Assembly (NCBI GenBank): GCA_025360745.1
Contig: JANYBP010000103.1
Coordinates: 3,992 to 67,991, forward strand
DNA length: 64,000 nt
Direction of reading: 5' to 3'
Origin: a bacterium
Lineage (GTDB): Bacteria > Verrucomicrobiota > Kiritimatiellia > CAIKKV01 > CAIYGI01
Under the pieces are notes generated by a model, which made no database searches, was not told the origin of the DNA, and saw only the letters and a list, made by a program, of their open reading frames with translations. Below are positions 1 through 64,000 of this stretch, piece after piece. A program made the position numbers and the translations under genes. Numbering within the stretch: the first letter of the stretch is position 1; each line of letters begins with the position of its first letter.

Positions 1-399
1 TCCGATCCCGAACGACGGCAAAAATGGGCGCGCTATCTGGAGCAACTGCGTAAAATGCCGCCCACCAACGCGCGCTTTGTCTGCAAGGCCGGCCGCGCCG
101 ATTTTCATCTGGATCCCTACGGAATCGTGCGCCCCTGCGTGATGTTCCCGGGCGCAGGAGCAGACGCGCGCGTTCTGTCGTTCGCGGAGGCCTGGCGGCA
201 GATTTCAACGATGGTTAAAAAGGCTACAATTGCGGTTGACGTTTCATGCCGGTCGTGTAACAATTATGCCTTGTCAAGTTCATGCAGCGCGGTTGCGGAG
301 CTCGAAACCGGATTTTCGGACCGTTGTTCGGAATATTTGTGCGAACTGGGCAGGGCAAGAGCTGATTTATTGAGTAGTAAACGACAGGCATGGAGGTGA
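1..399 (+). CDS. radical SAM enzyme, C-terminal SPASM/twitch domain (5' partial; reading frame open to window edge)
   Basis: Frame 1 has no stop from nt 1 to the TGA at 397-399. The C terminus carries SPASM-like Cys spacing: C-x12-G-x4-C (VCKAGRADFHLDPYGIVRPC), then C-x2-C-x8-C (CRSCNNYALSSSC) and further Cys residues. It is followed 4 nt later by a small Cys-containing ORF. Confidence 0.6.
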   Translation, partial: SDPERRQKWARYLEQLRKMPPTNARFVCKAGRADFHLDPYGIVRPCVMFPGAGADARVLSFAEAWRQISTMVKKATIAVDVSCRSCNNYALSSSCSAVAELETGFSDRCSEYLCELGRARADLLSSKRQAWR

Positions 400-403
400 G
401 CGT

Positions 404-538
404 ATGAAGAAGACGCAGAAAGCCAAGTACGAAAAGCCCCGGGTCAAGGCCGTGGAACTCGCCACGGAGGAAGTGCTGAGCAGTGGCTGTCGTCAGGCCG
501 ATGTTTGCGACGTCAATGGCAGTTTCAAAGGCTATTGA
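404..538 (+). CDS. 44-aa putative RiPP precursor peptide (MKKTQKAKYEKPRVKAVELATEEVLSSGCRQADVCDVNGSFKGY)
   Basis: ATG at 404 with GGAGG 7 nt upstream; TGA at 536-538. It is not in the supplied ORF track because it is under 60 aa. It has a Lys-rich leader and an acidic middle. The C-terminal core has 2 Cys, 3 Ser and a terminal Gly-Tyr. It sits between an rSAM/SPASM gene and an HprK-like kinase gene. Confidence 0.5.
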   Translation: MKKTQKAKYEKPRVKAVELATEEVLSSGCRQADVCDVNGSFKGY

Positions 539-639
539 GTAGCGCTTTGCCGGACGGGGTTTAGTACACCTTTTAGATTAACGAGCCGTTTGCGAAGGAA
601 ATTCGCACGCGGCTTTTTGTATTTCTCAAGGGGCTTTTA

Positions 640-1548
640 GTGGCAGTACAACGATTTTGGATCGGTGGTTTGGCATACACCTACGAGGCGGATTTCGACC
701 TCGACGTCACGATGTGGCCGCCGTTCTACCGGGGCTTCGATCGCCCGCAGGCGCTGCCCGATGCTCTGGAGCTGGAATGGCATGTGCGTTTAGCCGGAAG
801 CGGCGCGTTCAGGCCGACGGGGACGCCCGAGCTGGAATCGGATGCCTGGCGTCTCTGGCGGGAAGGCGGGACGCGTACGATTGCCTTCGAAGGAGCGCCA
901 CATAATCCCCCGCAATGGACGGCCACGATGGATTTGGACGCGGGACGGGCCGAGGTGCGGTGGAATCAGCAGCTGGTGCCGGTCAGGGACGAGAGTCCGC
1001 TCTTCGGCAAGCTTTTCGCGCTTAATCTGGACCGTCTGTTGACGATGTATCGGCTGGCTGCGGGCGGTAGCGGGATGCTTGTGCATGGCGCCGCGGCCGA
1101 TTTCGACGGTCAAGGGTGGCTATTCATGGGCCGTTCGGATCGCGGCAAGAGCACTTTATCCAACCTGCTCAACCAAACCCGGGCCGCGCTTGTATTGAGC
1201 GACGAAAAGGCCATCGTGCGCAAGTTGCGTAAAGACTTCTGGCTCTGCGGCACGCCCTGGCCCAGCAGCGCCGGATTCGCGACGGCGGCCGTTTGCCCGT
1301 TGCGCGGGTTGGTGTTTCTGGAACATGGAATACAAAACGAGTTGATTCCCCTCGATGCGCCGGAGACCATGCGGCGTTTGCTTGCCATGTTCGCCTGTCC
1401 CTGGCACGATCAGTCGCTCTTCGATCCGCTCGTAACGCTGGGCGGCGAAATGGCTCAAGCGCTGCCGGCCTGGGAATTGCGTTTCCTGCCCAACGAGAGC
1501 GTGGCGGCATTCTTGCGCGAGCGGCTGGCGGGCAAACGATCGGGGTGA
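640..1548 (+). CDS. HPr kinase C-terminal-domain-like P-loop protein (stand-alone HprK-related kinase)
   Basis: Walker-A-like GRSDRGKSTLSNLL resembles the HprK C-domain GxSGxGKSE motif. It has no N-terminal HprK domain. The start is a GTG at 640, and the start is uncertain. Confidence 0.55.
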   Translation: MAVQRFWIGGLAYTYEADFDLDVTMWPPFYRGFDRPQALPDALELEWHVRLAGSGAFRPTGTPELESDAWRLWREGGTRTIAFEGAPHNPPQWTATMDLDAGRAEVRWNQQLVPVRDESPLFGKLFALNLDRLLTMYRLAAGGSGMLVHGAAADFDGQGWLFMGRSDRGKSTLSNLLNQTRAALVLSDEKAIVRKLRKDFWLCGTPWPSSAGFATAAVCPLRGLVFLEHGIQNELIPLDAPETMRRLLAMFACPWHDQSLFDPLVTLGGEMAQALPAWELRFLPNESVAAFLRERLAGKRSG

Positions 1549-1555
1549 TTTTGCT

Positions 1556-2857
1556 ATGAAAGAGATCGGCATCGGACTTCTTGGTTTCGGCACCGTCGGC
1601 GCGGGGGTTGTCGAGGCGCTGCGGAAGAATGGCGACCTCCTGGCCGCCCGCACTGGTGTACGGCTGGTCTTGCGCAAAATTGCCGATCTGGACCTGGAGC
1701 GCGACCGCGGCGTGGCGTTGGATCGCGCGCTGCTCACCACCGATGCCCTGTCGGTGATCGACGATCCCGCCATCCAGATCGTCGTGGAATTGATCGGCGG
1801 CACAAAGATCGCCCGCACCTTCATCGCGCGCGCGTTGGAACACGGCAAGCCGGTGGTCACCGCCAACAAGGCCCTGCTCGCCGAATGCGGCGCCGGAATT
1901 TTCCGGCTGGCCGCGAAGCACGGCGTCGCGGTGGGTTTCGAAGCCAGCGTGGCGGGGGCCATACCGATCGTCAAGGCGCTGCGCGAAGGACTTGTCGGCA
2001 ACCGCATCGCCCGCGTCTACGGGATCTTGAACGGCACCTGCAACTACATCCTGACCCGCATGGAGCGCGAGGGCGACACCTTCGATCACGCGCTCAAGGA
2101 AGCTCAGGCGCACGGTTACGCCGAGTCCGATCCGACGCTCGACGTGGACGGCTGGGACACCGCGCACAAGGCGGTCATTCTGGCTTCGCTGGCCCATGGG
2201 TTCCCGGTGGACATGGCCGCCGTGCACGTCGAAGGCATCCGCACGCTGGCCAAGGTCGATATCGATTATGCCCGCGTTCTGGGCTATCGCGTGAAACTGC
2301 TTGGGGTGGTCAAGGCCGAACCCGATGGCATCGACGTGCGCGTCCACCCCACCTTGATCCCGGCGAACCACATGCTCTCCTCCGTCAACGGAGTTTTCAA
2401 CGCTGTCATGGTGGACGGGGACATCGCCGGCCAGACGGTCTACTTCGGGCGCGGCGCCGGCCGCCTGCCCACCGCCAGCGCCGTCGTGAGCGATCTGGCC
2501 GACCTGGCTGTGACCATGGCCGCCGGAGCGCCCTTTCCGCCGACGCTGCCGCACGATCTCCCCGGCCGCTGTCTGAACATAGGCGAGATAAGTTCGCGAT
2601 ATTACCTGCGCATTTCGCTGCTCGATAAACCGGGCGTGATGGGCGCGCTGACCACCGTGCTGGGCAATCACGGCATCAGCATCGCCTCGGTCGTGCAGAA
2701 AGAAACCCACGCCGGACGCAACGTGCCGGTCATCATCGTCACCCACCGCGCCCGCGAAGCGGATATGAATATCGCGCTGGCCGAAATTGACGCCCGCCCC
2801 TTCGTCGGCGCCAAAACCATCCGGCTGCGCATCGAGGATATTGATGGACAGATTTAG
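1556..2857 (+). CDS. hom: homoserine dehydrogenase
   Basis: N-terminal GLLGFGTVGAGV Rossmann motif, conserved central domain, and a C-terminal ACT domain (LRISLLDKPGVMGALTTVLG). Confidence 0.9.
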   Translation: MKEIGIGLLGFGTVGAGVVEALRKNGDLLAARTGVRLVLRKIADLDLERDRGVALDRALLTTDALSVIDDPAIQIVVELIGGTKIARTFIARALEHGKPVVTANKALLAECGAGIFRLAAKHGVAVGFEASVAGAIPIVKALREGLVGNRIARVYGILNGTCNYILTRMEREGDTFDHALKEAQAHGYAESDPTLDVDGWDTAHKAVILASLAHGFPVDMAAVHVEGIRTLAKVDIDYARVLGYRVKLLGVVKAEPDGIDVRVHPTLIPANHMLSSVNGVFNAVMVDGDIAGQTVYFGRGAGRLPTASAVVSDLADLAVTMAAGAPFPPTLPHDLPGRCLNIGEISSRYYLRISLLDKPGVMGALTTVLGNHGISIASVVQKETHAGRNVPVIIVTHRAREADMNIALAEIDARPFVGAKTIRLRIEDIDGQI

Positions 2858-2922
2858 CGTGTTCGGTGTTGATCTATCCCGAACACTCAAACACCGGACA
2901 CCCGAACAGTAGCGAGAGCCAC

Positions 2923-4329
2923 ATGAGTCCCAAAAAAAATAAGCGGAAGCAAGCCGTCGCCATCAAGGTCGTAAAATTCGGCGGCAGTTCGCTGGCCGAT
3001 GCCCGTCAGATCCGCAAGGTCTTCGAGATCGTGCGCGCCGATCCGGAACGGCGTATCGTGGTCGTCTCGGCGCCCGGCAAACGCTCGCCGGAGGACATGA
3101 AGGTCACCGACCTGCTGATCGCGCTGGCCGAAGCCCAGCTCGCGGGCGCGCCCACCGGCGGCGCACTGGATCGCGTGGTCGAACGCTTCCGCGAGATTCA
3201 ACGCGCGCTGGAACTCCCCGCGGCCGTCACCAGCGCCGTTGAGGACGACCTGCGTCGGCGCCTGGCCGGAGATACCACGCACCGCGGCCGCTTTTTCGAC
3301 AACCTCAAGGCCGCCGGCGAGGACAACTGCGCCCGCGTCGTGGCGGCTGTTTTCAACAAACTCGGATTGCCGGCGCATTACGTGGACCCGCGCGAGGCCG
3401 GTTTGCTGCTGAGCGACGACTTCGGTAACGCCACCGTGCTGCCGGAGTCGTTCGACCGCCTGAAGTCGCTGCGCGACACGCCCGATGTCGCGATCTTCCC
3501 GGGCTTCTTCGGCTACACCGTCAAAGGCGAGGTAGCGACCTTCCCGCGCGGCGGATCGGACATCACCGGTTCCATTCTGGCCGCCGCCGTGAAGGCCGAA
3601 TTATACGAGAATTTCACCGATGTGGATTCGGTCTATGCCGTGGACCCGCGCATTGTCCCCGACGCCCGCGCCATCTCGGTCATCACCTATCAGGAAATGC
3701 GCGAACTGGCCTACGCCGGATTCGGCGTCTTTCACGACGAAGCCATCATGCCCGCCGTGCTGGCCAAGATTCCGATCTGCATCAAGAACACCAACCACCC
3801 CGAGGCCCCCGGCACGCGCATCGTGCCCGAGCGTCCCTACGCCTCGGGCGTCGTGGTCGGCATCGTCGGCGCCGATGGTTTCTGTACGCTCGATGTCAGC
3901 AAGTACCTGATGAACCGCGAGATCGGCTTTGGCCGGCGTCTGCTGCAAATCATCGAGGATGAGGGGCTTTCCTACGAACATGCGCCTTCCGGAATAGACA
4001 ACACCTCGGTGATCCTGCGCGAAAAAGATGTGACGCCCGAGATCGAGGCCCGGCTCTGCGAGCGCGTTCGCGACGAACTGGGCGCCAACGACGTCGGCTT
4101 CGAGCACGGCCTGGCGCTGCTCATGATCGTCGGCGAGGGCATGCGTTACACCGTCGGGCTGTCGGCCAAGGCCTGCACGGCGCTGGCCGCCGCCGGGGTC
4201 AATATCGACATGATCAACCAGGGTTCCTCCGAAATCAGCGTCATGTTCGGCATCAAGGCCGCGGATCGTAAACGGGCGATCAAGGCGCTTTACAACGCGT
4301 TTTTCCCGAAAACGCGGGCGGAATCGTGA
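2923..4329 (+). CDS. lysC: aspartate kinase
   Basis: VVKFGGSSLAD amino-acid-kinase signature. C-terminal ACT domains. The ATG at 2923 is preferred over the ORF-track start at 2866. Confidence 0.9.
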   Translation: MSPKKNKRKQAVAIKVVKFGGSSLADARQIRKVFEIVRADPERRIVVVSAPGKRSPEDMKVTDLLIALAEAQLAGAPTGGALDRVVERFREIQRALELPAAVTSAVEDDLRRRLAGDTTHRGRFFDNLKAAGEDNCARVVAAVFNKLGLPAHYVDPREAGLLLSDDFGNATVLPESFDRLKSLRDTPDVAIFPGFFGYTVKGEVATFPRGGSDITGSILAAAVKAELYENFTDVDSVYAVDPRIVPDARAISVITYQEMRELAYAGFGVFHDEAIMPAVLAKIPICIKNTNHPEAPGTRIVPERPYASGVVVGIVGADGFCTLDVSKYLMNREIGFGRRLLQIIEDEGLSYEHAPSGIDNTSVILREKDVTPEIEARLCERVRDELGANDVGFEHGLALLMIVGEGMRYTVGLSAKACTALAAAGVNIDMINQGSSEISVMFGIKAADRKRAIKALYNAFFPKTRAES

Positions 4330-5393
4330 CCACGCCCAGGGAAAATCTTTTGCGCAGCCTGAGGCGGCGCGGTTTCGAAACCGTCCCAGTCGACAGCGGC
4401 GCCTTTTGCGCCTCGCAAATCGAGGCGTTCAAGGCTCGTTTTGGACACGAAGATATCGCCGGATATTTCGGCTCGCCCGTCCGGAATTGCTCGGTGAAAC
4501 AGCGAGCGACCTGGAGCGACCCCGTCAAACTCTACCCGCGCGAAGTATTGCCGGCCAATGCCCGCATCGACGCCATGGGCGTGGCCCATTCCCAACAGCC
4601 CGATTGCTATCACATGACGCGCATGCATCATCCCTTGCAGGGGCAGGAAGTCAGCCTGGACGAGGTGAAAAACTATCCCCTGGCCAGTATTGCGCCGGGC
4701 GCAGGCGAAGCCCTGCGTCAGGTCGCGGATGGCATTCACAGCCGGGGCCTGGCGACCATGGCCCATCAGGCCTGCACCATCTGGGAAACCGCCTGGTACA
4801 TCCGCTCCATGGAGGATCTGATGGCCGATATGATGACCGGCGACGAACGGGCGCAGGTTCATCTCGACCGGGTCACCGCCCACGCGGTCGAATCGATCCG
4901 GACCTCGTCCGGCGCCGGCGTGGATATCGTCCAACTGGGCGACGATATCGGCATGCAGAGCACGATCATGATGAGTCTGGAACTTTGGCGGCATTGGCTC
5001 AAGCCGCGGCTGGCCCAGGTCATCCGGGCCGGCAAGTCCATCAAACCGGATTTGCTGATCTTCTATCATTCATGCGGCTATGTGCTTCCATTCCTCAACG
5101 ACTTGATCGAAATCGGTGTGGATATCCTGAACCCGGTGCAGCCGGAGTGCATGAAGTTCGATGTCGTCCACCGGGAGGTGGGCGGCCGCATCTCTTTCTG
5201 GGGCACCGTCGGCACGCAGAGCACCCTGCCGTTCGGCACGCCCGCGGAGGTCAGGGAGGTCGTCTGGGCCAACCTGCGCGCCTGCGGAAAACAGGGCGGC
5301 ATAGTGATTGCGCCCACCCACATGGTGGAACCGGAAGTCCCCTGGGAGAACCTGCTGGCCATGAAGCAGGCCTGCGAAACCTTCCGTCTCTGA
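4326..5393 (+). CDS. uroporphyrinogen decarboxylase (URO-D/MtaA) family protein
   Basis: TIM-barrel URO-D-like sequence over its whole length. The GTG start overlaps the lysC stop, giving an operon hom-lysC-URO-D-like. Confidence 0.6.
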   Translation: MTTPRENLLRSLRRRGFETVPVDSGAFCASQIEAFKARFGHEDIAGYFGSPVRNCSVKQRATWSDPVKLYPREVLPANARIDAMGVAHSQQPDCYHMTRMHHPLQGQEVSLDEVKNYPLASIAPGAGEALRQVADGIHSRGLATMAHQACTIWETAWYIRSMEDLMADMMTGDERAQVHLDRVTAHAVESIRTSSGAGVDIVQLGDDIGMQSTIMMSLELWRHWLKPRLAQVIRAGKSIKPDLLIFYHSCGYVLPFLNDLIEIGVDILNPVQPECMKFDVVHREVGGRISFWGTVGTQSTLPFGTPAEVREVVWANLRACGKQGGIVIAPTHMVEPEVPWENLLAMKQACETFRL

Positions 5394-5412
5394 TGTTCCA
5401 GCCGATTTTCGA

Positions 5413-6954
5413 TCAGCGAATATCCGCGACCGGTTCGCGGCCGGGGGCGTCGAGCCCGCGCCGTTCGAGCAGCGAGCCTTCCAGCCTGTAGAGGGCGATA
5501 TAGGCGTCGAGATGCGTCACGATCGCCAGGCTCTCGGTGATCTGGCTGTTCAACAGATCCCGCGCCGCCACGGCCACCAGCAGGGCTGTCGATTTTCCGA
5601 CCAGCAACTTCCCATTTTCCGCTTCCAGCACCTCTTCCTGAAGCTGCCGCGCCGCCGAAGTGGCCGCCACCTGTTCGCGTGAACGGACCACCTCCACATA
5701 GGCCGAGCGCACGTCCACTTCGGCCAGTTGCTTCAGGTTGTCCATGGCCTCGCGAGTCTGATCGAGGCTGTAATCCGCCCGCCGCCGCCTGGCATGGGCG
5801 TCGCGATTGCCCAGCGCATATTCGAACTGCAGCCCGAACGATAGGTCGCTGGCGTTGCCCTTAAGATCGCTGACCGAGCGCCCGAACGAATCGCCGTAGC
5901 CTGTTTTTCCAAGGTTGACGAAGGCATCCAGCCGCGGCAGCAGGCCGTTTTTCGTTTTCACGATTTCCAACTCGCCGCGGCGGACGGATAAACGCGCCTG
6001 GTTGAGATCCGGACGCATCCGCATGGCCACGGCCACATGTGCGCCGACGTCGTCCAGGGGTTCCTTCGGAACCGGCGGGGCGTCCTTCAGGACGATCTCG
6101 CGGTCCCATCCCCCGGCGCCGGGCGGATTGACCAGTTGGATCATTCTAAGGCGGCCTTTTTCCATGGCGCCTTGCGCATCGATCAGAAACTCGCGGCGCA
6201 AGGCCACTTCGGCCTCGGCCGATTTCAATTCCACGCGCGAGAGTTTGCCGACGCGGATGCGCGCCGCGATTTCGTCGCGCTGCTGTTCCGCCACCGCCAG
6301 GGATTGCTTCACGATCTCCAACTGCCTGCGCGCCAGAGCCAGACTCCAGTAGGCGGTTTCGACCTGCGCCACAAAGTTCTCGGTATAACCGCGCAATTCG
6401 TATTCCGTCACCCGCGTGTCGAGGCGGGCCTGCCGCAGGCTGGCCAGATTGACCGCCGTGCCAAAGCCATTGAGCAGCGACTGGCTCGCGGACAGGCCCA
6501 CCCGCGTCGCTGCCTGACGGTCGCTGTAGAGCGTCGAGTTGTCTATTTCAGTCGTTCCTTGCAGCCCGATGCGCGTGCCGGTCGGAAGCAACTCGGAGAT
6601 CCCCAGCGCGCCGGAGATGCTGTCGGAATTGACCTGGTTGGTGCTGGAAAAAGGCGTGATCTGCGCGTTGTTGGCCCTGGTCTTTTGCGCCTGCGCGGTC
6701 AGACTGGGATCGAAGGCCGCAACGGCCTGTTGCTCGAAGGTTTTCTGAATGGCCGGATTCCAGCGCTGCACACGCAGGGCCGGGTTGTTCTCCAGCGAGA
6801 TCAACAGGGCGTCACGCAGGGTGAGTTCCACCGACGCCCTCGACGCGACACCCACCGCCCCCGTGGACGCGGAAGGCGCCGGCGCCGCGGAAGCCAGGCC
6901 GGCGCCGGACAGCAACATGCCCGCGAAAGCAATGGCGCAATAAATAATCTTCAT
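5413..6954 (-). CDS. RND efflux outer membrane factor (TolC/OprM family)
   Basis: Signal peptide and two-repeat OEP architecture. It is last in the MFP-RND-OMF operon. Confidence 0.85.
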   Translation of the reverse strand: MKIIYCAIAFAGMLLSGAGLASAAPAPSASTGAVGVASRASVELTLRDALLISLENNPALRVQRWNPAIQKTFEQQAVAAFDPSLTAQAQKTRANNAQITPFSSTNQVNSDSISGALGISELLPTGTRIGLQGTTEIDNSTLYSDRQAATRVGLSASQSLLNGFGTAVNLASLRQARLDTRVTEYELRGYTENFVAQVETAYWSLALARRQLEIVKQSLAVAEQQRDEIAARIRVGKLSRVELKSAEAEVALRREFLIDAQGAMEKGRLRMIQLVNPPGAGGWDREIVLKDAPPVPKEPLDDVGAHVAVAMRMRPDLNQARLSVRRGELEIVKTKNGLLPRLDAFVNLGKTGYGDSFGRSVSDLKGNASDLSFGLQFEYALGNRDAHARRRRADYSLDQTREAMDNLKQLAEVDVRSAYVEVVRSREQVAATSAARQLQEEVLEAENGKLLVGKSTALLVAVAARDLLNSQITESLAIVTHLDAYIALYRLEGSLLERRGLDAPGREPVADIR

Positions 6955-7011
6955 GATTCGTGCCTGCTCAGGTTTGTGACAAGTGAACAGTAAACAGTGA
7001 ACGGTGAACAG

Positions 7012-10000
7012 TCAAACCGAGTTCGCCTTCACTGCTTGCCGTTCACTGTTCACTTCCCCGCTGTTAAAATGGCGATGGGTCGCCATCTGGACCCTTTCCA
7101 TATAGAGATAGAACACCGGGGTGACATAAAGCGTCAGGGTTTGCGAAAACAACAGTCCGCCGACCACCGCCAGTCCGAGCGGCTGGCGCGCTTCGCCGCC
7201 GGCGCCGTAGCCGAAGGCGATGGGCAGGCCGCCCATCAGCGCCGCCATGGTGGTCATCATGATCGGACGGAAGCGGATCATGCAGGCCTCGTGGATCGCC
7301 TCGTCGGCCGCCTTGCCGCCCCGGCGCGCCTCGATCGCGAAGTCAACCATCATAATGCCGTTCTTTTTCACCAGGCCCACCAGCATGATGATGCCGACGA
7401 AGGCGTAGATCGAAAGTTCGGCGTTGAAGAGCAGCAGGGTCACCAGCGCGCCGAAACCCGCGAAAGGCAGGGCGGAGAGAATCGTGATCGGATGCCAGAA
7501 GTTCTCATAGAGGATGCCCAGCACAATGTAAATGACCACGATCGCGAGTATCAGCAGGATGCCCATGCTCTTGATGGAATTTTGAAACGCCTGCGCCTCG
7601 CCCTGGAAATTGCCCGAGACCCCGCCGCCGGCCAGTTGCCGTTCCATGATCTTGTCCACCTGTTTGACCGCCTCGCCGATGGAGACGCCGGGTTTCAAAT
7701 TGAACGAAATCGTCACCGACGGGAGCTGGCCGAAGTGGTTGATCGTCAACGGTCCGACGCCCGGCCGCAGGTCGGCCGCGGCGTTGATCGGCACCAGCAG
7801 TCCCGAGGAGGAGCGCACATTCAGGAGCGGCAGCGCGGCCGCGTTCTGCTGGTATTCCGGCATCAGTTCCAGGATCACCTGGTACTGGTTGTTGGGCGCG
7901 TAAATCGTGGAAGCCTGACGGGAACCGTAGGCGTTGTACAAGGCGTTTTCGATCTGCGCGACCGACAGGCCCATGGACGAGGCCAGGTCGCGGTTGATCT
8001 TGATGTCGAGTTCGGGGTTCTTCAACTGCATGTCGCTGTTCACGTCCTGAAACCCCGGCAGGGCGGCCATGGCCTCCATCAACCTGGCGGTCTGCCGGTA
8101 GAGTTCGTCCGCGTCCGTCGCCTGTAGCGTATATTGGTATTTGCTCTTGGACGACTGGCCGCCGATCGGGATGGTCGGAGGAATCACCGCGTAGGCCCGG
8201 ATACCCGGCACGGAGGCCAGGAACGGCTGCAATTTGCGAATCACGCCGTCCACGCTCAATTCCCGCTGGGCGCGTGGTTTCAGGCGGACCATCATGCGTC
8301 CGACGTTTGCGCCGCTACTGCCGCGCGAGCCGCCGCTCGACATGAAAGCTTCGATGTTGGGATCCTTGCGGACGAGTTCCGCCAGCGCCTGCTGATGTGT
8401 CAGCATCGACTTGAAAGAGATGCCTTCCGCGGCTTCGGTGGTGATGGTGAACATGTCGCGATCCTCGCTGGGAATAAATCCCATCGGCACGATCGTGAAC
8501 AGCCAGCCCGTCAATCCCAGCGCCAGAATCGCCAGCGTCATGGTGCGGGCGGGCCGGCGCAAAACCCACCAGAGGGTGCGGTGGTAAAACTCCAGCATGG
8601 CTTGGAAACCGCGCTCCGTGACGGCATAGATGTGGCCATGGCGAATCGAGGCCGGCGCGCGCAAAAAGCGGCTGCACAACATGGGCGTCAGGGTCAGCGA
8701 AATCACGCCCGAAATCAGCACCGCCGCGCCGATGGTCACCGCGAACTCCCGGAAAATCCGGCCCATCAGGCCGCCCATGAACAGGACGGGAATGAACACC
8801 GCCGCCAGCGACAGCGTCATCGAGACGATGGTGAAGCCGATTTCCCGCGCCCCGTCCAGAGCCGCCTCCATCCGTTGCTTGCCCATTTCCATGTGCCGCA
8901 CGATATTTTCGAGCATCACGATGGCGTCGTCCACCACGAAGCCGATGGCCAGGGTCAGGGCCATCAGCGACAGGTTATCCAGACTGTAATTCAACACGTT
9001 CATCGCCGCGAAGGTGCCGATCAGCGACATCGGCAGCGCCAGCGCCGGTATCACGGTCGCCGAGACGTTGCGCAGAAACACAAAGATGACCAGCACCACC
9101 AGCAAGAAGGTCAGAACCAGGGTGAACTCGGCGTCGTGAACCGAGGCGCGAATCGACAGGCTGCGGTCGAACAAGGTGGTCAGCGTGACCGCCGCCGGCA
9201 GTTTTTTCTGAAGCTCGGGCATCAGCGCCTTCACGGCGTCGGCCACTTCCACCGTGTTCTTGCCAGGCTGCCGCATGATGGCCAGAATCACGGCGCGCTG
9301 CTGGCCGGCCGCCGTGCAATACCAGGCGGCGACCTTGTCGTTTTCCACGCTGTCCGTGACCCGGCCGAGGTCGCCCAGTCGCACCGGCGCGCCTTTGCGA
9401 TAGGTCACGATCAGCGAGCGATAGCCGTCCGCCTTCATGATCTGGCCGTCGGTCTGAATCGTGACCGCCCGGTACGGGCCGTAGAGGATGCCGGAGGGCT
9501 GGTTCACGTTGCCCTGGGCGATCGCGTCGGCCACCTCGTTGATGCCGATTCCGTGGGCGGCCAGCGCCATCGGGTCAACCTGGATGCGCACGGCATACTT
9601 CTGGGAGCCGAAAACCTGGACCTGGGCCACGCCGTCCACCATCGATATCCGCTGCGCCATCAGCGTCTGTCCGTATTCGTCCAGCGCCGACAACGGCAGC
9701 GTCGGGCTGGTCAGCACCAGATAGAGAAAGGGCGAGTCGGCCGGGTTGGATTTTTGAAAAGAGGGCGGTGACGGCATGTCGGCCGGCAATTGCCGCCCGG
9801 CGCGGGCAATCGAAGCCGTCACGTCCAGAGCCGCGGCGTCAATGTCGCGATCCAGGGCGAAGGTCAGCGTGATCTGCGAACTGCCCAGAGCGCTGGAGGA
9901 GTTCATGGACTCCAGGCCGGCGATCATCGAGAACTGCTTTTCGAGCACGGTGGCCACCGAGGAGGCCATCGTTTCGGGACTGGCGCCCGGCAGGGAGGCC

Positions 10001-10143
10001 GAAACCTGGATCGTGGGATAATCCACCGTGGGCAGGTCGCTGACCGGCAGACTCCGGAAGCCGACGATTCCAGCGAGCAGAATGCTCGCCATGACCAGCG
10101 TGGTCGTAACGGGGCGGCGGATAAAAAGGGCGGCGATATTCAA
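7012..10143 (-). CDS. efflux RND transporter permease subunit (AcrB/HAE1 family)
   Basis: 1043 aa, 12-TM AcrB-like architecture. The N terminus is MNIAALFIRRPVTTTLVMASILLAG. Confidence 0.95.
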   Translation of the reverse strand: MNIAALFIRRPVTTTLVMASILLAGIVGFRSLPVSDLPTVDYPTIQVSASLPGASPETMASSVATVLEKQFSMIAGLESMNSSSALGSSQITLTFALDRDIDAAALDVTASIARAGRQLPADMPSPPSFQKSNPADSPFLYLVLTSPTLPLSALDEYGQTLMAQRISMVDGVAQVQVFGSQKYAVRIQVDPMALAAHGIGINEVADAIAQGNVNQPSGILYGPYRAVTIQTDGQIMKADGYRSLIVTYRKGAPVRLGDLGRVTDSVENDKVAAWYCTAAGQQRAVILAIMRQPGKNTVEVADAVKALMPELQKKLPAAVTLTTLFDRSLSIRASVHDAEFTLVLTFLLVVLVIFVFLRNVSATVIPALALPMSLIGTFAAMNVLNYSLDNLSLMALTLAIGFVVDDAIVMLENIVRHMEMGKQRMEAALDGAREIGFTIVSMTLSLAAVFIPVLFMGGLMGRIFREFAVTIGAAVLISGVISLTLTPMLCSRFLRAPASIRHGHIYAVTERGFQAMLEFYHRTLWWVLRRPARTMTLAILALGLTGWLFTIVPMGFIPSEDRDMFTITTEAAEGISFKSMLTHQQALAELVRKDPNIEAFMSSGGSRGSSGANVGRMMVRLKPRAQRELSVDGVIRKLQPFLASVPGIRAYAVIPPTIPIGGQSSKSKYQYTLQATDADELYRQTARLMEAMAALPGFQDVNSDMQLKNPELDIKINRDLASSMGLSVAQIENALYNAYGSRQASTIYAPNNQYQVILELMPEYQQNAAALPLLNVRSSSGLLVPINAAADLRPGVGPLTINHFGQLPSVTISFNLKPGVSIGEAVKQVDKIMERQLAGGGVSGNFQGEAQAFQNSIKSMGILLILAIVVIYIVLGILYENFWHPITILSALPFAGFGALVTLLLFNAELSIYAFVGIIMLVGLVKKNGIMMVDFAIEARRGGKAADEAIHEACMIRFRPIMMTTMAALMGGLPIAFGYGAGGEARQPLGLAVVGGLLFSQTLTLYVTPVFYLYMERVQMATHRHFNSGEVNSERQAVKANSV

Positions 10144-11282
10144 GGTTTGGCGGCCTCGTTTTTCGTGCCGCCGTCCTTGATCTCGACCTTGGAGCCCGGC
10201 GCCAGCCGCAACTGGCCGTCCGTTACCACCCGTTCGCCGGCGGCTACGTCTCCGGGCGCGAGCACGGTGTCCTCATCCATGATGCGGTTCACGCTGACCA
10301 CGCGATCCTCGACCCTCTGGTCCGGCTTGACCACGTAAAGGTAGGTTCCCTTCTGACCGGTGAGCACGGACGACGACGGCACGACCAGGGCATTTGTTTC
10401 CACGAGCAGCGTCAATTCGACACGCACGAACTGGCCCGGCCACAGGCGCTTGACCTCATTTGAAAAAGTTCCCTTGATCTGCAGCGTGCCGGTGGTCTTA
10501 TCCACCTCGTTATTGATGAAGGTGACGATTCCGGATTCGGGCAGGTTGGTGTCGCCGCCGATCATGGCCTTGACGAGCAGCCCGTTGGCGGAGGCCGGCA
10601 TCAGCCGCAGCAGATCCTGCTGCGGCACGGCAAACGAGACGCGGGCGGGGACAATGCGGTTCAGGACCAGCAGGACGGTTTCGTTGGCCATGACGACATT
10701 GCCGGGATCGACCAGGCGGGCGCCGGTGCGGCCGTCGAAGGGCGCGCGGATGGTGCAATATTCAAGCATCAGGCGCGCGTTATCCTCGGCCGCCTCGTCC
10801 GCCTGGACCGTGGCCTGCATGGCCAGCGCCGCCGTGTGCGCCTGGTCGCGCGCATCCTCCGCCGCAAAGCCTTTCTTAAGCAGCTCGTCCTGGCGTCCGG
10901 CCTCCTTGGCGGCGTTGTCGCTCTGAGCCCTGTCTTTGGCCAGATTGGCCTCCGCCTGGCGCAGCGCCGACAGCGCCGGCCTGGCGTCGAGGGTGAAAAG
11001 CAGGTCGCCGGTATGGACATCCTGGCCTTCCTTGAAATAAACGTTGGTCACCAGCCCGCCGACCTGCGGCTTGACCGCCGCCGTCTCGTAGGCTTCCACA
11101 GTGCCAAACGTCCGCAAAGTCACCGGCATGGCCTTCTGGACCACCTCCGCCATGGTCACGGGAACCGGCCCCGGCCCGCCACCCGCCCCGGCCTTGCCCC
11201 CGGCCCGGCTTTTTTCGTAAACCCGCCAGCCCCCCAGCCCGGCCACACCCACCGCCAGCAGAATCAGAATCGTTTTTTTCAT
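10140..11282 (-). CDS. efflux RND transporter periplasmic adaptor (membrane fusion protein)
   Basis: HlyD/AcrA-like coiled-coil and beta-barrel domains. It overlaps the RND gene by 4 nt. Confidence 0.9.
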   Translation of the reverse strand: MKKTILILLAVGVAGLGGWRVYEKSRAGGKAGAGGGPGPVPVTMAEVVQKAMPVTLRTFGTVEAYETAAVKPQVGGLVTNVYFKEGQDVHTGDLLFTLDARPALSALRQAEANLAKDRAQSDNAAKEAGRQDELLKKGFAAEDARDQAHTAALAMQATVQADEAAEDNARLMLEYCTIRAPFDGRTGARLVDPGNVVMANETVLLVLNRIVPARVSFAVPQQDLLRLMPASANGLLVKAMIGGDTNLPESGIVTFINNEVDKTTGTLQIKGTFSNEVKRLWPGQFVRVELTLLVETNALVVPSSSVLTGQKGTYLYVVKPDQRVEDRVVSVNRIMDEDTVLAPGDVAAGERVVTDGQLRLAPGSKVEIKDGGTKNEAAKP

Positions 11283-11294
11283 GGTGTTTTACTT

Positions 11295-11306
11295 CAAAAT
11301 ATTTTG
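11295..11306. promoter_or_regulatory. perfect 12-bp palindrome CAAAATATTTTG immediately upstream of the RND operon start
   Basis: Self-complementary 12-mer 13 nt upstream of the MFP start codon. A related AAGTATTTTGGGG sits at about 11478. Confidence 0.3.
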
Positions 11307-11492
11307 GATACCAAGCGGCTGATTAACTCATGTTCCCCATTGCCGCCACGGCCACGACCTGGCGGCGCTTCGATTGAACCGCCGGAGACCTGCTCTGATC
11401 GGCAACAGCCCTGATTGTCACCGTAATCCCGCCCTGCTGTCAAACGCTAATTCCACAATGACAACCTTTCTCAATGTGAAGTATTTTGGGGT

Positions 11493-12329
11493 TTACGGCG
11501 TCACCAGTTCGCGGGTGAAGTGGATGTAGGGGAAGCATTCGGGGATGTGCGAATCCCAGACGCCGTGGGCGCTCCAGGCCCAGCCGCCGGAATCGTGCGC
11601 GGGCGGCGCCTCTTTGAGCTGGTTGAAGCGCGAGAAGTCCATGCGCCAGACGTCGCCCTCGCGGGGCGGCAGGGCGCGGCCGTCGCCGCGCGCCAGCCAT
11701 TCCATTCCCGCCCAGGGGAAGGCCGCCTCCACGGTCCAGCCCCGGTCGCGGGTGGCGGGATCGTTGATCGCGCCGTCCGCGAAAACGGCGGCGCGCAGGC
11801 CGGGCAGGTCCCAGCGGAAAAACCCCAATCGCGGCCCGCGGGGATGGGTGGTGTAACCGACGCCGTTCCAGGGCCTGAAGCCCGGCGCGTCGCGCGAAAA
11901 TTCGGGCGCCTTGCTGAAGCCGCCGCGTTCGTAAGCATCCTCCCAGACAAAACAGGCCTCGTAAATCGTGCCGAGGGGATTGATCTCGAATTCGTAATAG
12001 GCGTCCCGCCCGGCGATGAAGACCTCGACGTCGTTTTCCTGCCAGACGGGCGCGTCGCGCTCGCTCAGGGTGGCGGCTAAAAAGGGCTCCTCGACCCAGA
12101 ACCCGACGTACAGGCATTCGTCGTCCCAAAGCACCGCGGCGCGCGTGTCGTGGATCGTGGGCCGTCCCGTGATCAGGTCGACGAAGCGCGGGGAACGCGG
12201 CGCCGCCCGCCAGGCCGGCTCGTCCAGGCGTCCATCGAGCCGCGGCGGGCGCGCGACGCGGTGGGCCGTGTAATGCGGAATTTTCGCGTCGGGCCAGGGA
12301 AAAGACGCAAGCGGTTTTGTCGTTGTCAC
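11493..12329 (-). CDS. carbohydrate-binding family 9-like (DOMON-like) domain protein
   Basis: RLDGRLDEPAWRAA motif and overall similarity to CBM9-like proteins. Confidence 0.6.
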   Translation of the reverse strand: MTTTKPLASFPWPDAKIPHYTAHRVARPPRLDGRLDEPAWRAAPRSPRFVDLITGRPTIHDTRAAVLWDDECLYVGFWVEEPFLAATLSERDAPVWQENDVEVFIAGRDAYYEFEINPLGTIYEACFVWEDAYERGGFSKAPEFSRDAPGFRPWNGVGYTTHPRGPRLGFFRWDLPGLRAAVFADGAINDPATRDRGWTVEAAFPWAGMEWLARGDGRALPPREGDVWRMDFSRFNQLKEAPPAHDSGGWAWSAHGVWDSHIPECFPYIHFTRELVTP

Positions 12330-12517
12330 AGGTGCTCCATGTGTCGGGCTTTTTTATGGGCCGGTTGTTTTCAGTTCGCCTCGCCCCCAATCCTAGCGCA
12401 ACATTCCCGGCAACGCCAACATGGCATGTTCCGGCTATGGGATGTTTGTTGTTGGTACGGAGGATTGAGGGGCTTAGAATGTCGGGGGTGAAGACAGCCA
12501 ATATCCCGGAGGTTCCA

Positions 12518-12721
12518 ATGAGTACAACCACGCCGAAAACGCCCGTCGAGATTCTGAAGGATGCGCTGGCCAGGGAACAAGCCGCGCACGATTTTTACGC
12601 GCAAATGATGTTAAACTGCAAAACCGACATGGTGGTGGAACTTCTTGAAACGCTCAAAAACGAGGAAAGCCGTCACATCCGGCTGGTCCAAGCCATGATC
12701 GTCAAACTGAAACTGGCTTAG
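12518..12721 (+). CDS. small ferritin/rubrerythrin-like helical protein (67 aa)
   Basis: ATG with GGAGGT RBS. Two predicted helices carry E..H motifs (REQAAHDFY and NEESRHIRL). Its stop overlaps the murC/murB GTG start. Confidence 0.35.
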   Translation: MSTTTPKTPVEILKDALAREQAAHDFYAQMMLNCKTDMVVELLETLKNEESRHIRLVQAMIVKLKLA

Positions 12722-12722
12722 A

Positions 12723-15098
12723 GTGGGGCGGGTGAATACTAACGGTTCCCAGATCTCCGTGGCGCCCGACGATCCGTCGCGCCGTCGCGCCGTCGCGGCG
12801 CTTTTGAAAAAGGGCGGACACGTTCATTTAGCGGGCATCGGCGGCATCGGCATGGCCGGGCTGGCGGTGCTCTTGCGGGGACGGGGTTTCATGGTTTCGG
12901 GCTGCGATCTGGCCGCCACGCCGCTTACCGTCTGGCTGACGGCCCGCAGTATGACGGTTTTCCATGGGCATGGCGCCGAACATGTGCTGGCGCCCGCGTC
13001 GCCGGTGGATTGGCTGATTTATAGCGCGGCGCTCTCCGCGGACTCCCCGGAATTGGCGGCGGCGCGCGCGGCGGGCATTCCGCTCCATCGGCGCGGCGAG
13101 GTCCTGCCGGCGCTGGTGACGGGGCCGGGCTCGGTCACCGTCAGCGGCACGCACGGCAAGACCACCACCACAACCCTGCTGACCCTGATTCTGCGCGCGG
13201 CGGGGCGCGATCCCACCTTCTGCATCGGCGGCGAGGTGGCGGCTTTGGGCGGTCCGGCCGGGGTCGGGCGCGACCCGTGGATTGTCGCCGAGGCCGACGA
13301 GAGCGACGGCACGGCCGCGCTCTACCGGCCCGCGCTGGCCGTGGTGACCAACATCGAATTCGACCACATGGAGCATTTCGCCGATGTCACGGCCTTTGAA
13401 GCCTGCTTCCAAACCCTCATGCTGAATGCGGGACGCGTGGTCTACGGCTGCGACGATCCGCGCGCGGCGCGACTGGGCGCGGCCTGTCCCGGCGCCCGCT
13501 CGTTCGGGTTGTCCGCGGAGGCGAATGTACGGGCGGTGGATGTGGCCCTCGAACCAATGGCGGTGCGCTTCCGCATGCAGCGCGACAATCTGGCGCTGGG
13601 CACGCTGCGCCTGCCGCTGCCGGGCCGGCACAATCTGCTCAATGCCCTGGCGGCCGCGGCGGCGGCCTTCGAACTGGGGCTGGATTTCGACGCCGTGCGG
13701 CGGGGTTTGGAGACGGCCGAACTGCCACGCCGGCGCTTCGAACGATTTGTGGAGCGCGAGGATATTCAGGTGGTTTCCGATTACGCCCATCATCCCAGCG
13801 AAATCGCGGCGCTGATTTCCGCGGCGCGCGCGCTGGGCCGGCGGATCGTGGCCGTCTTTCAGCCGCACCGCTTCACCCGCACGCGCGCGCTGGGGACGGA
13901 TTTTCCGGCGGCTTTCGCCGGGGTGTCCGATTTGATTTTGACGCCGGTCTATGCCGCCTCCGAAACGCCGCTGGAAGGCGGTACGATCTGGGATCTCTAC
14001 GGCCACTTCCGCCGCTCCGCCGCCGGGCCGGCGCGGGTCTCGGTGGCGGACAGTCTGGCGGGCGCCTGGGCCGCGCTGCGCACGCGGCTGGGCGCGGGCG
14101 ATCTGCTGCTGGTGGTTGGCGCGGGCGACGTGGAACGCATTGCCTGCTGGGCGCGCGAGGCGCTGGTCGGCGTGCCGGTCGCGGCGCTTAGTCCCGTGGC
14201 AAGCTGGCAACGCGCCGTACTGGCGCTGCCGCTGAGTCAGGCCACGGTGGTGCGCGCACATGAGCCGCTGGCGAAACACACGACGCTCGGCGTCGGCGGC
14301 CCGGCCGATCTATGGGCGGAAGTGGGAACGCCGGCGGACCTGAATGTACTGCTCGATTGGGCGGCGGGGGCGGATGTGCCATGGCGGGTGCTGGGCGGCG
14401 GGAGCAATACCTGGGCGGCGGATGACGGCGTACGCGGACTGACCATCCGGCTGAGCGGGCCCGCATTCGATTCACTGGCCTGGACCACCGACAGCGTGAC
14501 CGCGGGCGCGGCGCTGCCGGTGACGGCGTTGGCCGCGCAGGCGGCGGCGCGCGGGCTGGGCGGTCTGGAATTTTTGCACGGCATCCCGGGCACGCTGGGC
14601 GGCGCGGCGCGCGGCAATGCCGGGGCCTGGGGACGCGCCTTCGAAAATGTGCTGGCGGAATTGGTGACGCGCGAGCCCGACGGCCGTGAACGCGTTTGGA
14701 CCCGTTCGGAACTCGACTATCGCTATCGCGAATGTCCATGCCTGGCTGGCCGCGTGGTCTTGCGGGCGGTCCTGCGGCTGACTCCGGCGGAACCCGCGGC
14801 GCTGGCGGCGACGCTGCGCGACCAGGCGGCGCGGCGCGAATGGCAGCGCGGCCTGCGTTCGGCGGGCTCGGTCTTTCGCAATCCCCCCGGCGATTTTGCC
14901 GGACGCTTGCTGGAAGCCTGCGGCTGCAAAGGCATGACGCTGGGCGGCGCGCGCTTTTCCGAACGGCACGCCAACGTGATTGTGACCGCCGCGGACGCCA
15001 CGGCCTCCGACGTGCGCGCGCTCCTGGAACTGGCGCGCGATACCGTGCAGCGCCAAACCGGAATCCTGCTGGCGCCGGAATACTCTTTGCTTAAGTAG
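12723..15098 (+). CDS. murC/murB: bifunctional UDP-N-acetylmuramate--L-alanine ligase / UDP-N-acetylenolpyruvoylglucosamine reductase (MurC-MurB fusion)
   Basis: The N-terminal roughly 470 aa are MurC (IGGIGMAGLA, GTHGKTTTT P-loop, Mur ligase middle and C domains). The C-terminal roughly 300 aa are MurB (FAD-binding PCMH domain EPLAKHTTLGVGGPAD, plus the MurB C-domain). Confidence 0.85.
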   Translation: MGRVNTNGSQISVAPDDPSRRRAVAALLKKGGHVHLAGIGGIGMAGLAVLLRGRGFMVSGCDLAATPLTVWLTARSMTVFHGHGAEHVLAPASPVDWLIYSAALSADSPELAAARAAGIPLHRRGEVLPALVTGPGSVTVSGTHGKTTTTTLLTLILRAAGRDPTFCIGGEVAALGGPAGVGRDPWIVAEADESDGTAALYRPALAVVTNIEFDHMEHFADVTAFEACFQTLMLNAGRVVYGCDDPRAARLGAACPGARSFGLSAEANVRAVDVALEPMAVRFRMQRDNLALGTLRLPLPGRHNLLNALAAAAAAFELGLDFDAVRRGLETAELPRRRFERFVEREDIQVVSDYAHHPSEIAALISAARALGRRIVAVFQPHRFTRTRALGTDFPAAFAGVSDLILTPVYAASETPLEGGTIWDLYGHFRRSAAGPARVSVADSLAGAWAALRTRLGAGDLLLVVGAGDVERIACWAREALVGVPVAALSPVASWQRAVLALPLSQATVVRAHEPLAKHTTLGVGGPADLWAEVGTPADLNVLLDWAAGADVPWRVLGGGSNTWAADDGVRGLTIRLSGPAFDSLAWTTDSVTAGAALPVTALAAQAAARGLGGLEFLHGIPGTLGGAARGNAGAWGRAFENVLAELVTREPDGRERVWTRSELDYRYRECPCLAGRVVLRAVLRLTPAEPAALAATLRDQAARREWQRGLRSAGSVFRNPPGDFAGRLLEACGCKGMTLGGARFSERHANVIVTAADATASDVRALLELARDTVQRQTGILLAPEYSLLK

Positions 15099-15311
15099 CA
15101 ACTGCTCGGCGGAGTCAAGGAAGCCAGGAAGAGGAGGACATAGCGCAGCGGTTCACTTTCCGTACCCCATGGACGGCAGACGAATCGTGAACGGGTACGC
15201 ATCTGGACGCTATAAGTGCATGACCCGTGAGGCGTGATTGCTCCCGACGTAAAGTGGCGTTGGGAAGGATAAGGCGCACGCCGATGCGGAACTGTGCTTG
15301 ATGCCGGACGG

Positions 15312-16178
15312 TCAGGCCGGTTTGATGCGGGCGACGAGGCTGGCGAAGAATTCGGGGGACCAGACTTCGAGGGCGCGGGGGTCGCGGACAAACGGGGTGA
15401 CTTCCGCGCGCGCCTGTTTGATGTTCAGGGCGGCGATGGCGGCCGTCAGGAGACGACGCAGAGTGTCCAGGTCGAGCGGGGCGGTGTTCTTCCAATCGCC
15501 GGACTGCCGCATGCGCGCTTCGAGGTGGGCGAGGCGCACTTCGGGATGACGGCCGGCATACCAGACGAGATCGTACCAGTCGCGCCCCTTGACGCATGCG
15601 CCCCACTTGCGACAGAGGACGGCGTGCAACTTGCCGGCAAAGAGGTCGGGGAGCGAGAAGACGCGGACCGGGAACGGGATCGGTTGAAGCAGGTAGCGCG
15701 TTTCGGTGGTGAAGCCGCCGGGCGGATCGGTGTCGACTTCCAGTTTGATCTTGAGTTGGGCGTCGGGATGGACGCCATGCAGGATGTCCTCCCCCGCCCC
15801 GATCCGGATCATTTCGCGGACGGTGTTGGCTTTGAAAAAGGCGGACTCGATGGCGGTCGTGCGGGTCTTGACGCGACGGTCGAAGGCGACTTCGAAACCG
15901 AAACTGCCGATCTCGCGCTTGAGGGCCGCGCCATATTCCGCGAGCGAGAAACCTGGCGTTGGCCGGAGCAGGGAAAAATCAAGGTCTTCGGAGTAACGGT
16001 CCAGGCCATGGAGCACGCGCAGGGCGGTGCCGCCATAGAAGGCCGCGTGCTCGAAGAACTTGGCGCGCCAGAGGCCGAGCAGGGCCAGTTCCTGGAGGAT
16101 CTCGCGCAAGGCGTTCAGATGGTCGTCGCGGGTACGGCAGGTGTAGCGCGCCATCAAACTTTGGACGGCTTCATGCAT
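15312..16178 (-). CDS. abiEii: nucleotidyltransferase AbiEii/AbiGii toxin family protein (type IV toxin-antitoxin toxin)
   Basis: DUF1814-like motif FYGGTALRVLHGLDRYSEDLDF. It overlaps the upstream antitoxin gene by 8 nt. Confidence 0.75.
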   Translation of the reverse strand: MHEAVQSLMARYTCRTRDDHLNALREILQELALLGLWRAKFFEHAAFYGGTALRVLHGLDRYSEDLDFSLLRPTPGFSLAEYGAALKREIGSFGFEVAFDRRVKTRTTAIESAFFKANTVREMIRIGAGEDILHGVHPDAQLKIKLEVDTDPPGGFTTETRYLLQPIPFPVRVFSLPDLFAGKLHAVLCRKWGACVKGRDWYDLVWYAGRHPEVRLAHLEARMRQSGDWKNTAPLDLDTLRRLLTAAIAALNIKQARAEVTPFVRDPRALEVWSPEFFASLVARIKPA

Positions 16179-16824
16179 GGGCAGGTATCCCTAGTTTACG
16201 GAGAAAATTGAGCAGGTTGTCGATCTTGCGGGAGTCGTAGGCCTTGGCGATCGCTGTCAGGCGCGCGACGTCGAGTGCCCGTAGCGCCGATTCGTCAGCG
16301 CGGAGGTCGTCCAGCAGGTAGGCGCCGAGGTCGGAGGCGCGCGTGCCCGTGAGGCGCTTGTCGCTCCAGACCTTGTCCGCCAGCGCCTTTTCGGGGGATG
16401 CAATGAAAAAGGGGGCCTTCCCTCTGTCGTCCACGAAAATTCCCACAGCATAGCGGGCCGGTGAGAGAGTTCGGTAGGTGAAGCCGCCGAATGGTGTGTC
16501 GAACTTGTGTGCGCGGCCGGTGGTGACGGACGTGACGGCTTCCACGCGTTCCGGAATCAGACCGTGGAAACTCAAGGCTGTGTCGAGGCTGACGTAGGAC
16601 GGTCCATAGATCAGGTTGGCGAGTTGCTCGCGGACGATGGGGTTGCGGCGGAATGGCTCGGCGAAGACATAGAGTCCCTTCTTGACGCGGACGATCTCGC
16701 CGGCCGCCACAAGGCGGGCAATGCGGTCGCGCGGCTTGCGATAGTGGGAGAGGACGTCCAGAAGAACCTGATAGTCGAAGGCCTCGTGATCTACCTTGTC
16801 CAGGATGTTGGCGATGTCGCTCAT
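16171..16824 (-). CDS. abiEi: AbiEi antitoxin family transcriptional regulator
   Basis: N-terminal wHTH and AbiEi_4-like architecture. It is paired with abiEii. Confidence 0.7.
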   Translation of the reverse strand: MSDIANILDKVDHEAFDYQVLLDVLSHYRKPRDRIARLVAAGEIVRVKKGLYVFAEPFRRNPIVREQLANLIYGPSYVSLDTALSFHGLIPERVEAVTSVTTGRAHKFDTPFGGFTYRTLSPARYAVGIFVDDRGKAPFFIASPEKALADKVWSDKRLTGTRASDLGAYLLDDLRADESALRALDVARLTAIAKAYDSRKIDNLLNFLRKLGIPAHA

Positions 16825-16848
16825 GGGTGCGTGCTTGTTTATAACATA

Positions 16849-16873
16849 GTATGTCCACTTGCACTGGACATAC
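16849..16873. promoter_or_regulatory. inverted repeat GTATGTCCAC-TTGCA-CTGGACATAC upstream of abiEi (putative AbiEi operator)
   Basis: 9/10 matching arms flank a 5-nt centre. It lies 25-50 nt upstream of the abiEi start codon. Confidence 0.45.
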
Positions 16874-17223
16874 CCTGCATGATTTCTGGGGCAATGTCAA
16901 GCCAGTTCCAGGCAGGCTCGGCAATTTTCATTTTGCCGCTGATGTGACGGTCGCAATCGTTATCCAAATCGGGATCGGGATCGACATCCGCCGATCCATT
17001 CGATTTCGATAGCGATCCCGACTTGCTCGAAGGCACACAGAGAATGGCTGACATGGATCAAATAAAGATTGATGCCACACTTCCGATTGTGTGAAAATCT
17101 GCGCGAAGATGTCGGGATGGCTACGAATCTTGCGGAAGACTGGGGCCACCGACCGCCGCACAACCTGATTAACTCCGTTTTTCATCATTAACCCGCAACC
17201 ATCCATCTGCGCAGTTACAAGCC

Positions 17224-18150
17224 ATGAATAAGCCAACCGCGACTGTTTCTTCGCCACGTCCCTTTCGACGCGTCGCCGTGCTGAAAGGAGGGCCTTCGTC
17301 GGAGCGCGAGGTTTCGTTGCGTTCCGGGACGGCGGTGGCCGGCGGCTTGCGCGAGGCGGGATACGAGGTCGTTGAAGTGGACGTTACGCGGGCGCGCTTG
17401 AAACTGCCCGCCGGGATCGATGCGGCCTTCATCGCGTTGCACGGAGCCTATGGCGAGGATGGCGGGGTGCAGGCCGACCTGGAAAAGTGCGGGGTGCCGT
17501 ATGCCGGTTCCGGTCCGCGCTCCAGCCTGGTGGCGTTCGACAAGCGCCTGACCAAGGCGGCCTTCGACGCGGCGGGCGTGGCCACCCCGGCCTGGGAAGT
17601 TCTGTCCGCGCCCGGCGCGCGCACGCTGCCGCTGCCAGTGGTGCTCAAGCCGCCCTGTCAGGGATCGAGCATCGGCATTCACCGTGTTTTCCGGCATGCC
17701 GACTGGGCGGCGGCTTTTGCGGATGCCGTGCGTTACGACGGCGAGGTGCTGGTGGAAGACTATCTGCCCGGGCGTGAACTGACGGTGGGTATTCTTGGCG
17801 CCGAGGTCCTGCCGGTGGTGGAAATCCGCGCGCCGCGCGGAAATTACGATTACGTTTCCAAATACACCAAAGGCCGGACATGCTATCTTGTGCCGGCTCC
17901 GCTGAGCGGGCTTGAAACCCGTCAGGCCCGGGCCCTGGGACTGGCGGCTTTTCGGGCGCTGGATTGCGCCGGATTCGGACGAACCGATATCCGGCTCGAT
18001 GCGCGCGGACGGATGGGCGTGTTGGAGGTCAACACGATTCCAGGCTTCACAGAAACCAGCCTGCTTCCGAAGGCGGCGGCGGCGGCGGGGTATTCGTTTG
18101 CCGCGTTGTGCGATCGCATTATGCGTTCCGCCTCGCTCAAGGGCCGGTAG
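17224..18150 (+). CDS. ddl: D-alanine--D-alanine ligase
   Basis: Ddl N-domain plus ATP-grasp. It sits in dcw-cluster context. Confidence 0.9.
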   Translation: MNKPTATVSSPRPFRRVAVLKGGPSSEREVSLRSGTAVAGGLREAGYEVVEVDVTRARLKLPAGIDAAFIALHGAYGEDGGVQADLEKCGVPYAGSGPRSSLVAFDKRLTKAAFDAAGVATPAWEVLSAPGARTLPLPVVLKPPCQGSSIGIHRVFRHADWAAAFADAVRYDGEVLVEDYLPGRELTVGILGAEVLPVVEIRAPRGNYDYVSKYTKGRTCYLVPAPLSGLETRQARALGLAAFRALDCAGFGRTDIRLDARGRMGVLEVNTIPGFTETSLLPKAAAAAGYSFAALCDRIMRSASLKGR

Positions 18151-18179
18151 TAGATGCCAGAGTCGTAATCAGTAGCGTC

Positions 18180-18222
18180 TTAGGCGTTAGACTGTTAGGC
18201 TGTAGACTGTTAGGAGCAGACC
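18180..18222. repeat. three imperfect 15-bp direct repeats (TTAGGCGTTAGACTG / TTAGGCTGTAGACTG / TTAGGAGCAGACC) abutting the ftsQ start
   Basis: Read directly from the sequence. Confidence 0.5.
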
Positions 18223-19080
18223 GTGTTTTTCGGAAAGATTTCACAACGCAGCGTACGCCGCCTGCATGCCAACGCCCGTTTGGGGGAGGCCAAGGCCGAC
18301 GCGCACGGACGTCTGACCAGGTGGCTGGGCGGTTTAGCCCTGGGACTGCTGGCGCTTGGTCTCACGGGTTACGGCCTTTACAAAGTTGGCGAAACCTTGT
18401 TTTGGGGCAACCCGCGCTATACCCTGCGCCATCTGGCGATCAAGGCCGATGGTCCGATGCTTAGCGAGCAGCTTGTGCGCGAGTACACGGGAATCCATGA
18501 AGGGCAGAATCTCTTCGATTTGAACCTGGGAAAACTGCATAAAGATTTTCTGGAACGGCAGCCCAATGTGGCCGTGATGAATTTGACCCGCCAGCTTCCT
18601 GACGCGTTACTGATCGAATTGACCGAACGCACGGCCATCGCGCGCCTCAGCCGGTTCCAACCGTGGGGCGTGGATCGCGAGGGTTATGTCTTCACTGTCG
18701 GCCCTGGCATGCGCGATCTGCCTGTGATCACGGGTTTTCCCGCGGAGGGGATCGTTCCGGGCAGACGGGTGGCGGCCGCCGTTTTCAAGGCCCTGGATGT
18801 GGTGGACGCCTGCCGTAACACCGGCGTCGGGCGGCAGTTGCGCGTGGTTTCGGTGGATGTCGCGCCCCGCGGATACGTCGAGCTTTACCTGGCGGGCGGC
18901 GAACGCGTCAGGCTGGCCTGGGAGGGCATGGGCACGGGCGCCCCTGCCGCGCAGAAGCAACTGGAAACAAAGTTCGAAACGCTGGTAGCGGCCTTGCATA
19001 CGGCCGAACGGCGTGGCAAGCATATCGCCAATCTGGATTTGACCTTCGGAGATCACTATATTCCCTCGCAGGAATACTAG
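18223..19080 (+). CDS. ftsQ: cell division protein FtsQ
   Basis: N-terminal TM segment, POTRA domain and FtsQ-type C-domain. It lies between ddl and ftsA. Confidence 0.75.
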   Translation: MFFGKISQRSVRRLHANARLGEAKADAHGRLTRWLGGLALGLLALGLTGYGLYKVGETLFWGNPRYTLRHLAIKADGPMLSEQLVREYTGIHEGQNLFDLNLGKLHKDFLERQPNVAVMNLTRQLPDALLIELTERTAIARLSRFQPWGVDREGYVFTVGPGMRDLPVITGFPAEGIVPGRRVAAAVFKALDVVDACRNTGVGRQLRVVSVDVAPRGYVELYLAGGERVRLAWEGMGTGAPAAQKQLETKFETLVAALHTAERRGKHIANLDLTFGDHYIPSQEY

Positions 19081-19103
19081 AGTAGAAGAGGCTGAAGGGT
19101 TTT

Positions 19104-19225
19104 AGGCTGAAGGCTGCAGGTTAAAACACAAAAAGCGAGTTGAAGGACCGGAACATGAACTTTGAAAATGTGCGCCGGACGTAATCGTTTTCACGGTTTT
19201 CCTAACAGCCTGCAGCCTTCAGCCT
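19104..19225. repeat. 17-bp perfect inverted repeat (AGGCTGAAGGCTGCAGG ... CCTGCAGCCTTCAGCCT) separated by 88 nt, between ftsQ and ftsA
   Basis: The arms are at 19104-19120 and 19209-19225. The spacer is AT-rich. Confidence 0.5.
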
Positions 19226-19268
19226 GAGCATTCCGCGAGAACTGCCGAGTGAAATGAGGTGAGAATTT

Positions 19269-20483
19269 ATGGCTCTGCCGCCTGTAGTGGCGATTGAAAT
19301 TGGAACGACGAAAGTCGTGGCGCTGGTCGGCGAAATGCGCGACGACGGCACGATTTATATCGTTGGAAAAGGCGAACACCCCTCGTCGGGCGTGCGCAAG
19401 GGCGAGGTGATCGACCTCGACAACGCGCTGGTCTGCCTGCGGTCGGCCATTACCAGCGCCGAGGAGACCGGCCGCGTCGCCTGCAACCAGGTCTATCTGG
19501 CCGTCAGCGGCGGCCATATCCAGTCGCTCTCCAACCGCGGCACGATTCCGGTTCGCAAGCCCGAGGTCGGCATTACGGACGACGACGTGACCCAGGTGAC
19601 CGATATCGCCCGCACGGTCAATCTGCCGCCGGACCGCCAGGTGCTGCATTCCATCTGGCAGACCTTTTATGTGGATGGCCAGCCCTGCCGCCGGCCGAAG
19701 GGCTTCGATGCCTCCCAGCTTACCCTCGACATGCTGATCCTGCACGGCCGCCGCGTGCAACTGCGCAACACGGCCAAGGTCGTGACCAGTTTGAATGTGG
19801 AAGTCTGCGACATGGCTTTCAGCGGCATCTGTTCGGCGATGGCGGTGCTGACGCCGGAGCAGAAGGAGGGCGGCGCGCTGGTGATAGATTTCGGCGGCGG
19901 CACGACCAACTACGTGGCCTATGCCGCGGGCGCCCTGGCGGCGGCGGGCTCGTTCGGAATCGGCGGCGACCATGTCACCAACGACATTGCGCTGGCCTTC
20001 AACATTCAACGCAATCAGGCGGACCGCTTGAAGGTCGAGCGTGGCGGCGCGCGGGTCGAGGAGAGCGCGCGCAGCGAACGCATCACGGTTCCGGCGGAGG
20101 TCGGCTATCCCGAGCGGCGCATCGCCCTCTCCGCCCTGCAAAAGGTCATTAACCTGCGGACGGTGGAGACGGTCAACCTGATCCGCCGCGCCCTGGAGCG
20201 CGACGGACTGCTGCACGCGATCGGGGCCGGGGTGGTGATTACCGGCGGCGCGGCGCAGTTGCGCGGACTGCGCGAGCTGACCGAGGAGATTTTCAAGGCG
20301 CCCTGCGCCCTGGGCCGGTCGGTCGGCGTGAGCGGGCTCGCTTCGGCCTTGCAGGGTCCGCAATACACGACGGCCGTGGGCCTCGTGCGCTACGCCTTCA
20401 CGCGCTCGGCGCGCGAGGAAAGCGGCTGGGTCAAGGGCTTGTTCCGCCGTATCGGACTGCTGCCACAGGGGGGTGCGTCATGA
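19269..20483 (+). CDS. ftsA: cell division protein FtsA
   Basis: Actin-like ATPase fold. It begins MALPPVVAIEIGTTKVVALVGE. Confidence 0.9.
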   Translation: MALPPVVAIEIGTTKVVALVGEMRDDGTIYIVGKGEHPSSGVRKGEVIDLDNALVCLRSAITSAEETGRVACNQVYLAVSGGHIQSLSNRGTIPVRKPEVGITDDDVTQVTDIARTVNLPPDRQVLHSIWQTFYVDGQPCRRPKGFDASQLTLDMLILHGRRVQLRNTAKVVTSLNVEVCDMAFSGICSAMAVLTPEQKEGGALVIDFGGGTTNYVAYAAGALAAAGSFGIGGDHVTNDIALAFNIQRNQADRLKVERGGARVEESARSERITVPAEVGYPERRIALSALQKVINLRTVETVNLIRRALERDGLLHAIGAGVVITGGAAQLRGLRELTEEIFKAPCALGRSVGVSGLASALQGPQYTTAVGLVRYAFTRSAREESGWVKGLFRRIGLLPQGGAS

Positions 20484-21685
20484 GCGCCGCATCGGAACAG
20501 AAGGTGGCGGCGGGCGTCATGGCGGTGGGGCGCATGGCGCTGGTCGGCGTGGGCACGGGCGGCTGCCGCGCGGTGGCCGCGATGTCCGAGGGCTGGGATG
20601 ACGGGCCCTCCATGTATGCCGTGGACACCGATTCGCGCGCCTTGATTGCCGCGGGCGGGGTGGCCAATCACCTGGCGATCGGCGCCACGCTGACCCGCGG
20701 CATGAGCGCGGGCGGCGACATGCAGGTCGGGCGGCTGGCCGTCGAGGAAGCCTCCGAGAGCCTGCGCGGAATTTTCGCCGGCATGGAACTGGTCTTCCTG
20801 GTGACGACCCTCGGCGGCGGGACAGGTTCGGGCGCGGCGCCGACGGTGGCGCGTCTGGCGCGCGAGGCTGGCGCGATGGTGCTGGCCGTGGCCACCCTGC
20901 CGTTCCCCTTCGAGGGCGCGGCCACCATGGCCCAGGCGCGCAAGGCGCTGGGGGATTTGCGGGACGAGGCCGATGTCGTCGCGGTCGTTCCCAACGAGCG
21001 CTTGTTCGAAAGCCAGCGCTCGGCCACGATCGAGGACGCCTACCGCGCGTCGGATCAGATGCTGGGACTCGGCGTCTACGCCATCTGGAAGCTGCTCACG
21101 CGGCGCAGTTATCTGAACGACATAGACGCCAGCGTGCTGCGCAACGTCGTGCGGGCGGTCGGCGGCACCTGCGTCTTCGGCGTGGGCGAGGCGCAAGGCG
21201 GCGACAAAGCCGGCGACGCCGTGCGCCGCGCGCTGGCCAGTCCGCTTTTTGGCGGCGGGCTTGCGCTGGGCGAGGCGGCCGCCGCGGTGGTCGCGGTGGT
21301 GGGCGGCCCCGACCTTACCTTCCTGGAAGTGGAACGGGCGATGGAGACGGTGCACAACGCCATGCGCAAAGACGCGCGGCTCTTCAGCGGCACGGTGGTG
21401 GACGATAACTGGCGCGGCGCCTGTGCGGTGACGATTCTGGCGGCCGAGATCTGGACCGAGGAGGATGTCGCCGACATCAAGGGCGCCGCGGCGGCCGGCA
21501 AAGACGCGCCCGCCACCGCGCCCGGGCCGCGCCGAAAACGTCAGGGCGGCCAGGCCCAGCAGCACGTTCTCTCCTTCGAGGCCACGGGCAAGGGTATTTT
21601 CAAGGATGTCGAGCCGACTAACCTGGACGGACAGGATATGGACCTGCCGACCTATTTACGCAAGGGCATGGTCATCGAAAAGTAG
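20480..21685 (+). CDS. ftsZ: cell division protein FtsZ
   Basis: Tubulin signature GGGTGSGAAP. It overlaps the ftsA stop. Confidence 0.95.
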   Translation: MSAASEQKVAAGVMAVGRMALVGVGTGGCRAVAAMSEGWDDGPSMYAVDTDSRALIAAGGVANHLAIGATLTRGMSAGGDMQVGRLAVEEASESLRGIFAGMELVFLVTTLGGGTGSGAAPTVARLAREAGAMVLAVATLPFPFEGAATMAQARKALGDLRDEADVVAVVPNERLFESQRSATIEDAYRASDQMLGLGVYAIWKLLTRRSYLNDIDASVLRNVVRAVGGTCVFGVGEAQGGDKAGDAVRRALASPLFGGGLALGEAAAAVVAVVGGPDLTFLEVERAMETVHNAMRKDARLFSGTVVDDNWRGACAVTILAAEIWTEEDVADIKGAAAAGKDAPATAPGPRRKRQGGQAQQHVLSFEATGKGIFKDVEPTNLDGQDMDLPTYLRKGMVIEK

Positions 21686-21690
21686 GCGCA

Positions 21691-22185
21691 ATGCATTCGT
21701 TGTGGAAACAGTTTACGGGCCGCGAGCACGGACCGTTCGTGCAGTTCGTGAAGTACGGGATCTGTGGCGGTGCGGCGACCGCCGTGCATATCACGCTGTT
21801 TTCGGTCATGGCCTGGATGGTCTTGCCGGCGCTGACCGAGCGCGAGTTTGTGGTGCGGCTATTGCATCTACAGGTCCCGGCGATGAGCGACGCCGTGCGC
21901 GCCAACAACGCGGCCTGGGACAATTTCGCGGCCTTTATTTTTTCAAATTTGACCGCCTACCTGCTGAACATTCTCTGGGTCTTTAAGCGCGGCCGCCACC
22001 ATTGGTTGATGGAGATCGGGATGTTCTATGCCGTCTCCGGCTTTTCCTTTTTGATCGGCACGGGACTTCAAACCTGGATGATCGCGAAATTCGGGCTGAC
22101 CACGACGGTCGCCTTCGGGTCCAACCTGGTCACGGCCATGCTGATCAACTTCGCCATGCGCAAGTTCGTGATCTTCAAAGGCTGA
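21691..22185 (+). CDS. GtrA family membrane protein
   Basis: 4-TM GtrA-like protein of 164 aa. Confidence 0.6.
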   Translation: MHSLWKQFTGREHGPFVQFVKYGICGGAATAVHITLFSVMAWMVLPALTEREFVVRLLHLQVPAMSDAVRANNAAWDNFAAFIFSNLTAYLLNILWVFKRGRHHWLMEIGMFYAVSGFSFLIGTGLQTWMIAKFGLTTTVAFGSNLVTAMLINFAMRKFVIFKG

Positions 22186-22243
22186 TTCCCGCCCAGCCTT
22201 GCTTGACAGCCTCAGTCCGGTCGCGTAATTTGTTCGCCTTCCG

Positions 22244-22327
22244 GTGGGGTACCGAAGTGGTCAAACGGGGCAGACTGTAAATCTGCTAGCATCGCTTTCG
22301 TTGGTTCGAATCCAGCCCCCACCACCA
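22244..22327 (+). tRNA. tRNA-Tyr (GTA), type II with long variable arm
   Basis: Acceptor stem GGTGGGG/CCCCACC. Anticodon loop CTGTAAA. T-loop TTCGAAT. CCA is encoded. Confidence 0.85.
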
Positions 22328-22778
22328 TCCCCTTCACCCCTCCCGCCTCCCGCATCAATCGCCATTACGAGGGACGTTTTGTCGCCAAGAAGGGCGAAAG
22401 GTGAAGCTGTTGTTCGGGGCCTCTCCTAACCCGGCATAGCCGGAACCAAGGCGTTTCAAATGATGACCATCTTGCGATTGATTCAAGTCGTAAGGGACTA
22501 ATGGCCTCAACAATGTTGCCTGATCGATTCGCTCCTGCGAGCCGAGATTATATCTGGTCACATAGCACCATGCCTGGATCTCGAATAGATTAGCCCGGTC
22601 CTTGACTCGATAAATCAGCCCAAGGCGCATGGCCCATCGCCCGCAGCGTCAGGCGTATGTCTTCCATCGAAACGGACAAGGCCTTTTCAAATGGGTGTTC
22701 TGTATGTCTATTCACGGACGACATGGATAGCCCTTTCCAAAAAACGCGGATTTCAACCTTCTGATTGCGGCGGTTATT

Positions 22779-24803
22779 TCAGGCCGGCTTTTTGCCTGGA
22801 TCTTCGTCGCCAAAGGTTCCGGCGCGGTGGCTGACCGGCAGGTCGATGGAGATACGGGTGCCGCGTTCGGAGGTATCGATATCGATCTGGCCGTTGTGGT
22901 CGAAGACAGTGCGCTGGGCGATGGAGAGGCCGAGGCCCATGCCGCGGGCTTTGGTGGTGCAAAATGGCGAGAATACGTTGGCCCGAATGTCGGGCGGAAT
23001 GCCGGGGCCGTTGTCCCGGATAATTACGCGCACGACTTCCTGTCCGTCGTTGTCGAAGCCGCGCTGAGCGGTAAAGGCGATTTCGCCGTTTTTCCGCCCC
23101 TGCAAGGCCTCCAGGGCGTTCACCAGCAGGTGGCTGAAGCCCTCGGCGAGGGCCTGTTCGTCGCCGATGACCGGAGGCAGGACGCCTTCCGCCAGCAATT
23201 CCAGCTTGATATTGGCGACGGGGTGGCGGGCGGAGGCCAGCGCGATTGCCGCTTTCATCGGCGCGAAAATGTCCAGGGGCGCCTGTTTCAACGGCGATGG
23301 ATGGGCGAAGGAATTGATCTGATCGATCAAAGCCGTCAGACGGCCCACTTCGTGGTTCACCAACCCGCTGAATTCGTCGCGGAATTCCGGATCGTTGTAA
23401 CGTTCCGGCAGAAGCTGGGCAAAGGTCTTGATAGCCGTAAGCGGATTGCGGATTTCATGCGACATGCTGGCGGCCAGGTCGTTCCAGAAGGCGCCGCGCC
23501 GCAGCTGTTCTTCCCGTTCGGTCATGTGCTGCTCGGCGGAGGCGTCGCGAATCAGGGCCACGGCGCCGAGACAGGCGCGGCCTTCCAGCAGCGGCCGGAT
23601 TTCCACGTTGACCAGCTTCTTGTTCCAGGTCAGGCGCCACTGCTGCGGAGATTCCACCTCCTCCCGGGCCATGGTGCGCCGGAACAGGTCGCTCAGGCGG
23701 CTGCCCAGCCCTTCCACCGCGTGGCCCAGCACCTCGGCGGCGGGCAGATCCAGAATCGCCTCCGCCGCCCGGTTGAACCAGCGGACCAGGCCATCCTCCC
23801 CGGCCGCGACAATGCCGTCCTCCATGGTATGCAGCAGGGTTTCCGCCAGGGTTTTCTGCAGGGCGATCGCTTCGTAGAGCAGGGCGTTTTCGAGGGTGGT
23901 GGCGATATGTTCCGCCAGCACGGTGAAATTTTCCAAATCCGCGTAATTATAGGGCCAACCCGTGGCCCGGTGGCCCACGAAAAACCAGCCCAGGATGCAG
24001 CCGCGGGCCAGCAGCGGCACGACGACCTCCGCGCCCATTTCATCCAGCGCCTGCTTGAGCACCAGCCGTTCGCCGGTGTCGCGGATCGCTTCCAGCCCGT
24101 CGCGCGTCAGCAGATGCGCATTGCGGTCCAGCCAGATCACGAAGGGATGGCTTTCCTCGTATTGCAGGGCCTGGGCGGTTTCCAGGCAACGCACTCCGGC
24201 GCGCAGTTTGAAGCGGTCGCCGGCGCGCGCGGTGGCGAAAAGGCCGACGCGCGTGACGCGCGCGGCCGCGGCCAGGCCTTCCACGATGCTCTCCGCCAGA
24301 GCCGGAACGTTGTCGAAGTTCCGCAAGGCCCGGGCGAAAAACTGCACCGGCATGGCGGTGTCGATGCCCATGGCGGGCGTCTCCGCCGGGGGCGGCGGCG
24401 CGCGCCGCGCATCCGCGCGCAGCAGGGCGTTTTCCTGCTGGAGTTCCAGGTAGCGGAAGCCGCGGACGACCAGCGCCTGAAAGTGCATCCGTTCGGGATC
24501 GAGCAGTTCCACCGCGAAGACATTCCGCATCGCGGCTTCCAGAACGGGGTCGGAGCGGGGCTCGCCCAGCACAATCATGACATGTCCCGGATCGGCGCGG
24601 CACAAGTGCGCAAGCAAATCGTGGAAGGCCTCGGTCCGCGCATCCATCAGAACCAGCGAGGGACCGACCTGCGCCAGCCGCTTTTCGAGCTGGGCCGGCG
24701 TGGCCGCATGGTAGAGGGCGGCCCTTTCGTTGAGCAGGCCGCCCAAGCGCTGCAGCAAGGCGGCGTCCTGGGTATAAAGCAGACCGTTCAGCGGAGGATT
24801 CAT
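22779..24803 (-). CDS. sensor histidine kinase (REC-like N-domain, GAF, PAS, HisKA, HATPase_c)
   Basis: H-box SMSHEIRNPLTAIKTFAQLL. G-box RDNGPGIP...GMGLGLSI. Confidence 0.85.
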   Translation of the reverse strand: MNPPLNGLLYTQDAALLQRLGGLLNERAALYHAATPAQLEKRLAQVGPSLVLMDARTEAFHDLLAHLCRADPGHVMIVLGEPRSDPVLEAAMRNVFAVELLDPERMHFQALVVRGFRYLELQQENALLRADARRAPPPPAETPAMGIDTAMPVQFFARALRNFDNVPALAESIVEGLAAAARVTRVGLFATARAGDRFKLRAGVRCLETAQALQYEESHPFVIWLDRNAHLLTRDGLEAIRDTGERLVLKQALDEMGAEVVVPLLARGCILGWFFVGHRATGWPYNYADLENFTVLAEHIATTLENALLYEAIALQKTLAETLLHTMEDGIVAAGEDGLVRWFNRAAEAILDLPAAEVLGHAVEGLGSRLSDLFRRTMAREEVESPQQWRLTWNKKLVNVEIRPLLEGRACLGAVALIRDASAEQHMTEREEQLRRGAFWNDLAASMSHEIRNPLTAIKTFAQLLPERYNDPEFRDEFSGLVNHEVGRLTALIDQINSFAHPSPLKQAPLDIFAPMKAAIALASARHPVANIKLELLAEGVLPPVIGDEQALAEGFSHLLVNALEALQGRKNGEIAFTAQRGFDNDGQEVVRVIIRDNGPGIPPDIRANVFSPFCTTKARGMGLGLSIAQRTVFDHNGQIDIDTSERGTRISIDLPVSHRAGTFGDEDPGKKPA

Positions 24804-27316
24804 GCGGCGGCCTCCGCCGTCGTCAGCGGAAACATCAGGAAGAAGACCGTGCCAAGGCCGGGCCGGCTCTTGACCTCGACCGTGCCGCCATGTTCCTGAA
24901 CGATGTTATAGCTTACGGAAAGCCCCAAGCCGGTGCCCTTGGCCTTGGTTGTGAAAAATGGATCGAAAATATGCGGCAGGTCGGCTTCCGGGATGCCGCT
25001 GCCGTTGTCCTGGATGCTCACGCGGATGAAGGGCTCCGTTATAGGCGCGCCCAAAAGATCGCGCATGGCCGATGCAATCCGGACTACTTCAGTGCGCACC
25101 GTGATCACGCCTCCCTTTTCCATGGCATCCACCGCATTCAGGTAAAAGTTCAACAGCGCCTGAACCAGAAGGTCGCTATCACCCATAATCCAATCCCCAT
25201 CCGCCGTCAATTCCTGTTTTAGCGCGACACCGTTCTGTTTCAGGGATTGGTCCACCAATTTATGCACATGCGCGATGGTCGAATGCAACTGCAGGGGATA
25301 TAATTTGGGCTTTACGGGGCGTGTGAATTTCAACAGTTGATTGACGATCGAATCGATGCGGATCACTTCCTTGCCGATCAGAGAGGAGAAGGTCTGCCGG
25401 AAATCCGGATCGTCGTAGCGTTCGGGCAGAAGCTGGGCGAAGGTCTTGAGGGTGACCAGCGGGTTCTTGATTTCATGCGCCATGCCGGCCGCGAGCGTGC
25501 CCGCGCTGGCCAGGCGGTCGTTGCGGCGGATTTGATCCTCGAGCCGGCGCAGAATGGTCTGGTCCCGCATGACCAGCAGGGCGCCCAGCACCGCCCCGTC
25601 TTCCGCGATAAAAATCGAACTGGTCAGCCGCACCACGATCGGATCCATTCCTTCGGCTTCCAACTGGACATCCATATCGCGCAATCCCGCGCGCGTCTCC
25701 AGCGTGCGTAAAAGCGCGTTGGTCAGCGGCGCGGGCAGCAGCGTCGCGGGGTGGTTCAGCACGGCGGCGGAGGTCAACCGGGTGAGCCGCCGCGCTTCGC
25801 GGTTGAAGACCGTGATCGTGTGCGCCGCGTTGATCGCGATCACGCCGCTGGTCAACTGGTCGAGCAGAGTCTCGTTGTAGATCTTGCTGTTTTGCACTTC
25901 CGTATAAAGCTTGGCGTTTTCGATGGCGACCGCCAGTTCGTTGCATATGATCTGCAGGGTGTCCTGCTCCAGCCGGTCATACATTTTTTTGGAATCCGGC
26001 GGACCGAGCAGCAGGATGCCCGCCACCTGATTCTTCAAATAGATCCCGACGGCCATGTTGATCTTGAGTTCGGCCAGTTGCCGCAGCGCCTGGTCGGACA
26101 ACGGCGAGGGCGCCCGCCGCTGCAAGACATCGGCCACCACGGGCTCATGGGTGGCTTCCAGAAGTTTGACGATGGCGGACGTGGCGTTCATGGCGAGCAG
26201 GGACGCGGGGGCGCTGTCCGAATAGCGTTGGGCAAAGCCCTCCGCCTGCCTGAGCAGGATCAGATTTTTATCGTTATGAAAGGCCTGGGCGATCAGCATG
26301 TGAAATTGGCGCAGCAGTTCGTCCAGCGTGGAAATGCCCTGCAAAAGCAGATTGGCCTGCTGGATGGTTTTGTGCATGTTCGTGAAGGTGACGGCGAAAA
26401 AGAGCCTTTGGGCCACTTTTTCCATGAAGCGCTGGGCGGGAACATAGGCAAAAACCATCGCGAGCGTTGCCAGCCAGTAGATAATCCCCGTGGGGGTGTT
26501 GGGAAAAATGCCCAGCAGCACAAACCGGCTGACCGTCAGGACGGCGAAGTAAACCGCCGCCAGATATACCGCCAGCAGACTGTAGGCCACCAATCTTTGC
26601 AGGAACGCCGCCACCCCCATCAGCCGGCGTGTGGCCACGCCATAGGCCAGGATCAGCGTCATGGGGATCAGGCAGAGGGGGCCGAATTGCTGCACCGCGC
26701 TGTTCCCCGTGACCACAGCCATCAGGTGAACGGCCACGGCGATCGGAAGGGCGCTGATCATGCCCATCAGGGTGAATTGGATTTCCGCGCGTTGAACACC
26801 GTCTGAGGTAAGGATCAGCCGGATGAAATAGAAGATCGTGAATCCGAGGGCCAATGGCAGGTAAACGATGAACAGAAGGAAACCCTTGCCGTACAAGGCC
26901 TGGGGAACCTCCAAAACGGAATGATCCGCGGCCGGCATCCGCACACCGGTCAGGAAAAACGAGGTGAAACACAGCATGCCGACCAGCGCGCCGAGCAGCA
27001 GCATCCAGCGGGCGCGGAATAAACGTTTGCCCAGACTCTCTTCGGGAGATTTGATGGCCATGCAAAGCAACAGGAAGGAAGGCGGGATAAACACCCCGAA
27101 GCAGGACGCCAGGCGGATCATCCATTCCGCAGTGACCGCGTTTCTTGAAAGCACAACCCCCAGCACGCACAGCACCCAGGAATTCAACGTCATGGAAAAC
27201 AGAAAAAACTGCCGGTTTTGCGCCCGGCGGTGGTTGGCAAAAACAACCGCCAGCGCAATGCTGAAGTTGGTGATAAAAATAAACAGCAGTATGACGGGTA
27301 TGACGTGCATGGTCAT
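24800..27316 (-). CDS. membrane-bound sensor histidine kinase (about 10 TM N-domain, GAF/PAS, HisKA, HATPase_c)
   Basis: H-box MAHEIKNPLVTLKTFAQLLPERYDDPDF is paralogous to the downstream kinase. It overlaps both neighbours by 4 nt. Confidence 0.85.
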   Translation of the reverse strand: MTMHVIPVILLFIFITNFSIALAVVFANHRRAQNRQFFLFSMTLNSWVLCVLGVVLSRNAVTAEWMIRLASCFGVFIPPSFLLLCMAIKSPEESLGKRLFRARWMLLLGALVGMLCFTSFFLTGVRMPAADHSVLEVPQALYGKGFLLFIVYLPLALGFTIFYFIRLILTSDGVQRAEIQFTLMGMISALPIAVAVHLMAVVTGNSAVQQFGPLCLIPMTLILAYGVATRRLMGVAAFLQRLVAYSLLAVYLAAVYFAVLTVSRFVLLGIFPNTPTGIIYWLATLAMVFAYVPAQRFMEKVAQRLFFAVTFTNMHKTIQQANLLLQGISTLDELLRQFHMLIAQAFHNDKNLILLRQAEGFAQRYSDSAPASLLAMNATSAIVKLLEATHEPVVADVLQRRAPSPLSDQALRQLAELKINMAVGIYLKNQVAGILLLGPPDSKKMYDRLEQDTLQIICNELAVAIENAKLYTEVQNSKIYNETLLDQLTSGVIAINAAHTITVFNREARRLTRLTSAAVLNHPATLLPAPLTNALLRTLETRAGLRDMDVQLEAEGMDPIVVRLTSSIFIAEDGAVLGALLVMRDQTILRRLEDQIRRNDRLASAGTLAAGMAHEIKNPLVTLKTFAQLLPERYDDPDFRQTFSSLIGKEVIRIDSIVNQLLKFTRPVKPKLYPLQLHSTIAHVHKLVDQSLKQNGVALKQELTADGDWIMGDSDLLVQALLNFYLNAVDAMEKGGVITVRTEVVRIASAMRDLLGAPITEPFIRVSIQDNGSGIPEADLPHIFDPFFTTKAKGTGLGLSVSYNIVQEHGGTVEVKSRPGLGTVFFLMFPLTTAEAAA

Positions 27317-40131: not shown

Positions 40132-40795
40132 CATGCGCCTGAAATTGCTGCTCCCCTGCCTCACGGTCGCACTGCTCGCGGCCGCCGGCATGACTTTCTG
40201 GTCTGGATGCGACACGGGTTCGGCCACGGAGAATATCGAGATCAATCCGGCTGCCGTCACGCTGTCCAAGGGCCAGACCCAGGTCTTCACGGTCTCCGGC
40301 GGTTACGACTACACCTGGTCGCTCAGCCCCGATAACGGCGGCGGCAAACTCGACACGCGCCATGGCGATACCGTGACCTTCCAGATGTTGACCGACACGG
40401 CTGGCACCATCCAGATCGTCTGCACTTCGCTGATCGCCGGCACACCCCAGGGCAGCGCCGTCACCAACAGCCAGTCCGGCTATAGCGAAACCGCGACGGC
40501 CCTGGTGCATAGCGCCATTCCCGAGACCAATTCTCCGAGCGGTCCGTTGACGGTGACACCGACGAGTCACACTATAAACACTAGCGGGTCACTAACACTG
40601 AACGCCTCCGGTGGAGATGGCACCTACAATTGGGAAGTTTCGGGGAGCGGAACTGGGGATGTAACTCCAAAAACGGGATCCTCAGTAGTAACATACACAA
40701 CAATCATCCCCCCCACAGCGAATGTAACGAATACGGTAACCGTCACTGACGCGTCCGGTGATTCCGCAAGGTGCACAATCACCGTGAAGCCTTAA
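40132..40795 (+). CDS. lipoprotein with bacterial Ig-like (Big_2-type) domains
   Basis: AGGAGA RBS. Signal peptide with a WSGC lipobox. Thr/Ser-rich Ig-like repeats. The 649-aa ORF in the track over this region is an artefact. Confidence 0.6.
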
Positions 40796-40809
40796 TAGAT
40801 CGCCGTTCC

Positions 40810-41640
40810 ATGCGGCTGACCAGTCTCCAGAATCCCGGCGTCAAAGAGGTCGTCAAACTCCGCCAGCGTTCGCACCGCGACGCCTCGCGGCAGATGATCG
40901 TCGAGGGCTACCGCGAAATCCGGCGCGCACTCGACAACCGGCGTCCCTTGACCACGCTCTATATCTGTCCCGAGTATTATCTGGGCAAGAACGAACCAGC
41001 CCTGGCGGACGACGCGGCGGCCGCGGGCGCAGTCGTGATCGAGTGCGATGCGCCGGTCTTCGCCAAACTGTCCTACCGCGACCGTCCGGAAGGGCTGCTG
41101 GCCGTCGCCCCGCAGTTGCACGCCTCCCTGGCCGATCTTAATCCGCCCGCCGAGCCGCTGCTGATCGTGGCCGAGGCCATCGAGAAGCCGGGCAATCTGG
41201 GTACAATTTTACGTTCGGCCGATGCCGCCGGAGCGGACGCGGTGATCGTGGCCGACCCCTGCACCGACATTCACAACCCCAACGTCGTGCGCGCCAGCAT
41301 CGGCACGCTTTTCAGCGTTCCGCTGGCCGTGGCCTCCACTGACGACACGCTGGCCTGGCTGCGCGCGCGGCAAATCCGCATTCTGGCCGCGACGCCGCAC
41401 ACCGACACGGAGTATTTCGACGCCGACCTGCGCGGCGGCCTGGCGATCGTGGTCGGCACGGAACAGTACGGCCTCAGCGAGGCCTGGCTAAAGCAGGCCG
41501 ACTTGCGCGTGCGCATTCCGATGAAGGGCCAGGCCGACAGCCTGAACGTCGCCGCCGCCACGGTGCTGCTGATCTACGAGGCCATCAGACAACGAAGAAA
41601 AGATTTGGTCACCCGTCGATGTCCCACTGACCGGGAGTGA
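40810..41640 (+). CDS. TrmH/SpoU family RNA 2'-O-methyltransferase
   Basis: SPOUT motifs: GNLGTILRSADAAG, IRIPMKGQADSLNVAAAT. Confidence 0.8.
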   Translation: MRLTSLQNPGVKEVVKLRQRSHRDASRQMIVEGYREIRRALDNRRPLTTLYICPEYYLGKNEPALADDAAAAGAVVIECDAPVFAKLSYRDRPEGLLAVAPQLHASLADLNPPAEPLLIVAEAIEKPGNLGTILRSADAAGADAVIVADPCTDIHNPNVVRASIGTLFSVPLAVASTDDTLAWLRARQIRILAATPHTDTEYFDADLRGGLAIVVGTEQYGLSEAWLKQADLRVRIPMKGQADSLNVAAATVLLIYEAIRQRRKDLVTRRCPTDRE

Positions 41641-41824
41641 TTTCCGCTTGTGCGAGGATACGCTTCATCAGCGACCAGTCGATGTCACTGCCGTGAGGAT
41701 TGGGTATTCGAACGATGCTGCTGCCTTTGCGCATGAACATGTGACTGCCGCCGGCGTAAGGTCCATTCCAACCCAGCGCCTTGAACCGGCGTAGAACCTC
41801 CCGGCGGCTGATCGGCTTAGGCAT
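41609..41824 (-). CDS. hicA: type II toxin HicA family mRNA interferase
   Basis: 71 aa with a GSH motif. It is paired with hicB by an 8-nt overlap. Confidence 0.6.
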   Translation of the reverse strand: MPKPISRREVLRRFKALGWNGPYAGGSHMFMRKGSSIVRIPNPHGSDIDWSLMKRILAQAEITPGQWDIDG

Positions 41825-42068
41825 AGGCGACTTCTTTGCCCGCGCGGTTGATGTCAATGCCGTCCACAATCGGCACATCGTCTCCGCACCGCAACTTGAC
41901 GATCAGCCAGCCATCGATAGCCTCAACCAGCTCGTCGCGGCATTCTTCCAGTGACACGCCTTCGCTCCAGACTCCTTGGAAACCCGGGATGCTGCCATAG
42001 AACCGCCCGTTCTCCATGATCTCAAAGTGCGCACGGCGCATGACCTGGTGTATGTAGTGCGTCAACAT
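41817..42068 (-). CDS. hicB: type II antitoxin HicB family (UPF0150)
   Basis: AAGGAG RBS. FEIMENGRFYGSIPGFQGVWSEGVSLEECRDELVEAIDGWL. Confidence 0.6.
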   Translation of the reverse strand: MLTHYIHQVMRRAHFEIMENGRFYGSIPGFQGVWSEGVSLEECRDELVEAIDGWLIVKLRCGDDVPIVDGIDINRAGKEVAYA

Positions 42069-42159
42069 TGCTACTCCTTGAGGCAGCATTGTGCCTTCCG
42101 GGTCATGGCGCCGCAAGCACAAAACACAATCAAAGGTAATGGGTCAGTGACATAGGGAA

Positions 42160-42260
42160 GGCGGACTAAAGACCGGCTAAAGCCGGTACACCAAACGGCA
42201 TTACTTATTATTATTCCCGCGTTTGGTGTACCGCCTTCAGGCGGTCCCACCGCGTAACTG
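42160..42260. terminator. cluster of GC-rich hairpins (ACCGGCTAAAGCCGGT; GGTACACCAAACG-N22-CGTTTGGTGTACC; CCGCCTTCAGGCGG) between the DUF1566 gene and hicB
   Basis: Inverted repeats read directly from the sequence. Confidence 0.4.
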
Positions 42261-42289
42261 CCCCATTACAATCAAAGACCCATGGCTCC

Positions 42290-43510
42290 TCACTGTCCAC
42301 CGCGCACGAGCCAGACGTAGTATGCGTCCGTCTTAGGGCGCAGCCAAACTCCGCCGCCGCCCACGAACACGGCCCAGGCGTCGTCCGTGACACCGGCATA
42401 GGTGGTGCTGGACCAGTAGAAGTTGTCCGACTTGACGCCCGTGAATGGATTGTTTTCCGTCCAACTCACAGTGCCTGTCGTATCGCAAAGCGCGGGATTG
42501 ATCCGGCCGTCGTCTATCAGGCTCAATAGTTCGCGGCGATTCGGTAGCCGCCAGTCATTGGTACCGCCATAGGTATAAAGAACATTGGTGATATTATCCA
42601 AAGCCCAGCAGTAAAACACCGCATCGGTCCAAGTCATTGTACCGACCAGGCTCGCGTTCCGCGCCCAGACCAGTCCCGTTAAGTTGTCCAGAACACAGTT
42701 GGTGTTGGCTTGCACCGTAAAGCGTGGATTAGGCCAGACCACGCCCTTCTTGTGAAAACCGTCATCCCACGTCTGATACGAATTCGTCTGCCCCGTCTTC
42801 GGCACGGCGGCGGGCGTGGTACTGAGGGTTCCGGCGATGCCGAAGATGGTCACGTTCGTGGCGATGTTGTCGGCTTTCAGATCGGCGTCCACCGCCGGCA
42901 GATTCGTCGCCGCGTAATAGCCGGCCGGCACGTTTGTGGTCGCGGACGAGAACGTCAGGGTCGCGATTGCGCCGGTCACGGCCAACCCGTTCACCCATGC
43001 GACTTGTCCCGCTTTAATATCGCCCGCGCCCGCATTGCCGCTGGCGGTGTCCACCACGTTGCTGTTGCCATTCACGCCGAAAATATTGATTCCCGACCTG
43101 ATGTTCCCGGCGACCAAGTCGGCGTCCACGGTATTCAACGTCGCGGCCTCATAATATCCGGCATGCACCGCCGTTGTGGTGGCGGAGAAGGCCAGGGTAT
43201 GCAGCGGATTCGAACTGCCCACCACCTGATAATAGACGCCGACCGGCGCAGTAATGCTGGCCGCCGAAGATTTCAGATCCTGCGCGGCGCGATAGGAACC
43301 GTCCCAGACGAGGTTGGTATCGGCCAGGTTGGGCTTATACTCGACCGTGTAGTAGAGATTGGTGTTGCCGTTGGTCCAGGACAAATAACCATCCTGAAAC
43401 GACGCGATAATAAGCTCGTTCGCCGCTTGCACAGCGGTCAGGCTGCCGCCCAGCAACAGCGCCGCCAACCCCGCCACCGCCCATATCGTTTTCGAACGCC
43501 GTTTTCCCAT
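42290..43510 (-). CDS. secreted protein with tandem 45-aa repeats and C-terminal DUF1566 (Lcl C-terminal) domain
   Basis: Signal peptide. Two repeats (TLAFSATTTAVHAGYYEAATLNTVDADL... / TLTFSSATTNVPAGYYAATNLPAVDADL...). DUF1566 motifs NCVLDNLTGLVWAR and WRLPNRRELLSL. Confidence 0.65.
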   Translation of the reverse strand: MGKRRSKTIWAVAGLAALLLGGSLTAVQAANELIIASFQDGYLSWTNGNTNLYYTVEYKPNLADTNLVWDGSYRAAQDLKSSAASITAPVGVYYQVVGSSNPLHTLAFSATTTAVHAGYYEAATLNTVDADLVAGNIRSGINIFGVNGNSNVVDTASGNAGAGDIKAGQVAWVNGLAVTGAIATLTFSSATTNVPAGYYAATNLPAVDADLKADNIATNVTIFGIAGTLSTTPAAVPKTGQTNSYQTWDDGFHKKGVVWPNPRFTVQANTNCVLDNLTGLVWARNASLVGTMTWTDAVFYCWALDNITNVLYTYGGTNDWRLPNRRELLSLIDDGRINPALCDTTGTVSWTENNPFTGVKSDNFYWSSTTYAGVTDDAWAVFVGGGGVWLRPKTDAYYVWLVRGGQ

Positions 43511-43519
43511 CTTGGAAAC

Positions 43520-44098
43520 TTACTGCCCCTCGTAGAGAGGCGCGGGTAACGGCGGCTTGTTGGCGGGCACCTGCAGTTGCACCGCCGGCAGCGTGATCGC
43601 ATGAACGATCCCGTTCCCGGTTGTCTGTAAAACGGCCGAGGGATTCGCGAACGCCACTCCCAAGGCCGCTGTCGCCGTAGCATTGCCGGCCAGGGCCGTT
43701 TGCATGGCGCTCGCGACCGCGGCCGATTGATTTCCGGCCGCCACCACGGCCGTCGCCGCGACAACCGGCAGCCACACGGGTGAAACATGGGCGGCCACAA
43801 GCCCCATCATGGGCGCAGCCGCGCTTCCTTTCGACGACACGGCATAGGCGATAATCGCGATGATACGTTCCCGTTTCGTCGCCTCGGATAATTCGGACAA
43901 GGACACCGCATTCAACGCGGCGGTCACGATGGCCGCCGAATTCGAGGCGGTCTGGTCTTGAATGGCGGCGACGATCAACTCGGGCTTCGCCGCGATCTCG
44001 CCAGCGGTCGGCGCAACAGCCTGTCCAGCCGCCAGCGCGCCACCCGCCATCGCACAACCGCACGCCAACAACACACCCAACAGTCGCATGGTCTTCAT
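43520..44098 (-). CDS. Ala-rich secreted/lipoprotein, unknown function
   Basis: Signal peptide MKTMRLLGVLLACGCAMAGG. Low-complexity Ala/Val-rich. Confidence 0.4.
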   Translation of the reverse strand: MKTMRLLGVLLACGCAMAGGALAAGQAVAPTAGEIAAKPELIVAAIQDQTASNSAAIVTAALNAVSLSELSEATKRERIIAIIAYAVSSKGSAAAPMMGLVAAHVSPVWLPVVAATAVVAAGNQSAAVASAMQTALAGNATATAALGVAFANPSAVLQTTGNGIVHAITLPAVQLQVPANKPPLPAPLYEGQ

Positions 44099-44158
44099 AA
44101 AGCACGATCCTTTCTTAACGTTACACTCCCGCAACCGATCCGCACATCGCCGGCCGGC

Positions 44159-45394
44159 TCAGTACTCGGCCTTGAGGCCCAGCGTGGCCCGCATCTCGTC
44201 GTAATCGCCGCGCACGTTATCCTGCGTATCTTCCCGCCAGGCCTCACCGTAAACCTTCAACCACTTGAGCAACTGGTGGTCGACGCGGAGACCGTAATGC
44301 AGTTGAACGACCTTGCGTTTAACCAGCTCGCCGCCGAGCGCGTGTTCCGTCGCGTCATAGCCATCGTTGCGATAGCCAAGCAGAAGCGCAAAGGCCGTGC
44401 GTTCGGTGAGCGCATAGCGCGCACTGCCGGTGACCAGGCTGGACAATTTGGCGTTCTGCGGCGCATCGACAGCCAGCTGCATTTCGTTGCGTCCGTCGAT
44501 CGTCACCAGCAGTTTCGAGGTGGTCCGCCAGTACCACGCCATGTTGTACGAAAATCCTCCCCGATTGCCGGCGCCGCCATCGTTCTGATCGGCGCCGGAA
44601 AAATCGTAAGCGCCGATGCTGCCCTCGAAACGGCTCTTGTCCGTCCCCTGCCATTGCCAACCAGCGCGCCCGGCGTAGTAATTGGCCGGACGGGGCAGGC
44701 TGTCGTTGTCCATGCGGATGTAATCCCCCGCCAGAATGGCGCTGGACTTGGTGGTAACCTTGCGCGCGAACTTGACCGACACGCGTTCCTCGACGGAATC
44801 CAACAACCCCGGCGTCGTGTAGTTGACCTTTCCGTAATCGAACAGCCCGTCCATCGACATCTTGTCCGTCAGGGGCCCTTCCACCCCGAAACCGGCATCG
44901 AGGATGTGCCTGTTAACGCGTTGGGAGCGGTCGTCCATACTCAAGGGGGTGACCGCCTGGTTCTCAATGTCCGCCGCCGTCACGCCGACAACGTCATAAT
45001 CCGACACACGCCCGTAGCGTTCGTTGAGACGCAGGCGCCAGTCTTCCAAACGACCCAATACGAGGCGCACCTCCTCCGATAAATCGTCGCGATTTTCGCT
45101 GTTAAACTCGTCGTACCGCCTAAACCGGCTCCACAACAGAGCGTCCAGGCGCAGAAGATCGCTGATCTTGGTGATATTCAGGCCGGGGCTGAAATCCAGG
45201 AAAACGTCGTCCGCCTCCTGACCTTTTCCGAACAAAAGCGGATTGCTGTCGTAACTCACCGCCGCATCCACGTAAGGATGCAACAGCATGTCGCCCACCC
45301 GTATCCCATCGCCGGGCTCGCTGAACGCGCTGGTTGTCGCCACCGCCACAAACAAAACGGCCACCCAATTCACGGCGTTCCTGTTTCGCTGCAT
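44159..45394 (-). CDS. putative outer-membrane beta-barrel protein
   Basis: Signal peptide, alternating amphipathic beta-strand pattern, and a C-terminal ...LGLKAEY aromatic terminus. It is adjacent to a Wza-like gene. Confidence 0.5.
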   Translation of the reverse strand: MQRNRNAVNWVAVLFVAVATTSAFSEPGDGIRVGDMLLHPYVDAAVSYDSNPLLFGKGQEADDVFLDFSPGLNITKISDLLRLDALLWSRFRRYDEFNSENRDDLSEEVRLVLGRLEDWRLRLNERYGRVSDYDVVGVTAADIENQAVTPLSMDDRSQRVNRHILDAGFGVEGPLTDKMSMDGLFDYGKVNYTTPGLLDSVEERVSVKFARKVTTKSSAILAGDYIRMDNDSLPRPANYYAGRAGWQWQGTDKSRFEGSIGAYDFSGADQNDGGAGNRGGFSYNMAWYWRTTSKLLVTIDGRNEMQLAVDAPQNAKLSSLVTGSARYALTERTAFALLLGYRNDGYDATEHALGGELVKRKVVQLHYGLRVDHQLLKWLKVYGEAWREDTQDNVRGDYDEMRATLGLKAEY

Positions 45395-45508
45395 AATACA
45401 ACCCTCCCACCATCGGTGACAAATTAGGCCGCAATTCGCGCGCATGCAAGATATATTTTCGAACATTCCGATGCCGTTCGTTCGCGGCATCGCGCAACTG
45501 AAATTCGA

Positions 45509-46204
45509 TCAAAAAACGTGTTCGGGCACATATACCACATCGCCCGCCCCCACCTGCAAATCGCCGCTGGCGTCACCGCTTGAGCCGACGTTCTTCAAAT
45601 CGACCGTCACCTGCTGCGTCGAGCCGTCCGGCATGCGGTGGGTTACGCGGATGGCGGTGTCGCGCGCGCTCGTGTCGAGCCCTCCGGCAAGCTGAATCGC
45701 CCGGCTGACGGTAAGATCGTGCGTGGGCGGGATATTGATGCTGCCCGGCTGTTTGACGCGCCCCAGCACCGTCACCGAACCCCAGGGCGAAACCGAACCG
45801 GGACTGTTGTCGTAGACAAACCCGATCGCAACCTGCGGATCGCGAATATACTCGGCGTAGAGCGTCTCCAGCCGCTTCGAAAACTCTCCGGGCGTCAGTC
45901 CGGCGCAGACCACCGCCCCGACCAGCGGCAGCGAAATATCACCCTGCGCGGAGACCTGCTTCTTGGGTTCGTCCACCTCTTTTTTGCCCGCGGCCAGCAC
46001 GGCGACACTGATCACCAATCCCGCACGGATGCGCGGCTCGCCGGCGCTCCTCGTTCCGTTCGTCACGGCGGCCACGGACTGGTTGCCAGCGTCGGCGTCA
46101 TTGCCCGGCGTCGGCAATGCCCTCCGCGGATGTCTGGTGGCGCAACCCGGGAGACTGGCACAAAGCAAGGCCGCCAGCATGCAAGCCCCTGCCACCTTAC
46201 GCAT
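45509..46204 (-). CDS. polysaccharide biosynthesis/export lipoprotein (Wza/Poly_export + SLBB)
   Basis: Lipobox LPGC. Poly_export motif ...ISVAVLAAGKK... and SLBB (VTVLGRVKQPGSINIP). Confidence 0.7.
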   Translation of the reverse strand: MRKVAGACMLAALLCASLPGCATRHPRRALPTPGNDADAGNQSVAAVTNGTRSAGEPRIRAGLVISVAVLAAGKKEVDEPKKQVSAQGDISLPLVGAVVCAGLTPGEFSKRLETLYAEYIRDPQVAIGFVYDNSPGSVSPWGSVTVLGRVKQPGSINIPPTHDLTVSRAIQLAGGLDTSARDTAIRVTHRMPDGSTQQVTVDLKNVGSSGDASGDLQVGAGDVVYVPEHVF

Positions 46205-46361
46205 TCGCTGCTGACCATCGAGCATGACGGATGTCGTCCTTTCCTTAAAAATCAGCCGGATCGAGCTAAAATATTACGCAACCCGCAGAATCAAACCACA
46301 TACACAAGAAAGGCTAATTTAGCATATCACGATGAAAATGCGCAAGCGGTTCTTGCCGGAT

Positions 46362-46832
46362 TCATCGACGGCGAACGGCGCGCTGGAGTTCGCGATCGGA
46401 CGTTTCGCGACGCAGTCGGTCGCGCTTGTCGGGTTCCTGCCGTCCGCGGCAGATTCCCAGTTCCAGTTTCAACCAGCCTTTGCGGAAGAACGCGTTCAGC
46501 GGCACCAGCGTCAGGCCCTTTTGGGCCATTTGCGCGCCGAGCCGGGCGATTTCCCTGCCATGCAAAAGCAGCCGGCGCGGCCGTTCGGATTCGTGGTTGA
46601 AGCGATTGCCGCAGGCGTAGGGGGCGATTTTCACGCCGTAGAGCACCGCCTGACCGTCCTCGATGCGCGCAAAGCCGCCAATCAGAGTCAACCCGTTGTC
46701 ACGGACCGACTTGACTTCCGTTCCAAGCAGTTCGAGGCCCGCCTCGATCCGCTCCAGAACCTGGTAATCGTGCAGGGCTTTGCGATTGGTCGCCACCCTG
46801 CCGGAACCCGCATGGTCCACAGCGGAGGCCAT
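46362..46832 (-). CDS. smpB: SsrA-binding protein
   Basis: Conserved SmpB sequence throughout (KALHDYQVLERIEAGLELLGTEVKS). Confidence 0.9.
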   Translation of the reverse strand: MASAVDHAGSGRVATNRKALHDYQVLERIEAGLELLGTEVKSVRDNGLTLIGGFARIEDGQAVLYGVKIAPYACGNRFNHESERPRRLLLHGREIARLGAQMAQKGLTLVPLNAFFRKGWLKLELGICRGRQEPDKRDRLRRETSDRELQRAVRRR

Positions 46833-46845
46833 GGCCGGGTCCGCC

Positions 46846-47100
46846 TTACGGCGTCTCGTCCGGCACGCCGGCCTTATCCGTCGTGCTGAAGAACCCGATC
46901 TCGGCGGTCATCTTGCCGGTCACGATTTCCCGCATGGCGACATCGATCCGTTCATCGCCCTTTTCGGGTTTGATATAGGGCCGCATGCCGGCATTCAATT
47001 GGCGCAAACGCCGTGAGAGCATATTCACCAGTTGCGGCACGCTGGGCACATGCAACCGGGCTTGTTCGAACAATTCGACATTCAAAATATAACCTCCCAA
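46846..47100 (-). CDS. rpoZ: DNA-directed RNA polymerase subunit omega
   Basis: RpoZ-like LVNMLSRRLRQL ... VAMREIVTGK. Confidence 0.6.
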   Translation of the reverse strand: MGGYILNVELFEQARLHVPSVPQLVNMLSRRLRQLNAGMRPYIKPEKGDERIDVAMREIVTGKMTAEIGFFSTTDKAGVPDETP

Positions 47101-47162
47101 AAAGGTGAACGGGGCGCATTCTATGCGCCCCCGTCCACTCGAGTCAATTCAGGGACGCGGGA

Positions 47163-48821
<1,659 letters not shown>

Positions 48822-48860
48822 TTACTCCTCCCTGATTACAGGATATTTCGACCAGAATCT

Positions 48861-49154
48861 TCAGCCTTCGATTACGCCGAGAATGTCATCCTCGCGGACG
48901 ATCTGGTATTCATGATTATCGATCTTCACTTCGGTTCCGCCGTACTTCGGCATGAGCACCGTATCCCCGACCTTCACGTTGAAGGGGATAATCTTGCCAT
49001 CGTCATCGCGTTTGCCCGTGCCCACGGCGATCACCTTGCCCTGCTGCGGCTTTTCTTTCGCCGTGTCGGGAATGATGATTCCGCCCTTCTTGAGCTCGTC
49101 GGCATCTTTGACCGGTTCGACCAGAACTCGATCACTCAACGGTTTGATCTTCAT
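48861..49154 (-). CDS. groS: co-chaperonin GroES
   Basis: 97 aa. It begins [14 protein letters not shown]. Confidence 0.95.
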
Positions 49155-49295
49155 CTACGTGTGTCTCCTTCTCTCTCTCGTTTGGCGGGCCCCCTCAGGC
49201 GCCCCTCCATTCGTCATTCTACGGCCCGCCGCACCCGCGTCAGGCCGATCCGTCGCCGCCTCCGTCTTGGGGGCGCCGGAGCGGAAAGCGGTGGA

Positions 49296-51248
49296 CTACT
49301 TCTTGTTGTTGTCGTCCACCATCTCGAAATCTGCGTCTATCACATCTTCCTTGCCACCGCCGGAACGGCCGCCCTTGGCGCCCGCCTCTTTGCCCCCGTC
49401 CGGCCCGGCGCCTGCGGCGCCCGCGGCCTCGCCCGCGCCCGGCTGCTGAGCCTTGGCGTGCGCGTACATCTCGCTGGAAACAGCCTGCATCCTGGCGGAG
49501 AGCGCCTCCATCGTCTTGCGCAGCGCCTCCGTGTCGGCATTGCTCTTGAGCGCCTCTTTGACGCGGCCGATCTCGTCCTCGACTTCGCGCTTCTTGGCGG
49601 CGTCCAGCTTGTCGCCCTGATCCTTGATCAGCTTCTCGGTCTGATAGACCAGGTTCTCGGCCTGGTTGCGCGCGTCGATCTGCTCGCGCTTCCTGGTGTC
49701 GTCGCCGGCATGCTCCTCGGCGTCGCGCACCATGCGCTTGATCTCGGCTTCGTTGAGACCGCTGGAACTGGTGATCGTGATCTTCTGTTCGCGGCTGGTC
49801 GCCAGGTCCTTGGCCGTGACATGCAGGATGCCGTTGGCGTCGATGTCGAACGTGACCTCGACCTGCGGCACGCCGCGCGCCGCCGGGGGAATCCCGTCCA
49901 GCGCGAAACGTCCGATGGTCTTGTTGTCGTGCGCCAGCTTGCGCTCGCCCTGCAGGACGTGAATCTCGACCTGCGTCTGATTGTCCGAGGCCGTGCTGAA
50001 GACCTCGGTCTTCTTGGTCGGAATCGTCGTGTTGCGCTCGATCAGCACCGTGGACACGCTGCCCAGCGTCTCGATGCCCAGCGAAAGCGGCGTGACGTCG
50101 AGCAACAACACATCCTTGACTTCGCCCTTCAGAATGCCGCCCTGGATCGCCGCGCCGACGGCCACGACTTCGTCCGGGTTGACGCCCTTGTGCGGTTCCT
50201 TGTGAAAAAGCGCGCGGGCCATATCCTGAACCTTGGGCATGCGCGTCATGCCGCCCACCATCACCGCCTCGTCCACATCGTTCAAGCCCGCGTCCTTGAG
50301 GCACGCCACCACGGGGCCGCGCGTGCGCTCGATCAGGGACTCCACCAGCTGCTCCATTTTCGCGCGGGTCAGGTTGACGTGCAGGTGCTTGGGCCCGCTG
50401 GCGTCCGCCGTGACGAACGGCAGGTTGATCTCCGTGGTCTGCGCGCTGGAGAGTTCGCACTTGGCCTTCTCGGCCGCCTCCTTCAGCCGCTGCAGGGCCA
50501 TCATATCCCGGCTGAGATCGATGCCGTGCTCCTGCTTGAAATCGCCCACCAGCCACTCGATGATGGCGTGATCGAAATCGTCGCCGCCCAGATGCGTGTC
50601 GCCATTGGTCGCCTTGACCTCGAAAACGCCGTCGCCGATGTCCAGCACCGAGACGTCGAAGGTGCCGCCGCCCAGATCGTAGACCGCGATCTTCTCGTCC
50701 TTCTTCTTGTCCAGTCCATAGGCCAGCGAGGCCGCCGTGGGCTCGTTGATGATGCGCAATACCTCCAGCCCCGCGATGCGCCCGGCGTCCTTGGTGGCCT
50801 GCCGCTGGCTGTCGTTGAAGTAGGCCGGCACCGTCACCACCGCCTGCGCGATCGGCTCGCCCAGAAAGGCCTCGGCGTCCGCCTTCATTTTTTGCAGAAT
50901 CATCGAGGAAATTTCCGGCGGCGAGTAGGTCTTGTCGCCGATCGAGACGTTGGCGTCCCCGTTGGCCGCCTTCACGACCTTGTACGGCACCAGCTTGATC
51001 TCGCGCGAAACTTCATCGAATTTCCGCCCCATGAAACGCTTGATCGAAAAAACCGTGTTGCTGGCATTGGTGACCGCCTGCCGCTTGGCGGCCTGCCCCA
51101 CCAGCCGTTCGCCGGTCTTGGTAAACGCCACTATCGACGGCGTGGTCCGCATGCCTTCGGCATTCGGGATCACCACCGGCTCCCCGCCTTCCATTACGGA
51201 CATGCAGGAATTCGTCGTGCCCAAATCTATTCCAAGCACCTTGGACAT
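49296..51248 (-). CDS. dnaK: molecular chaperone DnaK
   Basis: N terminus [14 protein letters not shown] with a GAGGTG RBS. The start is corrected from the ORF-track 51302. Confidence 0.95.
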
Positions 51249-51556
51249 AAAACACCTCGTGTATCTCAAAATTCGGTTGCAAACCGGTCCAAACCATACC
51301 AATCCATGATCGTTCAGCCAATTATTCGGCGAACGAAGAGTGTGACAAATTCACCGTCCCGCAGTCAAGCGTTATTTGCGGCGGCATTTTTTCGCGGCGC
51401 AGGGCCTCAATCGCCGCGTCGCAGCGTCCGGCCGGGAATAACCGCCGGAAAGCTGTTGCCGGGAAACCAAAAGCGGCGTAGGCTCGGTCAAATCCTTGCG
51501 CCCGCCGGGTCGCAAGGGCCCGGTTGCCGTTTTTAAGCAGAAAGGCGAGGTTCGAG

Positions 51557-53092
51557 ATGAACAGGCTGAACAAAACGACCATGGTTGGTGTGGCGATCGC
51601 GATCGCCGCGTTGCTGACGCGGGGCGCGGAGCCGTTGCCGCGCGGGGTCGTCGATGGCGCATGGGTGACCACCGACCAGACGGTGGATTGCTCCAGTTAC
51701 GAGTCCATCCTAAAGGACGTCATCAAGCCCGGCATGACCGAGGAACAGAAGGCCATCGCCCTCTACAACTTCTACCGTCAGAGGGTCTATCACTACGTGA
51801 ACATGCCGGAAAGCCGCGACCCGATCAAATGCATAAACGTCATCGGCAACACCTTGTGCGGGTCGCAGGGCACCTGCATGAAAGGCCTGCTCACGGAGGC
51901 GGGCATCAAGGCCCGTGTGGTTTCGGGGCCGGGGCACACTTTCTATGAGGCGTACTACGACGGCAAGTGGCACGGCTACGACACCTTCATGAATTTTTAC
52001 GTCTTTACGCGGGGGCCGAACAGGAATGTCGCATCGTACGAGGAGTTGAAGAACGATCCGACGCTGGCCACGAAGGCGGTTGAAGAGGGACGGGCGGCGC
52101 CTGGTTACCTGCCCTGCGGCGACACGCCGGCTTGTTTCATTAACGGCGTGAAGGAAAACAACTACATGCCCCAGAAATTGAACTGGAACGTGAAGGATTA
52201 CCGCCTCCGGACGGGCGAAGAGATCGTACGCAGCTGGTGGCCGGAGGGCAAGGCGCTGCCGGGCACCGCGGGCAAGAACGACAAGACGCCCTATCACGGT
52301 TGCGGCGCGAGGGATCAGAAAGCCGAGTCGTATCTGTTCAAGTTCTGGGAGCCGTACGGCATCCTCAAGTACGAACGCAAGAGCATCAGTTACCGCCATT
52401 ACTTCAACGGCCGCATGAATTACGCCCCGGACCTTACCGGCGACAAATACCGCCAGGGCGTGCTGTCCGAGAAGGGCGTGCATGCCACGCCGCAAGGATT
52501 GGCCGGTGAGGGCGAGGTTGTCTTCGCCGTCCATTGCCCCTTCTACATCAGCGGCAGCACGCTGACCTTCGAGACCGCCACGCCGGGCGCGGGCGACGTC
52601 GTGGAAGTCTCCGCGTCGCTGGATGGCAAACAGTGGACCGCGATCGCCGCCACCAATGCATCGGCCGGCCGCAGCCAGGTCGAACTGGATCAGATTGTCG
52701 TCAAGCGACAGGTCGGACTGCATGCCTACCAGGTGCGATTCGCGCTCAAGGGCAAGGCGGTGCTGAAGCGCTTTTACCTGAGCACGGTCTTCACGCATAA
52801 CGCCATGGCCGCCCCGCATCTCATGCCGGGTAAGAACAACGTGACGCTGACAGTCGCGAATCCCGAGACGCTCAAGACGGCGCCCCTGACGGTATCGTAC
52901 CGTTACAAGGAGGCGCCGGCCAACACGGCCAAACCCCTGGACAGCACGGCATGGACCGGCGAAATCAAGACGATTACGAAGCAAGCCGGCGCGAGCCCGT
53001 TCAAATTCACCGTGGAACTCCCGCAAACGGAAAAACTGCCGCAGATGCAGGATCTGACGCTGCGTTGCGGAGAGCTGGCCTGGCGGCCTTGA
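51557..53092 (+). CDS. secreted transglutaminase-like cysteine protease-fold protein
   Basis: Signal peptide. Cys/His/Asp core C(GSQGTC)...H(TFYEAYY)...D(GYDT) typical of the transglutaminase-like superfamily. Confidence 0.6.
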   Translation: MNRLNKTTMVGVAIAIAALLTRGAEPLPRGVVDGAWVTTDQTVDCSSYESILKDVIKPGMTEEQKAIALYNFYRQRVYHYVNMPESRDPIKCINVIGNTLCGSQGTCMKGLLTEAGIKARVVSGPGHTFYEAYYDGKWHGYDTFMNFYVFTRGPNRNVASYEELKNDPTLATKAVEEGRAAPGYLPCGDTPACFINGVKENNYMPQKLNWNVKDYRLRTGEEIVRSWWPEGKALPGTAGKNDKTPYHGCGARDQKAESYLFKFWEPYGILKYERKSISYRHYFNGRMNYAPDLTGDKYRQGVLSEKGVHATPQGLAGEGEVVFAVHCPFYISGSTLTFETATPGAGDVVEVSASLDGKQWTAIAATNASAGRSQVELDQIVVKRQVGLHAYQVRFALKGKAVLKRFYLSTVFTHNAMAAPHLMPGKNNVTLTVANPETLKTAPLTVSYRYKEAPANTAKPLDSTAWTGEIKTITKQAGASPFKFTVELPQTEKLPQMQDLTLRCGELAWRP

Positions 53093-53106
53093 GCACGGGG
53101 GTGTAC

Positions 53107-53144
53107 GGTGAGTCGGTGAGTCGGTGAGTCGGTGAGTCGGTGAG
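53107..53144. repeat. octanucleotide microsatellite (GGTGAGTC) x4.75
   Basis: Perfect tandem copies in the intergenic region between convergent genes. Confidence 0.9.
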
Positions 53145-53187
53145 TCGGTGAGCGTCCGGGCGTTTGCCGACTATTCATCGTTCGGTT

Positions 53188-54141
53188 CTATAGACCATCG
53201 AAGAGAATGGTCGAGAGGTAGCGTTCGCCGGCGTCGGGGAGGATGACCACAATCGTCTTTCCCTCGAACTGCGGGTCGAGGGAAAGACGCGCGGCCGCCG
53301 CCACGGCGGCGCCGCAGGAGATGCCGCTCAGCAGTCCCTCCTCGCGTGCGAGCCGCCGGGCGTATTCCACGGCCTCCATACTTTCCACCTGCTCCACGCG
53401 GTCAACCAGCGATAAATCCAACACGTCAGGAATAAAGCCGGCGCCAATGCCCTGGATTTTGTGCGGCCCGGGCTTGAGCGCCAGGCCGGCCAGTTTTTGC
53501 GTCAGGACGGGGCTTTCGGCGGGCTCGACGGCGACCGCCAGAACCTGCCTGCCTCTGGTCCGTTTTAGATAACGCGCCAGGCCGGTGATTGTGCCGCCAG
53601 TGCCGACGCCCGCGATCAGCACGTCCACCTGTCCGTCCGTATCATCCCAGATTTCCGGGCCCGTGGTGGTTTCGTGTATCGCGGGGTTGGCCGGATTCTT
53701 GAACTGCTGCGGCAAAAAGTAGCGTTGCGGATCGGAAGCGGCCATTTCTTCCGCGCGATTCACGGCGCCCTTCATACCCTCCGCCCCCGGGGTGAGCACC
53801 AGTTTCGCCCCAAAGGCGGCGAGCACGCGCCTGCGCTCCATGCTCATGGTCTCCGGCATGGTCAGCGTAAGTTTGTAACCGCGCGCCGCGGCGACATAGG
53901 CCAGGGCGATGCCGGTATTGCCGCTGGTGGGCTCGACAATCTCGACGCCCGGTTTCAGAACGCCGCGCTGCTCGGCGTCCCAGACCATGGCGGCGCCGAT
54001 GCGGCACTTGACCGAGTAGGAGGGATTGCGCCCTTCGATCTTGGCCAGCACCCGCACCTTCTTGCCGGGAATCACGGAATTCAATTGCACCAGCGGGGTG
54101 TGCCCGATGGCCTGCGAGTTGTCGGCGTATATACGGCTCAT
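53188..54141 (-). CDS. cysK: cysteine synthase A (O-acetylserine sulfhydrylase)
   Basis: PLP-enzyme motifs: [17 protein letters not shown]. Confidence 0.9.
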
Positions 54142-54174
54142 GTTGGCCTCCTGGACTGTTCGTAACTATTCATT

Positions 54175-54954
54175 CTAAATCACCTTTGGGGCGCTCGCAT
54201 GGAAACCGCCCGGCCGATTGCACACGCAACCATTCCGCCGGTGGACCGCCACAATCCGCACCTGAAGTTCCATCGCATCGTAGACCAGGATGCGATCGAG
54301 TAAAAGTTTGCCGATGCCCAGCACGTACTTGATGGCCTCCGTGGCCTGGATGGCGCCGATCACGCCGGGCAGCGCGCCCAGCGGTCCCTGCGGCGCCTCC
54401 GGCGCGGCGGGCGGCGGTGGCGGGCTCTCGAACAGACAGCGGTAGCAGGCCGACCGGCCCGGCAGCACGGTCATGGTTTGCCCAAGGAAGCGGTTTACGC
54501 CCGCGTGAGAATAAGCTTTGCCCGCCTCCAGGCAGGCGTCGGCGATCTGGAATTTCGCCGCGAAGTTGTCGGTGCCATCGATCACGAAATCGTACCCGGC
54601 GAGCATTTGCGGCGCGCCGGCGGCGTCGAACCGTTCGCGATGCGGCCGCACGCGCAGTTCCGGGTTCAACGCCTGCAGCCGTTGCGCGGCGGACTCGATT
54701 TTGGGCCGTCCGATGTCGGCCGTGCCGTGCAGGATTTGCCGTTGCAGATTGCTGGCTTCGACAACATCGTCGTCCGCCAGGCCCAGCGTGCCGATCCCCG
54801 CCGCCGCCAGGTAGTAAGCCGCCGGGGAACCCAGACCGCCCGCGCCGACGATCAGAATCCGCGCCGCCGCCAGGCGGATCTGGCCGCTTTCGCCGATTTC
54901 CGGCAGGGCCAGCTGCCTGGCGTAGCGCGCGCGTTGCGGCGGTGTGAGCGGCAT
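54175..54954 (-). CDS. ThiF/MoeB/HesA family E1-like adenylyltransferase
   Basis: ILIVGAGGLGSPAAYYLAAAGIG Rossmann motif. CxxC pairs near the C terminus. Confidence 0.85.
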   Translation of the reverse strand: MPLTPPQRARYARQLALPEIGESGQIRLAAARILIVGAGGLGSPAAYYLAAAGIGTLGLADDDVVEASNLQRQILHGTADIGRPKIESAAQRLQALNPELRVRPHRERFDAAGAPQMLAGYDFVIDGTDNFAAKFQIADACLEAGKAYSHAGVNRFLGQTMTVLPGRSACYRCLFESPPPPPAAPEAPQGPLGALPGVIGAIQATEAIKYVLGIGKLLLDRILVYDAMELQVRIVAVHRRNGCVCNRPGGFHASAPKVI

Positions 54955-54958
54955 GGTC

Positions 54959-55159
54959 TTACCCCCCGCCAGCCAGCGTCAGGATTTCAATCCGGTCGCC
55001 CTCATGAACCACAAAGGATTCGTGTTGAGAACGCGTCACGACATCCCCGTTAACCATCACAGCCACGCGCTGTCCGCGCAACCCCAGCCGTTCGAACACC
55101 GTCCGCAAGCAGGTGTCCGCCGGCCATTCCGCGGTTTCGCCGTTGATCGTCAGTTTCAT
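54959..55159 (-). CDS. thiS: ThiS/MoaD-family sulfur carrier protein (C-terminal GG)
   Basis: 66 aa ending ...LTLAGGG. Confidence 0.8.
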   Translation of the reverse strand: MKLTINGETAEWPADTCLRTVFERLGLRGQRVAVMVNGDVVTRSQHESFVVHEGDRIEILTLAGGG

Positions 55160-55183
55160 GGGATTCAGGGAGACAACCTGATT

Positions 55184-56515
<1,332 letters not shown>

Positions 56516-56539
56516 CTAGTATGTCCATCAAGGAAGTAG

Positions 56540-56568
56540 ACAATACGCCGGCATGGGCCTTTTGTCAA
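56540..56568 (-). promoter_or_regulatory. sigma70-like promoter for metY (TTGACA-N17-TATTGT on minus strand)
   Basis: The reverse complement reads TTGACAAAAGGCCCATGCCGGCGTATTGT, about 75 nt upstream of the metY ATG. Confidence 0.45.
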
Positions 56569-56686
56569 TGTACAATTGTATGATTTTTTGTCATGGTCCG
56601 CTCAGGTGGCGCGCCTCGGCCAGGCACTGCTCCGCTTCACGCGGATGGCGTCCGGCGCCAGGGCGGGTGTGAATACGTGCAAAAAA

Positions 56687-56720
56687 GAAAACCCGTAGGT
56701 TTCCCTACGGGTTCAAAAAA
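56687..56720 (-). terminator. rho-independent terminator of the rRNA operon
   Basis: On the minus strand: GAACCCGTAGGGAAACCTACGGGTTTTCTTTTTT immediately after the 5S 3' end. Confidence 0.8.
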
Positions 56721-56835
56721 ATCCCGGCAGCGCGCTACTCTCCCATGACTACTGCCACAGTACCATCGCCGCAGAGGCCCTTCACTTCCGTGTTCGGTAT
56801 GGGAACGGGTGTTACTTCCTCGCTATGGCCACCGG
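56721..56835 (-). rRNA. rrf: 5S ribosomal RNA
   Basis: The reverse complement reads CCCGGTGGCCATAGCGAGGAAGTAACACCCGTTCCCATACCGAACACGGAAGTGAAG... Confidence 0.9.
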
Positions 56836-56911
56836 GAAAAATTAATATTTAAATTAATTGACCGGCTTCGAGATGGGCATCCAAAGGCTAGCGCTAAAAA
56901 GCGACCGATGG

Positions 56912-59876
<2,965 letters not shown>

Positions 59877-60028
59877 GATAAATCGGTCGAATCTCAGCGC
59901 TTGTAGTCCTTAAAAGATGCCCATCTCGATGCACATGTCAAAGAGCAAACCGCTTGCGCGGCGGAAACTGTCGGCGCCAACGCGCTCCCAGCCTCCTAAA
60001 AATCGTTTTGACCAGCGGTCCACCTGCA

Positions 60029-60105
60029 TGGTGGGCGTGCCTGGAGTCGAACCAGGGACCTTGTCCTTATCAGGGACACGCTCTAACCAACTGAGCTACA
60101 CGCCC
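60029..60105 (-). tRNA. tRNA-Ile (GAT)
   Basis: The reverse complement reads GGGCGTGTAGCTCAGTTGGTTAGAGCGTGTCCCTGATAAGGACAAGGTCCCTGGTTCGACTCCAGGCACGCCCACCA. Confidence 0.9.
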
Positions 60106-60212
60106 TACTTCGCGCTTCGGCTGCGCCTCGCGCTTCGTAGGGCGAGCCCGCGTTGTCCGGCTTGCCATGCGAAGCTCAAGTTCGCCTGCGGCGAACGCAG
60201 AGCGAAGCATAG

Positions 60213-60285
60213 TGGAGGCAACCGGGCTCGAACCGGTGGCCCCGAGCTTGCAAAGCTCGTGCTCTACCAACTGAGCTATGCCCCC
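60213..60285 (-). tRNA. tRNA-Ala (TGC) with G3:U70
   Basis: The reverse complement reads GGGGGCATAGCTCAGTTGGTAGAGCACGAGCTTTGCAAGCTCGGGGCCACCGGTTCGAGCCCGGTTGCCTCCA. The anticodon is TGC. A G3-U70 wobble is present. Confidence 0.9.
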
Positions 60286-60513
60286 GAGGTTCAGAACGCA
60301 TCCGGTATGCCGACGCCAGTCCCCAAAGGACCGGCTCCACGGCGTCCGCTGTTCCGAATAGCCAACAGCCCGCACAGATTACCATGCGAGCCTAGGCCGC
60401 TGTTTCGGTTCGAAAGAGGTGCGGTGAGTCCAGTGTTCCGTCTTCGGCCGGACGCCGAAGCGTCCGACCGATCGACCCTGGTTGAACTTCCGGGCTTGCG
60501 CCCTTCAGAACAA

Positions 60514-62087
<1,574 letters not shown>

Positions 62088-62914
62088 GAATAATGATTCC
62101 AATGCCGCCACCGGTTTGACCCGGCAGCGGACTTATCGATCGCTATCTCATCTTTTAAACCCGAAGCCGCTTGCGCGACCCCGGGCGACGGAGCACCTTC
62201 TTCACCGCACCGCTTCCGAATCGAAGCAGTGCCTCAGGCTATTCGGTTGTCAAAGAACCAAGACCCCGGACTTCACCCGAATCGAACGCGCGTTTTCGTT
62301 TCACACACGGGATTCCGTTAACAAGTCCGGCGTCAGTCGCGAAAGAGAAAGATATAAAAACACGCCGGAGACGTCAACGAAAGATTGACGGAATTGTAGG
62401 GTTTTTATGAAACGTACTAAATATGCCAGCAAACAGATGCATTCTGTATGCTCCATATGGGGAAATTTTGCGCGGCGGCTGACGCCGCCTGGGCACGCAG
62501 CGCGCCCGCACACCCTCGAAGGCCTCCCGTTTGCAAGCCATCACGCACGCCCCGCCCCGGCAACACCCCGTTCGCCGCCGTCATACACCATATCCCAACC
62601 TGCCATCTTACGGTTCCAGGGGCAGGTATCGCCAGACCCCCTTTTTATTAGCTATTATTTAAGACGCACATCTTCCAGCAACATCACGGTACCATAATAA
62701 AATTTAGCAGGACTCGTGCCACTTACAGACGCATTGCGAACAGAGCGGCCGCCAAGGCATCGAAATCTTCGCCGTTCAAGGACTCGACGCAAGCCGCCTC
62801 CGGCGTCGCACCCACGGTCGCGCATCCAGCTCGGATGCGCAAACCAAACGTCCGGGTTCCGTTTTCAGTTTTTAGGTGTGCAAGGGGTTGCACGCGCTCA
62901 ACCGTTTTGCTTCA

Positions 62915-63739
62915 ATGCCCGGCATGCACAGACACGCTTCATGTGATGGCGCGCCGGTAACGAAAACCAGGCCCGGGCAGGACGCCGCCATTCACGGGTC
63001 GCATTGGGATTCGGTTCACGGGGGCTATTTTTCAGACCTGGCGGTGGCGGCCCCGCTGCTGGAAAAAATCGAGGCGGAGGCGGCGCGCACGCGGGCGGCG
63101 GTGGTGGTGGATCTGGGAGGAGGCACGGGCTTCCTGCTCTCCCAACTCGCGACACGCGGAAACTGCGCAGGCGCGCGCTTCATCAATCTGGATTCGTCAG
63201 CCGAGCAACTGGCCGCGACGCGCGAACGCGCGGTTCAATCCATCCGCACCTCGGTCGACCGCTTCAGCCGCGCCGAGGCTGTCCCGCAGGATGTTCGCGT
63301 CGTGTGGATCATGCGCTCCGTGCTGCACTACTTCGGCGAACCAGGCCTGCCGCCCGTGCTCGCCCACCTGCGACGGCAGGCCAAAAACGGCGAATCGTTC
63401 GTACACCAGACGGCCTGCTTCGAACAGGCGTGCGCGGCCGAATGCCTCAACCTGCTGTACCGCTGGATGCATACTGGCAAATGGTACCCCACGACCGCCC
63501 AACTGCGCCGGATGCTCGGCGAGGCGGGCTGGCGGGTGGACGACCTGAGCGCCGCGCCTGCCCTGCCGCTGACGGCGCACGATCTGTCCGCCCGGTACGG
63601 CATCGCGGAAGAGACAGTTACGGAGATCTGCGCGGGGCTCGAACGCAAACTGGGCTTGATGCCCGGCGTGCTGGAAGTACGTCCGAACCGAGCCTGTGCC
63701 TATCTGCACTACCGGATCGCCGTCTGCACGGCAGTCTAA
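62915..63739 (+). CDS. class I SAM-dependent methyltransferase
   Basis: Motif I VVDLGGGTGFL. The start is uncertain (the ORF-track start is 62876). Confidence 0.6.
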   Translation: MPGMHRHASCDGAPVTKTRPGQDAAIHGSHWDSVHGGYFSDLAVAAPLLEKIEAEAARTRAAVVVDLGGGTGFLLSQLATRGNCAGARFINLDSSAEQLAATRERAVQSIRTSVDRFSRAEAVPQDVRVVWIMRSVLHYFGEPGLPPVLAHLRRQAKNGESFVHQTACFEQACAAECLNLLYRWMHTGKWYPTTAQLRRMLGEAGWRVDDLSAAPALPLTAHDLSARYGIAEETVTEICAGLERKLGLMPGVLEVRPNRACAYLHYRIAVCTAV

Positions 63740-63766
63740 CCGCAAGCATCGGACTGCTTTTGTCTG

Positions 63767-64000
63767 TCAGTCGACGCTGCGGATGCCGGAGAATTCAATC
63801 GATGCCGCCTGGGGCGGCGGGATTTTACCTCCTGCCCCCTTGCCCTCTTCAATCCCGCGGGCACCGTAGATTGCGACATCCACGGAGCCCGAATTGTCGG
63901 CCGAATTGGAATCCACGACGAAGGCCGTGATGTACCCCTGATCCTTCAATTCGATGGTGGCCCTGTCGCCTTTACCGTCCAGAGCCCGGAAACAGGCCCG
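63767..64000 (-). CDS. hypothetical protein (3' portion; gene continues beyond window)
   Basis: Open frame on the minus strand running off the window end. No recognisable motif. Confidence 0.2.
   Translation of the reverse strand, partial: RACFRALDGKGDRATIELKDQGYITAFVVDSNSADNSGSVDVAIYGARGIEEGKGAGGKIPPPQAASIEFSGIRSVD

Follow-up and report, generated by a model that had tools for sequence, protein, structure and literature searches.

The stretch of DNA analysed here (the window, 64,000 nucleotides) opens inside a gene, and its first 1,548 nucleotides raise the question of whether three closely packed genes at its edge belong to a peptide-modification pathway and, if so, what that pathway would make. 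An earlier note, written from the sequence alone, had read them as the tail of a RiPP-type cluster: the SPASM-type C-terminus of a radical-SAM (rSAM) enzyme, a 44-aa Cys/Ser-containing peptide gene 4 nt past its stop, and an HPr-kinase-like P-loop gene. The three ORFs are indeed co-directional and lie where that note placed them. Frame 1 is open from the window edge to a TGA at 397-399, the peptide ORF starts at 404, 4 nt beyond this stop and behind a GGAGG, and the kinase-like gene follows. The features are:

1..399, + strand: 3' end of the radical-SAM/SPASM maturase gene, last 132 codons and stop of a 360-aa gene (translation; L001 identity)
392..396, + strand: Shine-Dalgarno GGAGG of the precursor gene, within the tail of the rSAM gene (read from the sequence)
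404..538, + strand: precursor peptide gene, 44 aa, MKKTQKAKYEKPRVKAVELATEEVLSSGCRQADVCDVNGSFKGY (gene call on independent contigs, selection, homologous peptides)
585..618, + strand: terminator- or attenuator-like hairpin, GCCGTTTGCGAA-GGAAA-TTCGCACGCGGC, then TTTTT (RNA fold)
640..1548, + strand: ScmC-like HPr-kinase/PEPCK-fold P-loop protein, 302 aa, GTG start (predicted peptide kinase)
1556-2857: hom, the gene after the ScmC-like ORF
2866-4329: aspartokinase gene, after hom

The operon and its upstream half

A public contig (L001) that is 100% identical to window positions 1-1600 supplies the genes that the window cuts off. The rSAM fragment corresponds to L001:3487-3885, and upstream of it lie the rSAM N-terminus with a C-x3-C-x2-C motif, a gene for a PqqD protein at L001 2479-2802, whose stop abuts the rSAM start at 2803, and a gene for a large secreted protein. 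Two of the upstream partners that the earlier note thought possible have counterparts here: the PqqD-like RRE is the L001 protein, which lies outside the window and reaches 58.3 bits in a profile search against a gathering score of 23.4 for PF05402, and the protease appears as a Peptidase_C25 domain in the relative of the large secreted protein in locus L003. Positions 1-1548 hold the closing part of a five-gene operon, ordered C25 protein - PqqD - rSAM/SPASM - 44-aa precursor - ScmC-like. As that note anticipated, the cluster ends at the ScmC-like gene, which is followed by hom in the window and in L003 and by a recN-like gene in L029 and L030.

The same rSAM-peptide-ScmC order is found in L003, L029 and L030, where ScmC identity is 70-75% and the downstream genes differ. 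Across 80 metagenome loci the genes almost always keep to one order, C25 - PqqD - rSAM - precursor - ScmC-like - (signal peptidase I), with PqqD in 35/35 and signal peptidase I in 43/61 loci and, among loci with sufficient sequence (upstream, for the rSAM gene), rSAM in 58/58 and C25 in 26/26; the pattern scan used sub-alignment A5, the 109-sequence alignment A3 being too diverse for it. The linkage of HprK-like and rSAM genes, on which the earlier reading had staked itself, thus holds in every one of those 58 loci and in every close relative. The signal peptidase I is of SipW type and lies just downstream in most relatives, and the window clade is without such a gene. Hosts include Chloroflexia genomes, genomes of the PVC superphylum, the Planctomycetota-Verrucomicrobiota-Chlamydiota group, and many unassigned contigs from sediment, soil and freshwater metagenomes. 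The operon order is conserved across hundreds of uncultured bacteria, and the cluster is not rare.

One NCBI genome (L039) carries the full gene set together with NTP_transf_5 and an ABC exporter. Sister loci in the PVC superphylum keep PqqD, the peptide and the ScmC-like gene, with NTP_transf_5, ABC genes and a linked C25 gene, and have no rSAM, so that PqqD and the kinase-like enzyme, not the rSAM, form the constant core. Neither a cassette-type exporter nor a nucleotidyltransferase was found within the 64-kb window. The C25 protein is large and rich in repeats of surface-protein type (InlB B-repeats in divergent form and a TSP3 repeat of the bacterial kind); for this reason it may serve as target or partner and not cut the leader. 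That the operon is so strictly linked to a gene for a surface protease of the gingipain family may hint at a role other than that of an antibiotic.

The precursor family

The window peptide joins a leader, YxKPxV...EL..EEVL..GC(R), to a two-Cys core and a C-terminal Tyr, the tail in its clade reading ...NGSFKG-Y. Its ORF is kept in four lineages, where, over the 42 codons compared, synonymous differences number 11-16 and nonsynonymous ones 3-7. A Shine-Dalgarno equivalent (GGAGGTG/GGGAGGTG) is kept before the peptide ATG in L003 and L029, and 60/62 rSAM-containing metagenome loci have a homologous peptide gene at this position. The conservation that the earlier note asked of this ORF is present in homologous loci, and the codon pattern argues that 404-538 is a real precursor gene under purifying selection.

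Sixty distinct precursors share the leader YxKPxL...EVLxxGC(K/R), in which the distance from Tyr to the first Cys is fixed at 20 residues; GC(K/R) is present in 52/60 and three Cys in 55/60. The core varies between the fixed Cys and closes with an almost invariant C-terminal Gly-Ser, 4-5 residues past a Cys, the last residue being Ser in 57 of the 60 and Thr, Asn and, in the window peptide, Tyr in one each. Every rSAM-associated precursor contains at least two Cys, whereas the peptides of the rSAM-less sister loci contain none (0/22) and end in ...S-I-I-E or ...D-P-P instead of Ser, so that a strict C-terminal-Ser rule fails across the ScmC family. Compared with the rest of the family the window clade is reduced: its peptide has two Cys in place of three and is extended at the C-terminus, a signal-peptidase gene is missing, and one auxiliary-cluster Cys of its rSAM enzyme has moved.

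No curated model for the precursor was found. A freyrasin-like Cx3D reading of CRQAD as a defining feature was rejected, because the clade itself has Cx3[DN], the fourth residue after the Cys being Asp in the window and L003 but Asn in L029 and L030, and because the motif is not seen in the wider family. Acidic residues precede ...LAVG|C, and its reading as a lipoprotein lipobox was rejected on this ground.

The two predicted modifying enzymes

The truncated gene at 1-399 is identified as a radical-SAM enzyme because L001 carries its N-terminal core. The motif, C39-CFR-C43-QH-C46, lies upstream of window nt 1, and its CX3CX2C pattern is invariant in an alignment of 8 orthologues; the protein belongs to the radical SAM superfamily at 74.3 bits against a PF04055 cut-off of 29.5. 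The CxxxCxxC core on which the earlier claim hinged is therefore present, and translation of the window fragment agrees with the SPASM-type C-terminus that had been proposed. The fragment has seven Cys, at residues 28, 46, 83, 86, 95, 109 and 114, in the arrangement C28-x12-G-x4-C46, C83-x2-C86-x8-C95, C109 and C114, which follows the SPASM/twitch pattern (Cx9-15Gx4C ... Cx2Cx5Cx3C ... C, seven Cys for two auxiliary clusters). In relatives this segment reads Cx2Cx5Cx2C; in the window clade its third Cys has become Ser, leaving Cx2Cx8C, and Cys109 has been gained.

Pfam SPASM PF13186 matched neither the full rSAM protein (E<=0.1) nor the window fragment (E<=1); homology to SPASM proteins shows solely in alignments with MftC and PqqE, which run over nearly the full length. 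The profile searches suggested in the earlier note therefore divide, with PF04055 and PqqD PF05402 recovered and SPASM PF13186 and HPr kinase PF07475 below threshold. Among solved structures PqqE and SkfB come closest, and the best curated matches are NirJ2 and MftC, not a known thioether synthase. The mycofactocin MftC model TIGR03962 aligns over nearly the full length at E 1e-26 and scores 94 bits against a cut-off of 265; models of the StsB, SkfB, AlbA and PapB families also match, with no curated cut-off reached.

The ScmC-like enzyme is a two-domain protein with the motifs H149-G, G164-RSDRGKST, D188-E and GTPWPSSAG. It matches HprK by profile and has the HPr kinase/phosphorylase fold together with its order of P-loop, His and Asp-Asp motifs. 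Among 109 family representatives the P-loop Lys170 and Asp188 are invariant, and His149 and most other P-loop positions are kept in at least 90%. At one position of its P-loop, GRSDRGKST, the window protein carries Asp, against Gly in about 90% of the family, and the window lineage may for this reason have altered or weakened kinase function. NCBIfam matches are weak but consistent (ScmC, HprK_rel_A/B and HPr(Ser) kinase), and precomputed annotation lists PF27840 (ScmC) for the window protein and for all 35 word-indexed homologues; the kinase-like family comprises 981 cluster representatives at E<1e-30. The protein does not score as a true HprK/P orthologue (PF07475, 10.9 bits against 33.3; TIGR00679, 12.4 against 240), and the alignment of its N-terminal domain, 218 residues long, is with PEPCK and not with the HprK N-domain. 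By analogy we infer a peptide kinase, and both its activity and the phosphorylation of the peptide are predictions of this kind. From the HPr kinase/phosphorylase of carbon catabolite control the enzyme differs in sequence (~12-19% identity), in its N-terminal domain and in its place within a peptide-modification operon, and nothing at the locus points to HPr as a substrate.

Known systems, proposed pathway and alternatives

The same kinds of parts (PqqD-family, rSAM/SPASM and HprK-like) make up SynChlorMet (SCM), a system described in silico only in NCBIfam/TIGRFAMs (ScmC, TIGR04249; ScmD, TIGR04248; ScmE/ScmF, TIGR04250/04251). ScmC is the best NCBIfam match of the window protein and ScmD is among the best of PqqD, but all scores fall below the equivalog cut-offs (ScmC 27.4 against 125, ScmD 27.7 against 100, ScmE 66.6 and ScmF 48.8 against 400), as do those of a typical family member, L055. 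SynChlorMet also has two rSAM genes where this operon has one, whereas a recognisable precursor, a linked C25 gene and usually a signal peptidase I are found here. The NCBIfam 'HPr-rel-A system' with its PqqD chaperone is a further curated in-silico precedent.

Among characterised systems, the PadeK-type kinases of paeninodin and the pseudomycoidin kinase and nucleotidyltransferase likewise place an HprK-type P-loop enzyme beside a PqqD-family RRE and a small precursor, and the Ser that ends most precursors here (57/60) is the residue that lasso kinases phosphorylate. In contrast to the lasso systems, this operon has an rSAM/SPASM enzyme and a Cys-rich core in place of a lasso cyclase and B2; a further beta domain stands at the N-terminus of its kinase-like enzyme, and Tyr is the last residue of the window peptide. 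Sactipeptides (subtilosin/AlbA, SkfB), ranthipeptides (PapB/CteB), PqqE and MftC share with it the CX3CX2C motif, a C-terminal SPASM-type domain rich in Cys, a PqqD RRE encoded separately and a core with Cys, but an HprK-like enzyme, a C25 peptidase or a SipW-type peptidase is not known to accompany any member of these thioether RiPP and cofactor maturase classes.

Literature searches returned only unrelated acronyms for 'ScmC', no papers for 'SynChlorMet', for 'HPr kinase' with 'SPASM' or for peptide strings such as EEVLAVGCK, and nothing relevant for PqqD with C25, gingipain or SipW. HPr kinase was found in the RiPP literature in the lasso context only, the RRE-Finder papers mention no kinase, and the Latham review does not mention the cassette. 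No family member seems to have been studied so far. The parts are familiar, namely an rSAM/SPASM maturase, PqqD and an HprK-type peptide kinase, and their combination was not found in any characterised system; the cassette is an uncharacterised variant of known RiPP logic.

We think it somewhat more probable than not that the operon makes a small ribosomal peptide that is cross-linked and probably phosphorylated, through steps proposed by analogy. PqqD would act as the RiPP recognition element and bind the leader YxKPx(V/L)...EL..EEVL, and the rSAM/SPASM enzyme would act on the core cysteines, most likely forming thioether cross-links of sacti- or ranthi-type. The ScmC-like enzyme would then move a phosphate from ATP onto a hydroxyl of the last residue or of one close to it, in the manner of the HprK homologues that phosphorylate lasso peptides on a C-terminal Ser; in the window peptide the candidate acceptors are the invariant Ser39 of ...NGS... 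and the C-terminal Tyr44. In lasso precursors phosphorylated by HprK homologues at the C-terminal Ser, a nucleotidyltransferase then glycosylates the phosphate (PMC8498205). The leader could be removed by the SipW-type signal peptidase I of most relatives, cutting A-x-G|C, or by the C25 peptidase, of an Arg/Lys-specific family, cutting after the invariant GC(K/R).

More tentatively, and with less than even confidence, we propose that the window peptide gene represents the precursor type of ScmC-like cassettes, and that these form a widespread RiPP class in which rSAM-made Cys cross-links would be combined with a phosphate, possibly glycosylated, on a C-terminal Ser. Such a class would be built on a trio of PqqD, rSAM/SPASM and HprK-PEPCK-fold enzymes and processed by gingipain-family and SipW-type peptidases, the window lineage being its minimal two-Cys version with a Tyr or internal Ser acceptor and a re-wired auxiliary Fe-S site. 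With the leader motif, Cys pattern and terminal Gly-Ser of a precursor family now tied to the operon, a conserved-hypothetical cassette becomes a testable biosynthetic hypothesis. If the proposal is true, peptide O-phosphorylation by HprK homologues would extend past lasso peptides, and a new cross-linked scaffold would come from largely uncultured bacteria.

Two alternatives each appear unlikely. The ScmC-like enzyme might leave no phosphate behind, acting through transient Ser phosphorylation to dehydroalanine, as in class II-IV lanthipeptides, through carboxylate activation, or as a phosphorylase or ATP-dependent scaffold, and the product would be dehydrated, lanthionine-like or amidated at its C-terminus. 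A near-invariant Gly-Ser 4-5 residues past a Cys would permit addition of Cys to dehydroalanine, the N-terminal domain resembles PEPCK over its 218 aligned residues and not HprK, and HprK/P itself is both a kinase and a phosphorylase. However, the cassette has no lyase or cyclase gene, its sole characterised RiPP relatives keep the phosphate on the peptide, and the NTP_transf_5 of the sister loci and L039 fits decoration of a retained phosphate. To a similarly small degree we would credit a pathway that releases no free bioactive peptide and yields either a peptide-derived cofactor or a modified peptide that inhibits or anchors the adjacent C25 surface protease or assists it as a pro-peptide-like chaperone, with the rSAM enzyme acting on the C-terminal residue as MftC does. 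The C25 gene, linked in 26/26 loci and in rSAM-less sister loci, speaks for it, as do the near full-length rSAM alignments to MftC (TIGR03962) and PqqE and the ...KGY end of the window peptide, MftA ending in ...GVY. Yet the family consensus end is Gly-Ser and not Tyr, the MftC score (94 against 265 bits) is far under its cut-off, the loci lack the dehydrogenase partners usual in cofactor systems, and a core that varies between fixed Cys is typical of secreted bioactive RiPPs.

We reject as highly improbable a lasso-peptide cluster or its remnant, in which an HprK-like kinase and PqqD (B1) would be the usual accessories. Lasso leaders carry a YxxPxL-type motif, which the leader here resembles, Firmicutes lasso clusters have an accessory set that the sister loci match with their kinase, nucleotidyltransferase and ABC genes, and the best NCBIfam match of PqqD is the lasso PqqD chaperone, although at 30.7 bits this lies under the cut-off of 80. 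The stretch from C25 to hom in L001 and L003, where all ORFs are accounted for, leaves no room for an Asn-synthetase-like cyclase (C) or a transglutaminase-like protease (B2), and neither is among the ORFs between cassette components in the fetched relatives; the core, moreover, has no ring pattern of Gly/Ala-1 ... Asp/Glu-7-9. Most remote of all, and likewise rejected, is chance adjacency of three genes around a small ORF that is not a gene. Pfam and NCBIfam matches on the window fragments alone all fall under cut-off, but the gene order is kept in more than 60 independent loci of distant lineages, the ORF shows purifying selection and a Shine-Dalgarno sequence, and the genes are tightly spaced or abutting.

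Under the favoured reading, of a cross-linked and probably phosphorylated peptide, the hairpin that follows the precursor gene would make the precursor transcript more abundant than the kinase transcript. A simple terminator scan missed this hairpin because of one internal mismatch, and folding and comparison revealed it. Hairpin and T-tract are kept between the precursor and kinase-like genes in L003, L029 and L030, and in L003 the base of the stem has changed on both sides, from G-C to A-U.

The cassette at the window edge

The earlier note, written by a model from sequence alone, proposed that the window opens on the end of a RiPP cluster combining an rSAM/SPASM enzyme with an HprK-like kinase, and it described the DNA accurately, all three open reading frames and their motifs being in place.

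Genes and signals at the window edge
1-399, frame 1, open from the window edge, TGA at 397-399: rSAM C-terminal fragment, 132 residues
392-396: Shine-Dalgarno-like GGAGG preceding the 44-aa ORF
404-538: precursor peptide ORF, 44 aa, starting 4 nt past the rSAM stop
585-618: hairpin in the spacer after the peptide gene, 12 bp with one mismatch, then TTTTT
640-1548: ScmC-like ORF, 302 aa, GTG start, after a 101-nt spacer
1556-2857: homoserine dehydrogenase (hom), next past the ScmC-like ORF
2866-4329: aspartokinase (lysC), next past hom

The translated rSAM fragment carries C-x12-G-x4-C, C-x2-C-x8-C and two more Cys. Searched alone against family models, it gives sub-threshold matches to NirJ2 and MftC C-termini (E 2e-4 to 3e-3); the 302-aa protein scores 27.4 bits with SynChlorMet ScmC, where the cut-off is 125, and stays below threshold with the HprK models (E 0.05-0.3), and the 44-aa peptide matches no family model. 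The upstream half is present on L001, a 5.4-kb public contig (Logan assembly of SRR23617162) found by exact-protein look-up, which is 100% identical to window positions 1-1600 and reaches 3.5 kb further upstream. Its full rSAM gene encodes 360 aa, with C-CFR-C-QH-C at residues 39-46 and a PF04055 match of 74.3 bits, locating the N-terminus upstream of nt 1 as predicted. Directly before it, with its stop abutting the rSAM start, is a PqqD-family gene (PF05402, 58.3 bits), matching the PqqD-like RRE that had been raised as a possibility, and ahead of that is a large repeat protein (divergent InlB B-repeats, a TSP3 repeat), represented by its C-terminal 816 residues. The counterpart of this protein in L003, the closest genome-derived relative (ScmC identity 74%, same order including hom-lysC), has 2576 aa and a Peptidase_C25 domain (E 9e-47), in keeping with the upstream protease that the note had also considered.

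Four lineages (the window, L003, L029 and L030; hereafter the window clade) encode MKK(T/A)QKAKY(E/V)KP(R/Q)VKAVELATEEVLSSGCR-xxxx-CDVNGSFKG-tail, and across the 42 codons compared, 11-16 codon differences are synonymous and only 3-7 nonsynonymous, with changes clustered in the four residues between both Cys and in the tail. This pattern of conservation and codon substitution shows that the ORF at 404-538 is a real gene, as the note had taken it to be. All four lineages likewise keep the hairpin, whose stem base has undergone a change on both sides; a partial terminator behind the precursor gene is a common route to precursor over-production in peptide operons. The gene after the ScmC-like gene is hom in the window and L003 and recN-like in L029 and L030, and because this neighbour differs among relatives, the cassette ends at 1548, bearing out the proposed 3' boundary before hom-lysC.

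Relatives with and without the rSAM gene

The cassette is widespread and its gene order is nearly fixed. A metagenome scan yielded at least 347 relatives, and co-occurrence was counted on 80 retrieved loci: rSAM lies directly upstream of ScmC in 58/58 loci with at least 500 nt upstream, so the suggested pairing of rSAM and HprK-like genes is syntenic in all of these; PqqD is present in all 35 with at least 1.9 kb upstream, Peptidase_C25 in all 26 with at least 3 kb upstream, and a small downstream peptidase in 43 of the 61 with at least 500 nt downstream. This small peptidase is a signal peptidase I of the archaeal/SipW type, scoring 54.6 bits with TIGR02228 (cut-off 51.85). Single loci of distant representatives read PqqD - rSAM - 60-aa peptide - ScmC (L032/L033), PqqD - rSAM - (uncalled peptide) - ScmC - small peptidase (L037) and, in the NCBI assembly L039, C25 - PqqD - rSAM - 57-aa peptide - ScmC - NTP_transf_5 - ABC. 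The window rSAM is clearly orthologous to those of the metagenome loci (median 276 bits), and its ScmC-like protein is about equidistant from the metagenome and rSAM-less sets.

Of 62 metagenome loci, 60 have a peptide gene in the rSAM-ScmC interval. Pooled with other loci, these gave 60 distinct precursor sequences, without a match among Pfam and NCBIfam models, whose consensus runs from a Lys/Arg-rich N-terminus through Y-E-K-P-x-L-R-x-I-E-L-x-A-E-E-V-L-x-x-G-C-K and 12-17 variable residues to a C-terminal C-x4-5-C-x3-4-G-S. The Tyr-to-first-Cys distance is exactly 20 residues in 57/60, GC(K/R) marks the first Cys in 52/60, 55/60 have three Cys, and the last residue is Ser in 57 and Thr, Asn and, in the window, Tyr in one each. 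When sequences are aligned from either end, two changes set the window clade apart from this consensus: deletion of the C1-C2 loop (GC-R-x4-C-DVN-GS) and a short extension at the C-terminus (FKG plus tail). The clade is a reduced form of a large environmental family.

Twenty-odd sister loci in Kiritimatiellia, Lentisphaerae and Verrucomicrobiota metagenome-assembled genomes (within L004-L028, and L035) have the order C25 - PqqD - peptide - ScmC - ABC - NTP_transf_5, headed by a PATR-repeat protein ahead of Peptidase_C25, with no rSAM. Their peptides, of the type YEAPxVxExxLDxGGNYV...LGNSIIE, retain YxxPxV in the leader, and their core is ...LDxGGNYV...LG(N/T)S(I/P)(I/D)(E/P). Cys occurs in 0/22 of these peptides, and each rSAM-associated peptide has at least two; of the available evidence, this co-variation argues most strongly for an action of the rSAM on the cysteines. 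Since the rSAM-less loci keep PqqD and the ScmC-like enzyme, these two form the constant core.

Enzymes and a proposed pathway

A profile of the ScmC-like family matches HprK (1jb1, E 8e-5) along 52 residues that cover the His-Gly, P-loop and Asp-Asp segment. In a database of 1.84 billion cluster representatives it finds 20,265 matches at E<1e-3, of which 981 reach E<1e-30; members match the HprK_rel_B, ScmC and HprK_rel_A models weakly, and because the protein falls below every cut-off it is not an HprK/P orthologue. Lys170 of the P-loop and Asp188 do not vary among 109 representatives, and His149, the remaining P-loop positions (G164.S166-G167.G169.T172) and likewise a GTPW motif are conserved, the His and P-loop positions at 90% or more; with these P-loop, Asp and His residues, the family has kept the catalytic machinery of HprK-type phosphotransferases. 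The window P-loop is GRSDRGKST, Asp167 (codon 1138-1140) replacing the Gly of about 90% of the family and of the three closest relatives (GRSG(R/H)GKST), which, with a Tyr-ending peptide in the same genome, may reflect changed specificity or a weakened kinase.

The nearest solved relatives of the window rSAM are PqqE and SkfB. In the window clade the SPASM motif Cx2Cx5Cx2C no longer has its third Cys (Ser92 here, 274-276; Ser too in L003/L030), but a gained Cys109 (325-327), four positions ahead of the final conserved one, keeps the total at seven, a shift that coincides with a two-Cys instead of a three-Cys precursor.

Most likely, PqqD would bind the leader, the rSAM/SPASM enzyme would cross-link the core Cys, with thioethers as the simplest case, and the ScmC-like enzyme would phosphorylate the terminal Ser, the candidates in the window peptide being invariant Ser39 of NGS and terminal Tyr44. 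The SipW-type peptidase might remove the leader, its rule fitting the small -3/-1 residues (A-x-G) before the first Cys; also or instead the C25 peptidase might do so, a family that cleaves after Arg/Lys, the invariant Lys/Arg coming after the first Cys. This chain is weakened by Asp167 in place of the Gly of about 90% of members, by the Tyr at the end of the window peptide and by rSAM-less peptides that do not end in Ser.

The nearest curated description, the NCBIfam SynChlorMet cassette, is defined in silico only; all three proteins miss its cut-offs, and it has two rSAM genes where this cassette has one. The accessory set of the rSAM-less loci is that of Firmicutes lasso-peptide tailoring (HprK-like enzyme, NTP_transf_5, ABC exporter, PqqD), a system in which the linear precursor receives a phosphate on its C-terminal Ser from the kinase, and the nucleotidyltransferase then attaches hexoses to that phosphate (PMC8498205), but neither a lasso cyclase nor a B2 protease was seen here, with or without the rSAM gene. 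The cassette resembles an rSAM pathway of the sacti/ranthi type to which a lasso-type kinase has been added, and it belongs to neither class. A literature search reaching few subscription journals found no paper describing it, and prior work is possible. The upstream rSAM core, PqqD, conserved peptide gene and nearly fixed synteny support the RiPP interpretation; the cassette follows known RiPP logic in a variant so far uncharacterised, its parts individually familiar and its chemistry inferred, and the family is a good experimental target.

Neighbouring genes and outlying loci

Other features of the window
4326-5393 (+), after lysC: URO-D (uroporphyrinogen decarboxylase) family protein, without evident link to the cassette
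5413-11282 (-): tripartite RND efflux system (OEP outer-membrane factor, AcrB-family pump, HlyD-type adaptor)
12723-15098 (+): one 791-aa ORF fusing a Mur ligase (MurC-like) to MurB (FAD-binding plus MurB_C)
22243-22327: tRNA-Tyr
56722-62089 (-): complete rRNA operon (16S, tRNA-Ala, tRNA-Ile, 23S, 5S)

The RND system follows the cassette 4 kb further downstream; in L003 the corresponding position holds the same outer-membrane gene, and an RND pump likewise adjoins the cassette in the unrelated locus L037. The ORFs after the Mur fusion look, by size and sequence, like putative cell-division genes. L039 holds a MazE/PemK toxin-antitoxin pair (8612-9194) inside its cassette, between the NTP_transf_5 and ABC genes, and transposase genes just past that cassette suggest that it can belong to mobile DNA. 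Two Chloroflexia metagenome-assembled genomes (L022 and L027) encode an rSAM (395-412 aa), a 70-73-aa peptide with a different three-Cys core (...DV(M/L)GTNCFTSS...C...CF(S/N)) and a ScmC-like protein; PqqD was detected ahead of the rSAM in L022 only, where the downstream genes include NTP_transf_5 and one for a 2318-aa protein that has a C25-like region.

What the first reader, a model, noticed from the sequence alone, without database searches (positions are those of the whole stretch)
404..538. Unannotated 44-codon ORF encoding a precursor-like peptide ending in Gly-Tyr
The peptide is MKKTQKAKYEKPRVKAVELATEEVLSSGCRQADVCDVNGSFKGY. It was missed by the 60-aa ORF cutoff. It has a good RBS and is wedged 4 nt after the rSAM stop. 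Its layout (basic N-terminus, acidic EEVL segment, then a Cys-x5-Cys core and a C-terminal Gly-Tyr) recalls mycofactocin MftA. MftA is ...EEVSIDGMCGVY, and the rSAM/SPASM enzyme MftC decarboxylates and cross-links its terminal Val-Tyr. The layout also recalls two-Cys thioether (sacti/ranthi-type) substrates. The Ser-rich stretch LSSG could be the kinase target.
Basis: partly seen in the sequence, partly recalled or inferred. Interest (0 to 1): 0.7.

Follow-up and report, generated by a model that had tools for sequence, protein, structure and literature searches.

The report
Precursor peptide of rSAM–kinase RiPP cassette
The 44-codon ORF is a real, strongly conserved gene that most likely encodes the precursor peptide of an uncharacterised four-gene peptide-modification cassette (peptide chaperone, radical-SAM enzyme, peptide, HPr-kinase-like enzyme), but it is not a mycofactocin-like Gly-Tyr substrate.

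Summary
The ORF at 404-538 (+) is exactly as described: ATG start, GGAGG 7 nt upstream, 4 nt after the radical-SAM stop. It is a real gene. Ten close homologues exist, and dN/dS is 0.04-0.08 at near-saturated synonymous sites.

A contig identical over the locus shows the operon, which recurs in lineages with 30-37% identical enzymes: PqqD-like chaperone, rSAM/SPASM enzyme, this peptide, then an ScmC-family protein (window 640-1548).

In 25 of 27 loci the ScmC gene has a small same-strand ORF just upstream with a lasso-type Y-x-x-P-x-V leader. Controls gave 1 of 27 and 1 of 66.

In the rSAM-linked branch only Pro12 and Cys29 are invariant. Close relatives also keep Cys35, C-x3-[D/N], Asp36 and GSFKG.

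The terminal Gly-Tyr is not conserved: tails are Y, ADY, VGS, GGGS, GGSTP, TNS, ADGS, TS, AS. The mycofactocin analogy therefore fails.

Best reading: a RiPP precursor, docked by the chaperone, Cys-crosslinked by the rSAM enzyme and phosphorylated by ScmC. The chemistry is inferred, not shown. It is a new variant of a known kind.

The parts
1..399 (+). 3' end (last 132 codons plus stop) of the radical SAM/SPASM maturase gene. The 5' part and the PqqD-like gene lie upstream of the window start.
   Evidence: Translation. The full 360-aa protein is on the identical contig L001 at 2803-3885, preceded by a 98-aa PqqD protein at L001 2506-2802. Pfam Radical_SAM E 1.7e-20; PqqD E 8.7e-16. C-terminal Cys invariant among five orthologues: C256, C274, C311, C314, C323, C342.
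392..396 (+). Shine-Dalgarno sequence GGAGG, 7 nt before the ATG of the peptide gene.
   Evidence: Read directly from the sequence. Conserved in L003.
404..538 (+). Precursor peptide gene, 44 codons plus stop.
   Evidence: ORF list. dN/dS 0.04-0.08. Homologues.
404..478 (+). Predicted leader, M1-L25, containing the Y9-E-K-P12-R-V14 motif (428-445) and L19.
   Evidence: Y-x-x-P-x-[VIL]...L is shared by 30 ScmC-associated peptides. Same spacing as the lasso YxxPxL motif bound by B1/RRE proteins (PMC10368454). The leader/core boundary is inferred by analogy, not shown.
479..535 (+). Predicted core, S26-Y44: SSGCRQADVCDVNGSFKGY. Cys29 is at 488-490 and Cys35 at 506-508.
   Evidence: C29 is invariant in all 14 rSAM-linked peptides aligned. 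In close relatives C35, D36, G38-S-F-K-G42 and C-x3-[D/N] are conserved, and the tail after G42 is variable.
585..618 (+). Stem-loop (585-613) followed by TTTTT (614-618), between the peptide gene and the ScmC gene. A likely intrinsic terminator or attenuator.
   Evidence: MFE fold of 536-645 is -34.8 kcal/mol, z = -2.0. The hairpin and U-run are conserved in four loci, with one G-C to A-T compensatory pair. The simple terminator scan did not list it.
640..1548 (+). ScmC-family, HPr-kinase/PEPCK-fold P-loop protein (302 aa). The putative peptide kinase.

Best explanation
The ORF encodes the precursor (A) peptide of a compact RiPP cassette: PqqD-like chaperone, radical SAM/SPASM maturase, precursor, ScmC-family kinase.

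Shown:
- The gene is under strong purifying selection.
- The four-gene order is conserved across distant lineages.
- ScmC-family genes are almost always preceded by a small ORF with a Y-x-x-P-x-V...L leader.
- ScmC has the HPr-kinase fold and the catalytic motif of lasso-peptide kinases.

Inferred:
1. The PqqD protein binds the YEKPRV...L leader, as lasso B1 proteins bind YxxPxL.
2. The leader-bound peptide is presented to the rSAM/SPASM enzyme. That enzyme modifies the core at the invariant Cys29 and probably Cys35. The most likely chemistry is thioether crosslinks to nearby residues, with the conserved C-x3-D/N and Cys35-Asp36 as candidates.
3. ScmC uses ATP to phosphorylate a hydroxyl residue of the same precursor. 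Candidates are Ser26/27 (17-18 residues after the leader Tyr), Ser39 or the C-terminal residue.
4. A hairpin plus U-run after the peptide gene lets precursor transcripts outnumber kinase transcripts.

No protease or exporter belongs to the conserved cassette, so leader removal and the fate of the product are unknown.
For: Real gene: dN/dS 0.04-0.08, with differences mostly at third positions. Ten close variants keep the frame.

Operon: PqqD, rSAM, 44-aa ORF and ScmC on contig L001, identical over the locus. The same order occurs in L003, L032, L035 and L038. The rSAM enzymes are 33-37% identical and the ScmC proteins about 30%.

Association: a motif-bearing small ORF lies upstream of ScmC in 25 of 27 loci. 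Controls gave 1 of 27 on the opposite strand and 1 of 66 in other regions.

Leader: Y, P and V/I/L are invariant and L (+10) is present in 28 of 30 peptides. The PqqD protein's best NCBIfam match is the lasso PqqD chaperone. The lasso YxxPxL motif is the B1 recognition site (PMC10368454).

Core: Cys29 is invariant across the rSAM-linked branch. Peptides in the rSAM-free branch have no Cys. Cys therefore tracks the rSAM enzyme.

C-x3-D motif: this is the PapB ranthipeptide motif (PMC9413430).

Kinase:
- Motif H149-G164-x2-(G/D)167-x-G169-K170-S171...D188-E189, against BsfK H148-G163-G166-G168-K169-S170-D186-D187. BsfK phosphorylates Ser3 of its precursor, an activity greatly enhanced by the RRE protein BsfB1 (PMC10368454).
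- Other HPr-kinase homologues phosphorylate the C-terminal Ser of lasso precursors (PMC8498205).

Hairpin.
Against: - No chemistry has been observed. Neither the modification type nor the modified residues are known.
- The rSAM enzyme reaches no curated family cut-off, so thioether formation is only the commonest precedent for Cys-rich SPASM substrates.
- Distant rSAM-linked cores lack Asp after the first Cys (CFTSS, CTEGS), so the C-x3-D acceptor is not general.
- The proposed Ser/Thr phospho-site at Y+18/19 is absent in the EEVLAVGC, EEVLAIAC and EEALVANC peptides.
- The window's own peptide ends in Tyr, which BsfK did not accept.
- No protease or transporter is conserved next to the cassette.
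- L008 lacks an adjacent PqqD gene.
Confidence: 0.75

Rival explanations
1. Mycofactocin-like redox-cofactor precursor. The rSAM/SPASM enzyme would oxidatively decarboxylate and cyclise the C-terminal Gly-Tyr, as MftC does on MftA.
For: The window peptide ends in Gly-Tyr. Among NCBIfam models, the MftC model aligns with the rSAM enzyme over nearly its full length, residues 27-332. A PqqD/MftB-like chaperone is present. No exporter is in the cassette, which would fit an intracellular product.
Against: The terminal residues are not conserved: only 2 of 10 close variants end in Tyr, 7 end in Ser and 1 in Pro. The MftC score is 94 bits against a cut-off of 265. No MftD, MftE or MftF genes are nearby. 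The conserved core features are Cys29/Cys35 and GSFKG, not the C-terminus.
Confidence: 0.03
2. Lasso-peptide precursor with a tailoring kinase. The leader would be cut after L25 and Ser26 joined to Asp33 (core position 8) by a cyclase encoded elsewhere.
For: The YxxPxV leader has lasso spacing, with Val at -2 as in the Ile/Val(-2) lasso leaders. The PqqD protein is most similar to lasso B1 chaperones. The kinase motif matches lasso kinases. Asp lies at predicted core position 8.
Against: No Asn-synthetase-like cyclase or B2 protease lies within the flanks of any of the rSAM-type loci. Position 8 is Asn in 4 of 10 close variants (P0005, P0042, P0044 and the L037 copy of P0005 counted once gives 3 of 9 distinct cores), and Asn cannot form the isopeptide. 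Distant relatives have no acidic residue at core positions 7-9. A rSAM enzyme, not a cyclase, is the conserved partner.
Confidence: 0.04
3. The peptide is a substrate of PqqD and ScmC only, as in the rSAM-free cassettes. The rSAM enzyme would act on something else, or only on the phosphorylated product in a non-crosslinking way such as epimerisation, methylation or C-C coupling.
For: Many ScmC cassettes have PqqD, a peptide and ScmC but no rSAM enzyme. The PqqD-peptide-ScmC trio is therefore the ancestral unit. The rSAM enzyme matches no curated family.
Against: Cys appears in the peptides only where a rSAM enzyme is present, and Cys29 sits at a fixed distance from the leader. The rSAM stop and the peptide start are 4 nt apart. 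Gene order is conserved.
Confidence: 0.12
4. Chance ORF, or a small protein unrelated to peptide modification (for example a regulator).
For: The ORF is short, and no Pfam or NCBIfam model matches it.
Against: dN/dS is 0.04-0.08. The RBS is conserved. Its position between the maturase genes is conserved across 30-37% identical systems. It shows the leader-plus-variable-core architecture typical of RiPP precursors.
Confidence: 0.03

Closest known systems
SynChlorMet (SCM) cassette of NCBIfam/TIGRFAMs (ScmC TIGR04249, ScmD TIGR04248, ScmE TIGR04250, ScmF TIGR04251)
   Same: It combines a PqqD-family protein, a PqqE-like radical SAM/SPASM enzyme and an ScmC-family protein. ScmC is the best NCBIfam hit of window 640-1548, and Pfam PF27840 ScmC hits it.
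   Different: All scores are far below the equivalog cut-offs: ScmC 27 vs 125, ScmE 67 vs 400, ScmF 49 vs 400, ScmD 28 vs 100. There is one rSAM gene instead of two. Here the precursor is identifiable. From memory only, the TIGRFAM description says no precursor had been identified for SCM. I found no paper on it.
Lasso-peptide kinase plus B1 (RRE) module, e.g. BsfK/BsfB1 and PadeK (paeninodin)
   Same: An HPr-kinase homologue with the H...GxxGxGKS...D(D/E) motif, a stand-alone PqqD-like RRE, and a YxxPx(L/V) leader. BsfK phosphorylates Ser3, 19 residues after the leader Tyr, and BsfB1 stimulates it (PMC10368454). PadeK-type kinases phosphorylate the C-terminal Ser (PMC8498205). In this family, 7 of 10 close variants end in Ser.
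   Different: No lasso cyclase or B2 protease is present; a rSAM/SPASM enzyme is the partner instead. The second catalytic acid is Glu, not Asp. The phospho-site is unknown, and the window's peptide ends in Tyr.
Ranthipeptides / sactipeptides (e.g. PapA/PapB freyrasin, SkfA/SkfB)
   Same: A short precursor with a K-x-Y-x-K-P-x-(L/V) type leader, conserved Cys in the core and a rSAM/SPASM maturase. C-x3-D, as in the PapB motif, is present here (PMC9413430). SkfB is the second-best solved-structure match to the rSAM enzyme.
   Different: The rSAM enzyme is not in the PapB, SkfB, AlbA or StsB families by curated cut-offs. The RRE is a separate protein. A kinase is part of the cassette. The acceptor residue is not conserved in distant relatives.
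Mycofactocin (MftA/MftB/MftC)
   Same: A small peptide, a PqqD-like chaperone and a SPASM rSAM enzyme. This copy of the peptide ends in Gly-Tyr.
   Different: The C-terminal Tyr is not conserved. The MftC score is below cut-off. There are no MftD, MftE or MftF genes. The conserved features are Cys residues that MftA chemistry does not need.

Membership tests
RiPP precursor peptide (generic) | Short ORF co-oriented with and adjacent to maturase genes, under purifying selection | tested here: met
   It starts 4 nt after the rSAM stop and ends about 100 nt before the ScmC gene. dN/dS is 0.04-0.08. Synteny holds in L001, L003, L032, L035 and L038.
RiPP precursor peptide (generic) | Conserved leader with an RRE recognition motif, plus a more variable core | tested here: met
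   Y-x-x-P-x-[VIL]-x4-L is conserved in 30 peptides, while the cores differ between branches.
RiPP precursor peptide (generic) | The peptide is post-translationally modified | not testable with these tools
   Needs mass spectrometry.
Mycofactocin system | Precursor ends in a conserved ...Gly-Val-Tyr, whose terminal Tyr is the site of chemistry | tested here: not met
   The tail after FKG is Y, ADY, VGS, GGGS, GGSTP, TNS, ADGS, TS or AS.
Mycofactocin system | The rSAM enzyme scores above the MftC equivalog cut-off (TIGR03962, 265 bits) | tested here: not met
   94 bits.
Mycofactocin system | mftD, mftE and mftF genes in the neighbourhood | tested here: not met
   The neighbours are a surface protein upstream and hom, lysC and a URO-D-like gene downstream.
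SynChlorMet cassette | ScmC equivalog (TIGR04249, cut-off 125 bits) | tested here: not met
   27.4 bits, E 2e-6. The broader Pfam family PF27840 ScmC does hit it.
SynChlorMet cassette | Two rSAM/SPASM proteins, ScmE and ScmF, above cut-off (400 bits each) | tested here: not met
   There is one rSAM gene, scoring 66.6 bits on ScmE and 48.8 bits on ScmF.
SynChlorMet cassette | PqqD-family ScmD (TIGR04248, cut-off 100 bits) | tested here: not met
   28 bits. The Pfam PqqD domain is present, E 8.7e-16.
Ranthipeptide / sactipeptide | Radical SAM enzyme with CxxxCxxC and a C-terminal SPASM/twitch Cys cluster | tested here: met
   C39-x3-C43-x2-C46 plus six invariant C-terminal Cys. Full-length matches to PqqE and SkfB structures.
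Ranthipeptide / sactipeptide | Conserved Cys donors in the core | tested here: met
   C29 is invariant in 14 of 14 rSAM-linked peptides. C35 is invariant in close relatives, and a second or third Cys is present in nearly all others.
Ranthipeptide / sactipeptide | Maturase belongs to a characterised thioether-forming family (PapB, AlbA, SkfB or StsB cut-offs) | tested here: not met
   All are far below cut-off, e.g. StsB 87 vs 625 and SkfB 45 vs 300.
Ranthipeptide / sactipeptide | S-C thioether bond in the product | not testable with these tools
   Needs MS/NMR.
Lasso peptide | YxxPxL leader motif and a B1/RRE protein | tested here: met
   The leader has YEKPRV. The PqqD protein's best hit is lasso_PqqD_Bac, but at 31 bits against a cut-off of 80.
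Lasso peptide | Asn-synthetase-like cyclase (C) and transglutaminase-like protease (B2) in the cluster | tested here: not met
   Neither is present in the flanks of L001, L003, L008, L032 or L035.
Lasso peptide | Conserved Asp/Glu at core position 7-9 | tested here: not met
   Position 8 is D or N in close variants and non-acidic in distant ones.
HPr-kinase-type RiPP peptide kinase (BsfK/PadeK-like) | HprK/PEPCK P-loop fold | tested here: met
HPr-kinase-type RiPP peptide kinase (BsfK/PadeK-like) | Catalytic motif His...G-x2-G-x-G-K-S...Asp-Asp | tested here: met
   H149, G164, G169, K170, S171 and D188 are invariant. Position 167 is Gly in more than 90% of sequences (Asp in the window protein). 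The second acid is Glu189. The BsfK motif is taken from PMC10368454.
HPr-kinase-type RiPP peptide kinase (BsfK/PadeK-like) | ATP-dependent phosphorylation of the precursor peptide | not testable with these tools
   Needs an enzyme assay or MS.

The most novel reading that the evidence does not exclude
ScmC-family kinases, together with a PqqD-type chaperone, may define a large and so far undescribed superfamily of RiPP cassettes. The family has at least 1,000 clusters at 50% identity. Its precursors share a lasso-type Y-x-x-P-x-V leader but are not lasso peptides. The rSAM/SPASM branch represented here would make a peptide that is both Cys-crosslinked and O-phosphorylated. To my knowledge that combination is not described for any RiPP class, and it would also point to the missing precursors of the SynChlorMet-type cassettes.
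Probability: 0.35. Interest if true: 0.75.

Novelty: new variant of a known kind. Interest (0 to 1): 0.6.

Why it matters
- It turns an anonymous 44-codon ORF into a testable substrate for two uncharacterised enzymes: a rSAM/SPASM maturase outside all curated families, and an ScmC-family kinase.
- It gives a simple rule for finding precursors next to about a thousand ScmC-family clusters: a small same-strand ORF just upstream with Y-x-x-P-x-V...L.
- If the chemistry is confirmed, it links the lasso-type leader/RRE/kinase module to radical-SAM crosslinking. That would be a new combination for RiPP engineering and genome mining.
- It removes a misleading lead, the mycofactocin-like cofactor.

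Tried and rejected
- Mycofactocin analogy: rejected because the C-terminal tails vary and the MftC score is below cut-off.
- Lasso peptide: considered because of the leader, the RRE and the kinase. Rejected as membership because no cyclase or B2 protease is present and core position 8 varies between D and N.
- Curated families for the peptide: none in Pfam or NCBIfam for this peptide or for eight relatives.
- Literature: no papers for 'SynChlorMet', for 'ScmC' with radical SAM, or for HPr kinase with PqqD, radical SAM and precursor peptide. The rSAM-RiPP compendium PMC10288494 mentions neither kinase, HPr nor Scm.
- Sequence search of solved structures with the ScmC profile: only generic P-loop hits, with weak HprK hits at E 0.005-0.007. 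The fold search was needed.
- The simple terminator scan did not list the hairpin at 585-618. It was found by folding and alignment.
- A universal kinase site at Y+18/19: it holds for 28 of 30 peptides of the first set. It fails for the EEVLAVGC, EEVLAIAC and EEALVANC peptides, so it stays open.
- The genome-contig scan gave only one relative, L003. Canonical SCM loci (Syntrophobacter, Chlorobium) could therefore not be fetched for comparison.
- Taxonomy of the window was not determined. A 16S gene is present at 60525-62089, but no rRNA reference database was available.

Full report
**1. The observation**

The ORF is at 404-538 on the + strand. It starts with ATG, has 44 codons and a TGA stop, and translates to MKKTQKAKYEKPRVKAVELATEEVLSSGCRQADVCDVNGSFKGY.

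The frame-1 ORF that runs off the window start ends at TGA 397-399. Four bases separate that stop from the ATG. GGAGG sits at 392-396.

The truncated upstream product has the Cys-rich tail of a SPASM-type radical SAM enzyme.

The word 'unannotated' could not be checked, because I have no annotation of the window. However, the identical 44-aa product is already in the public protein collection, with NCBI and Logan as sources, on a 68,423-nt contig. It was called as a gene on every contig I fetched.

**2. It is a real gene**

A word-indexed search and a cluster look-up found nine further variants at 84-91% identity. One more lies on a GTDB genome contig, L003.

I compared four nucleotide orthologues: the window, L003, L037 and L038.
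- Synonymous sites are near saturation, with dS 0.9-1.7.
- dN is only 0.05-0.10, so dN/dS is 0.04-0.08.
- Of 20-27 differences per pair, 14-18 are at third codon positions.

The RBS is conserved.

**3. Context**

The window begins inside the cluster. Contig L001, identical over the locus, supplies the missing upstream part.
- A large surface protein comes first (InlB B-repeat and TSP3 repeats).
- It is followed by a 98-aa PqqD-family protein and a 360-aa radical SAM/SPASM enzyme.
- Then come the 44-aa ORF and a 302-aa protein that Pfam assigns to ScmC (PF27840).
- Downstream are housekeeping genes: homoserine dehydrogenase, aspartate kinase and a URO-D/MtaA-like protein.

None of the three enzymes reaches a curated NCBIfam cut-off.

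| Protein | NCBIfam model | Score (bits) | Cut-off (bits) |
|---|---|---|---|
| rSAM | NirJ2 | 98 | 500 |
| rSAM | MftC | 94 | 265 |
| rSAM | ScmE | 67 | 400 |
| PqqD | lasso_PqqD_Bac | 31 | 80 |
| PqqD | ScmD | 28 | 100 |
| 302-aa protein | ScmC | 27 | 125 |

**4. The cassette is conserved far beyond close relatives**

ScmC homologues at 30-42% identity were found by protein search. I fetched 33 loci for them.

In 25 of 27 loci with at least 250 nt of upstream sequence, a small same-strand ORF directly precedes the ScmC gene. Each such ORF contains Y-x-x-P-x-[VLIM]. The same test on the opposite strand gave 1 of 27, and on other regions 1 of 66.

Two branches appear.

*Branch A* has no rSAM enzyme and no Cys in the peptide.
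- The peptides read ...YEAPKVSEExLDxGGNYVSP...LG[NT]SIIE.
- The neighbours are a giant Peptidase_C25/PorU-like protein, PqqD, an ABC exporter, NTP_transf_5 and polysaccharide-export genes.

*Branch B* has a rSAM/SPASM enzyme and Cys-containing peptides.
- The order PqqD, rSAM, peptide, ScmC is seen in L001/window, L003, L032 and L035. L038, whose contig starts just upstream of its rSAM gene, shows rSAM, peptide, ScmC.
- L008 has rSAM, peptide and ScmC but no adjacent PqqD gene.
- The rSAM enzymes are 33-37% identical over their full length. They share CxxxCxxC and six invariant C-terminal Cys.

Further branch-B peptides came from a profile search and from two low-GC contigs.
- Examples are ...YSKPSIKIIELETEEVLAVGCKNSSGVAVSGSFPPCWSNSCQSNGS and ...FETPRLLVIELSNAEEVLAIACKQFPSIDCVSRQGSTGCS.
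- In those two low-GC loci the peptide genes lie after the ScmC gene.

**5. What is conserved in the peptide**

Across all 30 peptides first collected, Tyr (offset 0), Pro (+3) and Val/Ile/Leu (+5) are invariant. Leu at +10 is present in 28 of 30. This is the spacing of the lasso-peptide YxxPxL motif, which B1/RRE proteins recognise (PMC10368454).

Within 14 branch-B peptides, only Pro12 and Cys29 are invariant. Tyr9, Leu19 and Leu25 are at least 90% conserved. The first Cys always follows (E/D)-(V/A)-(L/M)-x3.

Among the ten close relatives, several core features hold.
- Cys29, Cys35, Asp36 and G38-S-F-K-G42 are invariant.
- Residue 33 is Asp in six variants and Asn in three.
- The sequence after Gly42 is free: Y, ADY, VGS, GGGS, GGSTP, TNS, ADGS, TS, AS.

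The terminal Gly-Tyr is therefore a peculiarity of this copy and one other. The mycofactocin analogy fails on its defining feature.

Cys occurs in the peptides only where a rSAM enzyme is present. This ties Cys to the rSAM chemistry.

**6. The ScmC protein**

An alignment of 23 homologues shows these invariant residues: H149, G164, S166, G169-K-S-T172, D188-E189 and a G-[ST]-P-W-P-S-S-A motif.

The motif lines up almost residue for residue with that of the lasso-peptide kinase BsfK, which is H148-G163-G166-G168-K169-S170-D186-D187. BsfK phosphorylates Ser3 of its precursor, and the stand-alone RRE protein BsfB1 strongly stimulates it (PMC10368454). Other HPr-kinase homologues phosphorylate the C-terminal Ser of lasso precursors (PMC8498205).

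The family is large. The ScmC profile finds 1,023 representatives of 50%-identity clusters at E <= 1e-30, and 6,827 at E <= 1e-10.

**7. Where might the kinase act?**

There are two precedent-based candidates, and neither is settled.
- **Ser26/Ser27.** These lie 17-18 residues after the leader Tyr; BsfK's Ser3 lies 19 after. A Ser or Thr occupies +18 or +19 in 28 of the first 30 peptides. It is missing in the EEVLAVGC, EEVLAIAC and EEALVANC peptides.
- **The C-terminal residue.** It is Ser in 7 of 10 close variants and in about 13 of 20 branch-B peptides. It is Tyr in the window's own peptide, and BsfK did not accept Tyr.

The invariant Ser39 is a third option.

**8. RNA feature**

A stem-loop at 585-613 is followed by TTTTT at 614-618. 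It lies between the peptide gene and the ScmC start at GTG 640. It is conserved in four loci with one compensatory pair. It probably acts as a leaky terminator that raises the ratio of precursor transcript to kinase transcript, as is common in RiPP operons. That role is an inference.

**9. Mechanism proposed**

- PqqD binds the YEKPRV...L leader.
- The rSAM/SPASM enzyme crosslinks or otherwise modifies the core at Cys29, and probably Cys35. A thioether is the most likely product. C-x3-D/N resembles the PapB C-x3-D motif (PMC9413430), but distant cores lack it.
- ScmC phosphorylates a hydroxyl residue.
- Nothing in the conserved cassette removes the leader or exports the product.

What is shown is the gene, the synteny, the leader motif, the Cys-rSAM correlation, and the kinase fold and motif. 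Binding, both chemistries and the final product are inferred.

**10. Comparison with known systems, and novelty**

The nearest named system is the SynChlorMet cassette of TIGRFAMs/NCBIfam, but every membership score is far below cut-off and only one rSAM gene is present. The leader, RRE and kinase resemble the lasso B1/K module, without a cyclase or protease. The Cys-rich core with a SPASM enzyme resembles ranthipeptides and sactipeptides, without family membership.

I found no paper on ScmC or SynChlorMet. I rate the finding as a new variant of a known kind (a RiPP cassette). It has moderate to good interest, mainly because the ScmC-associated precursor rule is general and immediately testable.

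Noticed in passing
L004 5827-5994, L005 5750-5884, L007 5778-5948 and about 18 further loci (L010-L036): A second, Cys-free family of ScmC-associated peptides (...YEAPKVSEExLDxGGNYVSP...LG[NT]SIIE). It sits between a PqqD gene and an ScmC gene. The neighbours are a roughly 1,000-1,800-aa Peptidase_C25/PorU-like protein, an ABC exporter, NTP_transf_5 and polysaccharide-export genes. No curated family matches the peptides.
   Followed up: partly
L034 1033-1185 and 1285-1452; L024 726-866: In two low-GC metagenome contigs the precursor genes lie downstream of the ScmC gene instead of upstream. L034 has two tandem copies, and the first may be degenerate after its Cys.
   Followed up: no
L008 6987-8414 (same gene in L009): A 475-aa PAP2 / vanadium-haloperoxidase-like gene overlaps the stop of the ScmC gene in one rSAM-type cassette. 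That cassette also lacks an adjacent PqqD gene. The PAP2 protein could be a phosphatase or an extra tailoring enzyme.
   Followed up: no
window 236-264 (+): A sigma-70-like promoter match (TTGACG, 17 nt spacer, TG-AACAAT) lies inside the 3' end of the rSAM gene, about 140 nt before the peptide start. It could give the precursor its own transcript. It was the only such match in 6 kb, and about one was expected by chance.
   Followed up: no
window 12723-15098 (+): A 791-aa ORF that fuses MurC (three Mur ligase domains) with MurB (FAD_binding_4 plus MurB_C) in one polypeptide.
   Followed up: partly
window 5413-11282 (-): An RND efflux operon: outer-membrane factor (513 aa), AcrB-family pump (1043 aa) and membrane-fusion protein (380 aa). 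It lies a few kb from the cassette on the opposite strand. Nothing shows that it is linked to the peptide.
   Followed up: partly
window 56722-62089 (-): A complete rRNA operon (16S, tRNA-Ala, tRNA-Ile, 23S, 5S). The 16S gene at 60525-62089 could give the taxonomy of the source organism, which I could not determine with the tools at hand.
   Followed up: no
L001 4-2454 and L003 76-4281: The gene upstream of the cassette encodes a very large repetitive surface protein (over 1,400 aa in L003). It has InlB-type B-repeats and a bacterial TSP3 repeat, and it is conserved in position in both relatives.
   Followed up: no
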